Sequence record: OX638288
Length of the DNA stretch: 64,000 nucleotides
Strand: one strand, 5' to 3'
From: Escherichia phage UP19
Part shown: positions 1 to 64,000 of the stretch, piece by piece
Numbering within the stretch: position 1 is the first letter of the stretch
How the letters are laid out: every line of letters starts with the position of its first letter
Notes under the pieces: model-generated
The model's database searches: none
Seen by the model: the letters and a program-made list of their open reading frames with translations, nothing else
Told to the model about the DNA's origin: nothing
Made by a program: the position numbers and the translations under genes

Positions 1-527
1 TTCGTTTTTATGTATCTTTTGCATGTACCTTTAACTTCCACAAGAATATGGAAATCATGGAAGGCAATGCTAAGATTATGAAGTTCATTGCACGTGATGA
101 ACAGCTTCACCTCAAGGGCACTCAGTACATTATTCGTCAACTTCAACTTGGCACTGATGGCGATGAATGGGTTAAAATTGCTCAAGAGTGTGAACAAGAA
201 GCAGTTGATATTTTCATGGAAGTTAACCGTCAAGAAAAAGAATGGGCTGCCCACCTATTCAAAGATGGTACTTGCCCTGGATTAAATACTCAGAACATGG
301 GTGCTTTTGTCGATTACCTGACAGTTTCTCGTATGAAGCAATGTGGCTTACCATGTCCTATTACTGATGCCCCTACTCGCCATCCATATCCTTGGATTCG
401 CGAATACCTGAACTCTGATGCCGTACAGGCTGCTCCTCAGGAAGTGGAAATCAGTTCTTACCTTGTAGCACAAATTGATAATGATGTCGATGAAAAAGTA
501 ATGGCATCATACAAGAAATATTTTTAA
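1..527 (+). CDS. nrdB: ribonucleotide reductase small subunit, C-terminal part (5' end lies outside window)
   Basis: Frame open from base 3 to stop at 525-527; C-terminal NrdB-like sequence (MEGNAKIM..ARDEqLHL..; ..APQEVEISSYLVAQID); followed by denA and rnlA as in T4. Confidence 0.85.
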   Translation, partial: RFYVSFACTFNFHKNMEIMEGNAKIMKFIARDEQLHLKGTQYIIRQLQLGTDGDEWVKIAQECEQEAVDIFMEVNRQEKEWAAHLFKDGTCPGLNTQNMGAFVDYLTVSRMKQCGLPCPITDAPTRHPYPWIREYLNSDAVQAAPQEVEISSYLVAQIDNDVDEKVMASYKKYF

Positions 528-532
528 GGAAC

Positions 533-546
533 GGGGCTTCGGCCCC
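533..546 (+). terminator. GC stem-loop GGGGC-TTCG-GCCCC after nrdB; weak U-tract, may be an RNA stability element rather than a terminator
   Basis: Perfect 5-bp GC stem with TTCG tetraloop directly after nrdB stop. Confidence 0.35.
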
Positions 547-554
547 TTATTGCT

Positions 555-968
555 ATGAAAGAAATCGCAGATGAATTTAGCTTTATCAAGTACGTTACAC
601 TGGAGCTCCAAACAGATGCTACTATAGCCCCTATCACAGTTCCAAATAAACAAAATGTCATATATGCTATAGCGGTTGATGATATACTAGTCTACATCGG
701 GAAGACTAAAAATCTTCGTAAGCGCATCAACTACTACCGAACAGCTATTAATCGTAAGGACCAAACGTCGGATTCGACCAAGTCCATTCTGATTCATGAA
801 GCATTAATGGCAGGTAAAAAGGTAGAGTTCTATGCTAGACAGTGCTTTAATCTGTCGATGACCAACGAACTTGGAACTATGTCAGTTGAGACCATGTCTC
901 TTGAAGAGCCAATGTTCATAAAGAAATTTAATCCACCTTGGAATACCCAACATAGGATAAAGCAATGA
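555..968 (+). CDS. denA: endonuclease II (GIY-YIG-like DNA endonuclease)
   Basis: 137 aa (T4 DenA is 136 aa); ..VYIGKTKNLRKRINYYR.. motif; position between nrdB and rnlA. Confidence 0.85.
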   Translation: MKEIADEFSFIKYVTLELQTDATIAPITVPNKQNVIYAIAVDDILVYIGKTKNLRKRINYYRTAINRKDQTSDSTKSILIHEALMAGKKVEFYARQCFNLSMTNELGTMSVETMSLEEPMFIKKFNPPWNTQHRIKQ

Positions 969-2113
969 TTGAATTATATGATAACTTAATGGGCCTGGTT
1001 AAAAACTCGACTAAATCTAAGTTCTTCTTTAAAGACTTTCAGAGTGCGCTAGGAGTCAACTATCGCATCTTTAGTTATAACTATGCATCGTACAGTGATT
1101 GGTTGGAAGACGGCGCACTAGAGTGCCGAGGCATTATGTTTGAAATGGACGAGAACGGTCCGGTACGTATTGCTGCTCGTCCTATGCAAAAGTTCTTTAA
1201 CCTCGACGAAAACCCGTTGACCATTGGTTTGGATTTATCACAAGGAAATATCGACCTCGTAATGGCTAAGGAAGATGGTTCCTTGATTTCTACCTTCATG
1301 GACCGACAATATCTTTCTGTTAAATCTAAAGGCTCTATCCATTCATCAATGGTGCATGATTCTTTACGTTTCCTTCGACTCCCTGAAAACGAGGCCTTCG
1401 CTGCTCGTTTAGAAGAAATTACTAAAGCAGGCTATACATGTAACCTCGAGTATGTTTCGCCTACTAACCGTATTGTGCTGGCTTACCAAGAAACAAACCT
1501 TATCTTACTTAACGTTCGTAATAACGAAACGGGTGAATATATCCCTTACGCTGAACTGTTTAAAGATGGCGCTCTGCGTAAGCATTTGGTTAAAAGCTAT
1601 GAACTCTCTGAAGGTGATTTTGTTGACAATATCCGTAAACAAGAGGGTATTGAAGGCTTTATCTTTGTACTTAAAGATGGCACGTTCTTTAAACTCAAAA
1701 CCGCTTGGTATAGCGCACTGCATCATACCAAAGATTCCATTAATAATAACGAACGTTTATTTGAAGTTGTAGTGGCTGGTGGAACTGATGACCTCCGAGG
1801 TTTGTTCAGTACGGATTCGTTTGCTATTGAGAAAATCAATACATTTGAACGTATCCATTTAGACTACTTAGAACAGTCCTTGGCTTTGTTAGAAGCAGCA
1901 TATTCTCAGCTCAAGGGCCGCGACCGTAAGGACTACGCTGTTACCGGTCAGTTAATCCTCAAAGACTTCCCAGGGCTGTTCTCTATTCTTATGCAGGCGT
2001 ACGTAGGCGGTATTAATTATGATACGGTCGTAGACCAGATTAACTCTGTGTTCTTGAAAAATCATAAGGCCCAAATCCCTGAAAAATATTTGAAAGAAAT
2101 TGTTATAGAGTAG
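965..2113 (+). CDS. rnlA: RNA ligase 1 (gene 63)
   Basis: 382 aa; N-terminal ..YRIFSYNYASYSDW..ALECRGIMFE.. and KEDGSL nucleotidyl-transferase motif; ATGA overlap with denA stop. Confidence 0.9.
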   Translation: MIELYDNLMGLVKNSTKSKFFFKDFQSALGVNYRIFSYNYASYSDWLEDGALECRGIMFEMDENGPVRIAARPMQKFFNLDENPLTIGLDLSQGNIDLVMAKEDGSLISTFMDRQYLSVKSKGSIHSSMVHDSLRFLRLPENEAFAARLEEITKAGYTCNLEYVSPTNRIVLAYQETNLILLNVRNNETGEYIPYAELFKDGALRKHLVKSYELSEGDFVDNIRKQEGIEGFIFVLKDGTFFKLKTAWYSALHHTKDSINNNERLFEVVVAGGTDDLRGLFSTDSFAIEKINTFERIHLDYLEQSLALLEAAYSQLKGRDRKDYAVTGQLILKDFPGLFSILMQAYVGGINYDTVVDQINSVFLKNHKAQIPEKYLKEIVIE

Positions 2114-2144
2114 TTTACATCTCCTCATGATGTGTTAGTATAGA
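2113..2144 (+). promoter_or_regulatory. T4-type early promoter (GTTTAC -35 at 2113-2118, TAGTAT/TATAGA -10 at 2136-2144) inside a 9-bp inverted repeat (2120-2128 / 2156-2164) that includes the SD
   Basis: GTTTACA ... 17 nt ... TAGTAT; TCTCCTCAT / ATGAGGAGA inverted repeat; ATG of alc at 2172. Confidence 0.55.
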
Positions 2145-2171
2145 CCTACCAACTAATGAGGAGAAAACAAA

Positions 2172-2672
2172 ATGAATATGCAAATGATTACTAACGAAAT
2201 GGTTGTTAAAGCTTTTGGTGATTCTACTGACGGTATCCAAGTTTTTAAAGGTTCTCGTGCGGTAGGTTACCTAACCGATCTTCGTGTTACTTTAGCCAAA
2301 AATGCTAAAAAGAAAATCAAGCAAAAAGAATATTCTACCCGTTATGCAGAAGAAAAGCGTGAAGCCATGCCTGAAGCTGTTAACTCTATGGTTGAGTTTC
2401 TCCAAAACAACCTTTCTAAGTATGATGCTGAGGTATTCATTAATATCAGTCAGCCTAATGTTAAAATCGCAGGAATCACATTCTATTTGATTTGCGACCC
2501 ATTAAGTGACAAGTTTAATCGCCTTGGCATTTCCAGCCCTTACCATACTGCTGAAGAATTGTGTGTGATGTTTGAAACATACAAAATTCAGTGTGAAAAT
2601 CCTAAAACGGTTCTTATCAACTCCCTGTCACGTGATGACATCATCGAGATTATTACCAAATGTCTAAATTAA
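2172..2672 (+). CDS. alc: Alc-like host transcription termination protein (by position and size)
   Basis: 166 aa (T4 Alc is 167 aa); lies between rnlA and pseT.3 as in T4; no motif verification possible. Confidence 0.55.
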   Translation: MNMQMITNEMVVKAFGDSTDGIQVFKGSRAVGYLTDLRVTLAKNAKKKIKQKEYSTRYAEEKREAMPEAVNSMVEFLQNNLSKYDAEVFINISQPNVKIAGITFYLICDPLSDKFNRLGISSPYHTAEELCVMFETYKIQCENPKTVLINSLSRDDIIEIITKCLN

Positions 2673-3013
2673 GTATTTACCTTTTAGCTGGAGCCATTGT
2701 AGTAGGTGCTTACAGTCTTATTTCGTATCAATCAAGCCGTATTGATACCCTTACTGAAGAACTGAAAACAACCCAGCAAACAGCTAAACAGAACGCTGAA
2801 GCTGTTGATGACCTTCGTGGTCAATACTCTGATATTGAATTCCGTACTACTGAAATGAATGCCCGAATGGATAAAATTAAGGCAGAAAATGAAAAGCTCC
2901 GTAAAGATTCGAAGAAGGCGCACGTGGTGGCAAGTAAGCCAGGATTGGTCGAAAAACAAATCAACAAGTCCTTCGATTCCTTTACAGAAGACTTCAGGAG
3001 CATCACAGAATGA
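2660..3013 (+). CDS. pseT.3: i-spanin (inner-membrane spanin subunit)
   Basis: 117 aa; N-terminal TM helix (LSIYLLAGAIVVGAYSLI) followed by charged coiled-coil periplasmic domain; followed by lipoprotein partner. Confidence 0.7.
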   Translation: MSKLSIYLLAGAIVVGAYSLISYQSSRIDTLTEELKTTQQTAKQNAEAVDDLRGQYSDIEFRTTEMNARMDKIKAENEKLRKDSKKAHVVASKPGLVEKQINKSFDSFTEDFRSITE

Positions 3014-3300
3014 TTAAATTGGCTGCTGTAATGTTATCTATTGGCTTGTTAGTTGGATGTGCCCAGGACATCCCTGTAGCGCCTAAGCAACAACTCCACC
3101 CTTCATGGCCACAACCTATTGCCGAACATAATGTTAAATGGCAGGTTAAGGTAATCGACGGTAAGGCTTGGGTTGGTATGCCATTTGAAGACTCGCAAGA
3201 ACACAGAATTTGGTTGAACGACGTAAAAAGATATGTACAAGACCAGAAATCTATGTTATGTTATTATCGTTCCGGACTAAAAGAGGAGAAGTGCAAATGA
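3010..3300 (+). CDS. pseT.2: o-spanin (outer-membrane lipoprotein spanin subunit)
   Basis: 96 aa; signal peptide with lipobox LLVGC; start overlaps i-spanin stop (ATGA). Confidence 0.7.
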   Translation: MIKLAAVMLSIGLLVGCAQDIPVAPKQQLHPSWPQPIAEHNVKWQVKVIDGKAWVGMPFEDSQEHRIWLNDVKRYVQDQKSMLCYYRSGLKEEKCK

Positions 3301-3404
3301 TTGAAGCCTGTATCGATGGGTGGGACGTTTTTAAATTCGGTGCTGCATGTTTTTGCTTTGGTATCGTGTTCAGCCTGTGTATGAATGGTATTTTTGGGAA
3401 GTAG
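3297..3404 (+). CDS. hypothetical 35-aa hydrophobic peptide (MIEACIDGWDVFKFGAACFCFGIVFSLCMNGIFGK)
   Basis: ATG overlaps pseT.2 stop (ATGA coupling); single predicted TM segment; below the 60-aa ORF-track cutoff. Confidence 0.3.
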   Translation: MIEACIDGWDVFKFGAACFCFGIVFSLCMNGIFGK

Positions 3405-3438
3405 TTTACAAACTCTTGGGAGCAGAGTATAATGCTCC
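3404..3438 (+). promoter_or_regulatory. T4-type early promoter (GTTTAC 3404-3409, TATAAT 3428-3433) with GGAGCA/TGCTCC inverted repeat bracketing the -10
   Basis: GTTTACA ... 18 nt ... TATAAT; inverted repeat 3419-3424 / 3433-3438. Confidence 0.55.
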
Positions 3439-3467
3439 TACGGATTATAAAAATTGAGGAAATTATT

Positions 3468-3946
3468 ATGACATTACGTGATAACAGTTTTGTGGCTAAG
3501 CCTGAATACATTTCAAGTATTAAATCTCCTGTATTACAAAAGCTCCTTAAACTAGGGTCCTGTGCAAGCACTCCTATTGAAAAGAAGGCAACTTTCGATT
3601 TTGCTTGGGCTATTGTGGACGGTATTGATGTAGTAAGACAGGTAACTTTTTATGCTCCAGGGTCTATTGAGCCTTCACAGATTATTAATTTGAACGGAAG
3701 TAATTATATTACCATCCAACAGTGGTATCGTATGATGCGACCTGTTTGGGAATACCCTGAATTCATTGAAGAGTACAATGAAAAAGAACGTATTCGTGAG
3801 CTAGTAAAAAGTTTTGAATACGCAGCTAAACGCCACGGCCAGATGCAGCAAGCTGTGGCTTTAGGTGATGTTGATGAAAAATCAGCATATGAAAGTGGTA
3901 AACTTCTGAAAACCTGTCGCGAAGAACTTTATAAGGAGCTTGGTGT

Positions 3947-3950
<4 letters not shown>
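3468..3950 (+). CDS. hypothetical protein (pseT-region accessory ORF)
   Basis: 160-aa ORF with SD GAGG 8 nt upstream of ATG 3468; follows the early promoter cassette. Confidence 0.55.
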
Positions 3951-5168
<1,218 letters not shown>

Positions 5169-5169
<1 letters not shown>

Positions 5170-5366
5170 TGAATAATATCGAAAAGATTTTTCGTACAAT
5201 CGAAGAAATTGAAAAACGTAAATGCTTTTTCTTCGGCGTATGGCCTTTAACTGATGGACGTATTGGCCTGGATGTTATGGACTATAAAGATGAGGACAAG
5301 GTCGATGGTGGTATTTTTAAATCCGCTCCTGAACTCCTTGCCTTCTTGGAAGAACATTATGTATAA
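5169..5366 (+). CDS. hypothetical protein
   Basis: 65-aa ORF, start overlaps pseT stop. Confidence 0.45.
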
Positions 5367-5574
5367 CAAACACCATGAAGTTGAAGAAGAAGCTTATAAA
5401 GAGCTTCAGAAACTGGTAGGTCAGAATATGTCTCCTACCCTCATTAACTCACTAGCGGCTCTCCGTAACGATTTGAATGAACGTTATAAAGGCGAGTACT
5501 ATGTTGAGTTCGTTCCTCTGACTGAAGTCGTTGACCGGTTTATTGTTAACGTGAAGGTCCATACAGTACACTGA
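5359..5574 (+). CDS. hypothetical protein
   Basis: 71-aa ORF starting at internal ATG 5359 of track ORF 5254..5574. Confidence 0.4.
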   Translation: MYNKHHEVEEEAYKELQKLVGQNMSPTLINSLAALRNDLNERYKGEYYVEFVPLTEVVDRFIVNVKVHTVH

Positions 5575-5581
5575 GGTAATT

Positions 5582-5860
5582 ATGTTCCCTACTTATTCCG
5601 AAATTGTTAAAGTAGTTTTTAGTCAGATTGTATCTGATTACCTATACGAACCCGTCGACACCTCGATTGAACTAAAAGTTCACGGACGTTTGTCTGCTAT
5701 TCTGGAAATCATGTTCCCGGATGCAGTTGATGCGATCACTGTCCAACTCACGTCTGGCGCAGCATTTGCAATTGTTCCATTTAAAATTGATAACCACATT
5801 TTGGCTATTTCATGCAAAATGGACTTCCAGAAACAAACGGTAGTTGTCGAAGCAATTTAA
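5582..5860 (+). CDS. hypothetical protein
   Basis: 92-aa ORF. Confidence 0.45.
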   Translation: MFPTYSEIVKVVFSQIVSDYLYEPVDTSIELKVHGRLSAILEIMFPDAVDAITVQLTSGAAFAIVPFKIDNHILAISCKMDFQKQTVVVEAI

Positions 5861-5862
5861 GT

Positions 5863-5901
5863 GTTTACATCATGGTAGGACTGTGGTATAGTAGTCCTAC
5901 C
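5863..5901 (+). promoter_or_regulatory. T4-type early promoter (GTTTAC 5863-5868, TATAGT 5887-5892) with its -10 in the loop of a perfect 9-bp inverted repeat (GGTAGGACT 5874-5882 / AGTCCTACC 5893-5901)
   Basis: Seen directly; followed by leader ..AAACAAATGAGGAA..ATG (5923). Confidence 0.55.
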
Positions 5902-5922
5902 GAAACAAATGAGGAAATCGAA

Positions 5923-6474
5923 ATGGGTAAGTTCTTTGAAGAGCGTAAGTTTTATAAGTTCATTAGCGAATACACTAAAAACAAATTCACTAATAACGGT
6001 GCTTATGCCCTCAATACAGCTTTTGCCAAGTATGTAGGTATGAATCCGTTTGAAGTTGAAATTGATTACCATAATGGGTGTGAACGTGTAAGCCGAATTC
6101 GTGTATATGACGAGATGATGTTTGTCGACCCTAGCAAAATCACCGGTAATCCTGATGATGCAAATACTGTTCTTTTTAATTCAACAGGCCTTTTTGGCCA
6201 TGAATTCGAATACTTCATTGAAGTAGTACGTCCACTGGCCTCGGTGAGTATTCCTGAAAATGGACCTAAACCAGTAAAAGCCACTGCTGATTGGAAAGTG
6301 CTTATTGTTAAAAATGGTAAGATTGAAGTCCATTCTCGCCATAACACAAAGGAACAAGCCGACCGTCAAGCCGAAGAGCTTTTGACCAGTTCGTTCCAAC
6401 AAGTGTGTTATATTGTTAAGGGCGACGTTACCCAAGCTACCACTACCAAACAACTTAAGTTGGAGACCATCTAA
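5923..6474 (+). CDS. hypothetical protein
   Basis: 183-aa ORF from ATG 5923 with SD GAGGAA; follows early promoter cassette. Confidence 0.55.
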   Translation: MGKFFEERKFYKFISEYTKNKFTNNGAYALNTAFAKYVGMNPFEVEIDYHNGCERVSRIRVYDEMMFVDPSKITGNPDDANTVLFNSTGLFGHEFEYFIEVVRPLASVSIPENGPKPVKATADWKVLIVKNGKIEVHSRHNTKEQADRQAEELLTSSFQQVCYIVKGDVTQATTTKQLKLETI

Positions 6475-6707
6475 TGCTGAGCGAACAACCTATTACTGTA
6501 GAGCAGTTCCAAGTTAAAGTTAAAGAATTTGCTCAGGCTCTGATTAATAAGGTTTCTGTACGTTTTCCTGATGCAACTCTGCGAGTAATTCAGGAATCAC
6601 CGCGTGCAGTATTGGTTATCGTTAATCCTAAAGATGGCGACCAGATTACCCAGTTGAAACTCGGTTCTGATGGTCTGGTCGAAGCACAGCGAGTGTATGT
6701 AGAATGA
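6474..6707 (+). CDS. hypothetical protein
   Basis: 77-aa ORF, coupled to flanking genes. Confidence 0.45.
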   Translation: MLSEQPITVEQFQVKVKEFAQALINKVSVRFPDATLRVIQESPRAVLVIVNPKDGDQITQLKLGSDGLVEAQRVYVE

Positions 6708-7249
6708 AAGCAAGCACATATCTTCAGATTGCATATCTTATTTCTCAGGAATCAAAATGTTGTTCATGGAAAGTGGGCGCGGTTATTGAAAAGAATGGCC
6801 GCATTATTTCTACAGGGTATAATGGTTCGCCGTCTGGTGGTGTTAACTGTTGTGACCATGCAGTGGAACAGGACTGGACTCGTGTTGTGTATGACACGGC
6901 CCGAATGTCCCATAAATCGATTCTTCTTAAAGAACATCGTATGGCTCATGCTGCATGGTCATCCAAAAATGAAATCCATGCTGAACTGAATGCTATCCTG
7001 TTTGCAGCTCGTACAGGAAGTTCTATTGACGGTGCTACGATGTATGTGACACTGTCCCCATGTGCAGATTGTGCTAAGTCTATTGCGCAGTCCGGAATTA
7101 AAACGCTGGTTTATGCTGAACTCTATGACCGAAATCCTGAAGGATGGGATGATATCCTCCGTGAATCGGGCATCGAAGTTATCCAGTATAACCGTACCGG
7201 TCTCCGTTCTCTGAACTGGGAATCAATTCAAAACTATTGTGGTGAATAA
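6704..7249 (+). CDS. cd: dCMP deaminase
   Basis: 181 aa; zinc-binding cytidine/deoxycytidylate deaminase motifs HAELNAI and PCADC. Confidence 0.9.
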   Translation: MKASTYLQIAYLISQESKCCSWKVGAVIEKNGRIISTGYNGSPSGGVNCCDHAVEQDWTRVVYDTARMSHKSILLKEHRMAHAAWSSKNEIHAELNAILFAARTGSSIDGATMYVTLSPCADCAKSIAQSGIKTLVYAELYDRNPEGWDDILRESGIEVIQYNRTGLRSLNWESIQNYCGE

Positions 7250-7482
7250 TGAAATTTCGTCTAGTTAAGTTTTCAGGTCTGAATTCAAAAGGTGAAAGCT
7301 TAGTAGCCTATTCAGTAGAATACAAAAAGTACTTTTTCTCTCGATGGAAATCGTACTATAAATCTGAGTGGGTTTATGCCAACATGAAATACAAAACGGT
7401 GCCTATTCTTGATAATTGCCATAGCCTATTAAGAGCTCTAAAAGAGCGTAATGCAACCACTATTAAAACTATTCTGGAATAA
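7249..7482 (+). CDS. hypothetical protein (31.2-like position)
   Basis: 77-aa ORF between cd and gene 31. Confidence 0.45.
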   Translation: MKFRLVKFSGLNSKGESLVAYSVEYKKYFFSRWKSYYKSEWVYANMKYKTVPILDNCHSLLRALKERNATTIKTILE

Positions 7483-7484
7483 TT

Positions 7485-7784
7485 ATGATTTTAACTGAAC
7501 AAGAAACTATTCGACTCCGTGAAAAAGCCAAGACTATTCTGTCTGTAGGTACTCACGAAGTTCTGTTTGAAAAGGCGGATGGTAGTGTTCGTCGTATGAC
7601 TTGTACTCGCGACCTGGACCTCCTCCCGTATAAAGAAATTCAAGCCCCGGGCCCAGAAGCTAATAAAGAACCGGTTAATTATATTCGTGTATTTGATACC
7701 AAGGTTAATGACTGGCGCTCGTTCCGTTTCGATAAACTGATTTCTATTAATGGGCTTCAGACTGAAACTCTGCTTGTCCTGTAA
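7485..7784 (+). CDS. hypothetical protein (31.1-like position)
   Basis: 99-aa ORF between cd and gene 31. Confidence 0.45.
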   Translation: MILTEQETIRLREKAKTILSVGTHEVLFEKADGSVRRMTCTRDLDLLPYKEIQAPGPEANKEPVNYIRVFDTKVNDWRSFRFDKLISINGLQTETLLVL

Positions 7785-7786
7785 TA

Positions 7787-7811
7787 TGCTTTAAGAATAG
7801 CGTGTTATTAT
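7787..7811 (+). promoter_or_regulatory. candidate T4 middle promoter (MotA box TGCTTTA 7787-7793, -10 TATTAT 7806-7811) for gene 31
   Basis: MotA-box consensus TGCTTtA about 12 nt upstream of an A/T-rich -10. Confidence 0.4.
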
Positions 7812-7842
7812 TAACCTATCAACAAAACAACATGGATTAAAT

Positions 7843-8166
7843 ATGGAACTTCCTATTAAAGCGGTCGGAGAATATGTTATTCTCGTTTCCGAACCAAAAC
7901 AAGCTGGTGATGAAGAAACTACTGCATCTGGTATCGTTATTGGCAAACTTCATCAAGGTGAAATCCCTGAACTTTGTGAAATTTATTCTGTAGGACCTGA
8001 TGTCCCTGAAGGTTTTTGTGAAGTAGGTGATTTGACTCCACTTCCTGTTGGTAAGATTGCTAACGTGCCCCATCCGTTGGTTGCATTGGGTATTAAACAG
8101 CCTAAAGAAATTAAACAGAAATTCGTTACCTGTCACTATAAAGCTATTCCGTGTCTTTATAAGTGA
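7843..8166 (+). CDS. 31: GroES-like co-chaperonin for major capsid protein folding (gp31)
   Basis: 107 aa; ..[18 protein letters not shown].. and C-terminal ..[17 protein letters not shown] matching T4 gp31. Confidence 0.9.
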
Positions 8167-8174
8167 TATAAATA
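8167..8174 (+). promoter_or_regulatory. late promoter motif TATAAATA upstream of rIII
   Basis: Exact TATAAATA immediately after gene 31 stop. Confidence 0.45.
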
Positions 8175-8312
8175 ATAATATGGATTGGCTGCCGGACTAG
8201 TTAGTTAACCGGAGAATCCTAAGCGGTGGACTACAACTGAGAGACTTGCCGAAAGGAAGTGAAATTCAGAAGAACGTGTCCACCAATCTTTATCTCGAAT
8301 CGAGAATTTAAA

Positions 8313-8561
8313 ATGAACAAACATCTGAATCACGCTCTTGAACTGCAACGCAACGCTTGGAACAACGGTCACGAAAACTACGGCGCATCTATTGATGTTG
8401 AAGCCGAAGCACTGGAAATCCTGCGTTATTTCAAACATCTTAATCCGGCTCAGGCTACTCTGGCTGCTGAACTGGAAGCAAAAGATGAACTGAAATATGC
8501 TAAGCCTTTGGCTTCAGCAGCTCGTAAAGCAGTACGTCATTTTATTATTACCCTGAAGTAA
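8313..8561 (+). CDS. rIII: RIII lysis-inhibition accessory protein
   Basis: 82 aa from ATG 8313 (MNKHLNH..ELQRNAWNNGHENYGASIDVEAEALEILRYFKHL..) matching T4 RIII. Confidence 0.85.
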   Translation: MNKHLNHALELQRNAWNNGHENYGASIDVEAEALEILRYFKHLNPAQATLAAELEAKDELKYAKPLASAARKAVRHFIITLK

Positions 8562-8913
8562 AATCGAGGAGCCGTCGAACTGTCTGATTAATGATTTGCG
8601 AATCATTATAGTTTTAAGACCCCAGCAGTTTTACGGTGTACCTCTTGAATGTATTTTATAGCGGCAAGTGCATGCTACCCCGAGGTGATGGCCAATCGGG
8701 AGTACGCCTCAAGGCCTATATATCCATCAGTATATATCTTATCCTCGAGAAATCGAACCCGGAACCTTTAAGCTAACGGTGTGCAACAGATAAGAGCTAT
8801 GATGACGAGGTTTACGGTTATCCTGTCGTTAAATATCTAAAACCTATGTTCCCCTTGAGGGCTTGCGCAGGCAATGTCAATAAGTCCTGCATCCTAATTT
8901 AAGAGATTTAAAA
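8562..8913. other. 352-nt ORF-free region with several stem-loops; candidate structured RNA, regulatory region or decayed gene
   Basis: No ORF of 60 aa or more on either strand and frequent stops in all frames; largest non-coding gap in the window. Confidence 0.4.
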
Positions 8914-9075
8914 ATGGCTAAGAAAGAAGTTAAAGTAGTTGACGGAACCTCTAAACGCGCTGGTTACAAGCGTGCGTCTAACAAGCGTATCAATCAGGTA
9001 GTTGATAAGCTTCAAGCTCGTGCTCGTGCAGTATTGCGTGCAGATGCTGCTTGCTTCGGTAAAGTTATTGCATAA
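8914..9075 (+). CDS. hypothetical small basic protein (53 aa)
   Basis: ATG 8914, stop 9073-9075, immediately followed by a strong intrinsic terminator. Confidence 0.45.
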   Translation: MAKKEVKVVDGTSKRAGYKRASNKRINQVVDKLQARARAVLRADAACFGKVIA

Positions 9076-9080
9076 GTTAT

Positions 9081-9104
9081 GGGACTCTTCGGAGTCCCAT
9101 TTTT
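9081..9104 (+). terminator. rho-independent terminator (GGGACTC-TTCG-GAGTCCC + T-run)
   Basis: 7-bp perfect stem, TTCG loop, TTTTT at 9100-9104. Confidence 0.8.
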
Positions 9105-9129
9105 GTTTCTAAATCTTTAAAAAAAAAGG

Positions 9130-9161
9130 GTATACATCTCCGGTAGGCATGATACTATAGA
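9130..9161 (+). promoter_or_regulatory. early promoter-like element (GTATAC -35-like, TACTAT/TATAGA -10) preceded by an A-tract; cassette A
   Basis: A9 tract then GGTATACA..17 nt..TACTATAGA. Confidence 0.45.
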
Positions 9162-9202
9162 CATGTACCAAATAATACGAAAACAAACTGGAGAATAAAA
9201 TG
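9158..9202 (+). repeat. 45-nt leader repeat copy A (TAGACATGTACCAAATAATACGAAAACAAACTGGAGAATAAAATG)
   Basis: 44/45 identical to 9564-9608; ends in start codon of ORF 9200. Confidence 0.9.
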
Positions 9203-9532
9203 AAAACTGTAAACCTGAATGCATCTGTTAAAGCTAAATGTTTCAACGGTGAATATCAAGAAACCATGTGGGTCCTGACTGCAGTTGAAGGTGATATCAT
9301 CGAAGTTGAAACAACTGAAGGTATGGGTACTGATTTCACATTTACCATCGAGCTTCACAACTTCTTTACAGGTTGGATTTATGAACTGAAAACTGTAATT
9401 ACTGGTCGTATCGAAGAAAACAAAATTGGTGAATTCTATTACGTTAATGCCCGTACACGTGCTGAACGTCTGATTGCTCAGATGAAAAAAGTTGGTAAAC
9501 TTGATATGAAAAATTGGAATGTTGTGAAATAA
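9200..9532 (+). CDS. hypothetical protein
   Basis: 110-aa ORF behind leader copy A. Confidence 0.55.
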   Translation: MKTVNLNASVKAKCFNGEYQETMWVLTAVEGDIIEVETTEGMGTDFTFTIELHNFFTGWIYELKTVITGRIEENKIGEFYYVNARTRAERLIAQMKKVGKLDMKNWNVVK

Positions 9533-9535
9533 ATG

Positions 9536-9576
9536 TTTTACTTTGGTACAGGTTGTGTTATTATAGACCTGTACCA
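9536..9576 (+). promoter_or_regulatory. early promoter-like element (TTTTAC 9536-9541, TATTAT 9559-9564) with its -10 in the loop of an 8-bp inverted repeat (GGTACAGG 9546-9553 / CCTGTACC 9569-9576); cassette B
   Basis: Seen directly. Confidence 0.45.
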
Positions 9577-9608
9577 AATAATACGAAAACAAACTGGAGA
9601 ATAAAATG
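9564..9608 (+). repeat. 45-nt leader repeat copy B
   Basis: 44/45 identical to 9158-9202; ends in start codon of ORF 9606. Confidence 0.9.
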
Positions 9609-9971
9609 AACTACATCAACTTCGAACGTAAATATGTTTCTAACGGTAACGCTGGTTCTTCTGAAGTTATTTGTCTGTGGAAACACAACAACGGCACAGT
9701 GTGCGAAATCGAACAGTGCATGACTCCTAACTACGTTTATATGCGCTTTGAAAATGGTATCACGGTTTCAATCACTATGGAAGGTTCTACTTTTAAAATC
9801 GCTTTGGATGATGATTTCCGTCAACGTGATTTAGGCACCCATCCTTGCTGGAACGGTGATAATCGTAAGCTTCTGGTTAAAACCTGGATTCGTCACATCC
9901 TGAGCAACCGTGCTAAACCTGAACACCTGGAAGCAATCTTTGTTGTAGTTCTGAATGAATTTGATATCTAA
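9606..9971 (+). CDS. hypothetical protein
   Basis: 121-aa ORF behind leader copy B; unrelated in sequence to ORF 9200. Confidence 0.55.
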   Translation: MNYINFERKYVSNGNAGSSEVICLWKHNNGTVCEIEQCMTPNYVYMRFENGITVSITMEGSTFKIALDDDFRQRDLGTHPCWNGDNRKLLVKTWIRHILSNRAKPEHLEAIFVVVLNEFDI

Positions 9972-9981
9972 TCTTAAAAAT

Positions 9982-10000
9982 GGAGGCTTCGGCCTCCTTT
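9982..10000 (+). terminator. stem-loop GGAGGC-TTCG-GCCTCC + TTT (terminator or attenuator)
   Basis: 6-bp GC stem with TTCG loop right after stop of ORF 9606. Confidence 0.6.
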
Positions 10001-10012
10001 GAGGAAAATATT

Positions 10013-10300
10013 ATGTTTATGACCACTTATTTCGATACTCGTAAAAATTTCTGTGAAGTTGTTTTCTCTAAGGCAGGTAAAGATGTTCCTGCTGACAAAC
10101 AGCCTACTCGTGAATCCATTAAGGCCTATGCTGATGTGGTTTGTCCAGTAGAATTCCGTACAGTCAATGGTCGTGACACCCTAGCAATCACTAAGCTCAA
10201 CCGCGATATTAACATCGACCCAAGTGTCGCCCGCGAAGTCAATACTTCTGACATCTACGGCGGTAATGTTAAATCACATGGATTTCAGATGAGGTTCTAA
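10013..10300 (+). CDS. hypothetical protein
   Basis: 95-aa ORF from ATG 10013 with SD GAGG; the track's earlier start at 9980 lies inside the terminator hairpin. Confidence 0.5.
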   Translation: MFMTTYFDTRKNFCEVVFSKAGKDVPADKQPTRESIKAYADVVCPVEFRTVNGRDTLAITKLNRDINIDPSVAREVNTSDIYGGNVKSHGFQMRF

Positions 10301-10494
10301 TGCAACTATTCTTATCACAAACCGTTCAGTTAAAAGGTATAGGTATTCCTGGTATGATTTCAAAGGTTCTACCTGCTTTTAAAATTAACGGTAAAGTAAT
10401 TAAAGAAGCCTATGCAGTCCTGTGGGTCGACGGAACTGAAGACGTGCGCATGGGTTCTGAATTGTCTGTAATCAAATGTTTGAAGCGAGGATAA
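10300..10494 (+). CDS. hypothetical protein
   Basis: 64-aa ORF, coupled. Confidence 0.4.
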   Translation: MQLFLSQTVQLKGIGIPGMISKVLPAFKINGKVIKEAYAVLWVDGTEDVRMGSELSVIKCLKRG

Positions 10495-10495
10495 T

Positions 10496-10711
10496 ATGGT
10501 CAAGAAACTGATTCAGAAATTGTTAGGTACGGAAATGGTTGAAGTGACTTATCGTGTGACTGATGTTTCTCCTCATACGGCGGACCATTTAGAACCTTAT
10601 ATCATGACAATTAAAATGCCTAAACATGACGGTGGTTTATCCATTGAAGACCGACTGCCTGGTTATGGTTATTGGGCTGATGTCGAAATTATAAGTGTCA
10701 AAGATGTCTGA
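10496..10711 (+). CDS. hypothetical protein
   Basis: 71-aa ORF. Confidence 0.4.
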   Translation: MVKKLIQKLLGTEMVEVTYRVTDVSPHTADHLEPYIMTIKMPKHDGGLSIEDRLPGYGYWADVEIISVKDV

Positions 10712-11162
10712 GTTAGAAATTAGAAGTAACTTTCCGTGGCCATCATGCGCATTAAGTAACTTTGCTAAATGGCCATTCGTTATGGATGGTATCCAATTTG
10801 GTGGACTCGAAGGATTCCTCCAAGGGTGTAAGGTGAAAAATGTTGAACAACAAAGACGTATATTTAGGATGTCCGGGTTAGACGCGCAAAAAGCTGGACG
10901 AGCTTATGCTAGGGCTCAGGACCGTGGCACGTTGTTCTGGCTTGGGACCCCGTTTTCAAGATATTCCGAAGCATGGAAAGAGCTTTACGAAAGTGCGTAT
11001 TTTGAAGCAGCACTCCAGAACAAAGGATTCCGAGAAGCTTTACAAGCCACTAAAGGTAAGGTTTTAAAGCATTCAATGGCAAGCCACCTCAAAGAATGTG
11101 ATACAATACTAACTGAAAAAGAGTTTATCGACATCCTAAACAAATTGAGAGATTTATTATGA
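10695..11162 (+). CDS. NADAR / YbiA-like (DUF1768) domain protein; putative ADP-ribose or N-glycoside hydrolase
   Basis: 155 aa; motif ..LSNFAKWPFVMDGIQFGGLEGFLQGCK.. resembles the YbiA/NADAR signature (FSNFxxWP...SEHyFQAxK) as I recall it; no profile search run. Confidence 0.45.
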   Translation: MSKMSELEIRSNFPWPSCALSNFAKWPFVMDGIQFGGLEGFLQGCKVKNVEQQRRIFRMSGLDAQKAGRAYARAQDRGTLFWLGTPFSRYSEAWKELYESAYFEAALQNKGFREALQATKGKVLKHSMASHLKECDTILTEKEFIDILNKLRDLL

Positions 11163-11797
11163 AACCAGTTATCTTAACAGATATCGATGGAGTATGTTTA
11201 AGTTGGCAGTCCGGCTTGCCTTATTTCGCACAGAAATATAATTTGCCTTTAGAACATATTTTGAATATGATTCAGGACGAACGTTTCTTATCTCCAGGCG
11301 AACTGTTTAATTGTGACGACGAATTAGGCGCACGTTTAATCGAGAAATATAACCAGTCAGATTTTATTCGTTATCTGTCACCTTACATGGACGCATTAAA
11401 ACACATCAACAAGCTCAAAAAAGACTTCGATTTTGTAGCTGTGACTGCGCTAGGTGACTCAATCGATGCTCTGCTGAATAGACAATTCAATTTGAATGCT
11501 TTGTTCCCTGGCGCATTCAAGGAGATTCTGATGTGTGGTCATTCAGAATCAAAAGAAGACCTGTTCATAAGAGCTAAAAATACGTACGGCAAACGCATTA
11601 AGTTTTATGTTGATGATTTGGCCCACCACTGTGATGCCGCATCTAATATTCTCATGGATATCCAAGTCTATTGGTTAGCCCGTGGTGAACGCGACTTTAA
11701 ACCTAATTTAGCTGTAAAGGTTAATTCATGGGACGATATTGCAGCTATAGAATCCCTTCGTAATAATGCGGCCGTTGAATGGATTGCACGAGGTTAA
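11159..11797 (+). CDS. HAD-superfamily hydrolase (phosphatase/nucleotidase-like)
   Basis: 212 aa; N-terminal HAD motif I ..ILTDIDGV..; C-terminal acidic ..YVDD..; ATGA-coupled to the NADAR-like ORF. Confidence 0.55.
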   Translation: MKPVILTDIDGVCLSWQSGLPYFAQKYNLPLEHILNMIQDERFLSPGELFNCDDELGARLIEKYNQSDFIRYLSPYMDALKHINKLKKDFDFVAVTALGDSIDALLNRQFNLNALFPGAFKEILMCGHSESKEDLFIRAKNTYGKRIKFYVDDLAHHCDAASNILMDIQVYWLARGERDFKPNLAVKVNSWDDIAAIESLRNNAAVEWIARG

Positions 11798-11798
11798 T

Positions 11799-12062
11799 AT
11801 GTTTGTTGTTCATACAATTACTGACGGAACCCCTAAATCCCATGATTACGGAAACGTTAGACAATTCCTTCGATTGAACCCTGTATATTTCCAAGCCAAA
11901 GATGAAGATATCTTTATCCAATGTGTTCGGCGTGGATTTATGTATGTTACTGAATATGATATTAAAGATAAGCGTATTATTTCGTATCACAAAACTTTAA
12001 ATGAGCTTTTAGATGAAGTAGCTTATAATAGAAGTACACAAACTGTAAGGACGGTAAAATGA
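11799..12062 (+). CDS. hypothetical protein
   Basis: 87-aa ORF from ATG 11799 with SD GAGG. Confidence 0.45.
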   Translation: MFVVHTITDGTPKSHDYGNVRQFLRLNPVYFQAKDEDIFIQCVRRGFMYVTEYDIKDKRIISYHKTLNELLDEVAYNRSTQTVRTVK

Positions 12063-13582
12063 TTTTAGATATTTTGAACGAAATTGCGGCTATCGATTCT
12101 ACTAAAGCTAAAGAAGCTATTATTGCTCGTGAAAAGGATAACGAGCTTCTGAAACGTGTTTATCGTATGGCTTATACTCGTCGTCTGAACTACGGTATTA
12201 AAAAGTGGCCAGAACCTGGATTTACGTCTCAATCCTTTGGTATGATTACACTTGAAGACCTTCTTGATTTCGCTGAGTTCACACTAGCCACCCGTAAGAT
12301 TACAGGTAATGCGGCTATTGAAGAACTTGCCCAAATTATTGCAGATGCTAAGGGTCCAGACGCTGAGGTACTACGTCGTGTAATGATGCGCGACCTTGAA
12401 TGTGGCGCATCGATTTCTATTGCTAACAAGGTTTGGAAAGGTTTAATCCCTGAACAACCTCAAATGTTGGCTAGTTCTTATGACGAAGCTTTGATTAAGA
12501 AAAATATTAAATGGCCTGCGTTCGCCCAATTAAAAGCTGACGGTGCCCGTTGTTTTGCTGAAGTTCGTAACGATGGCGTAACATTCCTTACTCGTGGTGG
12601 TAATGAATACCAAGGGCTTAATCTTTTGGCTGCTGAATTAATGGCTATGACCGAAGAAGCTAGACAGCGCCATCCTAATGGTGTTATGATTGACGGCGAA
12701 TTAGTTTACCACACTCCTAAAGTAGAACCTAAAGCGTCTAATGATTTGTTTAGTATGTTTGATGAGGAACTTCCTGAATTAAGTAAAGCCAAGGAATTCC
12801 AAACTGTCGCCGATCGTTCTACTTCAAACGGGCTAGCTAACAAGGCTCTTCAAGGAACTATTACTCCAACCGAAGCCGCAGGTATGGTATTACAGGCGTG
12901 GGATTATGTCCCATTGGATGTCGTATATTCCGAAGGTAAAATTAAAGGCGATAAGTATGATGTACGCTTTGCAGCCTTAGAACTTATGGTTGCTCATAAT
13001 GTCGTATTGCATGGTACAACTCGTGTTGAAGCTATCGAAAACCAGTGGGTTAATAATCTTGACGAAGCTAAAGTCGTTTATAAGAAATATGTCGACCAAG
13101 GCCTGGAAGGTATTATCCTTAAGAACATGGACTCCTACTGGGAAAACCGCCGTTCTAAGAATCTTATCAAGTTCAAAGAAGTAATCGATATCGCTTTAGA
13201 AGTGGTAGGTTATTATGAACACTCTAAAGACCCAAACAAACTTGGTGGTGTCGAGCTAGTATCGCGGTGTCGTCGAATTACATCTGATTGTGGTTCAGGC
13301 TTTAAAGATACCACCCATAAGAAAGATAAATCAGGTAAAAAGGTATTGATTCCATTAGAAGACCGCCCTGATTTAGACCGTGAACTTCTTATGAAACAAG
13401 CTCGTGAAGGTAAGTTGATTGGACGTATTGCTGACTGTGAATGTAATGGTTGGGTTCATTCTAAAGGACGTACTGATACTGTAGGTATTTTCCTTCCAAT
13501 TATTAAAGGTTGGCGTTTCGATAAAACTGAAGCTGATACATTTGAAGATGTATTTAGTGATTGGTCTCAAACTGGACTATAA
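12059..13582 (+). CDS. 30: ATP-dependent DNA ligase (gene 30)
   Basis: 507 aa; N-terminus MILDILNEIAAIDSTKAKEAII..; ligase motif I ..LKADGAR..; matches T4 gp30. Confidence 0.95.
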   Translation: MILDILNEIAAIDSTKAKEAIIAREKDNELLKRVYRMAYTRRLNYGIKKWPEPGFTSQSFGMITLEDLLDFAEFTLATRKITGNAAIEELAQIIADAKGPDAEVLRRVMMRDLECGASISIANKVWKGLIPEQPQMLASSYDEALIKKNIKWPAFAQLKADGARCFAEVRNDGVTFLTRGGNEYQGLNLLAAELMAMTEEARQRHPNGVMIDGELVYHTPKVEPKASNDLFSMFDEELPELSKAKEFQTVADRSTSNGLANKALQGTITPTEAAGMVLQAWDYVPLDVVYSEGKIKGDKYDVRFAALELMVAHNVVLHGTTRVEAIENQWVNNLDEAKVVYKKYVDQGLEGIILKNMDSYWENRRSKNLIKFKEVIDIALEVVGYYEHSKDPNKLGGVELVSRCRRITSDCGSGFKDTTHKKDKSGKKVLIPLEDRPDLDRELLMKQAREGKLIGRIADCECNGWVHSKGRTDTVGIFLPIIKGWRFDKTEADTFEDVFSDWSQTGL

Positions 13583-13583
13583 T

Positions 13584-13754
13584 ATGAAAGCTTATTTAGA
13601 AACAATTGTTGTAACAAACACAAATAACACTGCGGCCTCTCAAATCATCCTAGAGTTTGAGGATGAAATAGCTTTTGCCGATTTTAAAGACGTGTTTGAC
13701 GGCTATGAAAAAGGCCCGACATTCGAAGTATATCGTACGTTGCTACCACTTTAA
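13584..13754 (+). CDS. hypothetical small protein (56 aa)
   Basis: ATG 13584 overlapping ligase stop; ends in terminator. Confidence 0.4.
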   Translation: MKAYLETIVVTNTNNTAASQIILEFEDEIAFADFKDVFDGYEKGPTFEVYRTLLPL

Positions 13755-13770
13755 GGCCTTCGGGCCTTTT
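13753..13770 (+). terminator. rho-independent terminator (AAGGCC-TTCG-GGCCTT + TTTT)
   Basis: 6-bp stem, TTCG loop, T-run. Confidence 0.7.
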
Positions 13771-13804
13771 ATGGCATAAATACGGTTATTAAAGAGGAAT
13801 TATT

Positions 13805-15892
13805 ATGACCGAACAATTGAATGAGGTGTTTGAGTCCGAAGGCACCCTGCCTACTGTAAACTTAAACCCAAAACTTAAAGTACCCCAGATTTGGAAGATT
13901 GGCGACGCCGAATCCCAATTAGTTGCTCGTATGGTATCTTATGCCTCTGAAGGCGATGCTATTAAACAGGTTAAATTAGGTGATAAATATGCCCACGTTA
14001 TTTTGATGAGTTTATCAGCTAAAGGTACTCCAGCCGAACTTAAAGGTGGATTAGGCCTTACTCCTATTGATGCTATTAATACCATTTTCGACGTAGTATT
14101 CGAACAAGTTAAAAAGCTTCGTATGGATGCTGTGATGTTCCGTTTTCCAACCAAGAAAATGAAAGGACAAGGACCTATTGTCCAACGGATTATCCAACGT
14201 TTGGTAGCACAGAAAACCGGTGGACGTTTTAAAGTAGTTCCAGCCATGTACCAATTTACCGGTAAACATACTTATATCCTAGTAGTGCGTAAACAAGCTG
14301 ATATCGAAGATATCAAAGGTATGCCTGGAATTAATGCCGAATTATATACTAAGGTAGATTCTGATGTTGGTGAAGTTTATATTTCTAAAAAAGAAGGCGC
14401 TCAGGTTACTAAAGAAACCGCTATTGCCGGCAGTATTGCTAAAGTTGAAGAACGTCGCACTGATAAAATGGTTATAACCAAGACTAAGATTTCTCGTCGT
14501 GCGATTGCGGCAAGCCAGTCATTAGAAGCAGACCGTAATGAAGGTGAATTATTTCAGAAATATGAACAAACTGCCAATGAGTTCAGTGCGCCTGCTACGG
14601 CGGAATTAATTCCACAAGCAGTCGAAGTTGAATTATCATTATCATCCGAAACAGCTAAGGATAAGCTGGCTACGGCTATTGATTTTAAAATTTATAATAC
14701 TATGGATGATTCATTTAAATTTGCGGATGAAGTTTCTTACGGTGATAAAATTAACTCTTCTTTAGAAAAATTTGTCAAAAAAATTAAAAATGAAAAAACC
14801 ACGTCAGTTAAAGCTTTAGCCGCCTTTGTTGAAGCTGCTAATGAAATCGCAGAATCTATTAAAAGTGATTGGTTTGAAGATTATAGAAAAGACAATTTCC
14901 ATTTGGAAAAAGAGATATTGAATGAAAACAGTGAAAGAGTATGGAAACAACGTAAGTCTTCATTCTTGTCTAAGATAATGTATACATACGCTATAGAATC
15001 AACTAGAGAAATTCTTAATATAACAACATCTCGAGACCCTAAACAATATACACTTGCAGAAAAACGAGCTATCAGAGAATACGCCTCTTCAGCTTATATT
15101 GATATTAACAATGTCCTTCTTGGCCGTTATAAACCGGGCTTTTATGAAGTTTTGGACGAAAGCGAAGTTAAACGTGCTATTGATGGAATGGATTCTGCCT
15201 TTAAAAATGGTGACCGTTTACCTGAAGGAATAATGGTTTATAGAGCACAATCTTTGCGCGCGCCTATCTACGAAGCATTAGTTAAAAATAAGGTATTCTA
15301 TTTTAGAAACTATGTTTCAACCTCATTGGCCCCAATCATTTTTGGTGGCTTTAAAGAGAATGCGGCTATTGGTCTTGCTTCCGATGATGTTCGAAAAGAA
15401 TTAAACATTGATAATAATGACGAAGGCGTTACCATCTCGGCTAGTCAAGTGCGTACACATATGTATGCGCCGGATCAAATCCGTGTTGATGTTGGCTGGG
15501 CTATTAGTGGCGCTCATAAGGTTAACGTGATTTATCCTGGCCAATTAAGCATGCATGCCAACGAAAAGGAAATAATTTTACCACGCGGGCTACTTGTAAA
15601 AATAGATAAAATCGTGGATGCATCAGCCAATACTGGTTCTGGGGCGGTGTCTAACAATAAATTTATTCAAGCTGAAGTTATGACATCAGATGAGCTTCAA
15701 GAATCTGTAGTGTATGATGGTGACGTACTAATGGAAACCGGCGAGTTGGTTGTGTATCAAGATGATTTCGATACTTCCGAAAGCCCTGTATCTTTTGATT
15801 CATTTGTTAAATCTACACGGTTTGATGTACTGCCTCTTTTGGCTTCATGCATAGACCTCTATGGCATCCCAGAAAAATTCATCCAAGGGTAA
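13805..15892 (+). CDS. alt: Alt-type ADP-ribosyltransferase, paralog 1 (virion-packaged, RNA-polymerase-modifying family)
   Basis: 695 aa; Alt-like N-terminus; C-terminal R-S-E ART signature (..YRAQS.. / ..VSTSL.. / ..EIILPRGL..). Confidence 0.9.
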   Translation: MTEQLNEVFESEGTLPTVNLNPKLKVPQIWKIGDAESQLVARMVSYASEGDAIKQVKLGDKYAHVILMSLSAKGTPAELKGGLGLTPIDAINTIFDVVFEQVKKLRMDAVMFRFPTKKMKGQGPIVQRIIQRLVAQKTGGRFKVVPAMYQFTGKHTYILVVRKQADIEDIKGMPGINAELYTKVDSDVGEVYISKKEGAQVTKETAIAGSIAKVEERRTDKMVITKTKISRRAIAASQSLEADRNEGELFQKYEQTANEFSAPATAELIPQAVEVELSLSSETAKDKLATAIDFKIYNTMDDSFKFADEVSYGDKINSSLEKFVKKIKNEKTTSVKALAAFVEAANEIAESIKSDWFEDYRKDNFHLEKEILNENSERVWKQRKSSFLSKIMYTYAIESTREILNITTSRDPKQYTLAEKRAIREYASSAYIDINNVLLGRYKPGFYEVLDESEVKRAIDGMDSAFKNGDRLPEGIMVYRAQSLRAPIYEALVKNKVFYFRNYVSTSLAPIIFGGFKENAAIGLASDDVRKELNIDNNDEGVTISASQVRTHMYAPDQIRVDVGWAISGAHKVNVIYPGQLSMHANEKEIILPRGLLVKIDKIVDASANTGSGAVSNNKFIQAEVMTSDELQESVVYDGDVLMETGELVVYQDDFDTSESPVSFDSFVKSTRFDVLPLLASCIDLYGIPEKFIQG

Positions 15893-15895
15893 ATA

Positions 15896-18019
15896 ATGGA
15901 AAATTTAAACGAGGTTTTTGATAGTGATTCCGCTAAAAACTATCCAGTAACAAATCTTAAACCAGGTTCCGGTATTCCACAGATTTTCTCTATCCAAGCA
16001 CCAGGTAATGATAATCTGGTTGCTCGTATGGTATCTTATGCGTCTCAAGGAGACGCTATTAAAATGGTTAAGCCTGGCGACAAATACGTTCATGTTATTT
16101 TGATGAGTTTGTCTAGCAAGGGTGCTCCGGCTGAACTCAAAGGTGGCCTTGGTTCTGACCCACTTGGTACACTGAATACTATTTTCGATACTGTATACGA
16201 ACAAGTAAACAAACTTAAAATGGATGCAGTTTTGTTCCGTTTCCCTACCAAGAAAATGAAAGGTAAGGGTCCTACCGTTCAGCGTGTATTAGCTCGTTTG
16301 GTGATGGCACGTACCGGTGGTAAGTTTAAAGTTGTCGATGATATGTTCCAGTTTAGTGGTAAACATACATACGTTCTTTTAGTACGTCGTGGTTCTAATA
16401 TCGAAGATATCAAGGGTATGCCTGAAATTGATGCCGATCTTTATACCAAGGTTGAGTCTAAAGTTGGCGAAGTTTATGTTTCTAAGAAAACAGGCCAGGC
16501 CGTAAGTAAGGTCGAAGCCGTAGCGGCATCTATCGCCCAGGTTGAAGAAAAACGTACCGATAAGGCTGTCATCTCTCGTACTAAGATTTCCCGTCGTATG
16601 GCTGCAGCAGCGCAGTATTCTACTTCCGAACCTGAAACTTTATCCCCTAAAGAATTGCAGGTTTATAATGAGTTTGAAGCTTCTGTACCTGTTCATTCGG
16701 CTGAAGGTCCTGAGAACGAAGGTATTGAACAGATTAGCCAGAACTTTAAAAAAGGTGCTATTACTAAAATGCGTCAGGCCTCTCAGTTTAAATCTAAGAG
16801 TGAGGACCTTGCCAACTTTAGATACACCATTGCTCTCACGCACGCTTTAATGACTGATAGTAAATTTAAACTAAATTATGCTAATAGAGATAAACAAGGG
16901 TTTGAAATTTACTCTAATAATATGGCATTTTTTAATACAGAAGTCGATAGACTTTTAAGTGGCCTTTCTCAAATCAATACTACCAATAGTCTGGATATTA
17001 TTAAGAGAATTGTTAATAACCTGAGCGCCCGTTTTCAGGGATCTCCTTCAGAGAAAGCATCCCGAATTGCTTTCGCTATGGAAGCCGTTTATAAACTGAT
17101 TAACGATTCTATTGGCGATGCGTATGCTTATTCAGGTGAGCTCATTAAACCTAAGGGCTTGACTAAAGACGAAAGCAATGCTATTATTGAATATTGCGCA
17201 GCTGAATATGCTCCTATGAACTTATTCCTTTTAGGTAAACCTGAATCCGAAAACAATACAACGGCTATTAAATTGATTAAGGATTTAGACTCAGCATTTA
17301 CTAAGGGTATTAAACTCCCTAAGGGTACTATTTTGTATCGTGGTCAGGATTTGCCATACAAAATTCTGCGTCATAATATCGATAACAAAACATTTTACTT
17401 TAAGAACTTTGTGTCAGCCTCATTAAAGCCTAACATCTTTGGTGAATTCGGTAAAAATTATATGGCCCTCGACAACCAAGCCGTTTTTGTTGGTGGTGAA
17501 GGTTCTTTATCCTCCGCTGATGAGTTGTTTAAATTGGCTAGTGGTAGTTCATCTGATGTGGGTGAAGTCGATGACGAAGAGGTAGAATGGGAAGAAGACG
17601 AGTTTGGTAATCCAATTGCACCTGAAGGCCCTGCAGACAGGATTGCTGAAATCGGTATGGTTATTCGAGGTGCTGAAGCAGTTAAAGTTATCGCTCCTGG
17701 CGACCTTACAGAATATGCTGAAGAAGCAGAAATTATCCTTCCGCGTGGATTATTGATGAAGGTTGATAAAGTAGCGGCTTTTGCTATGAATGATAGGGTA
17801 TCTCACAAATACCTTATGGAAGCTACAGTGACGTCTCCTTCAGAACTCAGTGAATCCGTTTACGATGGCGACCATCTGATGGAAACTGGCGAAGTTAAAT
17901 TGATGAATGGGTTTAAAGAATTCCTAGTTTCAGAATCTGTTTCAGAAAGTAATGAGGCTATGGAAATCCTTGCTGCATCTTTGGACATCTCTTCTTTATC
18001 AAATAAATTCAAAATGTAG
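15896..18019 (+). CDS. Alt-type ADP-ribosyltransferase, paralog 2
   Basis: 707 aa; N-terminal 150 aa closely similar to paralog 1, divergent middle, R-S-E signature retained (..YRGQD.. / ..VSASL.. / ..EIILPRGL..). Confidence 0.85.
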   Translation: MENLNEVFDSDSAKNYPVTNLKPGSGIPQIFSIQAPGNDNLVARMVSYASQGDAIKMVKPGDKYVHVILMSLSSKGAPAELKGGLGSDPLGTLNTIFDTVYEQVNKLKMDAVLFRFPTKKMKGKGPTVQRVLARLVMARTGGKFKVVDDMFQFSGKHTYVLLVRRGSNIEDIKGMPEIDADLYTKVESKVGEVYVSKKTGQAVSKVEAVAASIAQVEEKRTDKAVISRTKISRRMAAAAQYSTSEPETLSPKELQVYNEFEASVPVHSAEGPENEGIEQISQNFKKGAITKMRQASQFKSKSEDLANFRYTIALTHALMTDSKFKLNYANRDKQGFEIYSNNMAFFNTEVDRLLSGLSQINTTNSLDIIKRIVNNLSARFQGSPSEKASRIAFAMEAVYKLINDSIGDAYAYSGELIKPKGLTKDESNAIIEYCAAEYAPMNLFLLGKPESENNTTAIKLIKDLDSAFTKGIKLPKGTILYRGQDLPYKILRHNIDNKTFYFKNFVSASLKPNIFGEFGKNYMALDNQAVFVGGEGSLSSADELFKLASGSSSDVGEVDDEEVEWEEDEFGNPIAPEGPADRIAEIGMVIRGAEAVKVIAPGDLTEYAEEAEIILPRGLLMKVDKVAAFAMNDRVSHKYLMEATVTSPSELSESVYDGDHLMETGEVKLMNGFKEFLVSESVSESNEAMEILAASLDISSLSNKFKM

Positions 18020-18048
18020 TTTACAACACCACAAGGATGTGGTACTAT
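18019..18048 (+). promoter_or_regulatory. T4-type early promoter (GTTTAC 18019-18024, TACTAT 18043-18048) with hairpin ACCACA-AGGA-TGTGGT (18028-18043) in the spacer
   Basis: Seen directly; leader ..ACAAACATGAGGAG..ATG (18077). Confidence 0.5.
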
Positions 18049-18076
18049 TACCTTACACAAACATGAGGAGAACATT

Positions 18077-18367
18077 ATGAAATCTGCATTCCGTTTTAAT
18101 GGTCAGGAACTGGTAGTTGAAAACGTTATCCCTGCTTCTGAAGAGTTCGACAGTGCAGTCGGTAATGAATTACGTCGAGTTTTCGGCGAAGACAAACAGT
18201 TCGACTTACGTCCGGTTGAAAATTTTTCACAACCTGAGCAAACCGAAAATATCTTTAATGGCGTAGTAACCGGTCAGCTTGAATCTGAAGCTCCTATTTC
18301 TATCACAGTCTTTGTTAAAAAGCAACCACTAATGACCGCAGCAGGTTTTATCTCGTTCCGTAAATAA
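18077..18367 (+). CDS. hypothetical protein
   Basis: 96-aa ORF with SD GAGGAG; between alt and gene 54. Confidence 0.5.
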   Translation: MKSAFRFNGQELVVENVIPASEEFDSAVGNELRRVFGEDKQFDLRPVENFSQPEQTENIFNGVVTGQLESEAPISITVFVKKQPLMTAAGFISFRK

Positions 18368-18374
18368 ACCCCTA

Positions 18375-18401
18375 AAGGAGAGCGTAAGCTCTCCTTTTTT
18401 T
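18375..18401. terminator. bidirectional rho-independent terminator (AAAGGAGAGC-GTAA-GCTCTCCTTT + T7) between converging transcripts
   Basis: 10-bp stem flanked by A-run and T-run; separates plus-strand early block from minus-strand gene 54. Confidence 0.8.
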
Positions 18402-18402
18402 G

Positions 18403-19356
18403 TTATAACAACCTGGATATTCCATTATTAATAGCACGCCCACCAAACGTATTAACCAATCCGGTCAATCCACTAGAAGCTCCTGAAAGTCTACTTAATT
18501 TAGCTACAGAAGAACTTAATGAGTTACTCTCACTTATGCCTGCTACGCCTTTAAGGACTTTATCTTCCAGCCATTCATAAGCAGCTTGTTTACCAACTGC
18601 ACCCGTCTGTACACTTCTATAAGCAAATGTAACATCAAACGAAGCAATCTGGTTATCGCCATCATAAGATAATTCCGGCGATGAAACACCTACAGGAACA
18701 CATCCATTAAGCATTACTACTGTATGTGGCAATCCATTACGAGAATGAAGGTTGACTTGGATGTCAGCTTCAACATCTTCAGGCAATGCTCTTAATTGTG
18801 TAATAGGGTCTTGGACACTATTGACCCAATCATTAAAAGCACGGTAGTTGGCAGCTTCAGAATCCATGCGGAAGCTTAATACCAATGGAGAATATTCTCT
18901 TCCGGTAATTTTGATATTAGGCGAGTTGTGGTTCAAATCCATTTCATAGTTCAAAGTATTATCCGGAATTTTAACGGCATGGACTAAAAGACCCGCCGTA
19001 GGATAAGCCATATTGAAAAAATCCATCAGATATGTACCTACTTCAAACTCACCTAGTAAGCTCTGCACAACCCTGGATGACATAGCTCCAATCAGATATT
19101 TACTTATACCTGACTTACGAATCAACTTCTGAGTGCCCGCTGTCACTAATGTCGTAACACCTTGGGTTAAATCTCCTTGGGTAATTCCAAACAAATCGGT
19201 ATTCAACGGGATATTGTTAAATAAAGCTCCACCGAACTGGTCGAGGAGCGCTTGGGATTTAGAAGAAGGAACTGTAGCAAATACTACACTAAACAGGTTA
19301 TTCCTTTGTAGGTCAATATTAATTGCCTGGTTTTGAAATTCTTGTAAAGTATACAT
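18403..19356 (-). CDS. 54: baseplate tail-tube initiator (gp54)
   Basis: 317 aa (T4 gp54 is 320 aa); T4 order alt-54-48-29-28-27-51. Confidence 0.85.
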   Translation of the reverse strand: MYTLQEFQNQAINIDLQRNNLFSVVFATVPSSKSQALLDQFGGALFNNIPLNTDLFGITQGDLTQGVTTLVTAGTQKLIRKSGISKYLIGAMSSRVVQSLLGEFEVGTYLMDFFNMAYPTAGLLVHAVKIPDNTLNYEMDLNHNSPNIKITGREYSPLVLSFRMDSEAANYRAFNDWVNSVQDPITQLRALPEDVEADIQVNLHSRNGLPHTVVMLNGCVPVGVSSPELSYDGDNQIASFDVTFAYRSVQTGAVGKQAAYEWLEDKVLKGVAGISESNSLSSSVAKLSRLSGASSGLTGLVNTFGGRAINNGISRLL

Positions 19357-20450
19357 TAGAATCCTTCCGTATAAAGTGAGCCACGGTTCAAAGTAATGAT
19401 TTCACGGAAAGTAACTTCTAAACTAAACGTGGATGGTAAGTTAGGAGCAATAGCCAAACCATTAAAATGTCCATCAGGAGTTTTATCAAATCGTATACTT
19501 TGGATTTGGCACGGTCCAAAAATATCTTCACGTCCGTCATATGAACTTGTATTACCAAAGTTTCGAATATACCAAATAGTTGGGTTACTTACCACAATAA
19601 CATTAGAAAGGAAACTTGTGATACCTTCTCCTAATAGCTTACCATCAAAGTTATCAATAGCTTCTTTTTTAAACGTGGAACGGTACCATGTATCAATCTT
19701 CTCTTTTAATTCGCCGGCGAAGGCAGAGTTGCCTGTTTCACCATAAGAATAGTAATTAAAGATTTCATATATTTTAATAATCTGAATAAGGTCTTGGGCG
19801 TTTCTAGGGGTCATTTCCCAAGTGAATACCTTAGTACGGTTATCTGGCCCTGCATACATACTACGTGCGGTTGTGTATATTTGCTCACCAGAATCGGCCA
19901 TTACACCGTTAGTTACAGATTCCAATGCACCAAATACAGCAGTACTGGCAACGTTACTCAAAATACCCGTAGCAGTACCACCACCTTTAGTGATTAATGA
20001 TTCGCCTACATCATTAAATTTATGCGTAACCGAATCAACATCAGATTTAGAACGTGGGAGCAAAATATTGGCTAAAGCCTGGCTATCAAATTTAACTCCT
20101 TTAGAGTTGTTACTAAACAGGTTTTTAACAGCACTGAACCCACCGGTATTACCGGTAAGTTTACCTGCAGCTTTTGAAAACTTTTTAGTCATTTGGCTCG
20201 AGCGGTCGTTACGTAAATCAGGTGATACGCGAGAGCTAAAATTATATGCCGTAAAAAGTAATCCATTTTTATATAAATCGTTTAACACCATATCTGTAGA
20301 GGTATCATTGCCCGAGGCCCTTTCGGCTGGATACTGGGCAGTTACCGTAGTTTGGGCCGGTTTAGCTTTAGATTGGCCTGCGGAGGTTTTTGAACCTCCT
20401 TTAAATAAGGAGGCTACGTCAATGTCAATTTCTTTTACTTTCATTATCAA
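19356..20450 (-). CDS. 48: baseplate tail-tube cap (gp48)
   Basis: 364 aa (T4 gp48 is 364 aa); gene order. Confidence 0.85.
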   Translation of the reverse strand: MIMKVKEIDIDVASLFKGGSKTSAGQSKAKPAQTTVTAQYPAERASGNDTSTDMVLNDLYKNGLLFTAYNFSSRVSPDLRNDRSSQMTKKFSKAAGKLTGNTGGFSAVKNLFSNNSKGVKFDSQALANILLPRSKSDVDSVTHKFNDVGESLITKGGGTATGILSNVASTAVFGALESVTNGVMADSGEQIYTTARSMYAGPDNRTKVFTWEMTPRNAQDLIQIIKIYEIFNYYSYGETGNSAFAGELKEKIDTWYRSTFKKEAIDNFDGKLLGEGITSFLSNVIVVSNPTIWYIRNFGNTSSYDGREDIFGPCQIQSIRFDKTPDGHFNGLAIAPNLPSTFSLEVTFREIITLNRGSLYTEGF

Positions 20451-20452
20451 TC

Positions 20453-22189
20453 CTAATTAACTTTAGTAGCTTGACGCATACCAGGAGCAGGAGTGGAAGA
20501 CTGAGGCGGCAAATTATAACTAGTCTTACTCGTTTTCTTGATATTCGTTTGCTGATTTATTTGAGTTGGAGCTTGCTGACTATATTTAGCATTTTCCTTT
20601 GCTCTCATTTGCTCGTCAACCTTTTTAACCTGGGTATTTTCAGGAGATTCCGCTACAGAAGCAGGTTTAGGCTTTTCAGCTTCGTTAAATTTCTCTAAAG
20701 ATTTATTCATCTTATCAAGTAATTGCTGGATATTAAGGTCTTTCGGTGCTCCACCTTTAGCCATAATAGGGTCAGCTAATTGTTTCTCGATATCCGCTTT
20801 AAATGCCTTAGCATTTTCGATATCTTTAGAATCGGGCTTCATTATATTATCGGCGGTTTGGGTTAAACGGATAATATCAGCCTGAGCTTTATCACGTTTC
20901 TTAAAATACTCTAAACGTTCTTCTTCAGGGAGGTCACGGAAGCTTGTGTCAATTCCGCCAGCGCGTAATTGGTCGGCTTGTTCTTTAGTAAGGTTACCGT
21001 ATTTCTCTGCCTGGTTTATAAGCTCAGGTTTACCCTTATACTTCTTATTCATTTTCTCGGCTGTTTCTAAAGCCTCAGCTGAACGTCTATCATGGTACTT
21101 GGCTACTTTAGTTTGGTCTTCGTCATCTAAAGTGGCTCCGGTATTTTGTTGATACGACATTAAAGCGGATGCCTCTACGTTTTCAGCCAAATCACCCATA
21201 CCAGGTATTTTACTTAAAATAGCAGAAATCAATTTAGAAATACCGAGCATTAACAGTTGTGCCATATTTTTGGTAAGATTAACCATACCGCGAATAATAG
21301 CTTCTGCCAGACCTAGCCAATTTCTTTCGCTAAACATAGCTTCAGCATTCTTGGCCCAGGTCATTAAGCCTTCAAGTACGGGTCCCCACTCTTTAAACTT
21401 ATCGTTAAATTTTTTCCATCCTTCATTAAATTGGTCCATGAAATATTGGAAGTATACACGAATAGCATCTATACCAAATATTAAAAGGGCTAGGCCTGCA
21501 GCCAGTTTAGCGGCTTCTGCAGCAGCAGTAATAGTATACTTAAAAAGCATACCTGAAATTCTATCAGCCACGCCCACAGAGGCTTTAAATCCTTTTTCGG
21601 TTATTTTTGTAAGGGCTTCGATTTTATCAGAAAGAGAAGACTTGTCACCTTCTTTACCTTCATTTGAATTTTTAGGAGGTTCTGGTACAAATTCAGCGTC
21701 AGGTTTATTATCTTCAGGCGGAAGAATATCTTCAATAACAGCAGGAACTTTAGGAGTTTCAGCCTTAGGTTCTTCAGGAATAGAGTCTTCAATAACCTTT
21801 AACGAGCTCCCTTCCGGCGGAATAGAAATACCAGAGAATTTAGCCTCCAACATATTAGAAAGCTTATTAATCTTTTCGTTTAATGCATCCGAAAGAGCTT
21901 TAGATTGTTGGGTTTGTTCTGATATAGCTTCGGCCGTTAATTCTGTTCCGGCGACAACATCTTGAACACTTTTATCTACTCGGTCTATAGAATTAATAAT
22001 CTGATTAGACTTTGTTTCAACAACTTCAGAGAGCAATTCAGACGCCGCCTGGGTTTCTGATAAAGCTTCTGTTATATTTCCTAATTCGTCGTTCTGGGTT
22101 TGGGCTAGCGCCTCAGCACGACGCTGAGGAGCCATTTCTTCAATCAGTTTATTGCGACGAAAACTATTCTGATTAGATTCATTCTTCAT
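20453..22189 (-). CDS. 29: baseplate hub / tail length tape-measure protein (gp29)
   Basis: 578 aa (T4 gp29 is 590 aa); extended, Ala/Glu/Lys-rich N-terminal half; gene order. Confidence 0.85.
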   Translation of the reverse strand: MKNESNQNSFRRNKLIEEMAPQRRAEALAQTQNDELGNITEALSETQAASELLSEVVETKSNQIINSIDRVDKSVQDVVAGTELTAEAISEQTQQSKALSDALNEKINKLSNMLEAKFSGISIPPEGSSLKVIEDSIPEEPKAETPKVPAVIEDILPPEDNKPDAEFVPEPPKNSNEGKEGDKSSLSDKIEALTKITEKGFKASVGVADRISGMLFKYTITAAAEAAKLAAGLALLIFGIDAIRVYFQYFMDQFNEGWKKFNDKFKEWGPVLEGLMTWAKNAEAMFSERNWLGLAEAIIRGMVNLTKNMAQLLMLGISKLISAILSKIPGMGDLAENVEASALMSYQQNTGATLDDEDQTKVAKYHDRRSAEALETAEKMNKKYKGKPELINQAEKYGNLTKEQADQLRAGGIDTSFRDLPEEERLEYFKKRDKAQADIIRLTQTADNIMKPDSKDIENAKAFKADIEKQLADPIMAKGGAPKDLNIQQLLDKMNKSLEKFNEAEKPKPASVAESPENTQVKKVDEQMRAKENAKYSQQAPTQINQQTNIKKTSKTSYNLPPQSSTPAPGMRQATKVN

Positions 22190-22700
22190 TTAAGATATCC
22201 ATGATTTTAAGCAATCCTTTAATAGGACCATTAGGACCAGGGATAGCTACAGTAGAAGTTATATCGTCGGCCCATGTAGCAACAAAGGCAGGCATATCCA
22301 GAAAATCTGGTACATCGTCCCCAAGGTAAAGGGATTGTAGTACACTATCAACAGGACCAAATGTTTGGAACGGTTCATGTGATTTAAATTTAAATGTTTT
22401 ACCTTGGAATTGGAATTCAAGACGTTGGCAGATATAAAGGTCATTTAGGTTATACGTAAACCCGTCCTTAGTTACCTTTTCTTTCAACCGTCCGTTGAAT
22501 TCTAAAAGATGAAGAGCAGCGAAATCGGTTTCGGCTGCAGTTAAACCCTTATAAATGGAACTCATTAATATATGAAGAGCTTTATAAGGGTCTTTTTCAT
22601 CTTTGACCAATTTTTGGTGTTTAAGACCCAATTTAGGAATGGAAATCTCTTTATCACCCAGCGTTATTTTCTTGATCGGGAGTATCAGTTTTAAGTTCAT
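22179..22700 (-). CDS. 28: baseplate hub distal subunit (gp28)
   Basis: 173 aa from ATG 22700 (T4 gp28 is 177 aa); track start 22742 would give 187 aa; start uncertain. Confidence 0.7.
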
Positions 22701-23823
22701 TTTTAACCTTCGGTGGCTCTTCAATCTTAATAGGCTTACCATTAGTAAACATATAAAGGTTTGTAATTGATGTATTGTTACTCACTTCATGAATAACTTC
22801 GTCTACATAAAAATCGTATTGGAATTGGTTTTTAGGGTCATAAAAATTAATCTTATCACCCGGAGTTAATTCAAAGTTCCCGTATACCTTGCAATGAGCG
22901 TACCCATCATACTGGGCCATTGTAACTAATCTATCAGCTTCTTCAAATCCATTTCGGTAGGTATAATCGGAATAACCACCAGAGCGAGAAACCAGTATAC
23001 TGTTTTGCCCATCACCAAAAGTAATTCGTGTGGCGTTTTTATCTAGGAACGAATGGGCGTATACTGTAGCATTTTCGTAAGGTTTTCGGGTATGTTGGTT
23101 AGCTTTAGTTAACCACTCAAAATCAAATGCAATAGGAGTATCCATATCTTGGACATATTGGCCTATTAAACGAGGCTCACCAACCACAAAATTGATAGGC
23201 TCCTGATTAACCATAAATTCGTAGTCCATAATAGAAATACCATCTATATCTTCCCAGACAAATACAAATTTATCGGATTCAACAGCCATACCAACTTCTC
23301 GTACAAATTCCATATATCTGTCCATAGAATCACACCACGGAACATTAGGAACATAAACGTTTATCCCGTTCAATGGAGGTGCAAGGAGTGGTCGGTCCTG
23401 GTAAATAACACCAATCATTTCTGTTAATGTTTCTTGAACACTAGGGAAGAACATACGTCCGAATTTAAGATTTTCTAAAAAGTGGATAGGGGCGAGTTGT
23501 ATTGTTATGATATTGTCGCCCTTAGAATCCACCCCTACTGCAAAGTGCTTACTTCCGTAAATTCTTGATTGGGTACGTTCCGAGTTGGCATTCTTAACAG
23601 AAACTTGGATAATTTGTTCACCATCCATTTTAGTATGAAGGTTTTTTGCATCATAAAACTGGAGCAATCCTTCATTATTACCATAAAGACCATCTCGCAT
23701 TGTTAGGGTAGTAAATGTTGCGCCTAGTTCAACAAAACGATGCTCTAACCAGGCGTCATAATCTTCGTAAAGGCGTATACTAATATTAGGAAAGCCTTCA
23801 CGCTGCATAGTTTTTGAACTCAT
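22654..23823 (-). CDS. 27: baseplate hub subunit (gp27)
   Basis: 389 aa (T4 gp27 is 391 aa); gene order. Confidence 0.85.
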
Positions 23824-24572
23824 TTCTTAAGGTCCTTTTCAACCAAAGACAAAGCAATACCGCGTTCGATTGGAATCATCTGCATAATGCTTTCTAATGA
23901 ATAATTGTTCTTTACCAGTAAATGGTTTATTTGGTAAAATAAAAATATCTCATCCGGATTGACTATAAGTTTAAACACTTCTAAAATGTCAGTGTATGTA
24001 ATTGTTCTACGATTACAGCATCCATATTTGAGCTCGAAATGAATAGGGCTTGTTTGTTTGACTATATCCTCTAAAGTAGATAAGTCTATAGCATCTATTA
24101 CGGCTAACTGGTCTTCTTCAGAAAGGTCTGTCCAGTTATAAACCCCATTTTCATCTTCTACTGACTGGATGGTATTCAAAATCAATTCAGATTTATCATG
24201 ATATTCTATTTCAGGGAATTTGAATGTCAATTTCAAGCCAGCCACTTCAATTGTAGGGTTATCTAACTTGGTCTGCTTCAAATTGAATAAAACTTGTCTA
24301 TCCTTTTCACACTTACTGCAAGTGTATCGGATAGGAATTTTGGTCTTGCCGAGAGATGACGTATACAATTCAATAAACATGTATGGACGCCATGACACAG
24401 GGTACTCACCAAAGTATTCTTCCAGTAACTCATCTAAAATTTGTTTTTGCTCTTCAGGTGATTTATTATTCATATCATTTCGAATCAAAATAAAATCACG
24501 ATAATCAGCTACTGTAAAAGGTTTAAATCGGTGGACTCCATCAGGCATTTCGCAACGTACTATATTAGCCAT
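23820..24572 (-). CDS. 51: baseplate hub assembly catalyst (gp51)
   Basis: 250 aa from ATG 24572 with SD AGAGGA (T4 gp51 is 249 aa); track start 24623 is a non-ATG codon. Confidence 0.8.
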
Positions 24573-24592
24573 AAGGTATCCTCTTATTGATG

Positions 24593-24604
24593 TATTTATA
24601 AATA
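24593..24604. promoter_or_regulatory. palindromic bidirectional late promoter TATTTATAAATA (TATAAATA on both strands) for divergent genes 51 and 26
   Basis: Perfect 12-bp palindrome containing the T4 late-promoter octamer in both orientations; 21 nt from gene 51 ATG and 19 nt from gene 26 ATG. Confidence 0.7.
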
Positions 24605-24622
24605 AGCTTAAAGGAGAAGACA

Positions 24623-25246
24623 ATGAATTATACTTTTGACGTAAAAATTAAAAACAAGACCATAAAATGCAGAGCATTTACCCTCAGAGAGTATAAGGAC
24701 TTGCTCCAAGCTAAATTAGAAGACAGAATAGAGCCCTTTATCAATGAACTCATTTTGAATTGCACAGATGCTCGTGGTTTAAACAAGCAAGAATCTGAGC
24801 TTCTGGTGATAAACCTGTGGGCTCATTCATTAGCTGAAGTGAATATAGAACGTGAGTGGGTTTGTAGTTGCGGTCGCTCACAGGTGGTCCCTATGACGTT
24901 AACTCGCGCTACATTAGGTAAAGAGCCTGATATTATTAAGGACTTCGGCAACTTTAAAATAGTGTTCAGATATCCTAAGCTCTTTGAAGACAAAAATAGG
25001 GCTATGATGGTTGCAGGATGTATCGATTATATTTTAACTTCTGCAGGCGAAAAGCTTCTTCTTTCTGATTTAAGTGATGCGGAACTAGACGACCTTTATT
25101 CTGTGATAACAGAAAAAGATGTAAAAGAAGTTTATGATGCTCTAGTCGCCCCTAAGCCTATTTTGGCCATACCTATTTCTTGTGAATGTGGTGAGCATAC
25201 CGTCCACGTTATTGAGGGACTTAAAGAGTTCTTTAAGGTGATGTAA
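24623..25246 (+). CDS. 26: baseplate hub subunit (gp26)
   Basis: 207 aa (T4 gp26 is 208 aa); divergent from gene 51. Confidence 0.8.
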   Translation: MNYTFDVKIKNKTIKCRAFTLREYKDLLQAKLEDRIEPFINELILNCTDARGLNKQESELLVINLWAHSLAEVNIEREWVCSCGRSQVVPMTLTRATLGKEPDIIKDFGNFKIVFRYPKLFEDKNRAMMVAGCIDYILTSAGEKLLLSDLSDAELDDLYSVITEKDVKEVYDALVAPKPILAIPISCECGEHTVHVIEGLKEFFKVM

Positions 25247-25635
25247 TGAATATCGATAAAATGTATTCAGATTTGGACCCTGAAATGAGGACGTCTTGGA
25301 ATAGAGACGTCGCTAAAGCTACAGGGGCCCGTGCAGTAAAAAATAGTTTGTTAGGCATTATTACTACTCGTAAGGGTTCTCGCCCTTTTATGCCTGAATT
25401 TGGTTGTGATATCAGTAATCAACTATTTGAAAATATTACCCCATTAATCACGGATACCATTAAGCGTAATATAGTTTCCGCCGTGCGGAACTTCGAACCC
25501 AGAATTTCTGCTCTTGCCGTAGGAGTTACCCCTGTTTATGATGACAACTCTATTATAGTAACCGTCCAGTTTAGTATTGTTGATGACCCGGATACATTAG
25601 AGCAAATTAGAATCCAGCTCTCACAGAGTGGTTAA
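25246..25635 (+). CDS. 25: baseplate wedge subunit (gp25)
   Basis: 129 aa (T4 gp25 is 132 aa); ATGA-coupled to gene 26. Confidence 0.85.
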   Translation: MNIDKMYSDLDPEMRTSWNRDVAKATGARAVKNSLLGIITTRKGSRPFMPEFGCDISNQLFENITPLITDTIKRNIVSAVRNFEPRISALAVGVTPVYDDNSIIVTVQFSIVDDPDTLEQIRIQLSQSG

Positions 25636-25637
25636 TT

Positions 25638-25662
25638 GCTGTTCAAATGAATAGTGTATAAT
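25638..25662 (+). promoter_or_regulatory. candidate middle promoter for uvsY (MotA-box-like TGCTGTT 25638-25644, -10 TATAAT 25657-25662)
   Basis: Imperfect MotA box 12 nt upstream of a consensus -10. Confidence 0.4.
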
Positions 25663-25693
25663 GGTCCTATGGTTATTACACAGGAAACATGCG

Positions 25694-26131
25694 ATGAGTA
25701 AAGAGATTGAATATAAATTGGAATCATTCCAAGATGCATTGGATGAAGATTTAAAGATTGATGGGACTCGTTTACAGTATGAAGTACAGAACAACGTTTT
25801 GCTGCACAGCAAATGGCTAAGGCTGTATACGAATTGTAAGAAAGAGATAATGCGATTAGAAATCCAGAAAAAGACCTCTCTTAAGAAGCGTTTAGATTTC
25901 TACACGGGACGTGGAGAGCCTGGTGATGAGGTTTGTATGGACCAATACGAGAAGTCAGAATTAAAGACCGTAATGGCCGCAGATTCTAGCGTGATTAAAA
26001 TAGATACATCAATCCAGTATTGGGCTTTATTACAGGACTTTTGTAGTTCAGCACTGGATGCAGTCAAAGCTAGAGGGTTCTCGTTAAAGAATATGTTGGA
26101 GCTCAGGAAATTTGAAGCAGGTGAAAAATGA
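25694..26131 (+). CDS. uvsY: recombination mediator protein UvsY
   Basis: 145 aa from ATG 25694; ..TRLQYEVQNNVLLHSKWLRLY.. and ..YEKSELKTVMAADSSVIKIDTSIQYW.. matching T4 UvsY. Confidence 0.85.
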   Translation: MSKEIEYKLESFQDALDEDLKIDGTRLQYEVQNNVLLHSKWLRLYTNCKKEIMRLEIQKKTSLKKRLDFYTGRGEPGDEVCMDQYEKSELKTVMAADSSVIKIDTSIQYWALLQDFCSSALDAVKARGFSLKNMLELRKFEAGEK

Positions 26132-26226
26132 GACGTACTAAAAATACCAAACCCATTAAAGTAGATGCCGATAAGATGAAACTTCTCCAAGAATTCATTA
26201 ATGCCGCTTTAGCAAGTAATAAATAG
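26128..26226 (+). CDS. hypothetical 32-aa ORF (uvsY.-1-like position)
   Basis: ATG overlaps uvsY stop (ATGA); below track cutoff. Confidence 0.3.
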   Translation: MRRTKNTKPIKVDADKMKLLQEFINAALASNK

Positions 26227-26254
26227 ATATGTAAGTTAAACTAAGGAGACAATC

Positions 26255-26422
26255 ATGTCAGATAAGATTTGCGTTGTCTGTAAAACTCCAATCGATGCTG
26301 CATTGGTTGTTGAAACAGAAAAAGGTCCGGTTCATCCGGGTTCATGTTATAATTACGTTCAAAGCCTGCCTGTTACGGAAAACACTGAAGAACAGCTGAA
26401 CGAAACCCAATTACTACTTTAG
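26255..26422 (+). CDS. hypothetical 55-aa Cys-containing protein (uvsY.-2-like position)
   Basis: SD AGGAG 7 nt upstream of ATG 26255; CVVC...C motif suggests a zinc ribbon; ends at terminator. Confidence 0.45.
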   Translation: MSDKICVVCKTPIDAALVVETEKGPVHPGSCYNYVQSLPVTENTEEQLNETQLLL

Positions 26423-26452
26423 TCTAGTGTGTATAGCCATTTTATGGTTATT

Positions 26453-26480
26453 GGCCCTTCCGAAAGGTTGGGCCTTTTTT
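26453..26480. terminator. bidirectional terminator hairpin (GGCCC..GGGCC) + T6 between converging uvsY-side and uvsW-side transcripts
   Basis: GC stem-loop followed by TTTTTT on the plus strand and A/T-rich on the minus strand. Confidence 0.65.
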
Positions 26481-26483
26481 GTT

Positions 26484-26711
26484 TTAGAACTCTTCTTGCT
26501 CTTCGTCATCCATAGATTCCAATTCAGCTCGTTTACCTGCTAAGGCATCACGAACACTGATATCGTCCGAATCTCGAAGTTCAGCTTCTTTACTACGAGT
26601 TTTGTAATACTTTTCCAATTCCTTCAAACCGTCCATGGTTTGACAAGAACTAATTTTAGACATGAAGCTCTCGATAGAGGCTTCATAGATAACTTCTTTA
26701 AAGGACTTCAT
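26484..26711 (-). CDS. small helical protein, UvsW.1-like by position
   Basis: 75 aa, acidic C-terminus; sits where UvsW.1 follows uvsW in T4 but separated from uvsW by the HNH gene. Confidence 0.45.
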   Translation of the reverse strand: MKSFKEVIYEASIESFMSKISSCQTMDGLKELEKYYKTRSKEAELRDSDDISVRDALAGKRAELESMDDEEQEEF

Positions 26712-27403
26712 AAATCCACCTGTTTCATTAAATTTCTGATTTTGTGACGAGAAAGACCCGTGGCTTCGGAAGCTTGTTTCATCGAGCCATATTCAACACC
26801 ATTTATAGTAACCTTTTTAGCTGCTGGGTTTTTAGATGGGTCTTTATATCTTTCTTTAGCTTTATCTGAAATTTTCTTAGAAGCTTCTGGCGTATGATTT
26901 TTACCATACATGCCGTTGCCAGCACCGGAATTTCTTTCAGATATAGCTTGACATTGTTCTTGCATGTATTTATAAGGATTCGCTTTTTTAGTTGCGGATA
27001 TTTTATCGCCCCATAAAATAGGCCTACCTTTAAATAAATTGCTCATGTATTCTTTATGGGCTTCAGTGTGGTGCTTACCATAAAATGGATTTCCTTCGCC
27101 AGTCTGAAGAATTGCCAATTGTCTACGTTCCCACCCGTATGATTTACTAAATTGTCTTTTATGGGTCCTGGAACTCATACCCATAGAAATAACAGCTTTT
27201 ATGAGACCGTAGTTATTTGGATAAATTTTAGCCAGTAATTTATGAGCTATAAAATGTTCTTCTGGGGTAAGGCGTACTCTATTTTCCCGAGTATCGGGCC
27301 CGCCCATACAAGTCGGGATTATATGATGGGACTCGGTGTACCCGAGAGGTTTAGAAGCCTTTCGGCTTCTAATTAAATTGTCATAAATCTTTTGATAATT
27401 CAA
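26708..27403 (-). CDS. HNH homing endonuclease with NUMOD3-like DNA-binding repeats
   Basis: 231 aa; HNH core ..ESHHIIPTCMGGPDTRENRVRLTPEEHFIAHKL..; repeated GxxxYGKxHTxEx(K)KIS motifs; ATGA-coupled on both sides. Confidence 0.85.
   Translation of the reverse strand: MNYQKIYDNLIRSRKASKPLGYTESHHIIPTCMGGPDTRENRVRLTPEEHFIAHKLLAKIYPNNYGLIKAVISMGMSSRTHKRQFSKSYGWERRQLAILQTGEGNPFYGKHHTEAHKEYMSNLFKGRPILWGDKISATKKANPYKYMQEQCQAISERNSGAGNGMYGKNHTPEASKKISDKAKERYKDPSKNPAAKKVTINGVEYGSMKQASEATGLSRHKIRNLMKQVDL
26708..27403 (-). mobile_element. free-standing HNH homing endonuclease gene inserted between uvsW and uvsW.1-like ORF
   Basis: Same ORF as above; intergenic insertion typical of T4-type homing endonuclease genes. 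Confidence 0.7.
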
Positions 27404-28896
27404 ATTTGGACCTCTTTCATTACGTAATTAAAACGTTCATCTGCGTAACGTTGAATACGTTCAAGACCATGTTTAAGAGCGTAGTTTAAATGAACATATT
27501 TCTTTTTAGCCATAGATGATTTAGGTTTCACACCCATATCATCAATAATATCAAATACCTGGGCTGTTGATTTGGAAGCATGCTTACGTAGTACACGACC
27601 TATGGTCTGAAGTACAATAATTTTTGATTTTACCGGATGAGCAAATACAACATGGTGAAGGTTCTTAACGGAAATACCAGTAGAGAACACACCGTAACTT
27701 GCCACAACAATAATACCCTTACCATTTTCCGCCATTACTTTCAGAGCATTACGCGTTTCGGTATTAACTTCACCTGATACGTAATAAACTTCTTTATGTT
27801 GCTCTTTAACCATTTCAAAAAGAGTTTTACCGTGTTCGATGTTTTTAAACATCAGGAATACATTCTCTTCTTTCTTAGCGAGTTTAACAGCTAAATTAGC
27901 AACCCATTTATTACGACGAGTAGCCTTAGTAATGACCTTTATTTCTGATTGATAATCTTTACCTTTCATCTTAACAGTGAATTCATCCGGATAACGAAGG
28001 AAAATACTGTTGATTTTAAGGTCTGTAACCTGTCCTTCTTCCATTAACTGCGAAGTGGATACCGGCTTAAACACATCACCAAACAAACCCATATATTGCA
28101 TTAAATTAGCTTTACCGTCTTTTAAAGAACCGGACAAACCGAATTTAAACATACAGTTGGTTAGGCCTTCGATGATGGTAGAAATTGATTTACCTGTCGC
28201 CAAATGGCATTCGTCATTCATAAACATACCAAACTGAGCAAACCATTCTTTAGGTTGTTTAATAGCCGTTTGATAAGTTGAAACATAAATCATTGCATCG
28301 GAATCACGTGCAGTACCTGAACGAATACCAAGCATAGCAGCTTTAGGGAACAAACGATAATCGATGAAGTCATTAATCATCTGGTCAACAAGGGCAGTAG
28401 TAGGAACTAAAATAAGGATTTTACCTTCATAGTTCTCAACATAATATCGACTCAGGAGCGCCTGAATCAATGATTTACCTGCGGATGTAGGTAAATTCAG
28501 AATTGCGCGACGTTTTGTCAGACCGTTGTATACGGCTTCATTCTGATACCAATGTGGCTCAATCTTGGTAGAACCCGAATAAATCTCTTGTGAGGCTACC
28601 CATGAGTCAAAATCTTCGCGAGAAATATCTTCCTGTTCAAGAATACGTGGGTCAATCCACAGAGAGTATTCAAACTGGTCAGCGAATTTTTTAATTTGTG
28701 GGACTAGACCATACGGAAGTTTACGGTTATAATCTAGAAGACGAATTCTCCCGTCCCATTGCCCGTACCGGTATTTAGGGTTAAATTTATATCCATCAGC
28801 TTCAAAGCTGAAATAGTCTCTGAGTTCGTAGAAGGTGGATTCATCACACTCAATACGAACATGACTAAAATTATCAAAATGTACTTGAATTTGCAT
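27400..28896 (-). CDS. uvsW: UvsW ATP-dependent DNA/RNA helicase
   Basis: 498 aa; N-terminus ..VHFDNFSHVRIECDESTFYELRDYFSFEADGYKFNP..; Walker A LPTSAGKS; DECH box. Confidence 0.95.
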   Translation of the reverse strand: MQIQVHFDNFSHVRIECDESTFYELRDYFSFEADGYKFNPKYRYGQWDGRIRLLDYNRKLPYGLVPQIKKFADQFEYSLWIDPRILEQEDISREDFDSWVASQEIYSGSTKIEPHWYQNEAVYNGLTKRRAILNLPTSAGKSLIQALLSRYYVENYEGKILILVPTTALVDQMINDFIDYRLFPKAAMLGIRSGTARDSDAMIYVSTYQTAIKQPKEWFAQFGMFMNDECHLATGKSISTIIEGLTNCMFKFGLSGSLKDGKANLMQYMGLFGDVFKPVSTSQLMEEGQVTDLKINSIFLRYPDEFTVKMKGKDYQSEIKVITKATRRNKWVANLAVKLAKKEENVFLMFKNIEHGKTLFEMVKEQHKEVYYVSGEVNTETRNALKVMAENGKGIIVVASYGVFSTGISVKNLHHVVFAHPVKSKIIVLQTIGRVLRKHASKSTAQVFDIIDDMGVKPKSSMAKKKYVHLNYALKHGLERIQRYADERFNYVMKEVQI

Positions 28897-28910
28897 GTCT
28901 AATTCTCAGT

Positions 28911-28932
28911 TATAAATATAACTATATTTATA
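28911..28932. promoter_or_regulatory. pair of face-to-face divergent late promoters: TATAAATA (plus, 28911-28918, for inh/hoc) and TATTTATA (minus-strand TATAAATA, 28925-28932, for uvsW)
   Basis: Both octamers exact; arranged so that the two 5' leaders would overlap. Confidence 0.6.
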
Positions 28933-28951
28933 CACCAACAAGAGACTAATT

Positions 28952-29623
28952 ATGGATACTCAATATATTGAAGAGCTTCGTGCACTCGAAGATAAAAAAG
29001 AAGCTAAAGCTAAGTTAATCGAATACGGCGAACAGTTCGGTTTAAAACTTAAGAAAACCCGTTCGTTTGATAATTTGGTTATCGATATCTCTGAAGGCCT
29101 TAAAGCCTTGGCTGATGAACCACATCCAGAAACCGAAGGTTTGTCTATTTCTGATTTGATTGATGCTGCCGACGAACTAACAGGCGCTAAAGAATTTGTT
29201 GATGGTGCTGAACCTGCCAAAGAAGAGGCTACCCTATTATTTGATGCCCCTGAAGCGGTAGTTGAAGTTATTGAGGTAGCCGAACTCCCTAAGGTAGAGA
29301 TTATTGAAGAAGATGTTCCTTTTGTCGAAGAGAAATTCAAAGAGGCTGTAGCCGAGGTTATTGAATCTGAAAAACCTGTATTCTCTTTGCCTGAAAACTT
29401 TAGTCCTAATCTTTTGCTTATTGGTAAAAACCCTGGTTACTGTACTGTTCCTTGGTGGATTTATCAATGGATTTCTGAAACCCCTGATTGGAAAGAACGT
29501 CCTAAAGATTTCCAACACCCTTCTGCCCACCAAACATTATTCAGTCTGATTTATTACATCAATCGTAATGGCTCAGTATTAGTACGTGAAACACGTAATT
29601 CATCTTTTGTAACTTTAAAATAA
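28952..29623 (+). CDS. inh: Inh-like protein (inhibitor of prohead protease) by position
   Basis: 223 aa; located immediately upstream of hoc as in T4; acidic Glu/Ala-rich middle. Confidence 0.5.
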   Translation: MDTQYIEELRALEDKKEAKAKLIEYGEQFGLKLKKTRSFDNLVIDISEGLKALADEPHPETEGLSISDLIDAADELTGAKEFVDGAEPAKEEATLLFDAPEAVVEVIEVAELPKVEIIEEDVPFVEEKFKEAVAEVIESEKPVFSLPENFSPNLLLIGKNPGYCTVPWWIYQWISETPDWKERPKDFQHPSAHQTLFSLIYYINRNGSVLVRETRNSSFVTLK

Positions 29624-29632
29624 GGGTAAACT

Positions 29633-30760
29633 ATGGCTTTTACTGTAAGTATAGCCGGCACAGCGTCTATTAAAATAGGCGAAAGTGCTAACTACACTGC
29701 TACCGCAACAGGTGCAGCTGTAGAAGGAACCATTACATATGTATGGTCTATTGATGGTGCTTCTAATCCAGAAGCAACCAATGTTTTGAAATATACAGGT
29801 GCTTCACCTGCAGGTAAGAAAGTTTTAAAAGTAGTAGCAACTTCTACTCCAGCTGAAGGCGAACCTGAGGTAGCTGAAGATACTTTTGAAGTTACCGTAG
29901 CTAATAAGACCATGTCTATTTCTTTGGCTTTGGACCCTATTTCTGTTTCTAAAGAAGTTGGCCAATCTCAAGTTGTTACTGCTAACGTGACGGGTGCACC
30001 TGCAGGTGCAACAATCGCTTATGTTTGGAAACGTAACACTAGCGTAATATCAGGTCAAACCGGTAAAACTATTACCATAACCGAAGCGGCGGAAGCAAAT
30101 TACACTTTGAACTGTGAAGTTACTGTTACCGCCCCTGAATATGACCCGGCTACCGCTACCAAAGGTGTTGCGGTAACTTTTGTTAAGAAAACTATGTCAG
30201 GTGTTTCTGTTACTTTAACGCCAACCTCTATTAATGTTCCTGAAGGAACTCCGGCTTCTTTTAAAGCTACCGTAGTCGGCGCACCTGCTGGTGCTACTTT
30301 TGCTTATTCTTGGAAGAAAGACGGTTCATCAGTCGCAGGTGCCACAGATACTTTAGTGGTTGATACTAGTGCTGAAGGTTCGCAGGTTATTGAAGTTTCT
30401 GTTGTTGTTTCGGCTACCAACTATAATCCTGTGACCGTCACAAAATCCGGTAATGTAACAATTACGGCTAAAGTCGCTCCTGAACCGGAAGGTGAACTAC
30501 CTTATGTACACCCACTTCCTGTTCGTAATTCAGCGTATATTTGGGCCGGCTGGTGGGTTATGGATGAAATCCAGAAAATGACCCTTGAAGGTAAAGACTG
30601 GAAAACTGATGACCCTGATAGCGATTATTATCTCCATCGCTATACTCTTCAAAAAATGGTTGCCGATTATCCAGAGGTTGATGTACAAGAATCACGTAAT
30701 GGAAGAATTATCCATCGCACCGCTTTAGAAGCTGGTATTATATACGATTACGTTTATTAA
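29633..30760 (+). CDS. hoc: Hoc outer capsid decoration protein (Ig-like domains)
   Basis: 375 aa (T4 Hoc is 376 aa); three repeated Ig-like modules (..YVWSIDG.. / ..YVWKRNT.. / ..YSWKKDG..); C-terminal ..ELPYVHPLP..WWVMDEIQKMT.. Confidence 0.9.
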   Translation: MAFTVSIAGTASIKIGESANYTATATGAAVEGTITYVWSIDGASNPEATNVLKYTGASPAGKKVLKVVATSTPAEGEPEVAEDTFEVTVANKTMSISLALDPISVSKEVGQSQVVTANVTGAPAGATIAYVWKRNTSVISGQTGKTITITEAAEANYTLNCEVTVTAPEYDPATATKGVAVTFVKKTMSGVSVTLTPTSINVPEGTPASFKATVVGAPAGATFAYSWKKDGSSVAGATDTLVVDTSAEGSQVIEVSVVVSATNYNPVTVTKSGNVTITAKVAPEPEGELPYVHPLPVRNSAYIWAGWWVMDEIQKMTLEGKDWKTDDPDSDYYLHRYTLQKMVADYPEVDVQESRNGRIIHRTALEAGIIYDYVY

Positions 30761-30764
30761 TTAA

Positions 30765-30784
30765 GGGCCGCAAGGCCCATTTTG
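30765..30784 (+). terminator. rho-independent terminator after hoc (GGGCC-GCAA-GGCCC + ATTTTG)
   Basis: 5-bp GC stem with GNRA-like loop and T-run. Confidence 0.65.
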
Positions 30785-30804
30785 CATTAAAGTACAAAAT
30801 TCCT

Positions 30805-30834
30805 GTTTACAAGTTAAAAATTCTATGTTAAGAT
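30805..30834 (+). promoter_or_regulatory. early-type promoter (GTTTAC 30805-30810; -10 about TAAGAT 30829-30834)
   Basis: GTTTACA -35 with A/T-rich -10 at 17-18 nt. Confidence 0.4.
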
Positions 30835-30863
30835 GGATTTACCAACTCAACTAGAGAATTGTT

Positions 30864-31073
30864 ATGGATAAGATTAAAGTACATTTTTTACACGAATCCG
30901 GGTTGAATTTTATAGAAATTGCTAAAAAAATGGGCGGGACCGCTAAAGACATGGCCAAAACATGGGTTGATGTGGAACAAGCCAAAGAGAAATTTAAAAC
31001 AAAAGAGAAAGTGGTATATCGTAAACGTCTAATCAATAAGGTTCGGCGCAAAGCGCGTTCTAGTTCAAAGTAA
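30864..31073 (+). CDS. hypothetical small basic protein (69 aa)
   Basis: ORF with Lys/Arg-rich C-terminus; between hoc and rnlB (24.2/24.3-like position). Confidence 0.45.
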   Translation: MDKIKVHFLHESGLNFIEIAKKMGGTAKDMAKTWVDVEQAKEKFKTKEKVVYRKRLINKVRRKARSSSK

Positions 31074-31075
31074 TA

Positions 31076-31101
31076 TGCTTTAAATTTACGTGTGTTATAA
31101 T
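31076..31101 (+). promoter_or_regulatory. candidate middle promoter for rnlB (MotA box TGCTTTA 31076-31082, -10 TATAAT 31096-31101)
   Basis: Consensus MotA box 13 nt upstream of consensus -10. Confidence 0.5.
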
Positions 31102-31187
31102 GGGTCTAGGTCCTTCCGTTAAACCATTTGGCTTGGTGACAGAAGATTACTAGCTCTTCTATTTAATTATATTTATTATGGTGATTT

Positions 31188-32195
31188 ATGTTCAAGAAAT
31201 ATAGCAGTCTCGAAAACCACTACAACAATAAGTTTATCGAAAAACTCCGTACCAATGGTTTGACTGGCGGTGAATGGGTAGCACGTGAGAAGATTCATGG
31301 AACCAACTTTAGTTTAATCATAGAACGTGACGCAGTCACATGCGCCAAGCGCACTGGCCCAATTCTCCCAGCCGAAGATTTCTTTGGTTATGAAATTGTT
31401 TTAAAGAATTATGCTGATTCCATTAAAGCAGTACAAGATATCATGGAAACTTCAGCTGCTGTATCTTATCAAGTTTTTGGTGAACTAGCCGGGCCTGGCA
31501 TTCAGAAGAATGTTGATTATGGTGATAAAGATTTTTATGTATTTGACATTATTGTTACCACAGAAAGTGGCGATGTGACTTATGTCGATGATTATATGTT
31601 GGAATCATTCTGTAAGACATTTCGATTTAAAGTTGCCCCACTTTTAGGCCGTGGTAAATTTGAAGACCTTATTAAATTGCCAAATGATTTAGATTCTGTC
31701 GTCCAAGATTATAATTTTATGGTAGATAATGTTGGGCTAATCGAAGCTAACGCTCATGTGTGGAATGCCGAAGCAAAAGGCGAAGTATTTACCGCTGAAG
31801 GGTACGTATTAAAACCCTGTTATCCACTCTGGCTCCCTAATGGAAATCGTGTAGCGATTAAATGTAAGAACTCTAAATTCAGTGAGAAGAAAAAATCTGA
31901 TAAGCCTATTAAAGTTGCAGTGGTTTTATCCCAAGATGATATGGATTTGATGTGGCAATTCACTGATTATGTGACTGTTAACCGTATTAACAACGTTATC
32001 AGTAAGATTGGTGAAGTATCTAAAAAGGATTTTGGAAAGGTAATGGGACTGACAGTCCAAGATATTTTGGAAGAAGCAGCCCGTGAAGAATTAGAATTAA
32101 CCGATGCAGAAAATCCTGTTGAAGTTAAAAAGCAGCTCGTTGAGTGTGTAAAAGATACCTTAAGAGCCGTATGGATTGAACTAGTATCCAAATAA
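31188..32195 (+). CDS. rnlB: RNA ligase 2 (gp24.1)
   Basis: 335 aa; ..[17 protein letters not shown].. (motif I KxHG), matching T4 Rnl2. Confidence 0.9.
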
Positions 32196-32200
32196 ACAAT

Positions 32201-32229
32201 AAAGGGACCTTACGGTCCCTTTTATTTTT
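32201..32229. terminator. bidirectional terminator (AAAGGGACC-TTAC-GGTCCCTTT + T-run) between converging rnlB and gene-24 paralog
   Basis: 9-bp stem with flanking A-run and T-run. Confidence 0.8.
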
Positions 32230-33502
32230 CTAGTGGTGGAAGTTTAACACCAAGATAAGAACTCAACTGGCTTTGGTTAGCCATTTTGTCCATATCAGAG
32301 CCATCAATAATGCGGGCTTCTTTATAGTCCTTAGCGACGGTATAAGGGTTTGCAGTCAATGCATAACGAGCAAGCAATGCTACTGTAGGTTGTAAGCTTT
32401 CCGGGTCAACAATAACCTTAAATTCACCTACTGAAGTATCCCCTTCCTCATCAACCTCATTCAAACCTTCCGTATAAGGCGCATAATATAAAGATGCGAC
32501 TGTCTGTCCTTCACCCATCTGAGCATTTACACCAACAATAACATAATCACATGGACTATTCATATCAGCATAAAGAGGCAGACCATTCTTTAATACACCA
32601 TAAGCCAGTTCGTCCTGGTCTTCCTTTTTCTCAACCCAACCAGAAGCGGCGAGAATAGCAGCACAACGAGAACTAGCTACTGCATAAGTCCCGGCGAAAG
32701 AAGTTTGACGTTGGACGGCAGAGTTCATCTCACACATGTAATAATATAATGTACGAGCACGGTCCTGGGCATTATCGTAACGTGGGTTGGTAAGGTCTAA
32801 TACACCCTTTTCAGAAACACCCTGGACTTTAAAACGAGAACTCACCGTAATTAATGACTGCAATACGTCCTTATTAATTTCTTCTGCCATTTGAATGCCT
32901 AGCAGATTTTCAACGAAATTAGGAGCATTAAACCCATTTGATTCTAGGTCTTGGGCCAATTCGACTGTCAAAGAAGTTTTCAGTTTACGTGATTTAACCT
33001 CAGATTGCCATTTATCAATACGGAAGCCTGCTTCAGCAATTTCAGGGTGACCTTGTTCAAATTTAGAAGTAATAGCAGCATCTGATACCATACGAATATG
33101 CCCAGCGGCCACTGCTTCAGAAATAACTTCACCGAGGTCGGTTTCTGTGGTTCCGGCGAAAGGAGATGCTTCTAGAACTTTAAACACTACACTTTCAAAT
33201 TGGAACATATCGCCGGCTGCATAAGCTGTAGACGAATCGGTAAATTCAGGAATATTTTCACGTTCCGACATACCAATCTGGCCTGCAAATGTAGCGCCAC
33301 CAAGATAAGTCATTTTGTCGTCGGGATTAAGTACACGAATCCCGTACAGAGCGGCAACAGGTTGGCTTGTTTTTTGTTCAGCAACTAGGGCTTTAAAGAT
33401 TCGTTTATTAGTTGCTTGGGTGTATGAAAGAAGAGCAGGACGGCCAACCGAGTTGGCAGCCGTCAATGTGGATTCTTTAATTAGGTCTATAATCTTAGAC
33501 AT
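32222..33502 (-). CDS. head vertex protein paralog (second gp24-like gene)
   Basis: 426 aa; alignable end to end with adjacent gp24 (shared blocks RKLKT.LTVELAQD.ESNGF.AP.F.E.LL...MA.EINKDVLQSLITVS; YAPYTEGL; VIVDP.SLQP). Confidence 0.8.
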   Translation of the reverse strand: MSKIIDLIKESTLTAANSVGRPALLSYTQATNKRIFKALVAEQKTSQPVAALYGIRVLNPDDKMTYLGGATFAGQIGMSERENIPEFTDSSTAYAAGDMFQFESVVFKVLEASPFAGTTETDLGEVISEAVAAGHIRMVSDAAITSKFEQGHPEIAEAGFRIDKWQSEVKSRKLKTSLTVELAQDLESNGFNAPNFVENLLGIQMAEEINKDVLQSLITVSSRFKVQGVSEKGVLDLTNPRYDNAQDRARTLYYYMCEMNSAVQRQTSFAGTYAVASSRCAAILAASGWVEKKEDQDELAYGVLKNGLPLYADMNSPCDYVIVGVNAQMGEGQTVASLYYAPYTEGLNEVDEEGDTSVGEFKVIVDPESLQPTVALLARYALTANPYTVAKDYKEARIIDGSDMDKMANQSQLSSYLGVKLPPLEK

Positions 33503-34785
33503 TAATCAGCCTCGTAAATAATTGCTGGAAGTTTAACACCAAGCAGATAAGACATATTGCTCTGACCAGCCATTAAATCCATATTGGTTGCATCGATAAC
33601 ACGAGCTTCTTTATCGTCTTTAGCTACGGTGTACGGGTTAGCGGACAGTGCATAACGAACCATCAGAGAAATAGAAGGCTGTAATGAATCAGGGTCGACA
33701 ATAACCTTATAAGCACCAACGTGTTCTTGGTCATCTAAATCCAGGCCTTCTGTGTATGGGGCATAGAAAATAGAACCGACAACTTCATTACCTCCATAGT
33801 TCTCTTTAACACCTACGATAACATAATCCAATGGGCTGTTAACGTCACAGAACAGAGGTAATCCATTCAACAAATAACCATAGGCAGTTTCTGGGAGCCA
33901 ATTATTATCTTCAGGTTTATGTTTTAACCAGCCAGAACCTGCAAGCATTGCAGCCACACGACTTGAAGCCACAACAAACGTGCCGGAATAAGAAGTAGTT
34001 TTCTGGATTTCAGAATTCATCTCACAAACAATTTCATAAAGTTTACGTGCGGATTCCGGAGCACTGGCATAAGTCAAATCGATGATGCCATTATCAGATA
34101 CACCAGTAACTTTATAGCGTTTAGATACGGTTATTAGAGATTGCAGAACGTCTTTATTAATTTCATCTGCCATTACTGTAGCCAGGAGGTCTTCTAAGAA
34201 TGCAGGGGCGTCGAAGCCATTTGATTCCATATCCTGTGCCAATTCTACGGTCAAAGCAGTCTTCAATTTACGGGTCTTAACAGGAGCATTCCATTTATTA
34301 ACCTGGAATACGGCGTCAGAGATTTCTACATCACTCGCTTCGAATTTAGTGGTATGAGCAGCGTCCGGAACCAGACGACATGTTAATGACACCAAACCTT
34401 CTTGAAGAGCATCAGCCAATCCTGTAGCGCTAGTAGATGCGAGTGGGCTTGCTTGAAGAGCCTTATAAACCACATTCTGATACTTAAAGTAGTCACCCTT
34501 GGCAATAGCCTGGGCTTTATCTGTGAGTTCCTGGATAGTTTCACGGTCTTTAGAACCAACTTCACCACCATAAACAGCACCAGTTTGGAAACTGAATTCA
34601 TTATCAGGGGTAAGATATTTGACACCATACAATGCAGCAATAGGCTGACTAGTACGTTGTTCAGCGATGATATCGCGATAAATTAGTTTAGTGGTAGCAC
34701 GGGTCAAAGCAACAAGATTAGGGCGACCCAATGAGTTGCTGGTAGTAGTTGTTGACTCGCGCAGTAATTCGTTAATCTTTGCCAT
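33502..34785 (-). CDS. 24: head vertex protein gp24
   Basis: 427 aa (T4 gp24 is 427 aa); N-terminus MAKINELLRESTTT..; gene order 23-segD-24. Confidence 0.9.
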   Translation of the reverse strand: MAKINELLRESTTTTSNSLGRPNLVALTRATTKLIYRDIIAEQRTSQPIAALYGVKYLTPDNEFSFQTGAVYGGEVGSKDRETIQELTDKAQAIAKGDYFKYQNVVYKALQASPLASTSATGLADALQEGLVSLTCRLVPDAAHTTKFEASDVEISDAVFQVNKWNAPVKTRKLKTALTVELAQDMESNGFDAPAFLEDLLATVMADEINKDVLQSLITVSKRYKVTGVSDNGIIDLTYASAPESARKLYEIVCEMNSEIQKTTSYSGTFVVASSRVAAMLAGSGWLKHKPEDNNWLPETAYGYLLNGLPLFCDVNSPLDYVIVGVKENYGGNEVVGSIFYAPYTEGLDLDDQEHVGAYKVIVDPDSLQPSISLMVRYALSANPYTVAKDDKEARVIDATNMDLMAGQSNMSYLLGVKLPAIIYEAD

Positions 34786-34813
34786 TGCGCTTTCCTTATT
34801 GAGGGTATATGTT

Positions 34814-34821
34814 TATTTATA
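34814..34821 (-). promoter_or_regulatory. late promoter TATAAATA (minus strand) for gene 24
   Basis: Plus-strand TATTTATA 29 nt upstream of gene 24 ATG. Confidence 0.6.
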
Positions 34822-34827
34822 AAAGTT

Positions 34828-34860
34828 GTTTACAGCAAGGTTCCCACGTGTTACTATAGT
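34828..34860 (+). promoter_or_regulatory. T4-type early promoter (GTTTAC 34828-34833, TACTATAGT 34852-34860)
   Basis: Same architecture and leader (..AAAACATGAGGAG..ATG) as cassettes at 2113, 5863 and 18019. Confidence 0.5.
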
Positions 34861-34886
34861 CCTATCAAAACATGAGGAGATTAAAA

Positions 34887-35156
34887 ATGGACAAGTTAAA
34901 CTTTATTCGTACTACTCTTTCAGCTCTTGATAAAGACATCAAAGCCTTGGTAGAAAAATATGGTTCCAATCCTAATGGTAATGCAGTGAACGCGTTAGTT
35001 AAGAAATACGAAACCATGGCTTATGCTACTGACTTCTGGTGGAATGGTGAATACTCTACCCATACCAAAGACAAATCCGGTAACTGGCTGAAAATCCAAG
35101 AAAATCGTATTGACTTCCGTGATATCATCAACCGCCGGGTCAAAGTAGAGGCCTAA
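34887..35156 (+). CDS. hypothetical protein (89 aa)
   Basis: ATG 34887 with SD GAGGAG; immediately upstream of the GIY-YIG gene. Confidence 0.5.
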   Translation: MDKLNFIRTTLSALDKDIKALVEKYGSNPNGNAVNALVKKYETMAYATDFWWNGEYSTHTKDKSGNWLKIQENRIDFRDIINRRVKVEA

Positions 35157-35159
35157 AAT

Positions 35160-35819
35160 ATGAATTATTTAATTTATAAAATAACTAATCTCATTAATAA
35201 CAAGATTTATGTTGGAGCCCATGCAACCGTAGATATCAACGATTCTTATATGGGCTCCGGGGTTAACGTAGTAAAATCCATAAAGAAATACGGATTGGAG
35301 AATTTTAAAAAGGAAATCCTTTTCAATTTCGAAACATCTGAAGAGATGTATGCTAAAGAAGCCGAACTAGTTGATGAGGCTTTTGTCATGAGAACAGATA
35401 CCTATAATGCGGCCATAGGCGGTAAGGGTAATCCTGTTATAGTAGCTTTACAGGAACCTGGGTATCGTGAGATGTTATCCAAAAAGACTAAGGCCGGTAT
35501 GACTGAAGAAGTTCGGGCCAAAATATCTAAAAAGAAATTAGGTTCTAAAGAATCTAAAGAACATCGAGAAAACAAATCTATAGCAAATAAAAAGTTTTAT
35601 AAAAATAGAGATTCTCATCTTAAAGGTAGAAAACTATCAGAAGAGCATAAAGCAAAAATTAGAAAGAATTCTAATAAAGGTAAGAAATTTGTATTTGTGG
35701 ATATTTCTATTAAAGGTCATGAATTTAACCACTACGATTACGCTGCCGAATTCTTTAACGTATCCGCAAAAACTATAAGAAATTGGATTAATGAACGCGA
35801 TGATTGTTTTAAGCTATAG
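35160..35819 (+). CDS. segD: GIY-YIG homing endonuclease (SegD-like)
   Basis: 219 aa; N-terminal GIY-YIG module ..YLIYKITNLINNKIYVGA..; C-terminal NUMOD3-like repeats (..TEEVRAKISKK.. / ..SEEHKAKIRKNS..); between genes 23 and 24 as T4 segD. Confidence 0.85.
   Translation: MNYLIYKITNLINNKIYVGAHATVDINDSYMGSGVNVVKSIKKYGLENFKKEILFNFETSEEMYAKEAELVDEAFVMRTDTYNAAIGGKGNPVIVALQEPGYREMLSKKTKAGMTEEVRAKISKKKLGSKESKEHRENKSIANKKFYKNRDSHLKGRKLSEEHKAKIRKNSNKGKKFVFVDISIKGHEFNHYDYAAEFFNVSAKTIRNWINERDDCFKL
35160..35819 (+). mobile_element. segD: free-standing GIY-YIG homing endonuclease gene between genes 23 and 24
   Basis: Same ORF as above; opposite orientation to flanking late genes. Confidence 0.7.
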
Positions 35820-35829
35820 AAACAAGAAT

Positions 35830-35847
35830 GGGAGACCGGAGTCTCCC
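35830..35847. terminator. terminator hairpin GGGAGAC-CGGA-GTCTCCC after gene 23 (minus) and segD (plus)
   Basis: 7-bp stem; T-rich flank on the minus strand. Confidence 0.6.
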
Positions 35848-35876
35848 ATAAGGTTATGTATTTTAACGTTAAAGCA

Positions 35877-37436
35877 TTAAATTCCTTTAACGTAGACGCG
35901 TCTAAAGTAACCATTCAGACCAAGGCTATTAACAATGTCCGGCATGCCGTTCTGAATGCGCTTGGTCGGAGCCTGAGCAGCAGGGTCAGCAAACGGGTTA
36001 ATACCGATACCGTAACGAGTTTTGAAGCCCATTACCGGCTGGAAGTTCTTCGGATCGGAACCGCGCAGTGGGGTCAGTGCAACGTAAGGAGCGTAGTAGA
36101 TACCTGCGTCCATTTCGTTGGAACCTTTATAACCGATAGTGAAGTAATCAGCACGGGCATACTGGTCGATGTAAACGCGATATTTACCACCAAGAACACC
36201 GGCAAATACTGCTTTAGTGGTGTCAACGTTGAAACCTTGACCCAGACCCTGAGCGGCATAACTTACAGAAGTATCAACTGCAGCCAGTACGTTAACTACG
36301 TTACGGGAAGCGATGATGAAGTTACCAGCACCACGACCGGTCTGACGAGCGATTTCGGCTGCTTCTTTATCAATCTGGAACAGAAGGGCTTTAAAGCTCT
36401 CACCGGCCCAACGAGCACCACGGATATCAATCGGGTCCTGGAAGTCAAACACACCAGCTTTAGCGCCAACGGTGTTGGTCATACCGGATTTACCAACCTG
36501 TGCAGAGTAGTTAATCCAATCGATAACTTCACGGTTGATTTCCAGCATAATTTCGGTAGCCAGAATACCACTCAATTCAGCATCTGCATCCATACCGTGT
36601 ACTGCACGAAGGTCCTGTGCCAGTTCGATGGAGTAGCTTGCTTTCAGCTGACGGGATTTAGCTTCGATAACTTGTTTATCGATACGGAAGCCCATTTCGT
36701 TCCACGGGTTATCAGTAGAACCGTTGAAGCCTTCCTGAAGTTCAGCGATAGAAGTAGCCATACCTTCAGCCAATTCAGCCAGCTGACCAGCTTCTAACAG
36801 AGCGGTTACGGCAACATCCAGTTTAGCGGCATCGGTAGCAGCGGCATCAACGGTTACGGCTTCAACAGCCTGGAAGTGTGCAGAACCGGTAGCTTCGAAG
36901 AAGTGAGAATAAATTTTACCAACTTCCAGAACTTTACCTGCAGCCAGTGCTTCAAAAGTCTGAGCAGCACCCTGACCAGAGAACATAGCATTCGGAGCAT
37001 ACATCGGGTGGAAAGCTTCTTTAGCACCAGCAGCGATAGGGTCTTTACCGTATACTGCACGCAGTGCAAATACCTGGCCGGTAGGGTTATTCAGAGGCTG
37101 AACACCACAAATATCAAAAGCAATCAGATGAGGAATAGCACGACGAACCATACCCATTACTGCCGGCCCAATCTGAGTTACAGCACCAGAGGTCTGGCCA
37201 GCTGCGATATTGGTAGCATCATAACCGTGGTCACCACCGATTTCAGCTTCAGTCAGGAAAGAACCAAATGCTTCGGAGATTTTTTCGTCACGATATTCAG
37301 GAGCGGTCAGAATATCTTGTTCCTGGTTTTCAAAGATTTTAGCGATGATAGCTTGTTTAGAAGCACCAACGATTTCAGGAAGAGCTTCGTTTTCCAGCAG
37401 AGCGGACCATTTTTGAACTAATGCATTCTTTTTCAT
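35877..37436 (-). CDS. 23: major capsid protein gp23
   Basis: 519 aa (T4 gp23 is 521 aa); gene order 22-23-segD-24. Confidence 0.95.
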   Translation of the reverse strand: MKKNALVQKWSALLENEALPEIVGASKQAIIAKIFENQEQDILTAPEYRDEKISEAFGSFLTEAEIGGDHGYDATNIAAGQTSGAVTQIGPAVMGMVRRAIPHLIAFDICGVQPLNNPTGQVFALRAVYGKDPIAAGAKEAFHPMYAPNAMFSGQGAAQTFEALAAGKVLEVGKIYSHFFEATGSAHFQAVEAVTVDAAATDAAKLDVAVTALLEAGQLAELAEGMATSIAELQEGFNGSTDNPWNEMGFRIDKQVIEAKSRQLKASYSIELAQDLRAVHGMDADAELSGILATEIMLEINREVIDWINYSAQVGKSGMTNTVGAKAGVFDFQDPIDIRGARWAGESFKALLFQIDKEAAEIARQTGRGAGNFIIASRNVVNVLAAVDTSVSYAAQGLGQGFNVDTTKAVFAGVLGGKYRVYIDQYARADYFTIGYKGSNEMDAGIYYAPYVALTPLRGSDPKNFQPVMGFKTRYGIGINPFADPAAQAPTKRIQNGMPDIVNSLGLNGYFRRVYVKGI

Positions 37437-37457
37437 GTGTTGTATAACCTTATTAAA

Positions 37458-38273
37458 TTAAGAAATTCGTGATGCTGCGATTGCAGACAGGTCCGCGAAG
37501 GACAGGGTAGGCTTAGCGCCTTTTTCTTCAACTGCTTCCGAAATATAATTCAGTGCTGCAGCATCGTCTTCAGTTTTATTTATAGCGGCTTCGGTGATTG
37601 GTTTTTCAACGTCAGTCTGGCCTTTAACCATTTCAACGATAGCGCCAATTTTTTTACCAAATGCATCGGAATAATCCATGCCTTCTACCAGAGAACTAAC
37701 TTTTTCTTTCTGAGATTCAGTCAGGTCTTTAGTTGCTTCCATAACAGCTTGTTCACGCTGTACGTAATTAATATATGCGTCACGCTTGCCAACTTCTTCG
37801 AACAAACGAGCGGTTTCGGCTTTCTGTTCAGCCAATTCTTCTTCCATTTCAGAAACAACGTCTACTGCTTCTTCTGGAACAACCACGTTATGTTCAACAA
37901 ACAGTTCTTTCATACCCATCAACATGGATTCGAACAGTTCGGCTTTAATACCTTTATCAACAGCCAGCTGGTTTTCAGCCATCCATTCTTTAGCGACGTG
38001 GTCAAGGAAACGACCAGCAGCTTCTTGGATTTTCTTATCAGCTTTTTCTTCAGCTTCTTCTTTATTTTTCTCAACTTCTTCTTCCGCTTTTTCAGCGATT
38101 TTAGCGATGTGAGATTCCGCCAGTTTAACGGCGTGTTGCTTGACGGTAGCTTCGAATACAGTGCCGAAAGTTTCTTTTGCTTCCGGAGAAATATTAACTG
38201 ATTCGAAAATACTGTCAAGAGCAACGGAAGCATCAATATTCTGTGCTTCGGCGATCAGTTGTTCTTTAAGCAT
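37458..38273 (-). CDS. 22: prohead core scaffold protein gp22
   Basis: 271 aa (T4 gp22 is 269 aa); highly charged, Glu/Lys/Ala-rich helical protein. Confidence 0.9.
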   Translation of the reverse strand: MLKEQLIAEAQNIDASVALDSIFESVNISPEAKETFGTVFEATVKQHAVKLAESHIAKIAEKAEEEVEKNKEEAEEKADKKIQEAAGRFLDHVAKEWMAENQLAVDKGIKAELFESMLMGMKELFVEHNVVVPEEAVDVVSEMEEELAEQKAETARLFEEVGKRDAYINYVQREQAVMEATKDLTESQKEKVSSLVEGMDYSDAFGKKIGAIVEMVKGQTDVEKPITEAAINKTEDDAAALNYISEAVEEKGAKPTLSFADLSAIAASRIS

Positions 38274-38300
38274 TTTGTAGTCCTGTTGTTTAGATAATAA

Positions 38301-38308
38301 TATTTATA
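38301..38308 (-). promoter_or_regulatory. late promoter TATAAATA (minus strand) for gene 22, overlapping gene 21 stop
   Basis: Plus-strand TATTTATA 28 nt upstream of gene 22 ATG. Confidence 0.6.
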
Positions 38309-38939
38309 ACGCTTTTTTCATGGCCTCTGCGAGAGCCATAAAGGCGTCATCGGCACTGGTATCGGTATCTACCGTTTGTGATTCTGTAATTTGTTTAGGA
38401 GTTACATAAGCATCAGGAGCAGATGGACCCCATACTGCATCAACACCGACGGTTAATTTATAACCTTCGTTTACACGCTTATATCCTTTATTGGTTTCGG
38501 TTAAAGAACCTAGACCACGAGAACTAACACCAGGCACCCAACCGGCTCTAATATTAGCAGCTAGTTTATCACCAGGACCATGGTCGCCTTCAATAATACG
38601 AGCACGTCCATAAACGTCATTACCTTTCCACCACATATCTTCAATAATAATAGCGGCTTGCATAGGGTCGACGTTAGCGCGAGGCGGATGATTTAATTCT
38701 CCTAAAGCTTGTTTAGTAGCAACCTGTTCTGCCATATAATCAGCAACAGCTTTTTCCAAAATAGGTTTTGGATAAAGGCGTTTATTACGGTTAACCACTT
38801 CGGCTTGCATGAATATGCCTTCTATATAAAGGCCCGGGGCAAGTCCAGAATCTTTTCCATCATGAGATTCCAACATCGGAACCCCATCGATAATTTCACC
38901 TGGTTGTCCCCAATGTTCGATGAGCAATTCAGGTTTCAT
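38304..38939 (-). CDS. 21: prohead core protease gp21
   Basis: 211 aa (T4 gp21 is 212 aa); gene order. Confidence 0.9.
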   Translation of the reverse strand: MKPELLIEHWGQPGEIIDGVPMLESHDGKDSGLAPGLYIEGIFMQAEVVNRNKRLYPKPILEKAVADYMAEQVATKQALGELNHPPRANVDPMQAAIIIEDMWWKGNDVYGRARIIEGDHGPGDKLAANIRAGWVPGVSSRGLGSLTETNKGYKRVNEGYKLTVGVDAVWGPSAPDAYVTPKQITESQTVDTDTSADDAFMALAEAMKKAL

Positions 38940-39367
38940 TAGTTAAGTCCAAAGGCTTTACGTTTAGAACGAGCTTTCTTACGCTTACGTTCGGCACGTA
39001 CTTGAATAGATGGATTAGCACGTTTGGTTTTAGATGCTTTGCGAGCAATCTGACGGCGTTTTGCTTTAGACAACCCGGTCGTTTGATAAGCGTTGCGTTG
39101 ACGGGTTTTAATATCTTTAGTACGAGTAAGCTCACCTTTAGAAGAGACGTGCTTAACGATAAATTCGTTAAGAGCCATATTTTCATTCAAAGAGGCGATG
39201 GCAATAGCTGTATCGATATCGCCATCAGCAATCATGTTCTCTACAAGATTATTTATATCGCTTTTCTCGAGGGCTTCAGAAAGAGTAGCAAAACGTCCCT
39301 GTGCTTCTGGAATTTTGGCCTCTACGCTTTCTAGAGTTAATTCGTAATCATCAGGGATAAGGAACAT
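38939..39367 (-). CDS. 68: prohead core protein gp68
   Basis: 142 aa (T4 gp68 is 141 aa); gene order. Confidence 0.8.
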
Positions 39368-39642
39368 TATTCGTCGTCCTCGTCGTCTTCATCATCGTCA
39401 TCACCTTCATCCGCATCGTCAGATTCTTTTTTGTCTTTCTTATCTGCTTTATCGGATTTTTCGTCTTTATCTTCGTCTTCGTCATCTTCGTCGGCTTCTT
39501 CGCCTTCAATCATAACGGAGCGAGCAATTTCTGCTTTACGGGCTTCAATCAAAGCGGCTACTCGAGATTCGATAAGCGGGGCTGCTGCTTTACGAACTGC
39601 TACGAGGTCGTTTGATTTAATAGCTTCGATTAAATCTTCCAT
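39367..39642 (-). CDS. 67: prohead core protein gp67 with poly-acidic C-terminal tail
   Basis: 91 aa; position between genes 20 and 68; C-terminal 40 aa almost entirely Asp/Glu/Lys. Confidence 0.75.
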
Positions 39643-41216
39643 TAGAAATCCTCTTCTTCATCATCTGGGTTTTGGAAACGAGCCTCTTTAGACTCTTCTT
39701 CAATTTGCTTAGCTTCTTGATTAATTTCTTCGTCAGTCATCTGAAGGAAATCTTTCATAGCCGTTTGATGCGAAATATACTTACCAATAAATGGTTCAGC
39801 CATCGTTAGCATATTGATTCTGCGTTCCATGATTTCCGCATCTTTCATTTCACTGAAATAGCTATCACGGTTGAACGTAACTTTAATATTATTTATTTCT
39901 CTTTCCCACTCATCTTCTGTAATAATCTTTTTAAGAATGAGGTTTGTTTTTAATGGGTCTAAGAAAATTTCTTCAAATTTATTTTGGAGCTGTCGAATCC
40001 ATTTAGCAAATTTCAACTCATCACGAGTTATAGCCGTACCAGCATCAAACATAACACCGGAATTAGATTCACTAGGGATACGTGACTCCGGGATACGCAG
40101 CGCACGATAAAGTGCTGTGCGGAAATAAAGAACGTCATCCATATCACTCATACCTGTGGCACCAGGCATGGTATCAACTTCTGTTACCGCTTTACCGTCT
40201 CGACGTTGCAACCAATAGTCTTCAGTCATCGACATATTATGTTGCTGGTTTTTAATTTTACCGGTCGAAGCATCATATACCACACGGTTTTTCATCGTGT
40301 TCATGATATGTTGCATTTGTGCCGCAGCCTTACGAGAAGGCATATTTCCTGTATCGATATAAAATACACGACGGTCAGGAGCACGGGTAATACGATAGAT
40401 GACCATTGCATCTTCCATCAATTTAAGCTGGTTTGCAGGCTTAATAGCACGTTGCAAATAGCCAATGATGTTTTTACCACAGCAATCCAATAACCCAGAA
40501 TGTGCATAAACTACAGCAGCACGAGGAATTTTAACTTTAGTCCCAGCTGAATAAATGCGTCCATCAGCACAATAACTTTCATGACCAGTATCGTAAACGA
40601 AAAACTCGCGGTACCCATCTACAATTTTAACACCATCTTCCATACGTGTAACAATTTCACGAATGTATTGGACTTGGCGCGGGTCTAAGCGTCGAAGCTC
40701 TTGTACGCCATCTTTCATTTTTTTAGGGTTTATAATTTTATGAAAGAATATTCTCGAGTCTACATACCAACGTTGGAAATGGTCAGTGCCTTTACGTTGG
40801 AAATTTAAAAGATTCAAAACTTCACTAAATTCAGCCAAAATTTTATCTTTAATTGATTGACTGAACTCCGTCCCGTCTAAATTTAATGCAACTACTTCTT
40901 TATCATCCTCGTAGACAATAGCGTCAGACACAATTTCTTGAACTGCGTTATCGACTTCATAGTTGTTCATCAAATTACGGTAGGTATCAATGAGTTCCCT
41001 GGTGTTTTTAACTTCAGGCTCATTACTACCAAACATTTGTTGCATAAGAGCGTTATAAGGAATATTTTGCTCTTGGGTTTCAATTTCGCGAGCGCCATCA
41101 TCAAGCTTAGGTGCAGTGACAGACTCTAAATTGTTATTAATTTGTTGTTTATATTCTTTTTCGTCTTCATTAGCCCATGGCTTAAGAAAACTTAATATTG
41201 TATTAAAGTTTGCCAT
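39642..41216 (-). CDS. 20: portal vertex protein gp20
   Basis: 524 aa (T4 gp20 is 524 aa); gene order. Confidence 0.95.
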
Positions 41217-41264
41217 TAGAGTCTCCGATGAATGGGATAAGGAGCCGAAGCTCCTTTATAATTC

Positions 41265-41272
41265 TATTTATA
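41265..41272 (-). promoter_or_regulatory. late promoter TATAAATA (minus strand) for gene 20, followed by a 5'-UTR hairpin (41239-41256)
   Basis: Plus-strand TATTTATA directly after gene 19 stop; hairpin AAGGAGC-CGAA-GCTCCTT lies in the leader. Confidence 0.55.
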
Positions 41273-41273
41273 C

Positions 41274-41765
41274 TCATTCCCACCAATCGATAGCGAACGT
41301 AGATTCGAAAGTTTCTACCTCGTTGTTTGAATCCCAATCCATCTGGACTTCACCAACGTTAGTAGGCCATAAGCCATAAATTGTAACTTCTTTAGTCACA
41401 GTCTTACCGTCACGATGGAACTGACGAACAACTGCTTGTTTCTTATATTCTGCAGGTGCTGCACCTGTAATTTCATTGGTCATACCATGGCAGAGGTTTT
41501 GCCAATCGACAATTGCCTGACGGGTGTCATGGGCATCATCGTTGTAAATGGTAATGGTCCAATCATCAAACGTACGGTCGCCAGCTACGTTAATTTTACG
41601 GTTCATGTAGCCAACCGGTACTTTTTCTACAATGCCTGCCGGCATAGGTGCTGCTTTACATTTAAAGCTAAAGTTTTTACCAAGAAATGGAATTTCCACT
41701 TCGAAAAGGTTAGGGCGTGCAAAGTCACCTGACTCAAACGCACGAGTGATATCTGTCAACTCCAT
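41274..41765 (-). CDS. 19: tail tube protein gp19
   Basis: 163 aa from ATG 41765 with SD GAGG (T4 gp19 is 163 aa); ..DITRAFESGDFARPNLFEVEI.. Confidence 0.9.
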   Translation of the reverse strand: MELTDITRAFESGDFARPNLFEVEIPFLGKNFSFKCKAAPMPAGIVEKVPVGYMNRKINVAGDRTFDDWTITIYNDDAHDTRQAIVDWQNLCHGMTNEITGAAPAEYKKQAVVRQFHRDGKTVTKEVTIYGLWPTNVGEVQMDWDSNNEVETFESTFAIDWWE

Positions 41766-41783
41766 GGGAGGCCTCATAAGTCA

Positions 41784-41825
41784 GTTCCTGGCCACACCAG
41801 GAACGTTCTGATTAATTTATTTATA
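41784..41825 (-). promoter_or_regulatory. late promoter TATAAATA (minus strand, plus coordinates 41818-41825) followed by 5'-UTR hairpin GTTCCTGG-CCACA-CCAGGAAC (41784-41804) upstream of gene 19
   Basis: Exact octamer; perfect 8-bp stem directly downstream in transcript orientation. Confidence 0.55.
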
Positions 41826-41972
41826 ACAGTTGATAAATCATATTCCTGATAGTTAATCACTCCCAGGCGCAATTCTACGTGATATACGCTGTAACCAAAC
41901 ACATGGTATAATGGTTTTAGGTTCTTTATATTACAGCCTGGGATAATAGATTATACTAATAATATAATTTAT

Positions 41973-42614
41973 TTAGGATAGTAAGTCCCATAAGTCTATT
42001 GAACTAGACTTACTTTTAGCTCTATTAGATTCCCAAGTGATTATTTCTAAATTTGATAGTTGGGCTATCATTTCAGGAGGAAGATGATTATAAAATCCGT
42101 AAGCTATAGAAACCTTATGGTCTAATTGATACGCACCTTCAACTCCACATCGCCCTATTTTATCCGCATTTTCCCAAGTCATCCAAATCTTTTTAAGTTT
42201 AGGAGACCTAGTCAAAGCATGGACCCTTCCTGCATAAAGGTCGAATTCCTTTCTATTACCTTTCCATCTAGAATGCCCTTCTCCAATTTGCCAAGGCCTT
42301 GGCTTACCTGCTTGGGTTTTAGAATTGGTCTTATTAGCTTGTTTTCTAGAACACTCAAAACAGTGATGCTTATCGGCCCTATTTAAAAGTTGAAGACTTC
42401 TAGTAAATTTTAATCCGCACTCATCACAAGAAGCTTCTACCTCTTTATTAGAGTTTTTAGGGACCAAATGTATAGGAACCTCTATTACATCAGAATAATT
42501 TACAAGATATCCCAATATTTGACTCCATCTTTTGCAGTTGTTTCTTGGATATACTGTAACAAATTTAGAAATAATCACTTTAGAAATCCTTGCGCGTATT
42601 GTGTATACGCGCAT
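41973..42614 (-). CDS. HNH endonuclease with N-terminal Cys4 zinc-finger-like motif
   Basis: 213 aa; ..CDECGLKF..HHCFECS..; HNH core ..GAYQLDHKVSIAYGFYNHLPPEMIAQLSNLEIITWESNRAK.. Confidence 0.8.
   Translation of the reverse strand: MRVYTIRARISKVIISKFVTVYPRNNCKRWSQILGYLVNYSDVIEVPIHLVPKNSNKEVEASCDECGLKFTRSLQLLNRADKHHCFECSRKQANKTNSKTQAGKPRPWQIGEGHSRWKGNRKEFDLYAGRVHALTRSPKLKKIWMTWENADKIGRCGVEGAYQLDHKVSIAYGFYNHLPPEMIAQLSNLEIITWESNRAKSKSSSIDLWDLLS
41973..42614 (-). mobile_element. free-standing HNH homing endonuclease gene inserted between tail sheath (18) and tail tube (19) genes
   Basis: Same ORF as above; non-structural gene interrupting a conserved late operon, with a 195-nt structured spacer downstream. 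Confidence 0.65.
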
Positions 42615-42642
42615 TATATTATAAAGCTTAGAGCAAGTAAAC

Positions 42643-44625
42643 TTAAACTAAAGGTCCAATCAACTCGTCAAAATCCGCACCGGTGGATGTAGCCACGAAA
42701 TTTAAAGTTATGTAATTTATCGATCTCGCAGGTTTAACATAGATATTAGCAATAAACTCATTACGGTCGATAACCGCAGGGGTGTTCACTGTAGTATCAC
42801 AAACCACACGTCCTTCATAAATCCCACCAAGTGCCTTAATACCATCTAAGTACTGAGAAACTTCCATACGGAAGCTTGAACGAGTGAAGTTATCGTTCAA
42901 TTCAAACAGTTTATATTTAGAGGCATCACCGATATTTTTCTTAAGCATGTTGAACAGACGGCGAACGTTAATGTGGTCCATCGGAGATGGAACTTTAGTT
43001 GCAGTCTTATCACCAAACAATACGAAACCATCACCACCAGCAAAACCAACAACTGGGTTAATAGCTTCCTGGTACATGCGGTCGCGTTGTGCTTGACGCG
43101 GTTCAATTGCCAATTTCAGAACGTTAAGAATCTGACCACGGTTATAACCGGCAGGAGACATCCAAGGCTGAGACACATCATCAGTACGTGCACACAAACC
43201 AGCCAAATCGGCAGCCAGTGGTACCCAACGGTTTACGTCGTTATATTTGTCGTATTGATATTTATAGTTACCATCAATAGCGGCATAAGTGGTACTGATG
43301 TTCATGTTGTTGGCATCGAAATTACCGGCACCGGTACGCCAGTCAATAAGGTTATCTACTGCACGAGTCAGTGGAACGTTAACCAACAGACCTTTAGGAG
43401 GAGAAATAAATGCTAAGCAATCCTGTCGTTCATCAGCAATACTCACAACGTGTTTCTGAACAGTAGAAGCCACTTCATCGCCTTCACCGGCAACAGCACC
43501 AGCAATAAGCAGGTTAATATGGAGTGCTTCACGGTCGGCAAACAAATCCCAACCCTGCATCAAATCGCCTGCAGTAACTTTATCGTTGGCGGAAATACCA
43601 CCAGACAGATTAATGATACCACTAAATCCTTTTGGCCAGTTTAACGAGGTAGCATAGATGTAATTAGAAGTACCTTTAGCGAAATAATCATCAAGATAAA
43701 TGTTATTACCGTAAACGTCTTTTTCACCTTCTTTGGTGGAAAGTACGACTGATTCTACGATAGCACCATCGCGACGAACGATAATGGCATATTGGTCATC
43801 TGTTTGAGGTCCGTAATTAAATACTGCCTTGACAATAGAAGCACGGGTACCGCCACCAGGATAAACATCCAACATTTTAGAAGAACCAGCTTCATAAGCT
43901 GCTTTAGAAACGATTTCTACTTCCAGAGTAGAACCAATTTCACCAGGATAAAGGGCCACTACGCCTGGCATAGCAAATTTCTTAAGGGCCGCTTGGAATT
44001 CAAGAGAAGTAATAGCTTCTTCACTATTCTCAGCTTCAGTCAAAAGAATACCGGAATCGGTAACAATTCGGCCGACGGTAATAGTACCGGAAACACCCGA
44101 AGAGGCAGAAGTAACTTCAGCAGTCCAAGCCGGGCCTAGGGTAGGATACTGGTTTAAAGAACGCGCGTAAGCAATAATTTTTGCTGACGGAATAAACACA
44201 GAGAGAATTTTACCGTCTGTATCTACAGAAGTCACACGACCTTCAGATTCGACTACAGTTTGGTTATATTTAATATTAATTTTATCGCCTACAGCGTAGT
44301 TGGAACCAGCCGTAGTAATAGTGGTTTCGATATTACCAGCGACAGGAGATGCGTTTTTAGCAAATTCGCGACTAACAACACGAACTGTACGAAGGTCATT
44401 ACCATACTGGAGGAAGTTCATACCAGACATAAAGTAATCTGCTACTTCGTTATTAGGACCTCCAAACAAATCAACCAGTTCAACTTCATTGGTAATCTGA
44501 GTTACCTGGAAAGCAGGGCCCCACTGGAATTTACCAACCAGCGCTGCACGACCCGTTGCGTTACGAACGACAGTACTCTGTACGGACGTTTCTTTGAGCT
44601 CAATGCCCGGTGATAATAAAGCCAT
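42643..44625 (-). CDS. 18: tail sheath protein gp18
   Basis: 660 aa (T4 gp18 is 659 aa); gene order. Confidence 0.95.
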   Translation of the reverse strand: MALLSPGIELKETSVQSTVVRNATGRAALVGKFQWGPAFQVTQITNEVELVDLFGGPNNEVADYFMSGMNFLQYGNDLRTVRVVSREFAKNASPVAGNIETTITTAGSNYAVGDKINIKYNQTVVESEGRVTSVDTDGKILSVFIPSAKIIAYARSLNQYPTLGPAWTAEVTSASSGVSGTITVGRIVTDSGILLTEAENSEEAITSLEFQAALKKFAMPGVVALYPGEIGSTLEVEIVSKAAYEAGSSKMLDVYPGGGTRASIVKAVFNYGPQTDDQYAIIVRRDGAIVESVVLSTKEGEKDVYGNNIYLDDYFAKGTSNYIYATSLNWPKGFSGIINLSGGISANDKVTAGDLMQGWDLFADREALHINLLIAGAVAGEGDEVASTVQKHVVSIADERQDCLAFISPPKGLLVNVPLTRAVDNLIDWRTGAGNFDANNMNISTTYAAIDGNYKYQYDKYNDVNRWVPLAADLAGLCARTDDVSQPWMSPAGYNRGQILNVLKLAIEPRQAQRDRMYQEAINPVVGFAGGDGFVLFGDKTATKVPSPMDHINVRRLFNMLKKNIGDASKYKLFELNDNFTRSSFRMEVSQYLDGIKALGGIYEGRVVCDTTVNTPAVIDRNEFIANIYVKPARSINYITLNFVATSTGADFDELIGPLV

Positions 44626-44654
44626 TTTGAATCCTCTTGGTTATGCTTTATTGT

Positions 44655-46964
<2,310 letters not shown>

Positions 46965-46968
<4 letters not shown>

Positions 46969-47831
46969 GGGTTTCTCCTTGGTGCTGGAGGTTCTGGTTC
47001 AACAGGCACCGGAATATCTTGTGAATACGTTTGAATGGACTTGCCGTCCCATTCTTTTTCTTCTACACCTCTAGGAACTACTTCGCTATCAACCGATTCA
47101 AAATTACCTTCAGGAGCGAGTTCTTTAGAGTTGGCAAAGAAATCAAGATAAATGGTTTTGATTTCGCCTTCCATTTCTTTAACAGGAGGATATAGCCATC
47201 CATTAACCTCAAACATCATAGACCATTCTAAGCGACGACGTGAAGTGGTATCGCCTTCTAATTGTTCGTCCATTGCTATAGATTGGAACACAATACGAAT
47301 ATCACGGTCAAATTTAATTTCGTTTGTATAGAGTTCGGTAATTGTTGTATTAAAGTGAGGTTGGAAATACGGCATAATTTGTTCCACAATCTGGAACATA
47401 TCATCTTGAGTTCTAGTGTAAATACCCAGTTCAAAAATCATTTTTACTGGAGTAGGAGAATATTGGCTGACTCGTTTACGAGGGTCTCCATTCTCAAATT
47501 GAATTTGTGTTCTATTTTGAAGAGCTGTTTTGTATTGTGAGTTATAAAGCATGTCAACCATTTGGAGGTTCATACGTGGAAGAACAGTTTCCACCTTAGC
47601 TTTTTGTTCAGCCCTTTCTTTTGGCGTCATATTAGGATTTGGGATATTCTGTACTGCCGTCCATTTGCCTAAGTTAGCCATAAATCTTTCTTTAGAAGCA
47701 TACGTAATAGGAACCTTAATAAATTTAAGCCCTGTATCTTCTCTTTGACGTGCTACTTGAACATGGGAAAATAAATCACCCATCAAAACAATATAGCGAC
47801 GTAGCGAACTATTATACCAATGTCCAAACAT
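46965..47831 (-). CDS. 15: tail sheath stabiliser / tail completion protein gp15
   Basis: 288 aa from ATG 47831 with SD AGGAGG (T4 gp15 is 272 aa). Confidence 0.85.
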
Positions 47832-47845
47832 CAAACCTCCTAAAA

Positions 47846-47862
47846 TGGCGCGGGATGCGCCA
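47846..47862 (-). terminator. stem-loop TGGCGC-GGGAT-GCGCCA + TTTTA between genes 14 and 15 (minus strand)
   Basis: 6-bp GC stem followed by U-rich tract in transcript orientation. Confidence 0.45.
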
Positions 47863-47870
47863 TGTATTAT

Positions 47871-48644
47871 TTAATCATCTAAAAAAGCATCATCAAATGC
47901 TGTAGGAGGAGCATCTTCTCCTCTACCGTTAATCACTACATAAGGGTGTACGAATTCCGCCGCTTCAGCATTAATCTCATTAACCTCTTCATATTGGATA
48001 TCAGAGATATCAGCCAACCCATCAATATTCTTAACAGGCATTAAATCAAGCTCACTGAATTCAGGAATATTAATGCCTTCATTTCTCTGTAATTCAGGAC
48101 GAAGTTCTTCACCATTATAAATGAACTTGGTAGCAGTAATGCGACGCTGGACGTTTGTACCGACTTGATAGAATGGGTCATAAGGTTGCACCCAATTAAT
48201 TTCAAATAGACTGTTGTCCATTGGGAAATAAATCAAATCACCTGAAACAGGTTCAGTACCGTTGCATTGATGTTTAAAAAGGTTAGGGTTAATTGTGATT
48301 GTTACTTCATCATTAACCATCATACCGAACTTACTGAAATAAGTATTGTCACCGGAATAACCTTCAAAGGAATCCAAATAACCCGCAAACTTCCAGGCTT
48401 TAGTAAATTTGTTCTGAAGGTCTTCGCCAAATAGCTGGTCAGGATTAACGTATTCGCGTGGTATATAATAAAGCTCGATACCACGCATTTGAATAGACTC
48501 AGCAACTAAAGCATCAGCCAATGTTTGAGTGTTCTCATGGCGATAAAAGTTGACGAAAGGGTTCATTATTTCAGTTTCGTTCGTGTTAGCATAGCCGGTG
48601 TTATTTTCCAGCTTAGCAAATAAACTCGAATCGAAAGTAGCCAT
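47871..48644 (-). CDS. 14: neck protein gp14
   Basis: 257 aa (T4 gp14 is 256 aa). Confidence 0.9.
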
Positions 48645-48646
48645 AA

Positions 48647-49582
48647 TTATCCAATTAAAATAGGTGTTGGTGGGTCGAGCAAATCTAATTCTTCGCGAAG
48701 ACGTTCTTTTTCTAAACGAGCTTCTTCAATCAATCGAATGCCATCTACAGTGGTTCCGCCGGCTAATTGCATGCCTTGGTGTTTGGCTAAAATATTACCA
48801 TTGACCTCTTTAACTAATGCCGTAGCGTAATCTTTGACCCAACGGTTATTATACGCGCCATCTTGTAGTCCAAGGTCCTCACCAGCTCTCATTCCAGAAA
48901 TTCGACGCGCAGGATTGTCCCAAATAGCCCCAGGACTCCATTCATTTTCGTCACAGCCACCAGAAGCATATCCATATCCTGCTGTATTCCCGACCATGGA
49001 ATCAACGCCATTAAATGAACGGGTATAAACTTCAATTACAATAAAGTCGCCTTTAACAAAGTTGCCCATTACCTTCAATTGTTCAGTGGCATCATTATAC
49101 CAATAATCAGGCAGCGGAACCAAAAGGTCTTGCATCATAGAACGATATTGCATTAATTGTGTAAAATAACCAAGGTCAGCGCCGAAGGCATTAGGTCCAA
49201 AACTATTACATGAAGACCCAAGACCACCATTAATACCTGCCAAACCTAGTACAAAATCTGTAAACCATGGATAAGTTGCTTGCCCGTCCATAGATGTTAA
49301 AGAGCCAACGTTAGTTCTCAAAATTTGTGTTACTGCAAATATATTACGTCCTTTAAGGTCGAATACACCATTACGGAATTTTTCTTCATCGTCATGGCCA
49401 ATATAAAAAGCCTGATAACCTTTGTTATACCCGTTATAATGGTATTCGCCGTAGAGCTCTAGAGCACGCTGGATGCAATCATATACTTGGTCTGTAGTTA
49501 CTTCAATATTTGTAATCGGTGCACCCAGGCGGCGCAGGATAGCGTCCTTGAGTTGCTTAGGGTTAAATGATTCGCTTGCCAT
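48647..49582 (-). CDS. 13: neck protein gp13
   Basis: 311 aa (T4 gp13 is 309 aa). Confidence 0.9.
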
Positions 49583-49603
49583 ATTTTATTCCTCTAATAA
49601 CCG

Positions 49604-49611
49604 TATTTATA
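49604..49611 (-). promoter_or_regulatory. late promoter TATAAATA (minus strand) for gene 13
   Basis: Plus-strand TATTTATA 22 nt upstream of gene 13 ATG, SD GAGG in between. Confidence 0.6.
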
Positions 49612-49615
49612 GCAA

Positions 49616-49635
49616 AAAAGGGCCGAAGCCCTTTT
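49616..49635 (-). terminator. terminator hairpin AAAAGGGC-CGAA-GCCCTTTT after wac
   Basis: 8-bp stem with T/A runs on both sides. Confidence 0.6.
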
Positions 49636-49636
49636 A

Positions 49637-51841
49637 TTATGGTGCTGAGTTTAAAGTCACAAAATCAGACAATAATACCCATGCGTTATCAACCAGAACA
49701 TACGGGAGTCCGTCTGCAGCAGGAGCCACTGGTGGACGTTTAGCTAATTCTGTTTCTAAGGCCGTAATTTTACCTTCGGCAGCGGTTAAACGGATTCCTA
49801 AATCGGCAACTTTATCAGATTCAACTTTAACTGCGGCCAAACCTGTTTCAAGAGTACCAACTTTACCTTCGACCGTGCCTAAACGGGTATTGATTCCTGC
49901 TACTTTATCTGATTCGACTTTAACAGCAGCTAAACCTGTTTCAAGAGTACCAACTTCACCTTCAACAGCGGCTAAACCAGACTCAAGGGTAGTTATTTTA
50001 CCTTCAGCTGTGGTCACACGAGTTGTTAAAGGAGCTATTTTAGCGGTATCTAATTTAATATCAGTAATTTCGCCTTCATTAGCTGCTACTCGCCCGGTTA
50101 AAGTAACGATATCACCTTTATTCTTGGTTATATCGGCTTTAATAGGGGTTAATTGTGATTCTATAGAACTCACATCTAAAGCCAAAGCCGTAACATCAGA
50201 ATCGGTTGTATCCGTCTTGGTTTCCAATGCGGTTATTTTGCCATTAATAGTTACGTCACTTTCTTCCAAAGCAGTAATACGATTATCTTGCTCGGTGTCT
50301 TTGGATTTTAGCAAAACGACATCTGCTTTAATTTCTCCTACCGAAGTGTTTAAAGCACCAGTTCTAGTATCAAGAGAAGAAATGGAGGCGTCATTAGTAT
50401 CGACTCTGGAAGTTAAAGCGGTCACTTTACCATTGGTAACAACCAAATCGGCTTTAACAGTTTCTATTTCTGTGGAATTATTAACAACTTCAGCCCATGC
50501 CGCATTTCGACGTGCATAGAGTTTACCATCAGAAGGTGCATCACCCAATTTACCTTGCATCTGGGTTTCTAAAGAAGTAACCGCATTAATAAGACCACGT
50601 TCTTCTACGGTAGCTCCGTTAGGGTTCGTCCCGTCAACCTTATTTGTGAGCTTAAGCAAAGTACCTTTTATACCGGATTGGTTGTTACCAATTTCTACCT
50701 GAATATCCTGGATGGATGAGGTAGATTGGTTTGCTTGAATAATAACATCATTCAAACGCTTATTAATTGTGCCAGCAGCAGGAGACACTTCACTACCAAG
50801 GCGTCGATTAATATCGGAAACCTGGAAACGAAGCCCTTCACTAGAACTATTACCAACAACGGTTTTTAAATCATTTACATCAGTACGAAGTCCACTTAAA
50901 CGTCCATTAATAGATGCCGGTGCAGACTCAGAACCGATTTGAGTTTCTATAGAAGTTACTCTAGGTTTTAAATCATCGTTAACTGAATTTTCTAAGGTAA
51001 AGGTTTTGCTTTCTAAAGTAGTTACTCGGTCCTTTATAGGCATACCAGAGAAATCAATATTATCCTTAATTTCGTCAATAGCCGTATTAAAATTAACTGC
51101 AGCCGTTTCTAATACTGAAATTCGGGTATATGCAGGTTGTTTACCTACCGTATCAGAATGTGGTCCTAATTCGGCACGAATTTCATTTAGTTTAATACCT
51201 AATTGCCCAACATCAGAATCTTCATAGTTTCTTTCAAGGGTATCAATACGAAGACGGTGGTCCACCAATTCAGTGGTATTATCCATGATGCGGCGTTTTA
51301 TACCAGTGGCTTCGCTAGTTTCACCCGGAGGTAAAGGATTACCGTTTATATCCTGGTCCTCATAGTGACCAATTTCATTTTTAAGAAGAACAATATTTTC
51401 ACGTACAGTTAAATATGGGCCGTCTTGTAAAGGGTCATGGTATCCAACATCTTCACGCAAGAAATCAAAATTGGTTGTTAAGGTGTCCAATTTTTCTGTT
51501 GTATCTTCAGTGACTTTTTTAAGGTCTACAATATCAACACGGTTTTTCTCTATTTGTTGAATGATAGAAATATCTGTTGACATTTCTAAAGCGTCATTGA
51601 TATTATTAACGTTTTCTATAAGCTCATTAACTTTATCAGCAGTTTTTAAATCGTTGGCATCAAGAGCTTCTACGTTTTTCTGAACTCCTAAAGCAGCAGC
51701 GTTCAAATTACCTTCATTGCCGTATTTTGTTTTTGCTGCAGACATACAATCACCCTCGCGTATCCATTGGATACGCTTTTGAGGAGCATCAGGTACGCCG
51801 TCAACAAATGGTAACTCACTAAGTTCCAATTTGTTAATCAT
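49637..51841 (-). CDS. wac: fibritin (whisker/collar protein), expanded coiled-coil variant
   Basis: 734 aa (T4 fibritin is 487 aa); N-terminus ..LPFVDG.PDA.QKRIQWI..; heptad-rich rod with internal tandem repeat; C-terminal foldon-like ..DGLPYVLVDNAWVLLSDF.. Confidence 0.9.
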   Translation of the reverse strand: MINKLELSELPFVDGVPDAPQKRIQWIREGDCMSAAKTKYGNEGNLNAAALGVQKNVEALDANDLKTADKVNELIENVNNINDALEMSTDISIIQQIEKNRVDIVDLKKVTEDTTEKLDTLTTNFDFLREDVGYHDPLQDGPYLTVRENIVLLKNEIGHYEDQDINGNPLPPGETSEATGIKRRIMDNTTELVDHRLRIDTLERNYEDSDVGQLGIKLNEIRAELGPHSDTVGKQPAYTRISVLETAAVNFNTAIDEIKDNIDFSGMPIKDRVTTLESKTFTLENSVNDDLKPRVTSIETQIGSESAPASINGRLSGLRTDVNDLKTVVGNSSSEGLRFQVSDINRRLGSEVSPAAGTINKRLNDVIIQANQSTSSIQDIQVEIGNNQSGIKGTLLKLTNKVDGTNPNGATVEERGLINAVTSLETQMQGKLGDAPSDGKLYARRNAAWAEVVNNSTEIETVKADLVVTNGKVTALTSRVDTNDASISSLDTRTGALNTSVGEIKADVVLLKSKDTEQDNRITALEESDVTINGKITALETKTDTTDSDVTALALDVSSIESQLTPIKADITKNKGDIVTLTGRVAANEGEITDIKLDTAKIAPLTTRVTTAEGKITTLESGLAAVEGEVGTLETGLAAVKVESDKVAGINTRLGTVEGKVGTLETGLAAVKVESDKVADLGIRLTAAEGKITALETELAKRPPVAPAADGLPYVLVDNAWVLLSDFVTLNSAP

Positions 51842-51850
51842 TTTTTACCC

Positions 51851-53377
51851 TTATTCTACTTTAATAATAAAAAGAACGGACATTGTCCAAGGACGTGTTT
51901 CATTTGCAATAAGTCCTTCACTATTCAGTGTGGTATGGCCATCACGGTTCCAAGGTTCAGTGGTCTCAAACCCTTCGTTAGTATAATAACTACGGTTATC
52001 CCAGTCAAGTCCTTTACGAGTACCAACATACCCAGAGTTAGCGGTGTTACCAAAAGCACCATAGTTATCATGTTCACCAAAACCACCGGCGTGTTTATGA
52101 TAACGTAATGCTTGGGCTTGAACAGAAGATTGTGGGAACGAACCTACACCGTTACCTAAACGGGCTTTACCTTTACCGTCTTCTCCTCGGTTACCGGCAA
52201 TATGTGGGTTAACTTCACCTTCAGAATATCCACCAACCATGTTAGCACCGCGAGGATACAATCCACGGAAATCTGGAATAGCACCCCACCATCCCCAACG
52301 TCCGCCAACAGCATTTAAATATGCACCACCAGTATAAGTCCCACCTACACAAGCTCGCCATTTGCCCGGGATATTACCTTCATGTCCACCCCACATACAA
52401 ATAGTACCTACCGGAACGCTATCTGATAATTGGTCGTGGGTAACAACATCAACACCATTACGACGTAATGCGCCATTAACGTTTAAAGTACCCCATATTT
52501 CACCACCTGAAGTAGAAATAACGTTAGCATTATAAGCCAGGGCCGTATTACCATCGCCTTGTCCTACTGTAGTAGTTAAACGCACCAAGCCAATTCGTCC
52601 TGTATTACCTGTACGAGCTAGCAAAGATGCCGGAGTAACAGCGGCGGTATGGTCAGTACCATTAGATACCATATCCCAACCTGCGAGTTTAATAATACCA
52701 CTTCTGGCTTCGGTGGAAGTTAATGTGGCTAATCCGGCTGGAGAAATAGCAATACCTACCGAAAGACTTCCATTGCCAACTTCAGCATTAGTAGCTAAAC
52801 GAACCAAACCTTCATTTGTGGTCGTTGCCGTAGAATAAACCGGTAACGCTGCTGTGGCCGCACCAATTGCTTGAGATACTTTAAGTGGGGTCATTGCTGT
52901 GGTATCATCGGTACCAGCTAATGCAGCAGGCGTAGTTGAAATCTTGATAACGCCTGTAGTGTTCTCTGTTGATAAACGGTTCTCAAATGTATAATCCATT
53001 ACCGCTTTCAAAGAGGTTGCTACGATTGCAGCCTGGGGCTCTGTGCCTGCTATAGCTTCAGCATTAGTAGCATAACGGGTAATACCTACATAAGTTTCTG
53101 ATGCCTGAGTAGGAATATCTAAACGTGCTTTTAAAGTTGCAGGGGTCACTGCACTATAAGCATCCAACCCATCCATTACTTCTTGTGTTGTGGCAAGACG
53201 AATAATACCTTGGGATGTTTCTGTGGCTGAAGGAACATTACCTGTGACACCGATTAATGAAATAGCCGCCAATGCTTCTTGAACATTAGTAATATCAGGC
53301 GGGAAATTCGACCCAGTAGGGTCGAATGATTTGAATTCCGATTTATCACTAATGTGTTTTAGTGTGTTTGTTGACAT
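51851..53377 (-). CDS. 12: short tail fibre protein gp12
   Basis: 508 aa (T4 gp12 is 527 aa); ..FDPTGSNFPPDITNVQEA.. Confidence 0.9.
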   Translation of the reverse strand: MSTNTLKHISDKSEFKSFDPTGSNFPPDITNVQEALAAISLIGVTGNVPSATETSQGIIRLATTQEVMDGLDAYSAVTPATLKARLDIPTQASETYVGITRYATNAEAIAGTEPQAAIVATSLKAVMDYTFENRLSTENTTGVIKISTTPAALAGTDDTTAMTPLKVSQAIGAATAALPVYSTATTTNEGLVRLATNAEVGNGSLSVGIAISPAGLATLTSTEARSGIIKLAGWDMVSNGTDHTAAVTPASLLARTGNTGRIGLVRLTTTVGQGDGNTALAYNANVISTSGGEIWGTLNVNGALRRNGVDVVTHDQLSDSVPVGTICMWGGHEGNIPGKWRACVGGTYTGGAYLNAVGGRWGWWGAIPDFRGLYPRGANMVGGYSEGEVNPHIAGNRGEDGKGKARLGNGVGSFPQSSVQAQALRYHKHAGGFGEHDNYGAFGNTANSGYVGTRKGLDWDNRSYYTNEGFETTEPWNRDGHTTLNSEGLIANETRPWTMSVLFIIKVE

Positions 53378-54042
53378 TAATATAATCTCTTATAGTAATA
53401 TAAAGGAATCGTGCCGTTAACTGTACCACCTGCTAACGATTGGGTAGAGTTACCTAAGTATTCCCACTTACCATATCCGGCCCTTGGCTGCTGGACTATA
53501 GTATGGGAAATTGTACAACCCGATTGTTTATATGGTGAAAAAATATGATTCTGATAGTCATTGTATTTAATATTCAAGGTAGATTGGTCTAAGGCGTCAA
53601 TAGCTGTTTCGGCTAAAATATAGCTATTAGCAATGGCGTCTAAAAATACATCATTTACTTTAGATGCAACCAATACAGATGAATCACCAACTAAGACCTC
53701 TACAGGAAGTCCAAACACTTTAATAATAACCGGGTCGCCAAGTTCGCCGCCTGAAGAAATAGAACCGGTAAATGTAATTTTATCAGATTGTTGGATAAAT
53801 CCAGGTGCTCTGTTTTCTGTGGTAATAATAACAGAGTTCACAGGAAGCTCTGTTCTAAATGCAATATCATCTATTGCACTTTGGACTGTAGGAAAATAAA
53901 CACCCTTCTGGGTTTGGTTTGCAGAAGGGCCACCGATAGGTCGTTGGTCAGCGACAGCAGTAGGCTTGTCACTGGTGTAAGATAATTCCAAATAGTCAGC
54001 TAAGCGGGATTTTAACCCGCTTTTCATTTCAGTTAAAGTCAT
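53377..54042 (-). CDS. 11: baseplate wedge protein gp11 (short-fibre attachment)
   Basis: 221 aa (T4 gp11 is 219 aa). Confidence 0.9.
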   Translation of the reverse strand: MTLTEMKSGLKSRLADYLELSYTSDKPTAVADQRPIGGPSANQTQKGVYFPTVQSAIDDIAFRTELPVNSVIITTENRAPGFIQQSDKITFTGSISSGGELGDPVIIKVFGLPVEVLVGDSSVLVASKVNDVFLDAIANSYILAETAIDALDQSTLNIKYNDYQNHIFSPYKQSGCTISHTIVQQPRAGYGKWEYLGNSTQSLAGGTVNGTIPLYYYKRLY

Positions 54043-55853
54043 TATGCAATCCTCATCCAGCGATGAACAGTTAAGTATGGTGGTAGAGTATTAACCGGGA
54101 TAGGAGTGGTCCCTTGAGCCTTATTAATACTGGCTTTATCTTCACGATATTTTGTATAAGCCGGTCCTTGTGAATCAGGGTCAACTAAACATCCACCTAC
54201 AAAAATAGGGCCATCATTATCTGCAATAAGGACTTTATCATCTGTATTAAGTTCTGGGATATTCTCATATTTCAAATTAGCCACATGAGCACCACCGGTC
54301 CCGCCTGCAGTTGATTGTGGAACACCCGCTGAATCCAGGTCGTTATTATTTGCATTAAACAAAGAACTAGCGTCAGGAGACCAACCTACCAAGAACACAT
54401 CAGATAAACGCTTCCATGAACCAAAGCCCATATAAGTTTTAGGGTTATTAGGATTCACCGTGTTCTCATAGATGGTTCCTACAGGGTAAATTAAATCAAA
54501 AAATGTCGATGCCGTATCTATTGTAATATTAGATGGGGCGACAGGTTCAACGTTAGGTGCAAAAGGATTATCTACATCAGTGATACGAACCTGGCCTGAT
54601 ATATCAATAGAAGGGCCTTTAGAAATATAGATGTTGTTGGTATAATCCAAAATCTCATCAATTTCCATGGTAGTGCCGATATCGTTATTGTACCAAATTA
54701 CCGTAAGAATATCGCCATGTTCAAAGTCACGTCCAAATTCGATGGATTCAATCTTATCTTCAGGGGTCAAATTAAAAATATAGTCTGATTTAGATTGAGT
54801 CCATTGCCCACCTGCATTAAAACACTCGGTAGCAGTACGTCCGTCGGCACCTTCACAATAAAACGAAGGAAGGCCTGCAGTACCAGCTTGATGAAGTAAT
54901 GTGCTATTAAGCATGACTTGGCAAGCATTTGGGTTGATAGGACTGTTAACGGAAATATTCAAATCAGCTGCTGATATAACATGTGAAGTACTCAAATCAC
55001 CCACGAAAGAAGAACCAGGAACAGAAACGTCTTTAGTCAATTCTGAACTTTTGATTGTTATATCACGGCGGTTATAAGAACTGCGCCATTGGGCAAGTCC
55101 GTCATTATACGATTTGATAATAACAGTATCACCTGCTTCGCATGGATATTTTAAACGGATGTCCTTACCATTCAAGGCAACCAATTCACCTGGTTGAGCA
55201 CCTGGAGAACCAAACTCTGCGGTAGCAGCATCAAAAATATCATCAACACCATAGAACAAATTGTTACCACGTTGCGAAACGCTTAAACTTGCTACGTTGT
55301 AAGAAAGGCCAGGGAAAACATCTAGAAAATCTGTTTGACCTTCAGTAGCAATAAACTGCTTGGTTGCTACGGTAGCAAGGTCGTTATTTGGAATACGGTT
55401 TACTTGCTTATTTTCAACATATTCCCAACGACCAGGCGCACAATAAACCAATTCAAGGTCAGAGAAGTTGCGAGCAATTTCAACTTGAGTAGCTGAACCC
55501 TTAATGGTATCACCTGTGGCAGGGATTAAGGTTACTGGGTTAGCTTGCCATGAAGAATACACATCACGTACACGGATAACAAAGTTATATTCTTCAGGAG
55601 AGCCTTTAGGAAGCTGGACGTTAATACGCCCACCCTGGGTATTAAGGGTATAGCTATGGCCCATTACGGCATTCAACAAAGCACCGTCTTCAGTAGAATG
55701 TTGTTTCCAAGCGCCTGCGGCATGTGGGTTATTGCCGTCGCCTAATTGGTAATAAAGCTCATTGAAGTTGTTATTAATTTTAAGACCACCTGCACGCAGG
55801 TAATCACCGGACCCGTCATCAACAGCGGAACCTACTTTTAAGTCTTGTTTCAT
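54042..55853 (-). CDS. 10: baseplate wedge protein gp10
   Basis: 603 aa (T4 gp10 is 602 aa). Confidence 0.9.
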   Translation of the reverse strand: MKQDLKVGSAVDDGSGDYLRAGGLKINNNFNELYYQLGDGNNPHAAGAWKQHSTEDGALLNAVMGHSYTLNTQGGRINVQLPKGSPEEYNFVIRVRDVYSSWQANPVTLIPATGDTIKGSATQVEIARNFSDLELVYCAPGRWEYVENKQVNRIPNNDLATVATKQFIATEGQTDFLDVFPGLSYNVASLSVSQRGNNLFYGVDDIFDAATAEFGSPGAQPGELVALNGKDIRLKYPCEAGDTVIIKSYNDGLAQWRSSYNRRDITIKSSELTKDVSVPGSSFVGDLSTSHVISAADLNISVNSPINPNACQVMLNSTLLHQAGTAGLPSFYCEGADGRTATECFNAGGQWTQSKSDYIFNLTPEDKIESIEFGRDFEHGDILTVIWYNNDIGTTMEIDEILDYTNNIYISKGPSIDISGQVRITDVDNPFAPNVEPVAPSNITIDTASTFFDLIYPVGTIYENTVNPNNPKTYMGFGSWKRLSDVFLVGWSPDASSLFNANNNDLDSAGVPQSTAGGTGGAHVANLKYENIPELNTDDKVLIADNDGPIFVGGCLVDPDSQGPAYTKYREDKASINKAQGTTPIPVNTLPPYLTVHRWMRIA

Positions 55854-56713
55854 TATACTGGAACTCCAATAGTTTGGGTTTCTACGACCTTAATTGCAAG
55901 CCTCATAGGGTTGACAGAAGAAACGGTCGCGATAATATAGTTTGATGTATCGAATTTAAAATCCATGGAATAAATTTCATCATCATCTGAAGTTTGTCCA
56001 CGTTTAATAACTGCGTATTCAGTGGAATAAATCTTTTTAGCTTGGTTGTCAATAAACACAAGATATTCTGAAGCTTTGTAAATGGTTTCGTTGGCATTCA
56101 CCGCCGTAACTAAAAGTTTGACCAATGAATACTGGCCTGAATAAACCACCGGGATATCACGAGCTACAGAAGATATATTATATGTCTTATTTAATGGAAC
56201 TCGTTTATCGCCAAACATGCTTTCAATTGAATAATCCCATACAGCCACACCGTTTGTATCCGATACACACCATAAAAGAACTCGTGTATAAGGTGTTACA
56301 ATACGCAGGGTTGAAGTAGGATGACTTGCAAAAGTATCTAATATGCGGATTTCAAGATAATTAGTAGAAGAAATACTTCCATTAGAGTTGATAATCTCTA
56401 TTCCTTCACCAACGGCACCTTTTACAGTAGTCAGTACAATAGAACCGGTAGAAGCATCAATATCCACCAAAGAGCCTAAATCAACAGAACTTGCTTGGTC
56501 GGTATCTCCGAATTTTTGATAGTATCCTGTGGCGTGTAATTTCTGGCCGGTCAATTCACCGGTTAAAGCGGTTTTACGTTGGTCGCCAAAAGTATTATAG
56601 ATGTTATTTAAGTCGGTGTTCAGTTTAACACCACCATCATAAAGGATGTCGCCGGTGCTGGCATTACCAATTTCACCGACGTCAATTAGTTCTTTACCAG
56701 TTTGCTTAATCAT
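55853..56713 (-). CDS. 9: baseplate wedge protein gp9 (long tail fibre socket)
   Basis: 286 aa (T4 gp9 is 288 aa). Confidence 0.9.
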   Translation of the reverse strand: MIKQTGKELIDVGEIGNASTGDILYDGGVKLNTDLNNIYNTFGDQRKTALTGELTGQKLHATGYYQKFGDTDQASSVDLGSLVDIDASTGSIVLTTVKGAVGEGIEIINSNGSISSTNYLEIRILDTFASHPTSTLRIVTPYTRVLLWCVSDTNGVAVWDYSIESMFGDKRVPLNKTYNISSVARDIPVVYSGQYSLVKLLVTAVNANETIYKASEYLVFIDNQAKKIYSTEYAVIKRGQTSDDDEIYSMDFKFDTSNYIIATVSSVNPMRLAIKVVETQTIGVPV

Positions 56714-56755
56714 AGGTATGCCTCATTATTGATATACTGTATTTATTAAACCCGA

Positions 56756-56773
56756 AAGGGCCTTGCGGCCCTT
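56756..56773 (-). terminator. stem-loop AAGGGCC-TTGC-GGCCCTT after gene 8
   Basis: 7-bp stem; followed in transcript orientation by TTTAATAAATA (near-consensus late promoter) and SD for gene 9. Confidence 0.5.
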
Positions 56774-56774
56774 A

Positions 56775-57779
56775 TTAGAATTCGAAGACAATGTTAATTT
56801 CTTCTGTTTGGTCCATGGAACGAATAACCGGAGGACGGTTTTCCATATAAATCATTTCACCGGAATGGCGGGAGAGGTCTATAACATCATAGTACTCTTT
56901 TTCGGCTTTGATGATCGGGTCGGATGGGTGGGCTTTAGCTTCTAACGGGTTAGAAATTATCGAAAGCTGTCTAAAACCTTTGTTTCCTGGGAGACTAAAT
57001 TCAGGGAAATAAACCGAATCTAAGAATGCTTTAAAGCGAATAGTATTGGCTTTAATACGGTAAATTAACCCATAATCGTCTTGTTGCCAAGTGAGGTTAT
57101 TCTCGTATCCCCAACGTTCTGGGTCCTCAGCAATTTCTTCTGGCCATGGAACTACAATATATTCATTAGTGCATCGGTTAATACTTACATCAGGTGGAAT
57201 CTCATACAAATATTCCCAGAGATATCCGTCACCAGTATCCACCATACCTTCCGTATCACCCTGTCCTGCCGGGGCTTTAACTGATTGCACATTTGAAGTC
57301 CATTTGCCACCAAGTTTAACACACTCGGTTTTATTATCAAGGGTCAAAATAGAACATGTACCTGATTCAGGAATATCTACACAACGATAAACCATCCACC
57401 CAGCACCTACATCAGTACGGTTTTGTGGCTGGCTATTCGCTACCACAATTTCGCCGATCTGGAAAGTAAATGGGTTAGGATAAGTTGTGTCACCCCAGTC
57501 TTTGCGTGGGACAACACAATCCAGCATACTCTTATAAACCTTAACACAACCCATCATGTTGGTCCAGACGTCTTCTACGCCTTCAGAATCATCTACAGGA
57601 TAGGGTGGTGCAAAACCAGGGTCATTTTCGTTATCGGCCCACGGTCGGGCCCTTCCGAAAGATACATACATAGTGTTCTGGTCTTCACCGTCACCTATTG
57701 TTCTGTAAAAGTTGTACATTTTTTCCGTTCTAAATTTTGAAGTAACAATAGAACGATAAACTACTGTAGAATTAATCAT
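56775..57779 (-). CDS. 8: baseplate wedge protein gp8
   Basis: 334 aa (T4 gp8 is 334 aa). Confidence 0.9.
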   Translation of the reverse strand: MINSTVVYRSIVTSKFRTEKMYNFYRTIGDGEDQNTMYVSFGRARPWADNENDPGFAPPYPVDDSEGVEDVWTNMMGCVKVYKSMLDCVVPRKDWGDTTYPNPFTFQIGEIVVANSQPQNRTDVGAGWMVYRCVDIPESGTCSILTLDNKTECVKLGGKWTSNVQSVKAPAGQGDTEGMVDTGDGYLWEYLYEIPPDVSINRCTNEYIVVPWPEEIAEDPERWGYENNLTWQQDDYGLIYRIKANTIRFKAFLDSVYFPEFSLPGNKGFRQLSIISNPLEAKAHPSDPIIKAEKEYYDVIDLSRHSGEMIYMENRPPVIRSMDQTEEINIVFEF

Positions 57780-60700
57780 TAATTTTTACCTGAGTTGGAA
57801 CTTTAGGGTCTCTAGGATTTCCAATATCGTCTTTAAGACGCTTATCAACCAGTGCCCGCCAATTGGCAAAAGTCACAGCACTTTGGTCAAACAATGGACT
57901 ATGCTTTTTAATACGTTCGTGTGGTAATTGACCTTGGAATACAGAGAAATCATTTTCTGCATCATAATCAGCAGGAATATCAAACGGTTCACCTGCTTTA
58001 GGTCCAACGTTGTACATCGGAGCACCTGTACGAGGGTCTCGTTCTATATTACCATCAAAACCTATTACAGCAACTCTATCATACCATTCAGATGGCAAAC
58101 CTGAGTCCCATTTATAGTTCTTAAGGATATTAATAATGGTTTCTGTATGTTTTAGTGTTAAACCAACGTTAACAAACATAGAAAGCAAAGTTATACCTAT
58201 AAAGCCGAAACCTACCGGGTGAACAAATCTCAAAACGTCGTTGCGATAACGAGAGGTTGGGAGATTAGACTTAATAGTCATCACATAGTAAGAACGGTTA
58301 CGGTTGATATAATCGATATTGTTACTCAAAAGCTCTTTGCCGCGAACACCTTGAACAATCATACCCTTAAATGAAGTACGTTCAGATTTGATTTCCTGAC
58401 CGACTATAAAACGACCTAAAAGATTATGAATGGTTAAACGCCATTGCAATTTACCATCTTTGTAATTTCGTTCTATATAAGTAACATTACTTCTTCCTGT
58501 AGGAGTATAAATCGTTTGGCCTACGATATCTTCACTGATATTGTCGGATTCTACGATGATATCATATTCGATAGAGTTCTTGGACTCGATATCAATTTCG
58601 ACATCTTCATTATAAAGCAATTTAAACAGGAATTTATATGAAGCTTCAGTACCTTTAGTTGACCAAAAATCAGACTGACGAGCTTGGAAAAATCTAACAA
58701 CTTCGTCGCGTTTTTCTTTTGACAAATAGATATTACGTTTATAAATTTCAGACCATAGGTATTCCCATGAGTCTTCTTCACGAGGATACTGATTACGAAT
58801 AAGGTTTAACAAATTATTATAATGAGTACCAGAACCATCACTAATAAACTGTAGATAATATTCGCAGAATTTTTCAAAATTGGAATCTTGGAGTAAATAA
58901 CTATCCGGAACCATTTTGACCAATAACGGTTTCAAATCAGGGTCTTGTTCGCCAGTCTCTTCTTTAGGGGCCCATGGAATTTCATGCTCTTGGTTTTGGA
59001 GCTCTGCCGTAAACATAATTTCTTTAGGCTTCCAAATAACACGAACTTCATCACGCACACGATAGTCGAATTCAAAATAACCAACTAATTCACCCGTAGA
59101 TTTGTGAATCATCATACCGGAGGAATATTTTTTAAAGCCATTAAATTCGATATTAGGGGACGTAACTTTGCAAAATCCTTTATTCCAAATCTCATGAACA
59201 ATACGTTCTGGTGATGAACCACTATTAAGGTCGATTACTTTCTGATACAAAGCATCGTTATAAACAACCATCGCATGGTCACCTGTAGTAATCCAAGAAC
59301 GGGTTCCATCACGACGTGACCAACTGAAGAATGGTTCAGCATAATAAGCCATACGGCCTGGTTTAAATTCTTTAAAATCTGATTTAGAGTTGGACCTAAA
59401 GCTCATCATCAAATAATGCTTATTATGAATCCACTGTTCGTCTTTAACGTATTTAACGGCCGAAGTAACAATTTCAGGATATTTCCAAGGAAGTTCAGAA
59501 TCAACCTCTACTTCGTATCTAAAGTTGCTTGAACTGAAAAATAATTCTTCACCATCTGTAGACATGCTAGTATATCCATGCTCTATACGACGACGTTCTT
59601 CTTCAGTATTTCCGAATACACGAGTCCAAGTATCTGTTTCTACATCCAACCAATAGACACCTTTAGATTCAGAATCAATTACGTTAGCCTCTACTGTAGG
59701 GTCCATTTTTTCTTCTTTAACTTCGCCTGTAATTAAAGCAAACGTATGCCCTTGGATAGAATCTAATTTATAGCAAACAGCTTTAGGGTTCCCTGTGATA
59801 GTTGAATATCCGCTTTCAAATATCTTCTCGCCGTAAGTTGGTGAGCTAGGGTCAGTGTCTATAGGGGCCTCGGATGTTTTTGCTTTATAAACTCTGTCTC
59901 TACCCGCAACATAAATGAAATCGTCAGAAGCACACATAGCTTCGGCAATAGTGGAAATAGGCAATGGGAGTTTTGCGTATGACCCAAATATTTCTATTTC
60001 AAACGGAAGGTCGATATCACTACCGATTTTAGCAAATGTTACATCCTGAGAACTAAAGCGAACGTCATCAGCAGACCATCTAATATCACTTGATTTACGC
60101 CCGTAAAATATTTGGTCATAACCTAGTACATATGTAGTAGTTTCTGTTTGGTAATGAGCCGTTCTAGATACCGGATTACCCACTCTATCGTTAAACAATC
60201 TAATATAGTGCCAGTTTTGTCCTTTATCATTAGAAACTTTAGCTGTGCTTTGGAATCTTTCTAAAAGATACAGAACTCCACCAAGTTCCATTAAAATAGA
60301 ACGTCTAGGGTCTTTACAAACTGCTTGAATGCTTCCTTGGATTTCATGGAATCGGTCGGCTTTTAAAACATAATTTGATATAGATGACAAATGTGAATAC
60401 GCCGGCGTAAAGTTAAAATCTTCCGTCATTAAGGAAGCCATAATGGCATCAGTATTAAAGTTCACATAATTCTGATTATTTTTTGTGAATTTTTCTTCAA
60501 TAAATTTATTAGACAATGTGAATTCACGCATATGCTCAAATGTATATGCGTTGGTAGAGAAAGTTTCAAATTCTTCAGTGTAAACCCACTCAGACTGCTC
60601 AAACCCCTGAGCAGCGACCGCAACTCGCATTTTATAAAATGAATTAGGAGAAATGAATGCCTCTTCAAACCATTCGTTATTAGGGGTGTAACCTAAATTT

Positions 60701-60867
60701 CTCCAAAATAATCTATCGTCGGGAATTTCTACACCCGCATCCTTCGTTTGGGCCAGTTCTACGAAATAATAGAAGTTGGCGCCTACGTCATCCCAAAGAA
60801 TGCTCACATGGTTAGCCGAGAGCTTATCAATTCTCAGACTAGTAACATAAGGCGCTTGTACAGACAT
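57772..60867 (-). CDS. 7: baseplate wedge initiator gp7
   Basis: 1031 aa (T4 gp7 is 1032 aa). Confidence 0.9.
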   Translation of the reverse strand: MSVQAPYVTSLRIDKLSANHVSILWDDVGANFYYFVELAQTKDAGVEIPDDRLFWRNLGYTPNNEWFEEAFISPNSFYKMRVAVAAQGFEQSEWVYTEEFETFSTNAYTFEHMREFTLSNKFIEEKFTKNNQNYVNFNTDAIMASLMTEDFNFTPAYSHLSSISNYVLKADRFHEIQGSIQAVCKDPRRSILMELGGVLYLLERFQSTAKVSNDKGQNWHYIRLFNDRVGNPVSRTAHYQTETTTYVLGYDQIFYGRKSSDIRWSADDVRFSSQDVTFAKIGSDIDLPFEIEIFGSYAKLPLPISTIAEAMCASDDFIYVAGRDRVYKAKTSEAPIDTDPSSPTYGEKIFESGYSTITGNPKAVCYKLDSIQGHTFALITGEVKEEKMDPTVEANVIDSESKGVYWLDVETDTWTRVFGNTEEERRRIEHGYTSMSTDGEELFFSSSNFRYEVEVDSELPWKYPEIVTSAVKYVKDEQWIHNKHYLMMSFRSNSKSDFKEFKPGRMAYYAEPFFSWSRRDGTRSWITTGDHAMVVYNDALYQKVIDLNSGSSPERIVHEIWNKGFCKVTSPNIEFNGFKKYSSGMMIHKSTGELVGYFEFDYRVRDEVRVIWKPKEIMFTAELQNQEHEIPWAPKEETGEQDPDLKPLLVKMVPDSYLLQDSNFEKFCEYYLQFISDGSGTHYNNLLNLIRNQYPREEDSWEYLWSEIYKRNIYLSKEKRDEVVRFFQARQSDFWSTKGTEASYKFLFKLLYNEDVEIDIESKNSIEYDIIVESDNISEDIVGQTIYTPTGRSNVTYIERNYKDGKLQWRLTIHNLLGRFIVGQEIKSERTSFKGMIVQGVRGKELLSNNIDYINRNRSYYVMTIKSNLPTSRYRNDVLRFVHPVGFGFIGITLLSMFVNVGLTLKHTETIINILKNYKWDSGLPSEWYDRVAVIGFDGNIERDPRTGAPMYNVGPKAGEPFDIPADYDAENDFSVFQGQLPHERIKKHSPLFDQSAVTFANWRALVDKRLKDDIGNPRDPKVPTQVKIND

Positions 60868-60894
60868 TAAATCTCCTTAAACCTCCGAAGAGGC

Positions 60895-62853
60895 TTATAT
60901 TGTAATTGGTTCCAACTCTATAGTTGTGTACTGAGGACGAAGGTCATCTTCAAATACGATTAAAGAGCCGTCTTTGGTAAAGATGTTGTCTTGGTCTGGT
61001 CCTGCATAAAGTTCAATAGACTGGACTTCAAAACGGTCGGAAGTAAGGCCTATTGCGGCGATATCCCAGAAAATAAAGTCTGAGTAATAATCAATTTCGC
61101 CAATAACATAGTAGACCGATTGGTCTGCAGGAGCTGCCATTTTATCGAAGTCATCTCCGGTATAAGGTTGGATGTATTGGTTTTCAATTACATCACCTGG
61201 ACGGAAAGGACCTATAACCATTTTACCATCGCCTCGTTCGTCTTTATCTGTAGCAACAATACGTACGTTATAAGATTTAATATCATCTGATACGTTTGTT
61301 GGGACGAACTCAAATTCACTAGAAGTTACAGAACGGTTGGTGTATTGATTATAGTATTTAATACCCGCTTCAGGTGTTTTGAAGAAGTTTAATACCTCGC
61401 GAACCATTGTTACCGTGGCCGAAGAGCCAAGGATACTGTGGTCTGCGTTATCAATATAAGTCAGCATTTTAGACTTGGCAAATCCATGGTTGAATATTTC
61501 AACTTCGTTAATATAATAACGGTCTATTTGGGAAAGGATTTGAGCCGTTAGCCATTGTTCGGATTCCTGTAATTTGTTCAGTGCATATGAAACCTTAATT
61601 TTATGCTTTAAGAACAAGTAGTCCGGAGAAATAACCGAAGGAGTAATAGGCGCCAAGTTAAATTCTGAAAGATAATTTTGGATATCTTCACGTTGAACCG
61701 CTGTCAAATACAATCCTGATTTTGGTTTAATAGTAACAAAGGCGTAACCTGGTTTATTTGGGTCTGTAAAGGTTTGTACTGCTTGTACAATAGAACCAAA
61801 TCGTTCTGAAACGAATGTATCATAATCTGTACCGGTTACGGCACGCATCTGGGCTTCGCGTTTAACTACAGCCAGTTCACGAATACGTTCGATATCTTCA
61901 GGGTCACCGCCACCATCAGCACCTACATAATCCGGATTCCCATCATAGTTTTCTGTAATTTTTTCAACCGTAATATATGCCAAAGAATCCGCATAACTAA
62001 AGTCCACAGCTCCGTTAGCAACTTCACCATCGGTACGAAGATATTCTATAACAATGGTAGCATCTTTAACAGGTTTTAAACCACCAATATAGTTAGCTTC
62101 TAATACACCACCCGCAACTGATTTTTCGGCAACGCCTTCACCAAAGAAGAATTCAGTATTACCATCTACGGTTTCACGCATATAGTAAATGGTTGATGTA
62201 CTACCAGCATGAACCATGGATTTATTAGTCCAGTTAGTCCATTCTGCACCATCGACATAAAGTTTAACTTCTTGTCTATCAATATCCGGGTCACGAATAA
62301 GAATAGGGGTTTTAGGGTCATACTTAAGTTCAGTACGAATAATACGACCTTGTGCTAAAGATACAATAGGGAGATATTGGTTATTAACATCACGTACGGC
62401 AATAACGTTTTCCGTGGTAACAAAAGCATACGGGTCTGCCGAAGTATCACGAGCATAGGCCAAGAATTTAGTACCACGTGGAATACGAATATTCTTTTCA
62501 TTAAGGGCCTGAGTACAGGTCAACATAATACTTGTTTTTGCCGCTGATTTAGAACTAGGAAGATATCCGTTATCTTGTGCAGCCTGGACAACCGAAGAAC
62601 GAAGGTTTGCCGTTCCTATAAAAGACTCGTATAAAGCTGTGTTAGCAAATTGCTGTATATAAAGAGTATTATAAGCAAGCATATCAATAAGGATATTCAT
62701 TCGAGAACCAACGAAATCGTAATCCTTAAATTCTTCCTGGCTGGAAAGCCAGTCTATAATATTCTTTTTAATTTCTTCAAACGTAGCTCCCACAAATACT
62801 TTTGGGATAGCGTTAACGGTTCTTGTTAATTGGTAATTCGTAGGAGTAGCCAT
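60895..62853 (-). CDS. 6: baseplate wedge protein gp6
   Basis: 652 aa (T4 gp6 is 660 aa). Confidence 0.9.
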   Translation of the reverse strand: MATPTNYQLTRTVNAIPKVFVGATFEEIKKNIIDWLSSQEEFKDYDFVGSRMNILIDMLAYNTLYIQQFANTALYESFIGTANLRSSVVQAAQDNGYLPSSKSAAKTSIMLTCTQALNEKNIRIPRGTKFLAYARDTSADPYAFVTTENVIAVRDVNNQYLPIVSLAQGRIIRTELKYDPKTPILIRDPDIDRQEVKLYVDGAEWTNWTNKSMVHAGSTSTIYYMRETVDGNTEFFFGEGVAEKSVAGGVLEANYIGGLKPVKDATIVIEYLRTDGEVANGAVDFSYADSLAYITVEKITENYDGNPDYVGADGGGDPEDIERIRELAVVKREAQMRAVTGTDYDTFVSERFGSIVQAVQTFTDPNKPGYAFVTIKPKSGLYLTAVQREDIQNYLSEFNLAPITPSVISPDYLFLKHKIKVSYALNKLQESEQWLTAQILSQIDRYYINEVEIFNHGFAKSKMLTYIDNADHSILGSSATVTMVREVLNFFKTPEAGIKYYNQYTNRSVTSSEFEFVPTNVSDDIKSYNVRIVATDKDERGDGKMVIGPFRPGDVIENQYIQPYTGDDFDKMAAPADQSVYYVIGEIDYYSDFIFWDIAAIGLTSDRFEVQSIELYAGPDQDNIFTKDGSLIVFEDDLRPQYTTIELEPITI

Positions 62854-62861
62854 TTTAATTC

Positions 62862-63155
62862 CTATTTTATGAATACTTTAGATGAGGCTTGTGCGACTGT
62901 ATCTCCGCACGAAATAGGGTCTGCCATTTGGACAGCCTTTTTGCCTGTAACATATACCTTTGATGTTCTAGGTTGGGTTACCCCACCGTGGGTTTCATAT
63001 GGTTTTTTAATTTCTGTATGAGGAGTTATTGGGTCCCCATCGACTAATACAGGAATGCCGCCTGTAAATACTTTACCCTGGGTGGCATTTATTACTGTAG
63101 GAGGCCATGCTTCATGACCTGCCGTTACGCATTGGTTATAACTTAAGCCCGACAT
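62862..63155 (-). CDS. 5.4: PAAR-repeat spike-tip protein gp5.4
   Basis: 97 aa (T4 gp5.4 is 97 aa); PAAR-like ..[15 protein letters not shown].. Confidence 0.85.
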
Positions 63156-63652
63156 TATGGCCTCGCATATACATATTCTCTGAGTTGATTAGCCCATTTG
63201 CTCCAATTACCCACTATAACCTTGGTATAAACCTTAGTAAGAGTTTTTCTTACCGGTGCTGGAGGAGGGTCGGTTTCGTTACCGGCTCTAGAATTACTTC
63301 CTCCTGAGCTCCCTGTATCACCTCCTGATGACTCTTCCTGAAAGTCATAGATTAATGTGACGCTATAGGAAAAAGTCTTCTGAAGATTACCAGGGGCTTT
63401 CCAGAGGTATAATTGAGTGCTCTTGTCCTCTGGTAAATCTTTCCATGAACCTGCGGTTTTAAATTCATCACCTAATCGATATTTTAACGCATCTTCAGAG
63501 AATCCAAATACCGATTCATAGGTTCCGTATAAACGAGCCCCATCGACAATAATGCCTTCTGTTGGCTCATATTCTGTTATATTTATTTCAACTAATGTTT
63601 CGTTTGTTTCTAATTGAGCGGTAAACGTAACATCGATTGAGGCTCCTTCCAT
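63155..63652 (-). CDS. 5.1: baseplate-associated protein gp5.1-like
   Basis: 165 aa from ATG 63652, the only in-frame start with a good SD (AGGAG); track start 63736 would overlap gene 5. Confidence 0.6.
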
Positions 63653-63686
63653 GGAGTCTCCTAAATCCGTGCTCATAGGTAAAATA

Positions 63687-64000
63687 TTAGCCAATGTCAA
63701 TCCTCGAACCATCAATAGTATATTGACCGGACGCAATAGAACTCATAGTCGACATAGTTTCAGACCAATTACCGGCAACAGTCATATCAACGTTTCCGTT
63801 TACCGACCATTTAACGTTTCCATTTACTGTATAATCATGGTTGCCTTCGACTAATGTTTTTGCATCACCTTTAACAGTTATATCAGCATTGCCTTCAACA
63901 ATAACCGTAACATTTCCTTTAACAATAAGGGCCCCGTCGCCTTCTACCGTTTTGGTTTCATTACCACGAATATGGATGCTTTCAGAACCGTCAGTCTGAC
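63687..64000 (-). CDS. 5: baseplate central spike / tail lysozyme gp5, C-terminal beta-helix part (5' end outside window)
   Basis: Minus-strand frame open to window edge; translation shows octapeptide beta-helix repeats (..VEGDGALIVKGNVTVIVEGNADITVKGDAKTLVEGNHDYTVNGNVKWSVNGNVDMTVAGN..) ending ..GSRIDIG. Confidence 0.85.
   Translation of the reverse strand, partial: QTDGSESIHIRGNETKTVEGDGALIVKGNVTVIVEGNADITVKGDAKTLVEGNHDYTVNGNVKWSVNGNVDMTVAGNWSETMSTMSSIASGQYTIDGSRIDIG

Follow-up and report, generated by a model that had tools for sequence, protein, structure and literature searches.

Inverted repeats in the early promoters of Escherichia phage UP19 probably encode RNA hairpins that can form only on read-through transcripts arriving from the gene upstream, and the hairpin at the alc promoter probably hides the alc ribosome binding site. 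The window analyzed here—64,000 nucleotides of sequence record OX638288—represents a JS98-like T-even phage (Dhakavirus; 94–98% identity), and roughly 900 Tevenvirinae genomes contain matches to it. As far as can be judged from sequence, the sites under study are T4-type cassettes combining an early (sigma-70) promoter with a short conserved leader, which makes them ordinary, strong, textbook T4 biology, and the inverted repeats within them are real, not a product of chance, and selected for base pairing.

T4-type early promoter cassettes

An initial annotation of this DNA had reported a layout recurring at five positions. Reading the window directly, we recovered all five (sites 1–5), each consisting of GTTTACA, a spacer of 16–17 nt, a TAnnnT −10 element and a GAGG or GGAG Shine–Dalgarno (SD) sequence 7–8 nt 5′ of an ATG. 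All lie on the + strand, as do the early genes of the window, and each stands directly 5′ of an ORF. Three further family members were present at 9131–9202, 9537–9608 and 30806–30866. The cassettes, their repeat arms and two intrinsic terminators called by a terminator scan are the following:

2113–2119, + strand: site 1 (alc promoter), −35 element GTTTACA, whose initial G also ends the rnlA stop codon TAG (2111–2113)
2120–2128, + strand: site 1, 5′ arm TCTCCTCAT (anti-SD) in the promoter spacer, 5′ of the predicted start at ~2148
2133–2141, + strand: site 1, extended −10 (TGT plus TAGTAT, the latter at 2136–2141) behind a 16-nt spacer
2156–2164, + strand: site 1, 3′ arm ATGAGGAGA, including the alc SD GGAG (2160–2163); alc ATG at 2172
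3404–3470, + strand: site 2 cassette, with TTTACA at 3405–3410, TATAAT at 3428–3433, SD GAGGAA at 3456–3461 and ATG at 3468
3417–3424 and 3433–3440, + strand: site 2 arms around the −10, TGGGAGCA and TGCTCCTA, forming eight RNA pairs, one of them G·U
5863–5925, + strand: site 3 cassette, with TTTACA at 5864–5869, TGG plus TATAGT at 5884–5892, SD GAGGAA at 5911–5916 and ATG at 5923
5874–5882 and 5893–5901, + strand: site 3 arms, GGTAGGACT and AGTCCTACC, exact
9079–9100, + strand: intrinsic terminator just 5′ of the gene 30.8 promoter
9131–9202, + strand: gene 30.8 cassette, with TATACA at 9131–9136, TACTAT at 9153–9158, SD GGAGAA at 9190–9195 and ATG at 9200
9537–9608, + strand: gene 30.7 cassette, with TTTACT at 9537–9542, TATTAT at 9559–9564, SD GGAGAA at 9596–9601 and ATG at 9606
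9543–9553 and 9567–9577, + strand: 11-bp arms of the gene 30.7 cassette, TTGGTACAGGT and ACCTGTACCAA
18019–18079, + strand: site 4 cassette (alt.-3), with TTTACA at 18020–18025, TACTAT at 18043–18048, ATGAGGAG at 18063–18070 and ATG at 18077
18028–18033 and 18038–18043, + strand: site 4 hairpin inside the spacer, ACCACA and TGTGGT
18374–18397: intrinsic terminator
30806–30866, + strand: cassette of a 24.3-like gene, with TTTACA at 30806–30811, TAAGAT at 30829–30834 and ATG at 30864
34828–34889, + strand: site 5 cassette, with TTTACA at 34829–34834, TACTAT at 34852–34857, ATGAGGAG at 34872–34879 and ATG at 34887

At the −35 position the 9131 cassette deviates (TATACA), while those at 9537 and 30806 fit the GTTTAC type. 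A TGn extension of the −10 is found at sites 1, 3, 4 and 5 and in the 9537 cassette and is missing at site 2; an A-rich, UP-like stretch (−40 to −44) stands out at sites 4 and 5 and is less marked at sites 1–3. Two details of the original description needed adjustment. The spacer, given as 17–19 nt, measures 16–17 nt, with TAGTAT (16 nt) and not TATAGA (19 nt) the better −10 at site 1, and the leader described as conserved recurs in its exact form, ATGAGGAG, only at 2156, 18063 and 34872 in the window (sites 1, 4 and 5), sites 3 and 2 carrying the variants ATGAGGAA and TTGAGGAA, respectively.

By itself, GTTTACA occurs in the window at chance level (13 found, 12.1 expected) and a generic sigma-70 scan stayed below shuffle expectation (37 versus 54.8), so only the composite pattern or a family model is informative. 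The composite GTTTAC[AT]-N16–19-TANNNT was found six times on the + strand and once on the − strand, where shuffled sequences gave 1.18 on expectation and 4 at most. Beyond the window, a family model derived from seven window sites and run on JS98 and T4 returned 39 and 27 cassettes, respectively, every one of them on the early strand. T4 has promoters at homologous positions (alc, cd.2, alt.-3, 30.8 and 30.7), and its record annotates Pe133295, at the counterpart of site 3 between cd.3 and cd.2, as an early promoter. Together with a fit to the T4 early promoter consensus—GTTTAC at −36 to −31, TGn and a −10 (PMC1524935, PMC2988021)—these positions bear out the original designation of the sites as early promoter cassettes.

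T4 early promoters depend on sigma-70, combine a UP, a −35, a TGn and a −10 element and are stimulated by Alt (reviewed in PMC2988021; T4-like phages are compared in PMC1524935). The UP19 sites share with them the −35, the spacer, the −10, the orientation and the location 5′ of early genes, without any essential difference; unlike that of T4, the Dhakavirus consensus has a conserved stretch of its own 3′ of the −10, TACTATAGACCTATCAAC. Like T4, the genus encodes alt, modA/B, asiA, motA and regB, the last of which is present in JS98. By homology with T4, host sigma-70 RNA polymerase would fire the cassettes immediately after infection, and their plan would read: A/T-rich upstream stretch, GTTTAC, 16–17 nt spacer, TGn, −10 and a leader of ~20–30 nt with GGAG or GAGG. 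The ORF 3′ of site 1 matches the Alc family; for those 3′ of sites 2, 3 and 5, there was no Pfam family match.

Complementarity between spacer and leader

Perfect inverted repeats had been claimed for sites 1–3, and all three are exact: 9 bp with a 27-nt loop at site 1, a GGAGCA (3419–3424)/TGCTCC (3433–3438) core at site 2 and the two full arms at site 3. Compared with shuffled spacers, pairing of the spacer with downstream sequence was enriched at sites 1 (P = 0.004), 2 (P = 0.018) and 3 (P = 0.004) as well as in the 9131 and 9537 cassettes (P = 0.000 each); at sites 4, 5 and 30806 it did not beat shuffled spacers. Neither site 5, located in a divergent gap adjoining gene 24 (− strand), nor the 30806 cassette, which has a terminator upstream, contains a significant repeat. 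Twelve of the 39 JS98 promoters carry a perfect spacer/downstream repeat of at least 8 bp, a count reached in 0 of 2000 permutations; the corresponding rate was 0.7% for shuffled spacers and 8.5% for swapped partners, the latter inflated because paralogous cassettes share a consensus. Mean duplex energy likewise separated own from swapped partners in JS98 (−11.7 versus −8.4) and T4 (−14.2 versus −8.0; 0 of 5000 permutations). The enrichment over shuffled sequence that the initial annotation had named as a test is present in the window, and in JS98 and T4 the permutations show pairing to be specific to a promoter's own partner.

Conservation at homologous positions in relatives holds for the pairing and fails for the arm sequences, which differ. 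In three lineages the alc promoter has three different SD pairings (GGAGA/TCTCC; GAGGACTT/AAGTCC-CTC; AATGGGG/CCCCGTT), and the site 1 arms covary in paralogs and orthologs; two RB69-like loci (L004, L005) have no recognizable early promoter 5′ of alc. At site 2, a compensatory G>C/C>G exchange distinguishes the arms from those of the paralog JS98 39465 and of T4 7214. The site 3 pair GGTAGGACT/AGTCCTACC corresponds to GGTAGAG/CTCTACC in the T4 ortholog, and other relatives have a different hairpin at this position. Site 4 orthologs of other lineages have different stems in the same place, and the T4 ortholog of the 9537 cassette retains GGTACAGG/CCTGTACC. Further covarying arms are found among paralogs (TCTCCATTAG/CTAATGGAGA, TCTCCTGTAG/CTACAGGAGA and TCTCCTCATG/CATGAGGAGA), and an alifold consensus comprised ten pairs, four of them with compensatory changes. 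In the covariation alignment, whose sequences were picked because they pair, paired cells amounted to 93% versus 78% after shuffling and the covariation score to 0.39 versus 0.14 (0 of 500 shuffles reached either value), with slid controls at or below 0.07. Lineage sampling for sites 1–3 is thin, given that only 13 PseT and 10 RnlA loci were retrieved, next to 37 for gp54 and 30 for gp24. We also considered a single ancestral −10-bracketing repeat common to site 1, site 3 and the 9537 cassette, which the sequence does not support.

Within the strongly pairing set, hairpins were more stable on the sense than on the antisense strand, both in T4 (−20.0 versus −14.6; p = 1e-4) and in JS98 (−16.1 versus −14.2; p = 0.003, a modest bias with an own-pair difference of −1.05 versus −0.68 for swapped pairs). 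The sense strand was likewise the more stable for all five window hairpins of the shuffle-tested set; the site 4 hairpin shows no such gain in stability for the sense orientation. Mismatches inside the helices were G·T in 11 cases and A·C in 2 on the sense strand (p = 0.02), a count that takes in near-identical paralogs. Strong pairing was seen at 2 of 15 terminator-preceded promoters and at 31 of the 51 others (JS98 and T4, tightened terminator definition; Fisher p = 0.0025). This association is partly post hoc, since the definition was tightened after the first test: the looser one, which included an obvious false call (J6061), gave no significant association (Fisher p = 0.12), and the tightening and the T4 promoters were added afterwards. 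At the paired window sites, the upstream stop codon is 0–4 nt away. A search of the window against Rfam at gathering threshold returned no match.

A candidate gate by transcript origin and its alternatives

We infer start sites, hairpins in vivo and effects on translation and RegB, placing the start sites by rule 7 nt 3′ of the −10, which puts them near 2148, 3440, 5899, 9571 and 18055. The 5′ arm, residing in the spacer, lies upstream of the start so predicted; hence an mRNA begun at its own promoter would lack that arm, and the hairpin could form only on read-through RNA of the upstream gene. For site 1, the predicted unpaired probability of the alc SD is 0.14 in read-through RNA, where the 9-bp helix forms, versus 0.85 in the own-promoter transcript. 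On read-through transcripts coming from rnlA, the alc ribosome binding site would stay paired and poorly translated—and its GGAG, as we likewise infer from the pairing, shielded from the RegB nuclease—whereas RNA begun at the alc promoter would leave the site free. Expression of alc would depend on the promoter at which the mRNA originated.

RegB requires single-stranded RNA and is inhibited by RNA structure; its targets are GGAG motifs in early SD sequences (consensus GGAGRAYARAA), and GGAA is reported to be cut very poorly (PMC3014915, PMC1702504). In the UP19 leaders, GGAG precedes an A-rich stretch, with full consensus matches at 9190–9200 and 9596–9606 (GGAGAATAAAA)—in gene 30.8, the SD GGAGAA followed by TAAAA. 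Sites 2 and 3 differ in having GGAA. No single function fits every repeat: in the predicted read-through RNA the SD is accessible at sites 2, 3 and 9537, SD pairing being the mark of site 1, the repeat at site 4 is spacer-internal, and sites 5 and 30806 have none. At sites 2, 3 and 9537, the hairpin would enclose the −10 and +1 with the SD free and might act as an attenuator, an insulator or an end-protecting structure.

The predicted geometry of site 1 has precedents in the T4 e, soc, 49 and I-TevI mRNAs, which contain inhibitory hairpins that enclose a promoter (PMC3014915). There, too, a long upstream transcript holds both arms and hides the SD, and the promoter between the arms yields a translatable mRNA devoid of the 5′ arm, as would the predicted start at site 1. 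These genes have a late (or middle) promoter within the hairpin and site 1 has an early one; because of this early-type promoter, site 1 would represent the same mechanism outside the e/soc/49/I-TevI set, restricting expression to the immediate-early burst, whereas the known arrangement delays expression. Unlike in that set, the hairpin arrangement is shared by many JS98 and T4 early promoters. The kind of element is already known. The promoter-embedded anti-SD regularity was not found in the literature searched; since older T4 papers lay outside this search, anti-SD sequences in early promoter spacers may already have been described.

This regularity—early-promoter spacers complementary to their own leader in two genera, with covariation, G·U bias and avoidance of terminator-preceded promoters—leads to a broader reading that is possible but which we hold only tentatively. 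A third to half of T-even early promoters would carry a spacer complement of the leader or SD and together constitute a genome-wide gate by transcript origin, with own-promoter mRNA open and RegB-sensitive and read-through RNA silent and RegB-protected. If so, the gate would be part of the reason why immediate-early proteins are shut off so sharply and why RegB, faced with the same GGAG, destroys early transcripts and spares middle ones. If pairing in read-through RNA works as predicted, three things usually treated apart—the sequence of the promoter, the initiation of translation and the sensitivity to RegB—would be linked, and simple, testable predictions would follow for the way in which T-even phages keep Alc, RegB, DenV and the products of several unknown ORFs to the first minutes of infection.

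A DNA-level role had been suggested initially, in the form of an operator for a dimeric regulator; such a protein would bind DNA and shut off the early promoters. The repeats do overlap core promoter elements, and the literature regards the mechanism by which T4 early promoters are shut off as incompletely understood (PMC2988021, PMC3014915), but the arms have no common half-site (TCTCCTCAT, GGAGCA, GGTAGGACT and TTGGTACAGGT), are 8, 10, 13 or 27 nt apart, and shift their symmetry centre from the −10 to the leader, the 3′ arm being either the SD or the −10/+1 region. They covary instead of being conserved, and since complementarity is kept and not sequence, an operator is not supported; the G·U bias on the sense strand and the repeat being mostly missing behind terminators, where promoters would equally need shut-off, add to making it the most improbable of the readings. 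It is also very unlikely that the repeats are functionless, left behind by common descent of the cassettes or by templated quasi-palindrome mutation in a recombination-prone phage. T4 is a classic system for mutation of this kind, and paralogous cassettes with their shared consensus do allow swapped partners to pair over at least 8 bp in 8.5% of pairs. Yet own partners beat swapped ones in every permutation, orthologous promoters across genera keep pairing with different sequences, templated correction would produce perfect Watson–Crick repeats and not G·U-biased ones, and the link with terminator absence is unexpected from a mutational process. Translational coupling, by which the site 1 hairpin would stay closed until the ribosome finishing rnlA melts the alc site, so that alc is proportional to rnlA and not silenced, strikes us as unlikely, if less so. 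The rnlA stop (2111–2113) ends just 6 nt 5′ of the arm, and the JS98 and T4 class-A promoters have their upstream stop 6–12 nt 5′ of the arm. A terminating ribosome, however, covers roughly 9–10 nt past the stop and would open 0–4 of the 9–10 pairs; in most promoters the arms begin just past its reach, and hairpins with a free SD would go unexplained. The ribosome ending at the rnlA stop might nevertheless partly open the site 1 hairpin, giving coupling rather than a block.

Cassettes at junctions of ORF exchange

The sites had also been called PeSL-like. PeSLs of RB49/phi1, PST/T4 and nt-1/KVP40 (PMC2839356, PMC4122927) show the same composite, many copies and a location at indel junctions. 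The published model assigns the stem-loop a role in terminating or attenuating transcription from upstream and makes the cassette a homologous-recombination linker that inserts, deletes or swaps an ORF, possibly via mini-circles; the repeat would exist for transcriptional insulation and perhaps also as a recombination target. We consider this account of the repeats somewhat doubtful. In composition the definition applies, down to the stems that overlap the −10 or lie between it and the −35 (PMC2839356): an A/T-rich stretch, early promoter, stem-loop, SD and start are combined at sites 1–4, 9131 and 9537, with no stem at site 5 and 30806, and the 39 JS98 cassettes provide the many dispersed copies that PeSLs have, chiefly in front of small uncharacterized ORFs in variable regions. 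Comparison of flanking ORF content across relatives, as originally envisaged, further revealed that cassettes coincide with indel or replacement boundaries (3461, 3471, 5925, 9109, 9206 and 9537). At site 2, homology to JS98 stops at 3461 and one relative (L007) lacks 3471–3946; T4 lacks the ORF 5923–6474 downstream of site 3; and the gene 30.8 slot (9207–9536) is replaced in three relatives (L004, L005, L009), with 9109–9984 lost in another (L012). The PeSL model would also accommodate the leader of the 9537 cassette, a 55-nt direct repeat (95%) of 9150–9204 that flanks gene 30.8, the sequence exchange that T4 and a VR5-like phage show between their alc and alt.-3 cassettes, and the 612 matches of the 76-nt alc cassette, which are spread over 227 phage records and often located at other genes.

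Against the model, the window repeats have no U-tract, and none was terminator-like in the scan that called the true terminators at 9079–9100 and 18374–18397; we therefore dropped an intrinsic-terminator reading, and the site 1 stem, 9 bp with a 27-nt loop, would not make a terminator. The T4/PST PeSL stems lie upstream of the promoter and were read as terminators (Fig. 3 legend, PMC4122927), RB49 stems consist of a G-run and a C-run where those of UP19 are A/T-richer, and the UP19 class that pairs spacer with SD is absent from the descriptions in the PeSL papers. Apart from the 9150/9556 pair, cassettes in the window share just 9–13 identical bases; other indels in the same region (~955, 5170, 6700 and 8660–8798) lie away from any cassette; and the G·U bias is indicative of RNA, not DNA. 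Next to site 5, the difference in gene content proved to be the insertion of a homing-endonuclease-like ORF instead of cassette shuffling. What stands of the PeSL likeness is accordingly the composition and the ORF replacement and deletion junctions, while the stem as the recombinogenic part finds no support, the model itself resting on homology between cassettes.

A recombination role and an RNA role are not mutually exclusive. Shared cassette sequence, independently of the hairpins, is a junction at which relatives have swapped or lost single ORFs, and the Dhakavirus examples of single-ORF swapping at cassettes can aid the annotation and engineering of therapeutic T4-like phages.

Early promoter cassettes of a Dhakavirus

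Bases 1500–9500 of the window are identical over their whole length at 97.7% to Escherichia phage EcWhh-1 and at 93.6% to JS98, and are also similar to hundreds of further T4-like phages. With the JS98 annotation as guide, the + strand reads nrdB-denA-rnlA-alc-pseT-cd-31-rIII-30.x-30-alt and late structural genes follow on the − strand; the early gene order marks the + strand as the early strand of a Dhakavirus, a genus with the T4 regulatory set alt, modA/B, asiA, motA, and regB.

The layout that the initial annotation had described for five sites was recovered at all of them, as GTTTACA, 16–17 nt, a TAnnnT hexamer, and a GAGG/GGAG Shine-Dalgarno (SD) sequence 7–8 nt before the ATG, and its three inverted repeats lie exactly where it had placed them. 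The leader it considered common to the family is exact (ATGAGGAG) at sites 1, 4, and 5, though not at sites 2 and 3, and for the site 1 promoter TGT-TAGTAT and a 16-nt spacer are the better reading. Three further members were found.

Cassettes in the window (start position, context)
2113 (site 1), directly before alc
3404 (site 2), 3′ of pseT.2
5863 (site 3), between cd.3 and a JS98 orf212-like ORF
18019 (site 4), directly before alt.-3
34828 (site 5), in the gap separating the divergent gene 24 and orf173-like ORF
9131, 9537, and 30806, further members

GTTTACA alone occurs at chance level in the window and a generic sigma-70 scan gave no enrichment there; the composite promoter pattern was present six times on the + and once on the − strand, versus 1.18 in shuffles. 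Searching with a profile of the window sites gave 39 JS98 and 27 T4 cassettes, all early-strand. In T4, alc, cd.2, alt.-3, 30.8, and 30.7 are preceded by promoters in homologous positions, the cd.3/cd.2 one being named an early promoter in the T4 record, and published descriptions of T4-type early promoters fit the cassette consensus (PMC2988021, PMC1524935). The sites are T4-type early promoters and cassettes resembling promoter-early stem-loops (PeSLs), both known; what is new is the set in a JS98-like phage. Two look-alikes of MotA-dependent (T4 middle) promoters (7787–7811 and 31076–31101; TGCTTTA, 12–13 nt, TATTAT or TATAAT), lying 5′ to gene 31 and rnlB, resemble the early cassettes 3′ of the −10.

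As in JS98, the window carries tandem paralogs: two alt genes (13805–18019, with ~74–83% identical stretches) and a doubled gene 24 (32222–34785, copies ~65–72% identical). A 350-nt non-coding gap (8562–8913) lacking an Rfam match separates rIII and 30.9; its segment 8660–8798 is kept in JS98 and absent or swapped for ~45 nt in several other relatives. Relative to JS98, there are three insertions of ~680 nt (26730–27410, 35143–35815, and 41959–42643) with one ORF each, probably free-standing homing endonuclease genes.

ORFs in the three insertions
26708–27403, −, NUMOD3 motif
35160–35819, +, weak GIY-YIG/SegE-like plus HTH
41973–42614, −, no family

Pairing between promoter spacer and downstream sequence

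The repeats fall into three classes, in all of which the 5′ arm lies within the promoter spacer.

Classes of repeat layout
Class A: 3′ arm is the SD-containing leader; site 1; T4 alc, alt.-3, regB, denV, and 30.8; JS98 promoters of regB, denV, motB.2, 55.6, and others
Class B: 3′ arm is the −10/+1 region; sites 2, 3, and 9537
Class C: 5′ and 3′ arms both within the spacer; site 4

The enrichment check suggested by the initial annotation came out in favor of the repeats, both in the window and genome-wide in JS98. Pairing of the spacer with the following 56 nt beats shuffled spacers at sites 1, 2, 3, 9131, and 9537, and does not exceed them at sites 4, 5, and 30806. Perfect spacer-downstream repeats of at least 8 bp occur in 12 of the 39 JS98 promoters versus 0.7% of shuffled spacers. 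When each spacer was paired with another promoter's downstream part, which keeps the family consensus, the observed JS98 mean was reached in none of 2000 permutations; with duplex energies, own versus swapped partners gave 0/5000 in JS98, and the T4 promoters, tested independently, gave the same result.

The site 1 repeat is unbroken in all six Dhakavirus loci retrieved, and its counterpart in a VR5-like phage is a 10-bp repeat on another leader. At the T4 alc promoter the entire spacer pairs with the leader up to GAGGACTT (G.U pairs included), and in a 175-kb lineage CCCCGTT pairs with the SD region AATGGGG. An alifold helix from nine class-A promoters comprises ten pairs, four with compensatory changes; 93% of cells are paired (shuffles, 78%), with a covariation score of 0.39 versus 0.14 (0/500 shuffles reach either value; slid controls ≤0.07), but these nine were picked for pairing, which leaves the own-versus-swapped comparison as the unbiased evidence. 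Relative to its paralogs (JS98 39465, T4 7214), site 2 carries G>C in one arm and C>G in the other. The site 3 arms GGTAGGACT/AGTCCTACC correspond to GGTAGAG/CTCTACC in T4, and in other relatives the flanks enclose a quite different spacer hairpin. At the alt.-3 promoter, a spacer hairpin is present in 7 or 8 of 12 lineages (z ~−3) with differing stems (ACCACA/TGTGGT, GCAC/GTGC, TCCAC/GTGGA, ACATCC/GGATGT, ACGCAC/GTGTGT, and ACACA/TGTGT); T4 has class-A pairing in its place.

Three results from sequence comparison and folding point to the repeats acting as RNA of the sense strand. The strong T4 set folds at −20.0 kcal/mol in sense versus −14.6 in antisense orientation (p=1e-4), a bias that is modest in JS98 and seen in all five window hairpins. 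Under scoring that treated the two equally, in-helix mismatches comprise 11 G.T and 2 A.C (p=0.02; part of the count from paralogs). Finally, pairing occurs in 2 of 15 promoters right after an intrinsic terminator versus 31 of 51 others (p=0.0025), an association not significant in an earlier, looser version of the test. Paired window sites start 0–4 nt 3′ of the upstream gene's stop codon, so, judging by this spacing, RNA reading through from that gene must exist. Among unpaired sites, 30806 lies behind a terminator and site 5 opposite a divergent gene; 9131, also behind a terminator, pairs imperfectly, and site 4 is an exception to the pattern.

Operator and recombination readings

The initial annotation had offered two explanations for the repeats. 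An operator for a dimeric regulator is ruled out: the promoters share no half-site, spacing and position vary, the arms covary, and stability is biased to the sense strand. The other was a recombinogenic PeSL-like stem-loop. Likening the entire cassette to a PeSL is apt, and the comparison of flanking ORFs in relatives, which the initial annotation had suggested, placed junctions at cassettes; nothing, however, links recombination to the stem itself. JS98 homology ends at 3461, within the site 2 SD, and picks up again at 3780; one relative (L007) lacks 3471–3946, precisely ATG to ATG; and T4 lacks the ORF at 5923–6474, which joins the site 3 promoter to cd.2. The 30.8 slot (9207–9536), between two repeated leaders, is replaced in three relatives (L004, L005, L009), and 30.8 slot and 30.7 are deleted together in a fourth (L012, lacking 9109–9984). 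These leaders, which belong to the 30.8 and 30.7 promoters, form a 55-nt direct repeat of 95% identity (9150–9204/9556–9610) bracketing gene 30.8; judged by its sequence, the repeat could readily serve as substrate for mini-circle formation or deletion of the kind proposed for PeSLs. The T4 alc and alt.-3 promoters (136335 and 123092), 13 kb apart, are near-identical over ~55 bp, and in the VR5-like phage (L093) the alc promoter, just after rnlA, bears the alt.-3 leader; this sharing indicates sequence exchange between cassettes. The alc cassette has 612 matching places across 227 phage records.

Against such recombination, several nearby indels lie off cassettes, most window cassettes have just 9–13 identical bases in common, and the site 5 indel is a homing-endonuclease-like ORF. 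In a vB_EcoM_005-like relative (L008, ~5752–5790), a 22-nt promoter remnant, gatactatagacctatcaactt (−10 and start region), directly upstream of the site 3 promoter −35, has the look of a scar left when two cassettes recombined.

Predicted masking of the Shine-Dalgarno sequence

With the 5′ arm upstream of the predicted transcription start, an mRNA started at the cassette's own promoter would lack this arm, and only upstream-derived RNA could fold the hairpin. In partition-function folds, the unpaired probability of the site 1 SD is 0.14 in read-through and 0.85 in own RNA. Likewise, in T4 e, soc, 49, and I-TevI the ribosome binding site is hidden in long transcripts and a promoter within the structure yields translatable mRNA (PMC3014915); unlike in that set, the internal promoter of site 1 is early. 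We would thus expect alc to be translated from its own immediate-early transcript rather than from later read-through RNA, and the same logic may hold for regB, denV, and others in JS98 and T4. Since RegB cleaves GGAG in single-stranded RNA only (PMC1702504), pairing would also shield this site on long transcripts. Class-B and class-C hairpins are predicted to leave the SD accessible and lack a U-tract; a PeSL-type stem reduced downstream reporter expression in published work (PMC2839356). We found no description of systematic spacer-to-leader complementarity in PeSL papers, in which T4-group stems are positioned upstream of the promoter (PMC4122927), in T4 reviews, or through literature searches; as older T4 literature lay outside the search, an earlier description is possible.

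At site 4, TCTCTTC (17986–17992), near the alt end, can pair in the read-through fold with the alt.-3 SD GAGGAGA (18065–18071) with one G.U; in that fold the SD has an unpaired probability of 0.29, versus 0.66 in the own transcript, and this pairing may be chance.

Follow-up and report, generated by a model that had tools for sequence, protein, structure and literature searches.

A previously undescribed structured RNA family in T4-type phages

Between genes rIII and 30.9 of Escherichia phage UP19 we identified a 135-nt element, hereafter the core, whose relatives fall into two clades, one at this locus (clade 1) and one between uvsY.-2 and uvsW.1 (clade 2). Its fold is conserved, strand-specific, constrained, non-coding, modular and dispensable, and occurs at two loci. 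We are highly confident that positions 8662-8796 are a functional structured RNA. The core is an RNA family previously undescribed in Rfam 15 or the searchable literature, where "new" refers to an RNA family without a detectable relative and not to an unprecedented mechanism. Based on comparative sequence analysis, we propose, with a probability of roughly 60%, that it is an autonomous, partner-binding non-coding RNA rather than a cis regulator.

Genomic setting and mosaic structure of the gap

The analysed DNA is a stretch of 64,000 nucleotides from phage UP19 (sequence record OX638288; hereafter the window), a T4-type Dhakavirus with 99.5% identity to Escherichia phage JS10 and about 97% to JS98. 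On the plus strand the genes run cd, 31.2, 31.1, 31 (7843-8166) and rIII, followed by the gap that is the subject of this study, gene 30.9 and an intrinsic terminator:

8167-8174, plus strand: T4-type late-promoter consensus TATAAATA, upstream of rIII (motif search)
8313-8561, plus strand: gene rIII, 82 aa, lysis-inhibition accessory protein (ORF list, JS10 annotation at 99.5% identity, protein alignment)
8562-8913: the gap, 352 nt between rIII and gene 30.9
8914-9075, plus strand: gene 30.9, 53 aa, basic, phrog_1427, a family with no assigned function (ORF list)
9079-9100, plus strand: intrinsic terminator, the first one 3' of the gap (terminator scan)

The ORF list shows 8562-8913 to be free, on both strands, of ORFs reaching 60 aa. 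A preliminary description of the window had called the gap its longest ORF-free stretch, and our own ORF scan of the 64 kb agrees: the longest run without an ORF of at least 60 aa is 8562-9154 (593 nt, gene 30.9 included), the next longest reaching only 293 nt. The same description saw no obvious promoter for the 53-aa ORF, and a consensus scan likewise found no sigma-70 promoter in the gap, while a terminator scan found no intrinsic terminator inside it, the first lying at 9079. Its treatment of the 352 nt as one unit has to be given up, as blastn with the whole gap matched 996 phage records piecewise, and the gap is instead a three-part mosaic of independently exchangeable modules, comprising the rIII 3' tail (8562-8661), the core (8662-8796) and the leader of gene 30.9 (8797-8913). 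In most Tequatrovirus genomes, T4 included, the two ends of the gap (8562-8651 and 8801-8913) have about 94% identity. The two flanking segments contain the following features:

8562-8661, plus strand: 5' segment, rIII 3' tail, about 94% identical in Tequatrovirus including T4
8566-8571, plus strand: GAGGAG motif in the rIII 3' tail
8589-8596/8601-8608, plus strand: 8-bp hairpin with UGCG loop, then a U-run, in the rIII 3' tail
8630-8635 and 8652-8657, plus strand: early-promoter-like element, TTTACG, 16 nt, TATTTT, ending 4 nt before the core (read by eye)
8797-8913, plus strand: 3' segment, structured leader of gene 30.9, conserved in T4
8801-8845, plus strand: module P, in the 30.9 leader
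8851-8861, plus strand: hairpin H, CCC-UUGA-GGG, in the 30.9 leader
8867-8871/8886-8890, plus strand: stem GCAGG/CCUGC, in the 30.9 leader
8901-8906, plus strand: SD-like AAGAGA preceding the gene 30.9 start

The hairpin in the rIII tail shows a compensating change in one relative, where it reads UAUCGAUU-UACG-AAUCGGUA. The RegB nuclease cuts GGAG (PMC9409239), and cleavage at the GGAG within GAGGAG (8566-8571) is a conjecture of ours. The early-promoter-like TTTACG-16-TATTTT was not called by the consensus scan and, being inconsistent across clade 1, is not relied on here. In sequence it resembles the repeated promoters of the window at 9150-9204 and 9556-9610.

In the 30.9 leader, the GCAGG/CCTGC stem of the preliminary description is present (8867-8871/8886-8890) and has compensatory changes in related phages. 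Hairpin H and a variable stem before the 30.9 start recur across genera, and the stems covary when read by eye (GGGAGC/GCUCCC, GGCGA/UCGCC, GUGGAG/CUCCAC, GGGAAC/GUUCC). The earlier suggestion of a regulatory or processing region is plausible for this conserved, structured 3' third of the gap, and the 30.9 leader may have a regulatory role. The modules flanking the core are single copy in the window.

A conserved and covarying fold

The core comprises two helical arms linked by a loop-loop contact and a three-way junction:

8662-8796, plus strand: core structured RNA, 135 nt, one copy in the window
8663-8665/8714-8716, plus strand: P0, GGC/GCC, enclosing P1 via a conserved internal loop AAGUGCAU/CUCAAG
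8674-8683/8696-8707, plus strand: P1, 10 bp, with A8701 and C8705 bulged and loop L1 at 8684-8695
8717-8723/8730-8736, plus strand: P2 hairpin, 7 bp, its 6-nt loop being L2
8686-8691/8724-8729, plus strand: loop-loop (kissing) pairing, 6 bp, L1 UGAUGG with L2 CCAUCA
8737-8743/8789-8795, plus strand: P3 long-range helix, 7 bp, UCUUAUC/GAUAAGA, closing the three-way junction with P4 and P5
8745-8756, plus strand: P4 hairpin, 4 bp, UCGA-GAAA-UCGA
8757-8761/8777-8782, plus strand: P5, 5 bp, ACCCG/CGG(U)GU, with a 15-nt loop containing invariant GGA..C and GCUAAC

This structure was first derived by eye, and RNAalifold then gave the same helices independently. Distinct versions of the core were gathered stepwise (17, 20, then 25), and alignments A6 and A7 were fitted to a covariance model, which scores the core at 167.6 bits as its sole match in the 64 kb. 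In a MAFFT alignment 98.9% of the cells are paired and 18 of 39 pairs have changed on both sides, compared with a mean of 5.7 in shuffles of these related sequences, made without kinship correction, none of 500 of which reached the observed count; sliding the partners reduces pairing to 28-44%. The model-fitted alignment of clade 1 gives 99.8% paired cells (30-43% in the slid controls) and both-side changes at 18 of 42 pairs (shuffle mean 5.4; 0/500 reach), and across both clades, with 25 sequences, 98.3% of the cells are paired and 23 of 36 pairs have changed on both sides, again a count that no shuffle out of 500 reached. Compensatory changes are far above the shuffled and slid controls. Sequence and structure are both conserved in related phages, contrary to the refuting condition set by the preliminary description, and of the options it named there is strong support for a small or structured RNA in the central 135 nt.

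Covariation is spread over the helices. P1 has both-side changes at eight of its ten pairs and is 98% paired; its inner half (8679-8683/8696-8700) is the CCCGA/TCGGG stem of the preliminary description, which is replaced in related phages by CUCUA/UAGAG, CGGAU/AUCCG or CCGAU/AUCGG. Both sides have changed at four of seven pairs in P2 and at five of seven in P3, the latter being a wholly different helix in clade 2 (UUCGUG/CACGAA). All four pairs of P4 covary, as do two of the five in P5 (A-U to U-A in Cronus, C-G to U-A in clade 2). P0 was predicted by RNAalifold and is invariant in all 25 sequences, and therefore has no covariation support. The kissing pairing is 100% paired in clade 1, where three of its six pairs covary; across both clades its sequence takes six forms, and all 13 distinct loop combinations retain 6-7 bp (CGAUGG/CCAUCG, CUAUGG/CCAUAG, CAAUGA/UCAUUG, UGCAUU/AAUGCA and UUGUAUU/AAUACAA beside the pairing of the window).

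Since P0, P2 and P3 abut without linkers, they could stack on each other. P1, at 10 bp, is as long as P0 and P2 together, which would let L1 reach L2 within one molecule; alternatively, the loops may pair between molecules. A tetraloop-receptor contact of the P4 GAAA loop was considered and dropped: although most clade-1 members have a GNRA loop here, others have UAAA or AUAAUU, and in clade 2 the loop is U-rich, so that such a contact is not essential. Extra long-range pairings of the 5' tail with GCAAC or with the L5 loop, tried by eye, are unsupported by the variants.

The window and Klebsiella phage 311F differ by six substitutions in the core, which make up three compensating pairs. G.U pairs in the core helices occur on the plus strand only, which indicates that the RNA has the sense of the neighbouring genes. 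Of the 135 positions 48 are invariant, mostly unpaired ones (GGCAAG.GCAUG, GGCCUA, CC.GGA, GCUAAC.GUG.GCAAC). Measured against shuffles, the core has no significant folding energy on either strand (z = -0.88 on the plus, +0.04 on the minus strand), so thermodynamics alone would miss the core and the case rests on comparison. Identity of the core to the window is 91-96% at the nucleotide level where rIII has 63-77% and 30.9 has 66-73%. Of the copies of the core, 159, found across Tequatrovirus, Dhakavirus and Gaprivervirus, are at least 99% identical; such near-identical copies in different genera imply that the conservation reflects recent horizontal exchange in part, beside constraint.

Non-coding nature and search for known families

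A 40-aa frame (8649-8771) runs through most of the core, and the region might be taken for a small protein gene or a decayed one, the latter an option of the preliminary description. Near-identical copies keep this frame open, and hypothetical proteins are annotated here in several GenBank records, one of 58 aa in some of them. However, it contains two to four stops in Muldoon, PS2-like phages, Cronus, EcL8g and EcS1, indels of 1-2 nt shift it, and a frame shift separates the window from UPEC01; in divergent members every reading frame is interrupted by stops, so that there is no family-wide open frame. PHROG and Pfam gave no protein family match for the region, T4 and other phages have no gene here, and the substitutions fit helices, not codons. 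We give a coding or pseudogene origin next to no credence.

The Rfam scan recognised no family: none of the 4227 covariance models of Rfam 15 had a match at E<=10 in 7800-9400 or reached its gathering score anywhere in the window, and on five homologous loci from both clades the scan returned two chance-level matches (E 0.36 and 0.45), both located elsewhere in the loci. ARAGORN found 0 tRNA or tmRNA genes in the 64-kb window, and the P3-P4-P5 three-way junction, read from its sequence, has neither a T arm nor a CCA end. The hallmark of Hfq-type sRNAs, a terminator with a U-tail, is absent, none occurring in the window until 9079. A text search of the literature, exact sequence strings included, found no description of the core.

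Distribution and cassette behaviour

The core is carried by 403 phage records and annotated as RNA in none of them. Its carriers are T4-type phages (Straboviridae) infecting Enterobacterales. In phages of Klebsiella, Enterobacter, Serratia, Erwinia and Edwardsiella the core alone is alignable at 91-96% identity, its flanks being unalignable, and it always lies between rIII and 30.9. Throughout the clade-1 genomes it is on the same strand as 30.9 and 73-185 nt upstream of it.

Presence or absence of the core is clean within Tequatrovirus, Dhakavirus and Slopekvirus. It is cleanly missing from T4, RB51 and many others, in which CTTGAATGT runs straight into GAATGATGACG; this slot is empty in T4 and filled by a different module of about 46 nt (X) in core-less Dhakaviruses and some Tequatroviruses. 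Among IMG/VR loci with rIII, 15 of 34 have the core and 19 of 34 have none, the latter including Bp7-like Dhakaviruses with a 98% identical RIII. The order of the core and the other small modules differs between genera, and Jiaodavirus has module P upstream of the core, not downstream. Relatives without the core (T4, Bp7-like phages) are viable, which means that the core is dispensable under some conditions.

A scan of IMG/VR with the pattern CGGCAAGNGCATGNNAC was too loose, giving 120 mostly chance loci. With a gapped pattern followed by nhmmer on genome and metagenome contigs, there were 0 true copies in 120 bacterial or archaeal loci, among the matches listed, and nhmmer on 413 pattern loci gave at least nine true metagenome matches, all near-identical to known copies. 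A blastn search for a host origin gave no match among 5,426 E. coli genomes.

The sharp junctions between presence and absence, the similar short sequences that flank the slot (TTTACGGTGTACCT at 8630, TTTACGGTTATCCT at 8812) and the 100% identical copies in different genera would suit conservation at the DNA level, such as a hotspot of recombination or homing, a signal for replication or packaging or a protein-binding site, or a neutral recent spread. Dozens of helix-keeping double substitutions, strand-specific G.U pairs and a covarying loop-loop contact, maintained down to about 55% identity, make this very improbable, and no endonuclease or other mobility gene accompanies the core. We regard explanations at the DNA level and by coding as effectively excluded.

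A second locus

A partial blast match led to a divergent full-length homologue in Yersinia phage JC221 (77.5 bits, E ~4e-19), which lies away from rIII, between uvsY.-2 and the convergent uvsW.1/uvsW. About 20 Slopekvirus and Pseudotevenvirus genomes carry the same divergent version at the same uvsY.-2|uvsW.1 locus (65-78 bits), a locus that is short and empty in the phage of the window and in T4. All helices of these clade-2 copies have drifted yet remain paired (P3 UUCGUG/CACGAA, P5 ACCUG/CAG(U)GU, kissing pairing UGCAUU/AAUGCA). Covariance model R2 found no copies in Aeromonas-type rIII loci, in phi92-type loci or in 20 Tevenvirinae uvsY loci.

A late-promoter-like (T/C/A)(A/G)TAAATA precedes the core in five of five clade-2 copies examined, with a predicted start 3-6 nt before GGGCAAG. 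On the 3' side there are further non-coding modules and then a bidirectional terminator, 170-390 nt beyond the core, and no same-strand gene. This arrangement would place the core of Slopekvirus and Pseudotevenvirus at the 5' end of a separate late transcript that encodes no protein. The locus is polymorphic, as phiEap-3 has the core and KP15-like genomes keep the promoter and the downstream modules without it.

Transcription and relation to gene 30.9

T4 uses early, middle and late promoters for rIII (PMC9409239). The late-promoter sequence TATAAATA is also found in T4, and the copy at 8167 is the nearest candidate late promoter for rIII and the core. Given the several classes of rIII promoter, TATAAATA at 8167 and the lack of a terminator before 9079, the core is most likely co-transcribed with rIII throughout infection, and the terminator at 9079-9100 probably ends an rIII-RNA-30.9 transcription unit. 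No terminator belongs to the core itself, and directly before it the clade-1 genomes share no consistent promoter; the RNA may therefore exist only as part of an mRNA, acting in cis on stability or translation.

Side-by-side helices clamped by kissing loops, with variable helices and invariant junctions, are the architecture of the purine and lysine riboswitches. The core resembles these aptamers in its covarying kissing contact and in having a gene downstream on the same strand, and as a conserved aptamer-like RNA with covarying helices and invariant junction and loop nucleotides it has the features expected of a riboswitch sensor. It could thus be a cis riboswitch or a protein-binding leader that senses a ligand and adjusts translation, stability or read-through of gene 30.9 and its operon, a reading compatible with its place in all clade-1 genomes, where it precedes 30.9 by 73-185 nt on the coding strand, with parallel helices clamped by a loop-loop contact next to invariant junction bases, with the small, very basic gp30.9 and with an alternative pairing, read from the sequence, that the 3' strand of P3 (GAUAAG) could form with GGUUAUC of module P. 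However, unlike those riboswitches the core has no Rfam match and no adjoining platform, be it a terminator/antiterminator or a structure sequestering the SD sequence. Both the spacing to 30.9 and the modules in between vary without restriction, Jiaodavirus has module P on the upstream side of the core, and many phages, T4 among them, retain 30.9 with its leader although they lack the core. Downstream of the clade-2 copies there are non-coding modules and a bidirectional terminator, and no gene on the same strand. This clade-2 setting in particular, together with the variable spacing and the missing platform, weakens the cis-riboswitch reading, which we consider unlikely.

Self-cleaving ribozymes are typically compact, pseudoknotted RNAs that have invariant junctions and lie between phage genes. 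A new ribozyme or processing signal could separate the rIII and 30.9 cistrons or set the ends of a late non-coding RNA, and the sharp conserved 5' boundary (G)GGCAAG and the 3' boundary of the core could be processing sites, with GGAG, the RegB target (PMC9409239), nearby at 8566-8571. Against this, there is no match to a Rfam 15 ribozyme at E<=10, 135 nt exceeds most small ribozymes, and the sequence showed no recognisable catalytic-core signature. In clade 2 the predicted late-promoter start falls at the 5' boundary and explains it without cleavage. We regard a catalytic or processing role as quite improbable.

Proposed role and comparison with known systems

We propose that the core would act as an autonomous, tertiary-structured non-coding RNA in which the P0-P1 arm and P2, paired through their loops, are joined to the P3-P4-P5 junction. 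In this phage it would most likely be made within the rIII transcript, and its invariant junctions and loops would bind a conserved partner, which may be a host or phage protein, an RNA, a small molecule or other copies of the core. Such an RNA would not be a cis controller of gene 30.9, and would behave as an accessory cassette, which phages acquire or lose, replace by other small RNA modules and pass to one another during co-infection.

Cassettes of another kind, PeSL (promoter-early stem-loop) elements, were reportedly found in the hyperplastic regions of T4-type phages by Arbiol et al. in 2010. They share with the core region a cassette-like modularity in which neighbouring genomes differ by whole modules. 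PeSLs, however, are short repeats of a promoter and a hairpin, many to a genome, whereas the core is a 135-nt multi-helix RNA, conserved in its RNA structure, that, like its flanking modules, is single copy in the window. Repeated promoter units of PeSL type lie directly downstream in the window (9150-9204 and 9556-9610).

In phi29 pRNA, ROOL and GOLLD, complementary loops pair between molecules and produce rings or cages. These are, like the core, phage-associated structured RNAs with complementary covarying loops. They have no sequence or model similarity to it, and the core is much smaller than ROOL or GOLLD; we know of no RNA requirement in T4-type packaging. ROOL and GOLLD are described as multimeric phage-associated RNAs (10.1101/2024.12.08.627333).

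T4-like cyanophages have orphan RNA motifs, among them manA and wcaG (Weinberg et al. 2010, PMC2864571). They resemble the core in being structured, in having no assigned function and in having been found by comparative genomics in T4-like phages; they differ in host range and structure and are in Rfam, where the core has no match. The stable T4 RNAs rnaC (70908-71046) and rnaD (71053-71171), also called species 1 and 2 RNAs, are likewise small (119-139 nt), non-coding, without an assigned function and located between genes on the coding strand. Unlike the core, they belong to the tRNA-cluster locus, and T4 has both of them without the core; cmsearch with filters off gave no match to either, the best score in the region being 6.6 bits and lying elsewhere.

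Significance

Few viruses have been studied as thoroughly as the T4-type phages, which are also in wide therapeutic use against E. coli, Klebsiella and Enterobacter, and yet in more than 400 of their deposited genomes the core is unannotated or mis-annotated as hypothetical proteins. The likely reason that it was overlooked is that the reference phage T4 does not have it. Its comparative support, covarying loop-loop contact included, is on a par with that of validated riboswitches and ribozymes, and this predicts a specific molecular partner or activity. Dispensability, patchy distribution and cross-genus exchange are together the usual signature of host-interaction or counter-defence functions, of which RNA-based examples are, to our knowledge, still rare. 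Natural variants that differ by the core cassette already exist (JS10/JS98 vs Bp7/IME281; phiEap-3 vs KP15).

The neighbouring modules suggest that T4-type phages contain unexplored intergenic "RNA islands". As a speculative possibility, the core and modules X, Y, Z, W, H and P might mark hypervariable "RNA cassette islands" at rIII|30.9 and uvsY.-2|uvsW.1, with the core as the founding member of a new class of trans-acting phage non-coding RNAs that would serve as a decoy or sponge for a host immune factor, an RNA-processing factor or an immune signal, or would self-assemble via intermolecular loops. If true, these RNA islands would be the RNA counterpart of the accessory-gene islands with counter-defence proteins.

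Additional RNA-like modules

Phages without the structured RNA core in the gap between rIII and gene 30.9 often carry an alternative module of ~46 nt, module X (sequence ACUAUCACGCGUCAGAAAAAGGUUAUCUGUCUAAGUCGUGGUUGGU), the outer stem of which covaries (AUCACG/CGUGGU versus GCUCUA/UAGAGC). In T4 and RB51 the slot is empty. We located module X in the following compared phage loci:

L141-L143, L145, L146, L147 and L149: module X, in the slot equivalent to window 8652-8800
L155, L159 and L168: module X, directly upstream of 30.9

In several GenBank records (those under database hits H26, H27, H38, H58, H71 and H73), the gap between rIII and 30.9 is assigned to a '1,4-alpha-glucan (glycogen) branching enzyme, GH-13-type' or to short hypothetical proteins, labels that look like pipeline artefacts over non-coding RNA.

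The second locus of the core, between uvsY.-2 and uvsW.1, holds a non-coding island in JC221, Slopekvirus and Pseudotevenvirus:

L417, 1100-1935; L418-L421; L423-L433: non-coding island, uvsY.-2|uvsW.1 gap

This island spans 300-800 nt, from a late-promoter-like TATAAATA to a bidirectional terminator, and is built of interchangeable conserved modules, namely the core, hairpin H, module Z and module W, none of which matches Rfam. Module Z (~120 nt) has 28 pairs, five of them with compensating changes (RNAalifold, four sequences), and module W (~130 nt) occurs in JC221 and RB16-like phages. The second-longest stretch of the window free of ORFs of at least 60 aa, 26256-26483, contains the uvsY.-2 homolog (58 aa) together with a bidirectional terminator (GGCCCTTCCGAAAGGTTGGGCC). 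In UP19, therefore, the locus at which Slopekvirus and Pseudotevenvirus carry the core is short and empty.

A second conserved RNA-like module besides the core, module Y, was observed at these sites:

Window 8223-8290: module Y, gene 31|rIII gap
L004, about 2690-2745: module Y
L026: module Y, before 30.9
L029 (T4): module Y, 31|rIII gap

In its layout, a closing stem surrounds UACAAC, variable hairpins and then GAAGAACGU, and a start codon lies directly downstream. The closing stem covaries, reading GGUGGAC/GUCCACC in the window versus GGUAGUC/GACUACC in T4 and GGCGA/UCGCC in Cronus; in Jiaodavirus, where the module precedes 30.9, it is GGGAGC/GCUCCC. Module Y has no match in Rfam and may be a translational leader.

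Repeats elsewhere in the window

Successive small ORFs downstream of 30.9 are preceded by repeated promoter-plus-leader units (95% identity across 55 nt, 3′ end GGAGAATAAAATG), resembling the promoter-early stem-loop cassettes described for T4-type hyperplastic regions.

9150-9204 and 9556-9610; also 2132-2164, 18039-18071 and 34848-34880: promoter-plus-leader units
13922-14398 and 16019-16495: diverged tandem duplication (~480 nt, 71-83% identity, spacing 2097 nt), presumably reflecting paralogous genes

A T4-type segment in phi92

L415 (Escherichia phage phi92, 53526-53823); also L169 and L170: rIII|30.9-type segment

Phage phi92, which is not T4-type, carries a T4-type rIII|30.9 intergenic segment within its tRNA cluster. 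This segment, annotated as 'putative rIII', is the empty-slot version, and its fusion to the 28 C-terminal codons of rIII lies at the start codon of 30.9; it is a rearranged, horizontally acquired fragment.

Follow-up and report, generated by a model that had tools for sequence, protein, structure and literature searches.

Near-identical early leaders before the unrelated genes 30.8 and 30.7 of Escherichia phage UP19: a probable ancestral copying event at PeSL-type elements

The stretch of Escherichia phage UP19 DNA analyzed here (sequence record OX638288; 64,000 nucleotides, called the window throughout) contains two consecutive genes that code for unrelated proteins and are preceded by leaders of almost the same sequence, which raises the question of how two neighboring leaders came to be alike and what their likeness means for the genes behind them. 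An earlier note had read the two leaders as promoter-early-stem-loop (PeSL) cassettes carrying novel ORFs, and the pair as the probable mark of a recent insertion or duplication. The two copies and the elements within them are as follows.

9150..9204, + strand: repeat copy 1 (55 nt), containing the extended -10, start region, A-rich leader, Shine-Dalgarno (SD) sequence, and ATG of gene 30.8
9161-9172, + strand: orphan half-palindrome ACATGTACCAAA in the start region of copy 1
9190..9200, + strand: GGAGAATAAAA, the SD of 30.8, an exact match to the strong RegB/S1 consensus
9556..9610, + strand: repeat copy 2 (55 nt), containing the extended -10, start region, leader, SD, and ATG of gene 30.7
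9596..9606, + strand: GGAGAATAAAA, the SD of 30.7, an exact match to the strong RegB/S1 consensus

The likeness noted earlier is confirmed: positions 9158-9202 and 9564-9608 are mismatched at a single site out of 45 (A9163 versus C9569), and ungapped extension takes the repeat to 55 nt at 95% identity. With up to three mismatches allowed, the 45-nt leader has just two matches in the 64-kb window and none in 100 shuffles, which rules out chance or low complexity as its source. Each repeat takes in, in order, the extended -10 of an early promoter, the start region, an A-rich unstructured 5' untranslated region (5'UTR), GGAGAATAAAA, and the ATG; both leaders terminate in GGAGAATAAAATG, with GGAG, 6 nt, and ATG at the 3' end. 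From the expected start sites onward they are less structured than shuffles (RNA fold z = +1.6 and +1.7), and an Rfam scan of 8100-10600 at E≤1 gives no match to a known structured RNA, either for the leader or between rIII and 30.9.

The 55-nt pair (repeat family D6) is the sole near-identical repeat of its kind in the 64 kb. Other repeats in the window are more diverged. Tandem ORFs of ~700 aa at 13805-15892 and 15896-18019 include repeats D1 (74%) and D3 (83%) at a spacing of 2097, and their counterparts in phage dhaeg are annotated as two ADP-ribosyltransferases (alt paralogues); a 198-nt direct repeat (D2; 32234-32431 and 33523-33720, 72% identity, spacing 1289) probably reflects paralogous genes. 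Elements at 2113, 3404, 18019, and 34828 form a looser leader family (D7). Among these, 2113-2172 is an early-promoter-like element in which the promoter spacer TCTCCTCAT and the downstream Shine-Dalgarno ATGAGGAGA form a stem of 9 bp, and 3404-3468 is another, with GGAGCA/TGCTCC around the -10 TATAAT.

At this locus the window is 99% identical to phages MN04 and JS98 (Dhakavirus, Straboviridae), and by that identity it is that of a JS98-like Dhakavirus, a T4-type phage. The JS98 annotation names the two ORFs genes 30.8 and 30.7.

8914..9075, + strand: gene 30.9 (53 aa), the upstream neighbor (ORF list; JS98 annotation; phrog_1427)
9200..9532, + strand: gene 30.8 (110 aa), T4/JS98-type allele (PF06019, Phage_30_8, E = 2.8e-48)
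9606..9971, + strand: gene 30.7 (121 aa) (PF06919, Phage_T4_Gp30_7, E = 2e-50)

The window gp30.9 is 100% identical to that of JS98 (tblastn). Gp30.8 shares 78 to 79% amino acid identity with its T4 and Lutter counterparts and ~40% with an RB69/IME08-type allele, and gp30.7 is 88 to 98% identical across Tequatro-, Mosig-, Gapriver-, and Dhakavirus. That the two proteins are unrelated, as the earlier note held, is borne out: gp30.8 and gp30.7 give zero BLASTP alignments at E≤100 and belong to distinct Pfam families. A tandem gene duplication with diverged ORFs is ruled out by this absence of protein similarity and the different families, and is also contradicted by T4, in which both genes are present and the leaders differ. 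The order rIII-30.9-30.8-30.7-30.6-30.5 is common to T4, Lutter, JS98, VR5, Bp7, SP18, and HX01, with 30.6A inserted between 30.9 and 30.8 in SP18 and an additional ORF of ~290 nt between 30.6 and 30.5 in VR5 and QL01. Both ORFs being Pfam-assigned T4 genes in conserved order from T4 to HX01, the cargo, though unrelated, cannot be called novel, and the notion of novel ORFs has to be dropped. In T4, 30.7 and 30.8 are of the early class at both the RNA and protein levels (PMC9697503 supplements). Our literature search on 30.7, 30.8, and 30.9 returned no relevant paper, and the main text of the T4 transcription papers is silent on 30.7 and 30.8.

We note that the gap between rIII and 30.9 (8562-8913) comprises ~350 nt without an annotated gene and with ORFs of only 40 to 46 aa. 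Its left part (~8600-8797) is unaligned in many close Dhakaviruses; WG01, MX01, and QL01 match from query position 199, Bp7-type phages match the gap query in two pieces, and the gap is ~90 nt shorter in Bp7, QL01, and IME281. Phage dhaeg (locus 21452-21889) carries two adjacent 30.4-like ORFs of the same VOG.

The same comparisons bear on whether a mobile PeSL cassette was recently inserted or duplicated and brought a novel ORF into UP19, which we regard as highly improbable. Both ORFs belong to old Pfam families named for T4 genes, and the order 30.9-30.8-30.7-30.6 is shared by four genera, a synteny that already largely refutes the proposal; the upstream promoter halves are orthologous to those of other genera. 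The PeSL architecture of the elements argues in its favor, as does a promoter/leader (55 nt) of ~80 to 82% similarity before an unrelated 71-aa ORF in the Jiaodaviruses JD18 and Metamorpho. The leader pair is, however, found in all Dhakavirus genomes examined: the leader occurs at ≥95% in ~48 database records, at two places in each record among the matches listed. The exact leader is found in only six IMG/VR contigs, of ~155 to 172 kb and all Dhakavirus-like, where it is present either singly or twice at a distance of 406 or 443 nt; no other cargo stands behind it in the IMG/VR scan, and JGI metagenome contigs have none with the exact leader. A recent arrival is thus not borne out. In the relatives the leader is tied largely to one conserved gene pair with constant cargo, the outcome that the earlier note had itself set against its reading, with the two 30.8 alleles described below as the exception.

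The sequence in Klebsiella phage JD18 (locus 1440-1550 and 1765-1843) and in Metamorpho reads GTATAC-N17-TACTAT-AGACCTGTACC...GGAGAATAAAATGAAAACT and is ~80 to 82% identical to the window. The 71-aa ORF behind this leader adjoins nrdC.10, and the gene that follows it has a PeSL of its own, with a GGAGCT/AGCTCC stem around the -10 and the GGAGAATAAAATG box.

Each repeat copy is the downstream part of a larger control element, and the two elements differ in their upstream parts.

9079..9110, + strand: intrinsic terminator downstream of 30.9 (9-bp stem, UUCG loop), then TTTTTGTTT
9113..9158, + strand: putative early promoter P30.8 (T4-type promoter scan)
9119-9127, + strand: A-tract of P30.8
9131-9136, 9150-9152, and 9153-9158, + strand: -35 TATACA (GTATAC from 9130), TGn, and -10 TACTAT of P30.8
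9536..9564, + strand: putative early promoter P30.7 (generic scan hit with TG; T4-type scan)
9537-9542, 9556-9558, and 9559-9564, + strand: -35 TTTACT, TGn, and -10 TATTAT of P30.7
9542-9553 and 9567-9578, + strand: perfect inverted repeat of 12 nt, TTTGGTACAGGT / ACCTGTACCAAA, on either side of the P30.7 -10
9982..9997, + strand: GGAGGC-UUCG-GCCUCC hairpin between 30.7 and 30.6 (-15 kcal/mol, z = -3.1)

P30.8 (TATACA-16-TACTAT plus TGn) agrees with the T4/PST consensus at 11 of 12 positions and falls below the threshold of a generic sigma-70 scan, its -35 being degenerate (TATACA); Gaprivervirus VR25 has a perfect GTTTAC at the orthologous position. P30.7 (TTTACT-16-TATTAT plus TGn) is conserved from T4 to Dhakavirus. 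The annotation of phage Lutter places promoters at the sites orthologous to both, and P30.8 and P30.7 are each putatively active as early promoters.

These elements have the published PeSL layout, which consists of an AT-rich tract, a T4-type -35 and -10, a stem-loop, a Shine-Dalgarno, and ATG (PMC2839356; PMC4122927), so the earlier assignment of PeSL architecture stands. In the T4/PST form the promoter consensus is TTTACW..TAYWAT and the stem-loop lies just upstream of the promoter (PMC4122927). PeSL promoters are sigma-70-like, with a -35 and a -10 at ~17 nt; at P30.7 and P30.8 the two hexamers stand 16 nt apart, and upstream of them, as in PeSL members, are GAAATAAATG and TTTAAAAAAAAA, respectively. 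A stem-loop belongs to each: at P30.7 it is formed by the 12-bp repeat, and at P30.8 by the terminator hairpin at 9079-9100, ~30 nt upstream of copy 1. The latter, together with its T-run, is a terminator-scan hit and a canonical intrinsic terminator (-15.2 kcal/mol, z = -4.3). The location is hyperplastic, as seen in the dimorphism of 30.8, its loss in Mosigvirus JM10, 30.6A of SP18, and the extra ORF of VR5 and QL01. The PeSL papers (PMC2839356 and PMC4122927) make no mention of 30.7, 30.8, or Dhakavirus, and refer to JS98 for the gene 43 locus only.

Of the two copies, only copy 2, with its perfect 12-nt repeat (z = -3.5), bears out the claim of a -10 in or next to an inverted repeat; in copy 1 the best stem is 5 bp and folding is no better than in shuffles (z = -0.13). 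Copy 1 retains just the 3' arm (ACATGTACCAAA) of the P30.7 palindrome. The palindrome core GGTACAGG/CCTGTACC is the same throughout the relatives apart from one change that is compatible with a G.U pair. With so constant a core, the P30.7 stem shows neither covariation nor compensatory changes across relatives, and a structural role for it in RNA or DNA is at most putative. The terminator hairpin placed after the second ORF likewise stands in part. The hairpin at 9982-9997 is stable, but TTT alone follows it on the + strand, and it therefore lacks the T-run on the transcribed strand that, after a G+C-rich stem, defines an intrinsic terminator; the terminator scan lists it on the - strand only. 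We note that 30.6A of SP18 (locus 614-670) starts directly after the 30.9 terminator with AGGAAAATATTATG, and that the same SD-start string precedes 30.6 after the UUCG hairpin of the window (10001-10015). As judged from these two places, AGGAAAATATTATG is a second case of unrelated ORFs with a common hairpin-plus-SD junction.

Comparison across genera separates the shared from the lineage-specific parts. Over the 48 nt before ATG, the 30.8 and 30.7 leaders of the same genome are identical at 44 to 45 positions in Dhakavirus (JS98, Bp7, QL01, and IME281), in contrast to 17 to 20 in Tequatrovirus (T4 and Lutter), 19 to 22 in Gaprivervirus (SP18 and VR25), and 18 in Mosigvirus (HX01). Outside Dhakavirus the two leaders differ except for the SD-ATG box, having mainly GGAGAATAAAATG in common, whereas the P30.7 -35, the palindrome core GGTACAGG..CCTGTACC, and the -10 are conserved in Tequatro-, Gapriver-, Mosig-, and Dhakavirus. 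The near-identity is, on these alignments, specific to Dhakavirus, and the homogenized leader is the only lineage-specific part. Among the Dhakavirus loci compared, copy 2 varies only in VR5 (locus ~2440-2518), in which the 30.7 leader is shared up to AAAACAAAC and is followed by a differing SD region, CAAAGGATAATAAAATG. Copy 1 has acquired private substitutions in several lineages (ACT in QL01 and IME281, ACA in IME08, CCGG in dhaeg, and GACC in IME341). A third match place for the IME341 30.9-30.7 query is seen in dhaeg and CLB_P2, with no leader copy within 20 kb on either side of it.

This pattern is best explained if a leader was copied once in the ancestor of Dhakavirus and the two copies then diverged in the ordinary way. 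Copying probably ran from P30.7 to P30.8, because P30.8 has no more of the P30.7 palindrome than an orphan 3' half. A half-palindrome, TATAGACNTGTACC, is present at P30.8 in Mosigvirus HX01 and in Dhakavirus and absent in Tequatrovirus and Gaprivervirus, and the nearest outgroup leader is that of Gaprivervirus P30.7 (36 of 41 positions), either HX01 leader giving 34 of 42. The direction is weak, since it is founded on the half-palindrome and the difference between 36/41 and 34/42.

The SD boxes raise the alternative that the leaders are kept alike by function. In T4 early mRNAs the strong RegB/S1 site has the consensus GG*AGRAYARAA (Uzan and Miller review, PMC3014915), and the window has two exact matches in its 64 kb, both of them the SDs of 30.8 and 30.7. 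Both 11-nt boxes lie in leaders predicted to be unstructured, within intergenic translation-initiation regions of early genes, and regB is annotated in JS98, the nearest relative. We found no report of RegB cleavage at the 30.8 or 30.7 SD boxes of any phage. The identity might then be no neutral footprint of recombination but be maintained by selection for a shared cis-regulatory 5'UTR, such as an operator or processing signal, under which 30.8 and 30.7 are co-regulated; GGAGAATAAAATG fits the RegB consensus and precedes both genes unchanged in every genus compared, as well as two unrelated ORFs of JD18, and copy 2 is nearly unchanged across Dhakavirus. We nonetheless consider selection of this kind improbable as the explanation. 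Beyond the 13-nt SD box, the T4, Mosigvirus, and Gaprivervirus leaders differ (13 to 15 of 20 to 21 aligned mid-part positions), and because the same genes in other genera have quite different leaders, no specific leader sequence is required. The leader is also without predicted structure or an Rfam match, private substitutions (ACT, ACA, and CCGG) have accrued in copy 1 of several lineages, and selection alone cannot make an identity of 45/48, for which a copying event is still needed. What the invariance of the box suggests is that a RegB-type SD kept by selection doubles as recombination microhomology.

Exchange at this locus is indicated by gene 30.8, which has two alleles, a T4/JS98-type (110 aa) and an RB69/IME08-type (122 aa). 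Dhakavirus has both, the JS98-type in 32 records at ≥90% and the RB69-type in IME08, IME341, dhaeg, CLB_P2, C6, PSD9, and others; Tequatrovirus also has both, as seen in T4 versus teqdroes, fHoEco02, and others. IME341, IME08, and dhaeg combine the Dhakavirus leader pair with an RB69-type 30.8. In IME341, identity to the window falls at ~9195 and resumes at ~9553, and over this interval the sequence is 92 to 100% identical to Mosigvirus HX01 in its first ~60 nt and its last ~80 nt and 72 to 95% identical over the whole. In teqdroes the T4 promoter and leader are unchanged to GGAGAATAAAATGAAA, where they are joined to the RB69-type ORF, and the T4-type promoter is back from the P30.7 -35 on the right side. 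Mosigvirus JM10 is without 30.8 and has a single hybrid promoter, whose part upstream of the -10 is that of Mosigvirus P30.8; at the -10 it is fused to the leader of Dhakavirus, behind which stands a Dhakavirus-like 30.7.

From these alignments, crossovers appear to map to the 16-nt invariant SD-ATG box and to P30.7, and the comparison with related genomes that had been proposed as a check on cassette boundaries does place apparent recombination junctions within the elements. The earlier reading is, on this evidence, partly right, in that the UP19 elements appear to be of PeSL type and to mark recombination-prone boundaries. JM10 also changes parent within the 30.7 ORF, close to 9772, and again at the hairpin between 30.7 and 30.6; because these junctions lie outside the elements, the control elements may be just conserved islands for general homologous recombination. 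Searching 728 records for the JM10 junction finds it in one piece in JM10 alone, and this deletion, as a single record, could be a laboratory or assembly event. Taken together, the control sequences behave as resident, genus-specific homology arms that flank an exchanged 30.8 ORF, and not as a mobile cassette.

Recombination between the copies might also be continuous, with repeated gene conversion and frequent excision of 30.8 as a 406-bp circle taking the place of a single event. Recombination is very active in T4-type phages, PeSL mini-circles have been shown for RB49 and phi1 (PMC2839356), and copy 1 of IME341 has C at the position that distinguishes the copies (GACCTG). There is, in our view, only a small chance that such concerted evolution accounts for the repeats, for the private substitutions of copy 1 in QL01/IME281, IME08, and dhaeg and the replaced copy 2 SD of VR5 all stand uncorrected; moreover, no Dhakavirus record lacking 30.8 was seen, and the sole deletion among the 728 records is that of JM10.

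We therefore return to a single copying event, and it is with reasonable confidence that we read the repeats as the downstream halves of two sigma-70 early promoters, made alike by one ancestral leader copying, with the elements then serving as homology arms. The likeness would be one of descent: in the Dhakavirus ancestor, two promoter elements that were already similar would have undergone ectopic homologous recombination or gene conversion, and one leader would thereby have overwritten the other. The conserved control sequences would from then on have been available as short homology arms between which the 30.8 ORF could be exchanged or lost, and crossovers in the SD-ATG box and P30.7 would amount to modular shuffling of the PeSL type.

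The functional part of this account (promoters, open leader, RegB-type SD, and read-through hairpin) is inferred from the sequence and from knowledge of T4. Host RNA polymerase would start ~7 nt past each -10, near 9165 and 9571, to give an A-rich, unstructured 5'UTR of ~35 nt with a GGAG SD 6 nt before the AUG. Such an open leader and SD should support strong early translation, and as RegB accumulates the 30.8 and 30.7 messages would probably be inactivated together, because GGAGAATAAAA is a perfect strong RegB/S1 site. The P30.7 12-bp hairpin, 10 nt after the 30.8 stop, probably acts on RNA reading through from P30.8 as a 3' end, attenuator, or stabilizer. A more elaborate reading, in which the palindrome, its half-copy at P30.8, the shared leader, and the RegB box form a dedicated module with active excision of 30.8, is rather unlikely. 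If it were true, the hairpin would link termination or stabilization of the upstream transcript to initiation at the downstream promoter, or serve as the binding site of a factor; gp30.8 and gp30.7 would, through their identical leaders, be expressed and shut off in strict coordination; and in infected cells 30.8 would be actively cut out, by way of the 55-nt direct repeats, as a 406-bp circle.

Among the closest known counterparts are the T4 promoters of the same genes. They share with those of UP19 their positions and genes, the P30.7 -35, the palindrome GGTACAGG..CCTGTACC, the -10, and the SD-ATG box; in contrast, the T4 leaders are unrelated to each other but for GGAGAATAAA(A)ATG (17/48), and the T4 P30.8 leader is without the half-palindrome, unlike that of UP19. 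With the RegB/S1 sites of T4 the UP19 boxes have in common the exact 11-nt consensus, unstructured intergenic leaders of early genes, and a relative that carries regB, but they differ in being candidate sites known from the sequence match alone.

With PeSLs both UP19 elements share the intergenic composite layout, P30.7 matching the phi1/RB49 class, in which the stem overlaps the -10, and P30.8 the PST/T4 class, in which a terminator hairpin lies just upstream. In the published mini-circles the crossovers lie between the -10 and SD (Arbiol et al. 2010, PMC2839356), and in the UP19 relatives, too, an ORF has been swapped or lost at apparent crossovers that fall between the -35/-10 and SD/ATG. 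Unlike in PeSLs, the flanked UP19 genes are conserved family genes and not ORFans, and the two elements share their downstream halves only, at a near-identity that is not described as typical.

Repoila et al. are said, in PMC4122927, to have described in 1994 the exchange of unrelated ORFs at conserved regulatory sequences of the T-even internal-protein locus. There, by that account, alternative ORFs likewise stand between conserved control sequences in close relatives, and the difference from 30.8/30.7 is one of locus. The Dhakavirus 30.8/30.7 pair is an addition to the PeSL catalogue rather than a new kind of element, and the locus offers a small, clean natural example of accessory-gene shuffling in T4-type phages, in which promoter and leader stay genus-specific while 30.8 swaps between alleles of ~40% identity in at least two genera.

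Follow-up and report, generated by a model that had tools for sequence, protein, structure and literature searches.

We analysed a window of 64,000 nucleotides from Escherichia phage UP19 (sequence record OX638288), in which five ORFs of 110, 121, 95, 64 and 71 aa lie on the same strand at 9200-10711, exactly as a first-pass annotation had placed and sized them. The source phage is a Dhakavirus of the JS98/MN04 kind, and the DNA of the region is 98% identical to that of MN04 and JS98. The first-pass annotation had seen no recognisable family in the block. This view does not hold, and by comparison with T4 the five ORFs can be identified as genuine, conserved orthologues of the early genes 30.8, 30.7, 30.6, 30.5 and 30.4:

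9200-9532, plus strand: gene 30.8, 110 aa, short allele class; PF06019, PHROG 1507 and T4 orthology
9606-9971, plus strand: gene 30.7, 121 aa; PF06919, PHROG 1582 and T4 orthology
10013-10300, plus strand: gene 30.6, 95 aa, first cistron of the proposed operon; PHROG 2153 and T4 orthology
10300-10494, plus strand: gene 30.5, 64 aa, its start overlapping the stop of 30.6 (TAATG); PHROG 1690 and T4 orthology
10496-10711, plus strand: gene 30.4, 71 aa, its end overlapping the start of 30.3 by 8 nt; PHROG 2042 and T4 orthology

Every one of the five ORFs matches a PHROG family (E 1e-28 to 1e-63), and two of them match families in our local copy of Pfam. The 30.8 protein aligns with positions 1-124 of 124 of PF06019 (Phage_30_8) at 163.4 bits (E 2.8e-48; curated gathering cut-off, 25 bits) and with PHROG 1507 at E 2.6e-45, while 30.7 aligns with positions 1-118 of 118 of PF06919 (Phage_T4_Gp30_7) at 169.9 bits (E 2e-50; curated cut-off, 27 bits) and with PHROG 1582 at E 9e-63, so that both are members of these families; PF06919 is also the label carried by 24 of 24 database relatives of 30.7. 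The T4 gp30.6 family includes our 30.6, which occupies the syntenic position and matches PHROG 2153 over positions 1-95 of 95 (E 8e-49). Its link to Pfam PF26902, a family absent from the local copy, is through the precomputed labels on its relatives. Membership is likewise found for 30.5 in PHROG 1690 (E 8.6e-28), with the same TAATG overlap with 30.6 as in T4, and for 30.4 in PHROG 2042 (E 6.3e-35, positions 1-72 of 72). The JS98 annotation already names these ORFs 30.8 to 30.4 (ABX11139 to ABX11135). The cluster is thus an ordinary, annotated block, in which most protein functions are still without assignment.

In T4, genes 30.8 to 30.4 (AAD42449 to AAD42445) have the same order, strand and neighbours (rIII, 30.9 ... 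30.3, 30.2, 30.1, 30) as in the window and equal or nearly equal lengths, and the early promoters, hairpins and GGAG Shine-Dalgarno sequences of the T4 and JS98 blocks are common to the window. On the other hand, the spacer between rIII and 30.9 measures 352 nt in the window versus 244 nt in T4, and 30.2 encodes 212 aa versus 278 aa. Amino-acid identity to T4 is 78, 91, 84, 66 and 45% for 30.8, 30.7, 30.6, 30.5 and 30.4, respectively, which makes 30.7 the best conserved gene of the block, above gp31 (80%) and DNA ligase (63%). The corresponding dN/dS values, calculated with synonymous sites close to saturation, are 0.078, 0.061, 0.074, 0.16 and 0.27; all five are under purifying selection and are real genes. 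By tblastn, the genes of the block are present in 721-1039 phage records, compared with 1470 for gp31: 1039 for 30.8, 994 for 30.7, and 735 and 721, at full length, for 30.5 and 30.4. In GC content they do not depart from the genome average, and none of the proteins is predicted to span a membrane. All five T4 orthologues have been classed as 'early-RNA_early-Protein' (PMC9697503 supplements), and in a T4 CRISPRi-ART knock-down 30.4, 30.5, 30.7 and 30.8 were scored Not Fit (dispensable) and 30.6 'Semi-Fit' (PMC11879866 supplement). To judge by its title, a 2006 paper by Truncaite et al., cited in PMC9409239, already dealt with the transcription of exactly this region.

Searches beyond the phage families returned little. 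None of the five ORFs found a PDB chain below E 0.28 in sequence searches, profile searches with 30.7 and 30.6 against PDB chains found nothing, and PADLOC and NCBIfam gave zero hits. A word-indexed protein search with 30.8 returned two clusters only. With 30.5, an exhaustive phmmer search of 1.84 billion representatives left just four real clusters; two long repeat proteins in the same output were artefacts, namely a perfect tandem-repeat pseudo-protein and Ig repeats. The AF2 model of 30.7 (pLDDT 78, pTM 0.69) has seven beta strands and three helices, and apart from members of its own family nothing structurally similar to it turned up in PDB or BFVD; the model of 30.6 is poor (pLDDT 55). 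We considered a zinc-binding site in 30.7 (Cys23, Cys33, Cys91 and a His) and rejected it, because relatives carry L, A and S in place of the cysteines. Two elements upstream of the block had been passed over in the earlier reading, gene 30.9 at 8914-9075 and a conserved non-coding stretch of 352 nt between rIII and the block. A tRNA-like reading of this spacer was dropped because no tRNA was found in the window, and an Rfam search of 8000-12200 gave zero matches.

The expression signals of the block are concentrated around its first two genes:

9079-9110, plus strand: intrinsic terminator after 30.9, with a 9-bp stem (9079-9100, 5 GC pairs), a UUCG loop and the T-run tail TTTTTGTTTCT
9130-9158, plus strand: predicted T4-type early promoter of 30.8, with -35 GTATAC, a 17-nt spacer and -10 TACTAT
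9150-9204, plus strand: copy 1 of a 55-nt repeat, covering the -10 box, transcription start region, 5' leader, Shine-Dalgarno and ATG of 30.8
9190-9200, plus strand: candidate RegB/S1 site 1, perfect GGAGAAUAAAA, overlapping the Shine-Dalgarno of 30.8
9536-9564, plus strand: predicted T4-type early promoter of 30.7, with -35 (T)TTTAC and -10 TATTAT preceded by TG
9545-9575, plus strand: hairpin of the 30.7 promoter, 9 bp, GGTACAGGT / ACCTGTACC, with the -10 box in the loop
9556-9610, plus strand: copy 2 of the 55-nt repeat, upstream of 30.7
9596-9606, plus strand: candidate RegB/S1 site 2, perfect GGAGAAUAAAA, on the Shine-Dalgarno of 30.7
9982-9997, plus strand: GC hairpin after 30.7, with a UUCG loop and then only three T

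The terminator after 30.9 closes the upstream transcription unit, and a homologous hairpin stands at the same place in T4, VR5, IME08 and JS10. The 30.8 promoter has one mismatch to the early-promoter consensus GTTTAC-N17-TAYWAT, taken from PMC4122927, and the homologous position in T4 reads GTTTAC...TATTAT; the 30.7 promoter is conserved in T4, VR5, IME08 and teqdroes. Window-wide, the consensus is not enriched (4 matches versus 2.7 expected), nor are the sites of a generic sigma-70 scan (6 versus 11 expected). The two copies of the cassette, the only ones in the 64-kb window, form a direct repeat with 95% identity over 55 nt. Their 47-nt cores (9156-9202 and 9562-9608) show 0 mismatches to an N-containing pattern, differing only at the N position, and shuffles gave an expectation of 0 chance matches to this pattern. 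In T4, by contrast, the leaders of 30.8 and 30.7 differ from each other. The hairpin at 9545-9575 also folds in read-through RNA; at the same promoter T4 keeps GGTACAGG/CCTGTACC, and the -10 box of the T4 30.8 promoter is spanned by a different hairpin, TTTGTG/CACAAA. Since only three T follow its stem, the hairpin at 9982-9997 is probably an attenuator or an RNA-stabilising stem rather than a full terminator. T4 has another hairpin (GGGGCTTCAGCCCC) in its place, and the stem is absent from JS10, which is without 30.8 and 30.7.

This architecture matches the promoter-early stem-loop (PeSL) cassettes that Arbiol et al. 2010 (PMC2839356) and Comeau et al. 2014 (PMC4122927) described in T4-type phages. 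PeSLs are intergenic and consist of a sigma-70-like early promoter, a stem-loop able to overlap the -10 box, and a 3' Shine-Dalgarno with ATG; they are repeated beside non-essential ORFs and have been linked to deletion, insertion and replacement of the ORF they flank (PMC2839356, PMC4122927). We found the combination of early promoter, stem-loop and Shine-Dalgarno/ATG in repeated form at the two cassettes, whose promoter matches lie at 9130-9158 and 9536-9564, and also, among close relatives, the loss and replacement of flanked ORFs (the loss in JS10 and the swap of 30.8 alleles). The window holds two copies only, not a dense array, and they are PeSLs as judged from sequence. The PeSL definition also takes in promoter and terminator activity and the formation of mini-circles, followed with reporter fusions and inverse PCR in PMC2839356.

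The Shine-Dalgarno sequences of both cassettes coincide with candidate sites for the nuclease RegB. A search for the 11-nt RegB/S1 consensus GGAGRAYARAA (Durand et al. 2006, PMC1702504) gave only two matches in 64 kb, both exact GGAGAATAAAA, at 9190-9200 and 9596-9606. The predicted leaders are unstructured (MFE -0.7 and -2.3 kcal/mol) and leave the site unpaired, and thus both candidates combine the three features of a RegB/S1 target, an 11-nt site, single-stranded RNA and an early transcript. The T4 30.7 early mRNA is a validated RegB substrate, cut at the GGAG of its Shine-Dalgarno (Juskauskas et al. 2022, PMC9409239), and the RegB-controlled early mRNAs of T4 (motA, 30.7 and others) carry the 11-nt site on the Shine-Dalgarno of an early gene, as in the window. 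Cleavage has been demonstrated for T4 30.7, whereas the sites in the window are known from their sequence. There is no regB gene within the 64-kb window; among Dhakaviruses we confirmed a RegB homologue (59.5% identity) in one relative, IME281, and homologues occur in 1137 phage records.

The comparison with relatives shows where the region moves. Dhakavirus JS10 has no 30.8 and 30.7, with a breakpoint just past the -10 box and ~12 nt of unrelated sequence at the junction, which is not a clean cassette-to-cassette crossover, and VR5 has an extra 96-aa ORF in the region. In IME08, flanks with 96-98% identity enclose a 30.8 allele whose identity is 40%. There are two allele classes of 30.8, ~40% identical to each other and each common to Tequatrovirus and Dhakavirus; the long allele is 92% identical across the genera, while the flanks there are only 62% identical. 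Around 30.9 and 30.7, Tegunavirus, Karamvirus and Gelderlandvirus have other ORFs, and in Aeromonas phages homologues of 30.6 and 30.8 lie in other genome regions. The interval from rIII to gene 30 had been described as variable, and this holds between genera and, at the level of the cassettes, within Dhakavirus. The stronger word used for the block, hyperplastic, fits the cassettes, which move (JS10, VR5, the 30.8 alleles), but not the gene order, which is kept with T4, and the five genes themselves are not plastic novelties. The description of the ORFs as delimited by promoter cassettes and terminators can be retained for the first two, each with its own cassette, and for the strong terminator before the block; it fails for 30.6 to 30.3, which have no signals between them, and for the hairpin after 30.7 with its three T.

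The three remaining genes are organised differently. The start of 30.6 is the second in-frame ATG cluster of the 9980 ORF, and its Shine-Dalgarno is GAGGAAAATATTATG, likewise in T4. From there, 30.6, 30.5, 30.4 and 30.3 overlap or abut (TAATG, TAATATG and an overlap of 8 nt, the last also present in T4), and we found no promoter or terminator signals between them. We infer that 30.6-30.5-30.4-30.3-30.2-30.1-30 is a translationally coupled operon that reaches the DNA ligase gene 30. The neighbour 30.3 has PF08010 (Phage_30_3) as its sole Pfam match.

Overall, we think it quite probable that the block represents the T4 early cluster 30.8-30.7-30.6-30.5-30.4 in its Dhakavirus version, with regulation and function carried over from T4. 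In such a scheme 30.8 and 30.7 would form two monocistronic cassettes, each composed of an early promoter whose -10 box is spanned by a hairpin, of a leader free of structure and of a Shine-Dalgarno serving also as a RegB/S1 site. As both carry T4-type early promoters, they would be transcribed by the unmodified host RNA polymerase right after infection, by extension from T4 data. RegB together with ribosomal protein S1 would then cut inside the Shine-Dalgarno and inactivate the two mRNAs, as in T4, and the outcome would be a short burst of 30.8 and 30.7 protein. After the hairpin, 30.6, 30.5 and 30.4 would begin the series of overlapping coupled cistrons, followed by 30.3, 30.2, 30.1 and finally the ligase gene. 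The repeated promoter cassettes could double as recombination substrates through which whole ORFs are lost, gained or swapped, as JS10 and the 30.8 alleles suggest.

The products would be small, soluble, cytoplasmic and non-essential accessory proteins that bind host proteins. Among the five, a described partner is known for 30.5 only, from T4: in a single preprint, by co-immunoprecipitation and genetics, T4 30.5 co-purifies with the E. coli polyphosphate kinase Ppk and activates bNACHT11, and its deletion has a phenotype on bNACHT11 hosts (bioRxiv 10.1101/2024.12.17.629029). In the same work, bNACHT11 is triggered by small early proteins of T-even phages, each of which binds a host kinase: T2 gp6 binds CoaA, T2 gp57 GlpK and T4 30.5 Ppk. 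The 30.5 of the window is the orthologue of T4 30.5 and, like these trigger proteins, small, early and non-essential; it likely has Ppk as its partner, and would expose the phage to NLR defences of the bNACHT11 type. The two 30.5 proteins share only 66% identity, and Ppk binding and bNACHT11 recognition are predictions for the variant of the window. By analogy, binding of host proteins may extend to 30.8, 30.7, 30.6 and 30.4. Our literature search for gp30.x or 'gene 30.x' turned up only this preprint and the RIII/RegB paper, and a search for Ppk and T4 added nothing.

Other readings of the block were weighed against its identification with the T4 cluster. The two shortest ORFs (64 and 71 aa) might be chance frames or mere translational-coupling spacers, given their size, their position outside any broad family, the four real clusters of 30.5 and the 45% identity to T4 of 30.4, the least conserved of the five. 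We regard this as very improbable: their dN/dS values of 0.16 and 0.27 were obtained at saturated synonymous sites, both are found at full length in hundreds of phage records, the T4 proteins are detected early, and for T4 30.5 both a specific partner and, on bNACHT11 hosts, an effect of its deletion have been described. Names such as 'putative baseplate hub subunit' or 'head vertex protein', which some GenBank records give to homologues of 30.7 or 30.4, would make the ORFs virion or assembly components. They have no Pfam or PHROG support and go back to one phage annotation that was passed on by similarity, while the curators of JS98 and T4 label the proteins hypothetical; together with the early, not late, timing of the T4 orthologues at the RNA and protein level and the dispensability of the genes in T4, this renders a structural role scarcely credible.

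More serious is the reading that the block encodes counter-defence, with at least one of its proteins inactivating a bacterial immune system; the best candidates would be the dimorphic, horizontally exchanged 30.8 and the highly conserved 30.7. It agrees with the early expression of the T4 orthologues and their non-essentiality in a defence-poor laboratory host, with the conditional dispensability shown by the loss of the cassette in JS10, and with the 30.8 allele classes, ~40% identical and shared across genera, a pattern typical of arms-race genes; the restriction of neighbouring 30.3 to its PF08010 match also points this way. However, no described anti-defence protein came up as similar in sequence or fold in PDB, BFVD and profile searches, our literature searches brought up no paper on this role, and the sole experimental link to defence is the reverse one, the activation of bNACHT11 by 30.5. 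A dN/dS of ~0.07 for 30.7, 30.8 and 30.6, together with 91% identity across genera, fits a conserved host target better, and we consider counter-defence rather unlikely. The first-pass annotation had proposed host take-over or anti-defence functions for such a region. For anti-defence we found no evidence, 30.5 as a bNACHT11 trigger being the only link to defence; host take-over gains indirect support by analogy with T4, where the orthologues are early and dispensable and 30.5 binds Ppk. No homology to characterised housekeeping proteins emerged for any of the five, and the T4 orthologues are expressed.

Taking the block, then, as the Dhakavirus form of the T4 cluster, one further idea about 30.8 and 30.7 can be put forward tentatively, and we give it a low probability: they could be burst-expressed immediate-early effectors directed against host defence or a conserved host machine. 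It derives from the perfect RegB site, which no other gene in the 64 kb carries, from the dimorphism of 30.8 and its exchange between genera, and from the 91% conservation of 30.7, for whose model PDB and BFVD gave no match from another family. If true, both proteins would represent new families, of anti-defence or host shut-off, and the promoter cassettes would be the vehicle of their horizontal exchange.

As a finding, the block itself adds little, its genes having been named in T4 decades ago and annotated in JS98. What it offers is a compact list of conserved, early and dispensable T-even proteins that lack a target assignment, with two experimental handles: 30.5, by analogy a probable Ppk binder and trigger of an NLR-like defence, and the 30.8/30.7 pair, apparently under unusually strict RegB control, with exchange of the 30.8 cassette between genera. 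Their host partners, once found, would extend the emerging picture in which each small T-even early protein binds one host enzyme.

The block of five small ORFs is the T4 30.8-30.4 cluster. Nucleotides 8200-12100 of the window are 98% identical to the Escherichia phages MN04 and JS98 (Dhakavirus, Tevenvirinae) and, used as a query, matched 963 phage records. JS98 is annotated here as 31, rIII, 30.9, 30.8, 30.7, 30.6, 30.5, 30.4, 30.3, 30.2, 30.1 and 30 (DNA ligase), and T4 has exactly this gene order, with equal or nearly equal lengths. All five ORFs of the first-pass annotation are present, with the sizes and coordinates it gave.

Genes of the block, with amino acid identity to the T4 orthologue, dN/dS against T4 (synonymous sites near saturation) and number of phage records with tblastn matches among the 50,697 searched
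9200-9532, + strand: ORF1, gene 30.8, 110 aa; 78%; 0.078; 1039 records
9606-9971, + strand: ORF2, gene 30.7, 121 aa; 91%; 0.061; 994 records
10013-10300, + strand: ORF3, gene 30.6, 95 aa; 84%; 0.074; 806 records
10300-10494, + strand: ORF4, gene 30.5, 64 aa; 66%; 0.16; 735 records
10496-10711, + strand: ORF5, gene 30.4, 71 aa; 45%; 0.27; 721 records

It had been held that none of these ORFs belongs to a recognisable family, which proved wrong: ORF1 falls in Pfam PF06019 (Phage_30_8, 163 bits), ORF2 in PF06919 (Phage_T4_Gp30_7, 170 bits), relatives of ORF3 carry PF26902, and all five match PHROG families over their full length (E 1e-28 to 1e-63). By family membership, the ORFs are T4 30.8, 30.7, 30.6, 30.5 and 30.4. 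The underlying point, that their functions are uncharacterised, largely stands, the matched families all being 'function unknown'. Searching PDB by sequence and by profile, and searching PADLOC and NCBIfam, gave no matches for ORFs of the block. The five are genuine genes, with the T4 identities and dN/dS values listed above (dN/dS against T4 is 0.13 for gp31 and 0.16 for ligase, for comparison). They encode soluble proteins that lack any hydrophobic segment, and their GC content is that of the genome. The 30.6 start at 10013 (95 aa) is the correct choice over an upstream ATG at 9980: GAGGAAAATATT precedes it here and in T4, and the other ATG sits within a hairpin.

A strong intrinsic terminator (9079-9100 plus a T-run) follows 30.9, and a 55-nt direct repeat then occurs upstream of 30.8 (9150-9204) and of 30.7 (9556-9610). 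The two copies of its 47-nt core differ at one base, the N of our search pattern, which had zero occurrences in shuffled sequence. Each repeat is situated within a T4-type early promoter, comparable to the T4/PST cassette consensus TTTACW...TAYWAT (PMC4122927):

9130-9158, + strand: early promoter of 30.8, GTATAC-N17-TACTAT
9536-9564, + strand: early promoter of 30.7, TTTTAC-N17-TATTAT

Since neither this promoter pattern (4 matches in the window vs 2.7 expected) nor a generic sigma-70 scan showed enrichment, the argument relies on where the matches lie and on their conservation in T4, which has promoters at the homologous places. A 9-bp hairpin (GGTACAGGT / ACCTGTACC, 9545-9575) encloses the -10 box of the 30.7 promoter. 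T4 retains it, and at its 30.8 promoter has another hairpin that spans the -10 box. The layout upstream of 30.7 is that of published promoter-early stem-loop (PeSL) cassettes, in which a promoter and a stem-loop that can extend over the -10 box precede a Shine-Dalgarno and an ATG (PMC2839356). Downstream of 30.7, at 9982-9997, a GC hairpin with a UUCG loop is followed by no more than three T; the hairpin in this position in T4 is a different one. From 30.6 to ligase, successive cistrons either share bases or abut (TAATG, TAATATG, 8 nt shared with 30.3, and onward) with no signals between them. The block therefore consists of two early cassettes of one gene each, followed by the opening three cistrons of a coupled operon. 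The description of the block as delimited by promoter cassettes and terminators thus fits 30.8 and 30.7 and does not extend to five separately delimited units.

The Shine-Dalgarno region reads GGAGAATAAAATG in both 30.8 and 30.7. The 11 nt with which it begins make up the optimal site for the T4 endoribonuclease RegB in combination with S1, a ribosomal protein: GGAGAAUAAAA, or GGAGRAYARAA in degenerate form (PMC1702504). The degenerate form has two matches only in the 64-kb window, at 9190-9200 and 9596-9606, a rarity that may partly be owing to the window being mostly late or structural genes. Both leaders come out as unstructured in RNA folding predictions. RegB is known to cleave the T4 30.7 mRNA, at the GGAG of its Shine-Dalgarno (PMC9409239). 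The regB gene lies outside the window; a RegB homologue is present in the related Dhakavirus IME281 and in 1137 phage records. At the sequence level, the elements upstream of 30.8 and 30.7 qualify as PeSL cassettes and as RegB/S1 sites.

Upstream of the block, the rIII-30.9 non-coding spacer (8562-8913, 352 nt) is far more conserved than the adjoining coding DNA, with blocks of 89/91 and 107/119 nt identical to T4 and flanking genes differing at 52-67% of synonymous sites. T4 lacks a ~140-nt insertion present in Dhakaviruses (roughly 8652-8793), and the 3' block (ATGWTGACGAGGTT...GTTATCCTGTCGTTAAATATCC) is also retained in Karamvirus and Gelderlandvirus. A hairpin, GCAGG...CCTGC, shows by eye two compensatory changes in Gelderlandvirus; fold z-scores were modest (-1.3 and -2.6), RNAalifold support was weak and Rfam gave no match. 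The spacer may serve 30.9 as an operator or a structured leader, or it may encode a small RNA. Gene 30.9 itself (8914-9075), omitted from the first-pass annotation, encodes a very basic 53-aa protein (pI 10.8, 14 K+R), is flanked by this spacer and the region's strongest terminator, has 62% identity to T4 30.9 and was found in all genera examined.

The interval had also been called hyperplastic, which is partly right. It does vary between genera and, cassette-wise, within Dhakavirus, but the five genes are widespread and keep the T4 order (gp31, as a reference, matched 1470 phage records). T4 can do without 30.7 in the laboratory, yet the window's 30.7 is closer to its T4 orthologue than gp31, an essential co-chaperonin (80%), and DNA ligase (63%) are to theirs. 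Tegunavirus phiR1-RT retains rIII, 30.9 and 30.7, followed by unrelated ORFs, and Karamvirus and Gelderlandvirus carry other insertions. Aeromonas phages have 30.6 and 30.8 homologues in other genome regions, placements which show that these genes move between variable regions. In avDM14-QBC (L013 2498-2830) primase and dda flank the 30.8 homologue; in Aeromonas phage 25 (L009 2995-3782) the 30.6 homologue is directly 5' of a 'metal-dependent phosphohydrolase' of HD type, whose annotation notes similarity to a (p)ppGpp hydrolase, with a 'decoy of host sigma70' nearby. Within Dhakavirus, JS10 (L004 1179-1288) is without 30.8 and 30.7, its 30.8 promoter being joined just after the -10 box to the 30.6 ribosome-binding site via ~12 nt of unrelated sequence, and VR5 (L006 2356-2646) has an additional 96-aa ORF (MLEFTEGKWYCLPTSQ...) between 30.6 and 30.5.

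IME08 carries a 122-aa 30.8 allele only 40% identical to that of the window, between flanks 96-98% identical. Both classes, 110 aa (window 9200-9532) and 122 aa (loci L005 1205-1573 and L012 1195-1563), with ~40% mutual identity, occur in Dhakavirus and Tequatrovirus. IME08 and Tequatrovirus teqdroes have long alleles with 92% identity, and the window phage and T4 share the short one (78%). Since these identities cross genera while 30.9 tracks genus (62% between genera, 96-100% within), 30.8 is an old dimorphism whose long allele moved recently between genera, a pattern predicted by the PeSL shuffling model. The dimorphism and mobility of 30.8 point to counter-defence; no direct evidence for such a role was found, however, and we regard a counter-defence function of one or more of 30.8, 30.7, 30.6 and 30.4 as a less likely reading.

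Structural models were also built. For 30.7, AlphaFold2 gave seven antiparallel strands followed by three helices at moderate confidence (pLDDT 78, pTM 0.69). As Foldseek against PDB (best E 0.24) and BFVD (own-family members only) yielded no informative match, this fold offers no functional lead. In an alignment of 16 sequences its invariant residues include W25, H27, R72, R74, H79, P80 and W82; cysteines vary. The 30.6 model (pLDDT 55, residues 61-95 below 50) was too poor for use. Its N-terminal 20 residues are nearly invariant (MFMTTYFDTRKNFCEVVFSK), with a core motif VCPxEFRTVNGRDTL. The last 35 are of very low model confidence, yet end in a conserved G-F-x-x-[RK]-[FY]; speculatively, they may form a flexible tail that carries a docking motif. 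Some GenBank records name 30.7 and 30.4 homologues 'putative baseplate hub subunit' or 'head vertex protein', and one labels the 30.5 locus 'valyl-tRNA synthetase modifier / SLT domain'. Neither Pfam, PHROG nor expression timing supports these names, and we regard the virion-component ones as annotation artefacts.

All five T4 orthologues are of the early RNA and early protein class (PMC9697503 supplements). In a T4 dCas13d knock-down screen 30.4, 30.5, 30.7, 30.8 and 30.9 were 'Not Fit' and 30.6 'Semi-Fit' (score 0.72, p 0.067; PMC11879866 supplement). Among the five, an activity has been described only for T4 30.5, to which the window's protein is 66% identical and whose family is tiny (four real clusters in 1.84 billion representatives). 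T4 30.5 co-purifies with the polyphosphate kinase (Ppk) of E. coli, as confirmed by reciprocal co-immunoprecipitation. It also activates bNACHT11, a defence protein related to NLRs, and deleting 30.5 contributes to bNACHT11 escape; in the authors' proposal, small proteins of this sort reprogramme the metabolism of the host (bioRxiv 10.1101/2024.12.17.629029).

By extension from T4, the early promoters would drive a short burst of 30.8 and 30.7, which RegB/S1 cleavage of the Shine-Dalgarno would then silence, and 30.6, 30.5 and 30.4 would be expressed from read-through and upstream early transcription, within the operon to ligase. By analogy, the five proteins would be non-essential binders of host proteins, 30.5 targeting Ppk and simultaneously being a liability in bNACHT11 hosts. 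The block is ordinary and its identity already explained, with nothing new in kind; what it still offers is a shortlist of conserved early proteins.
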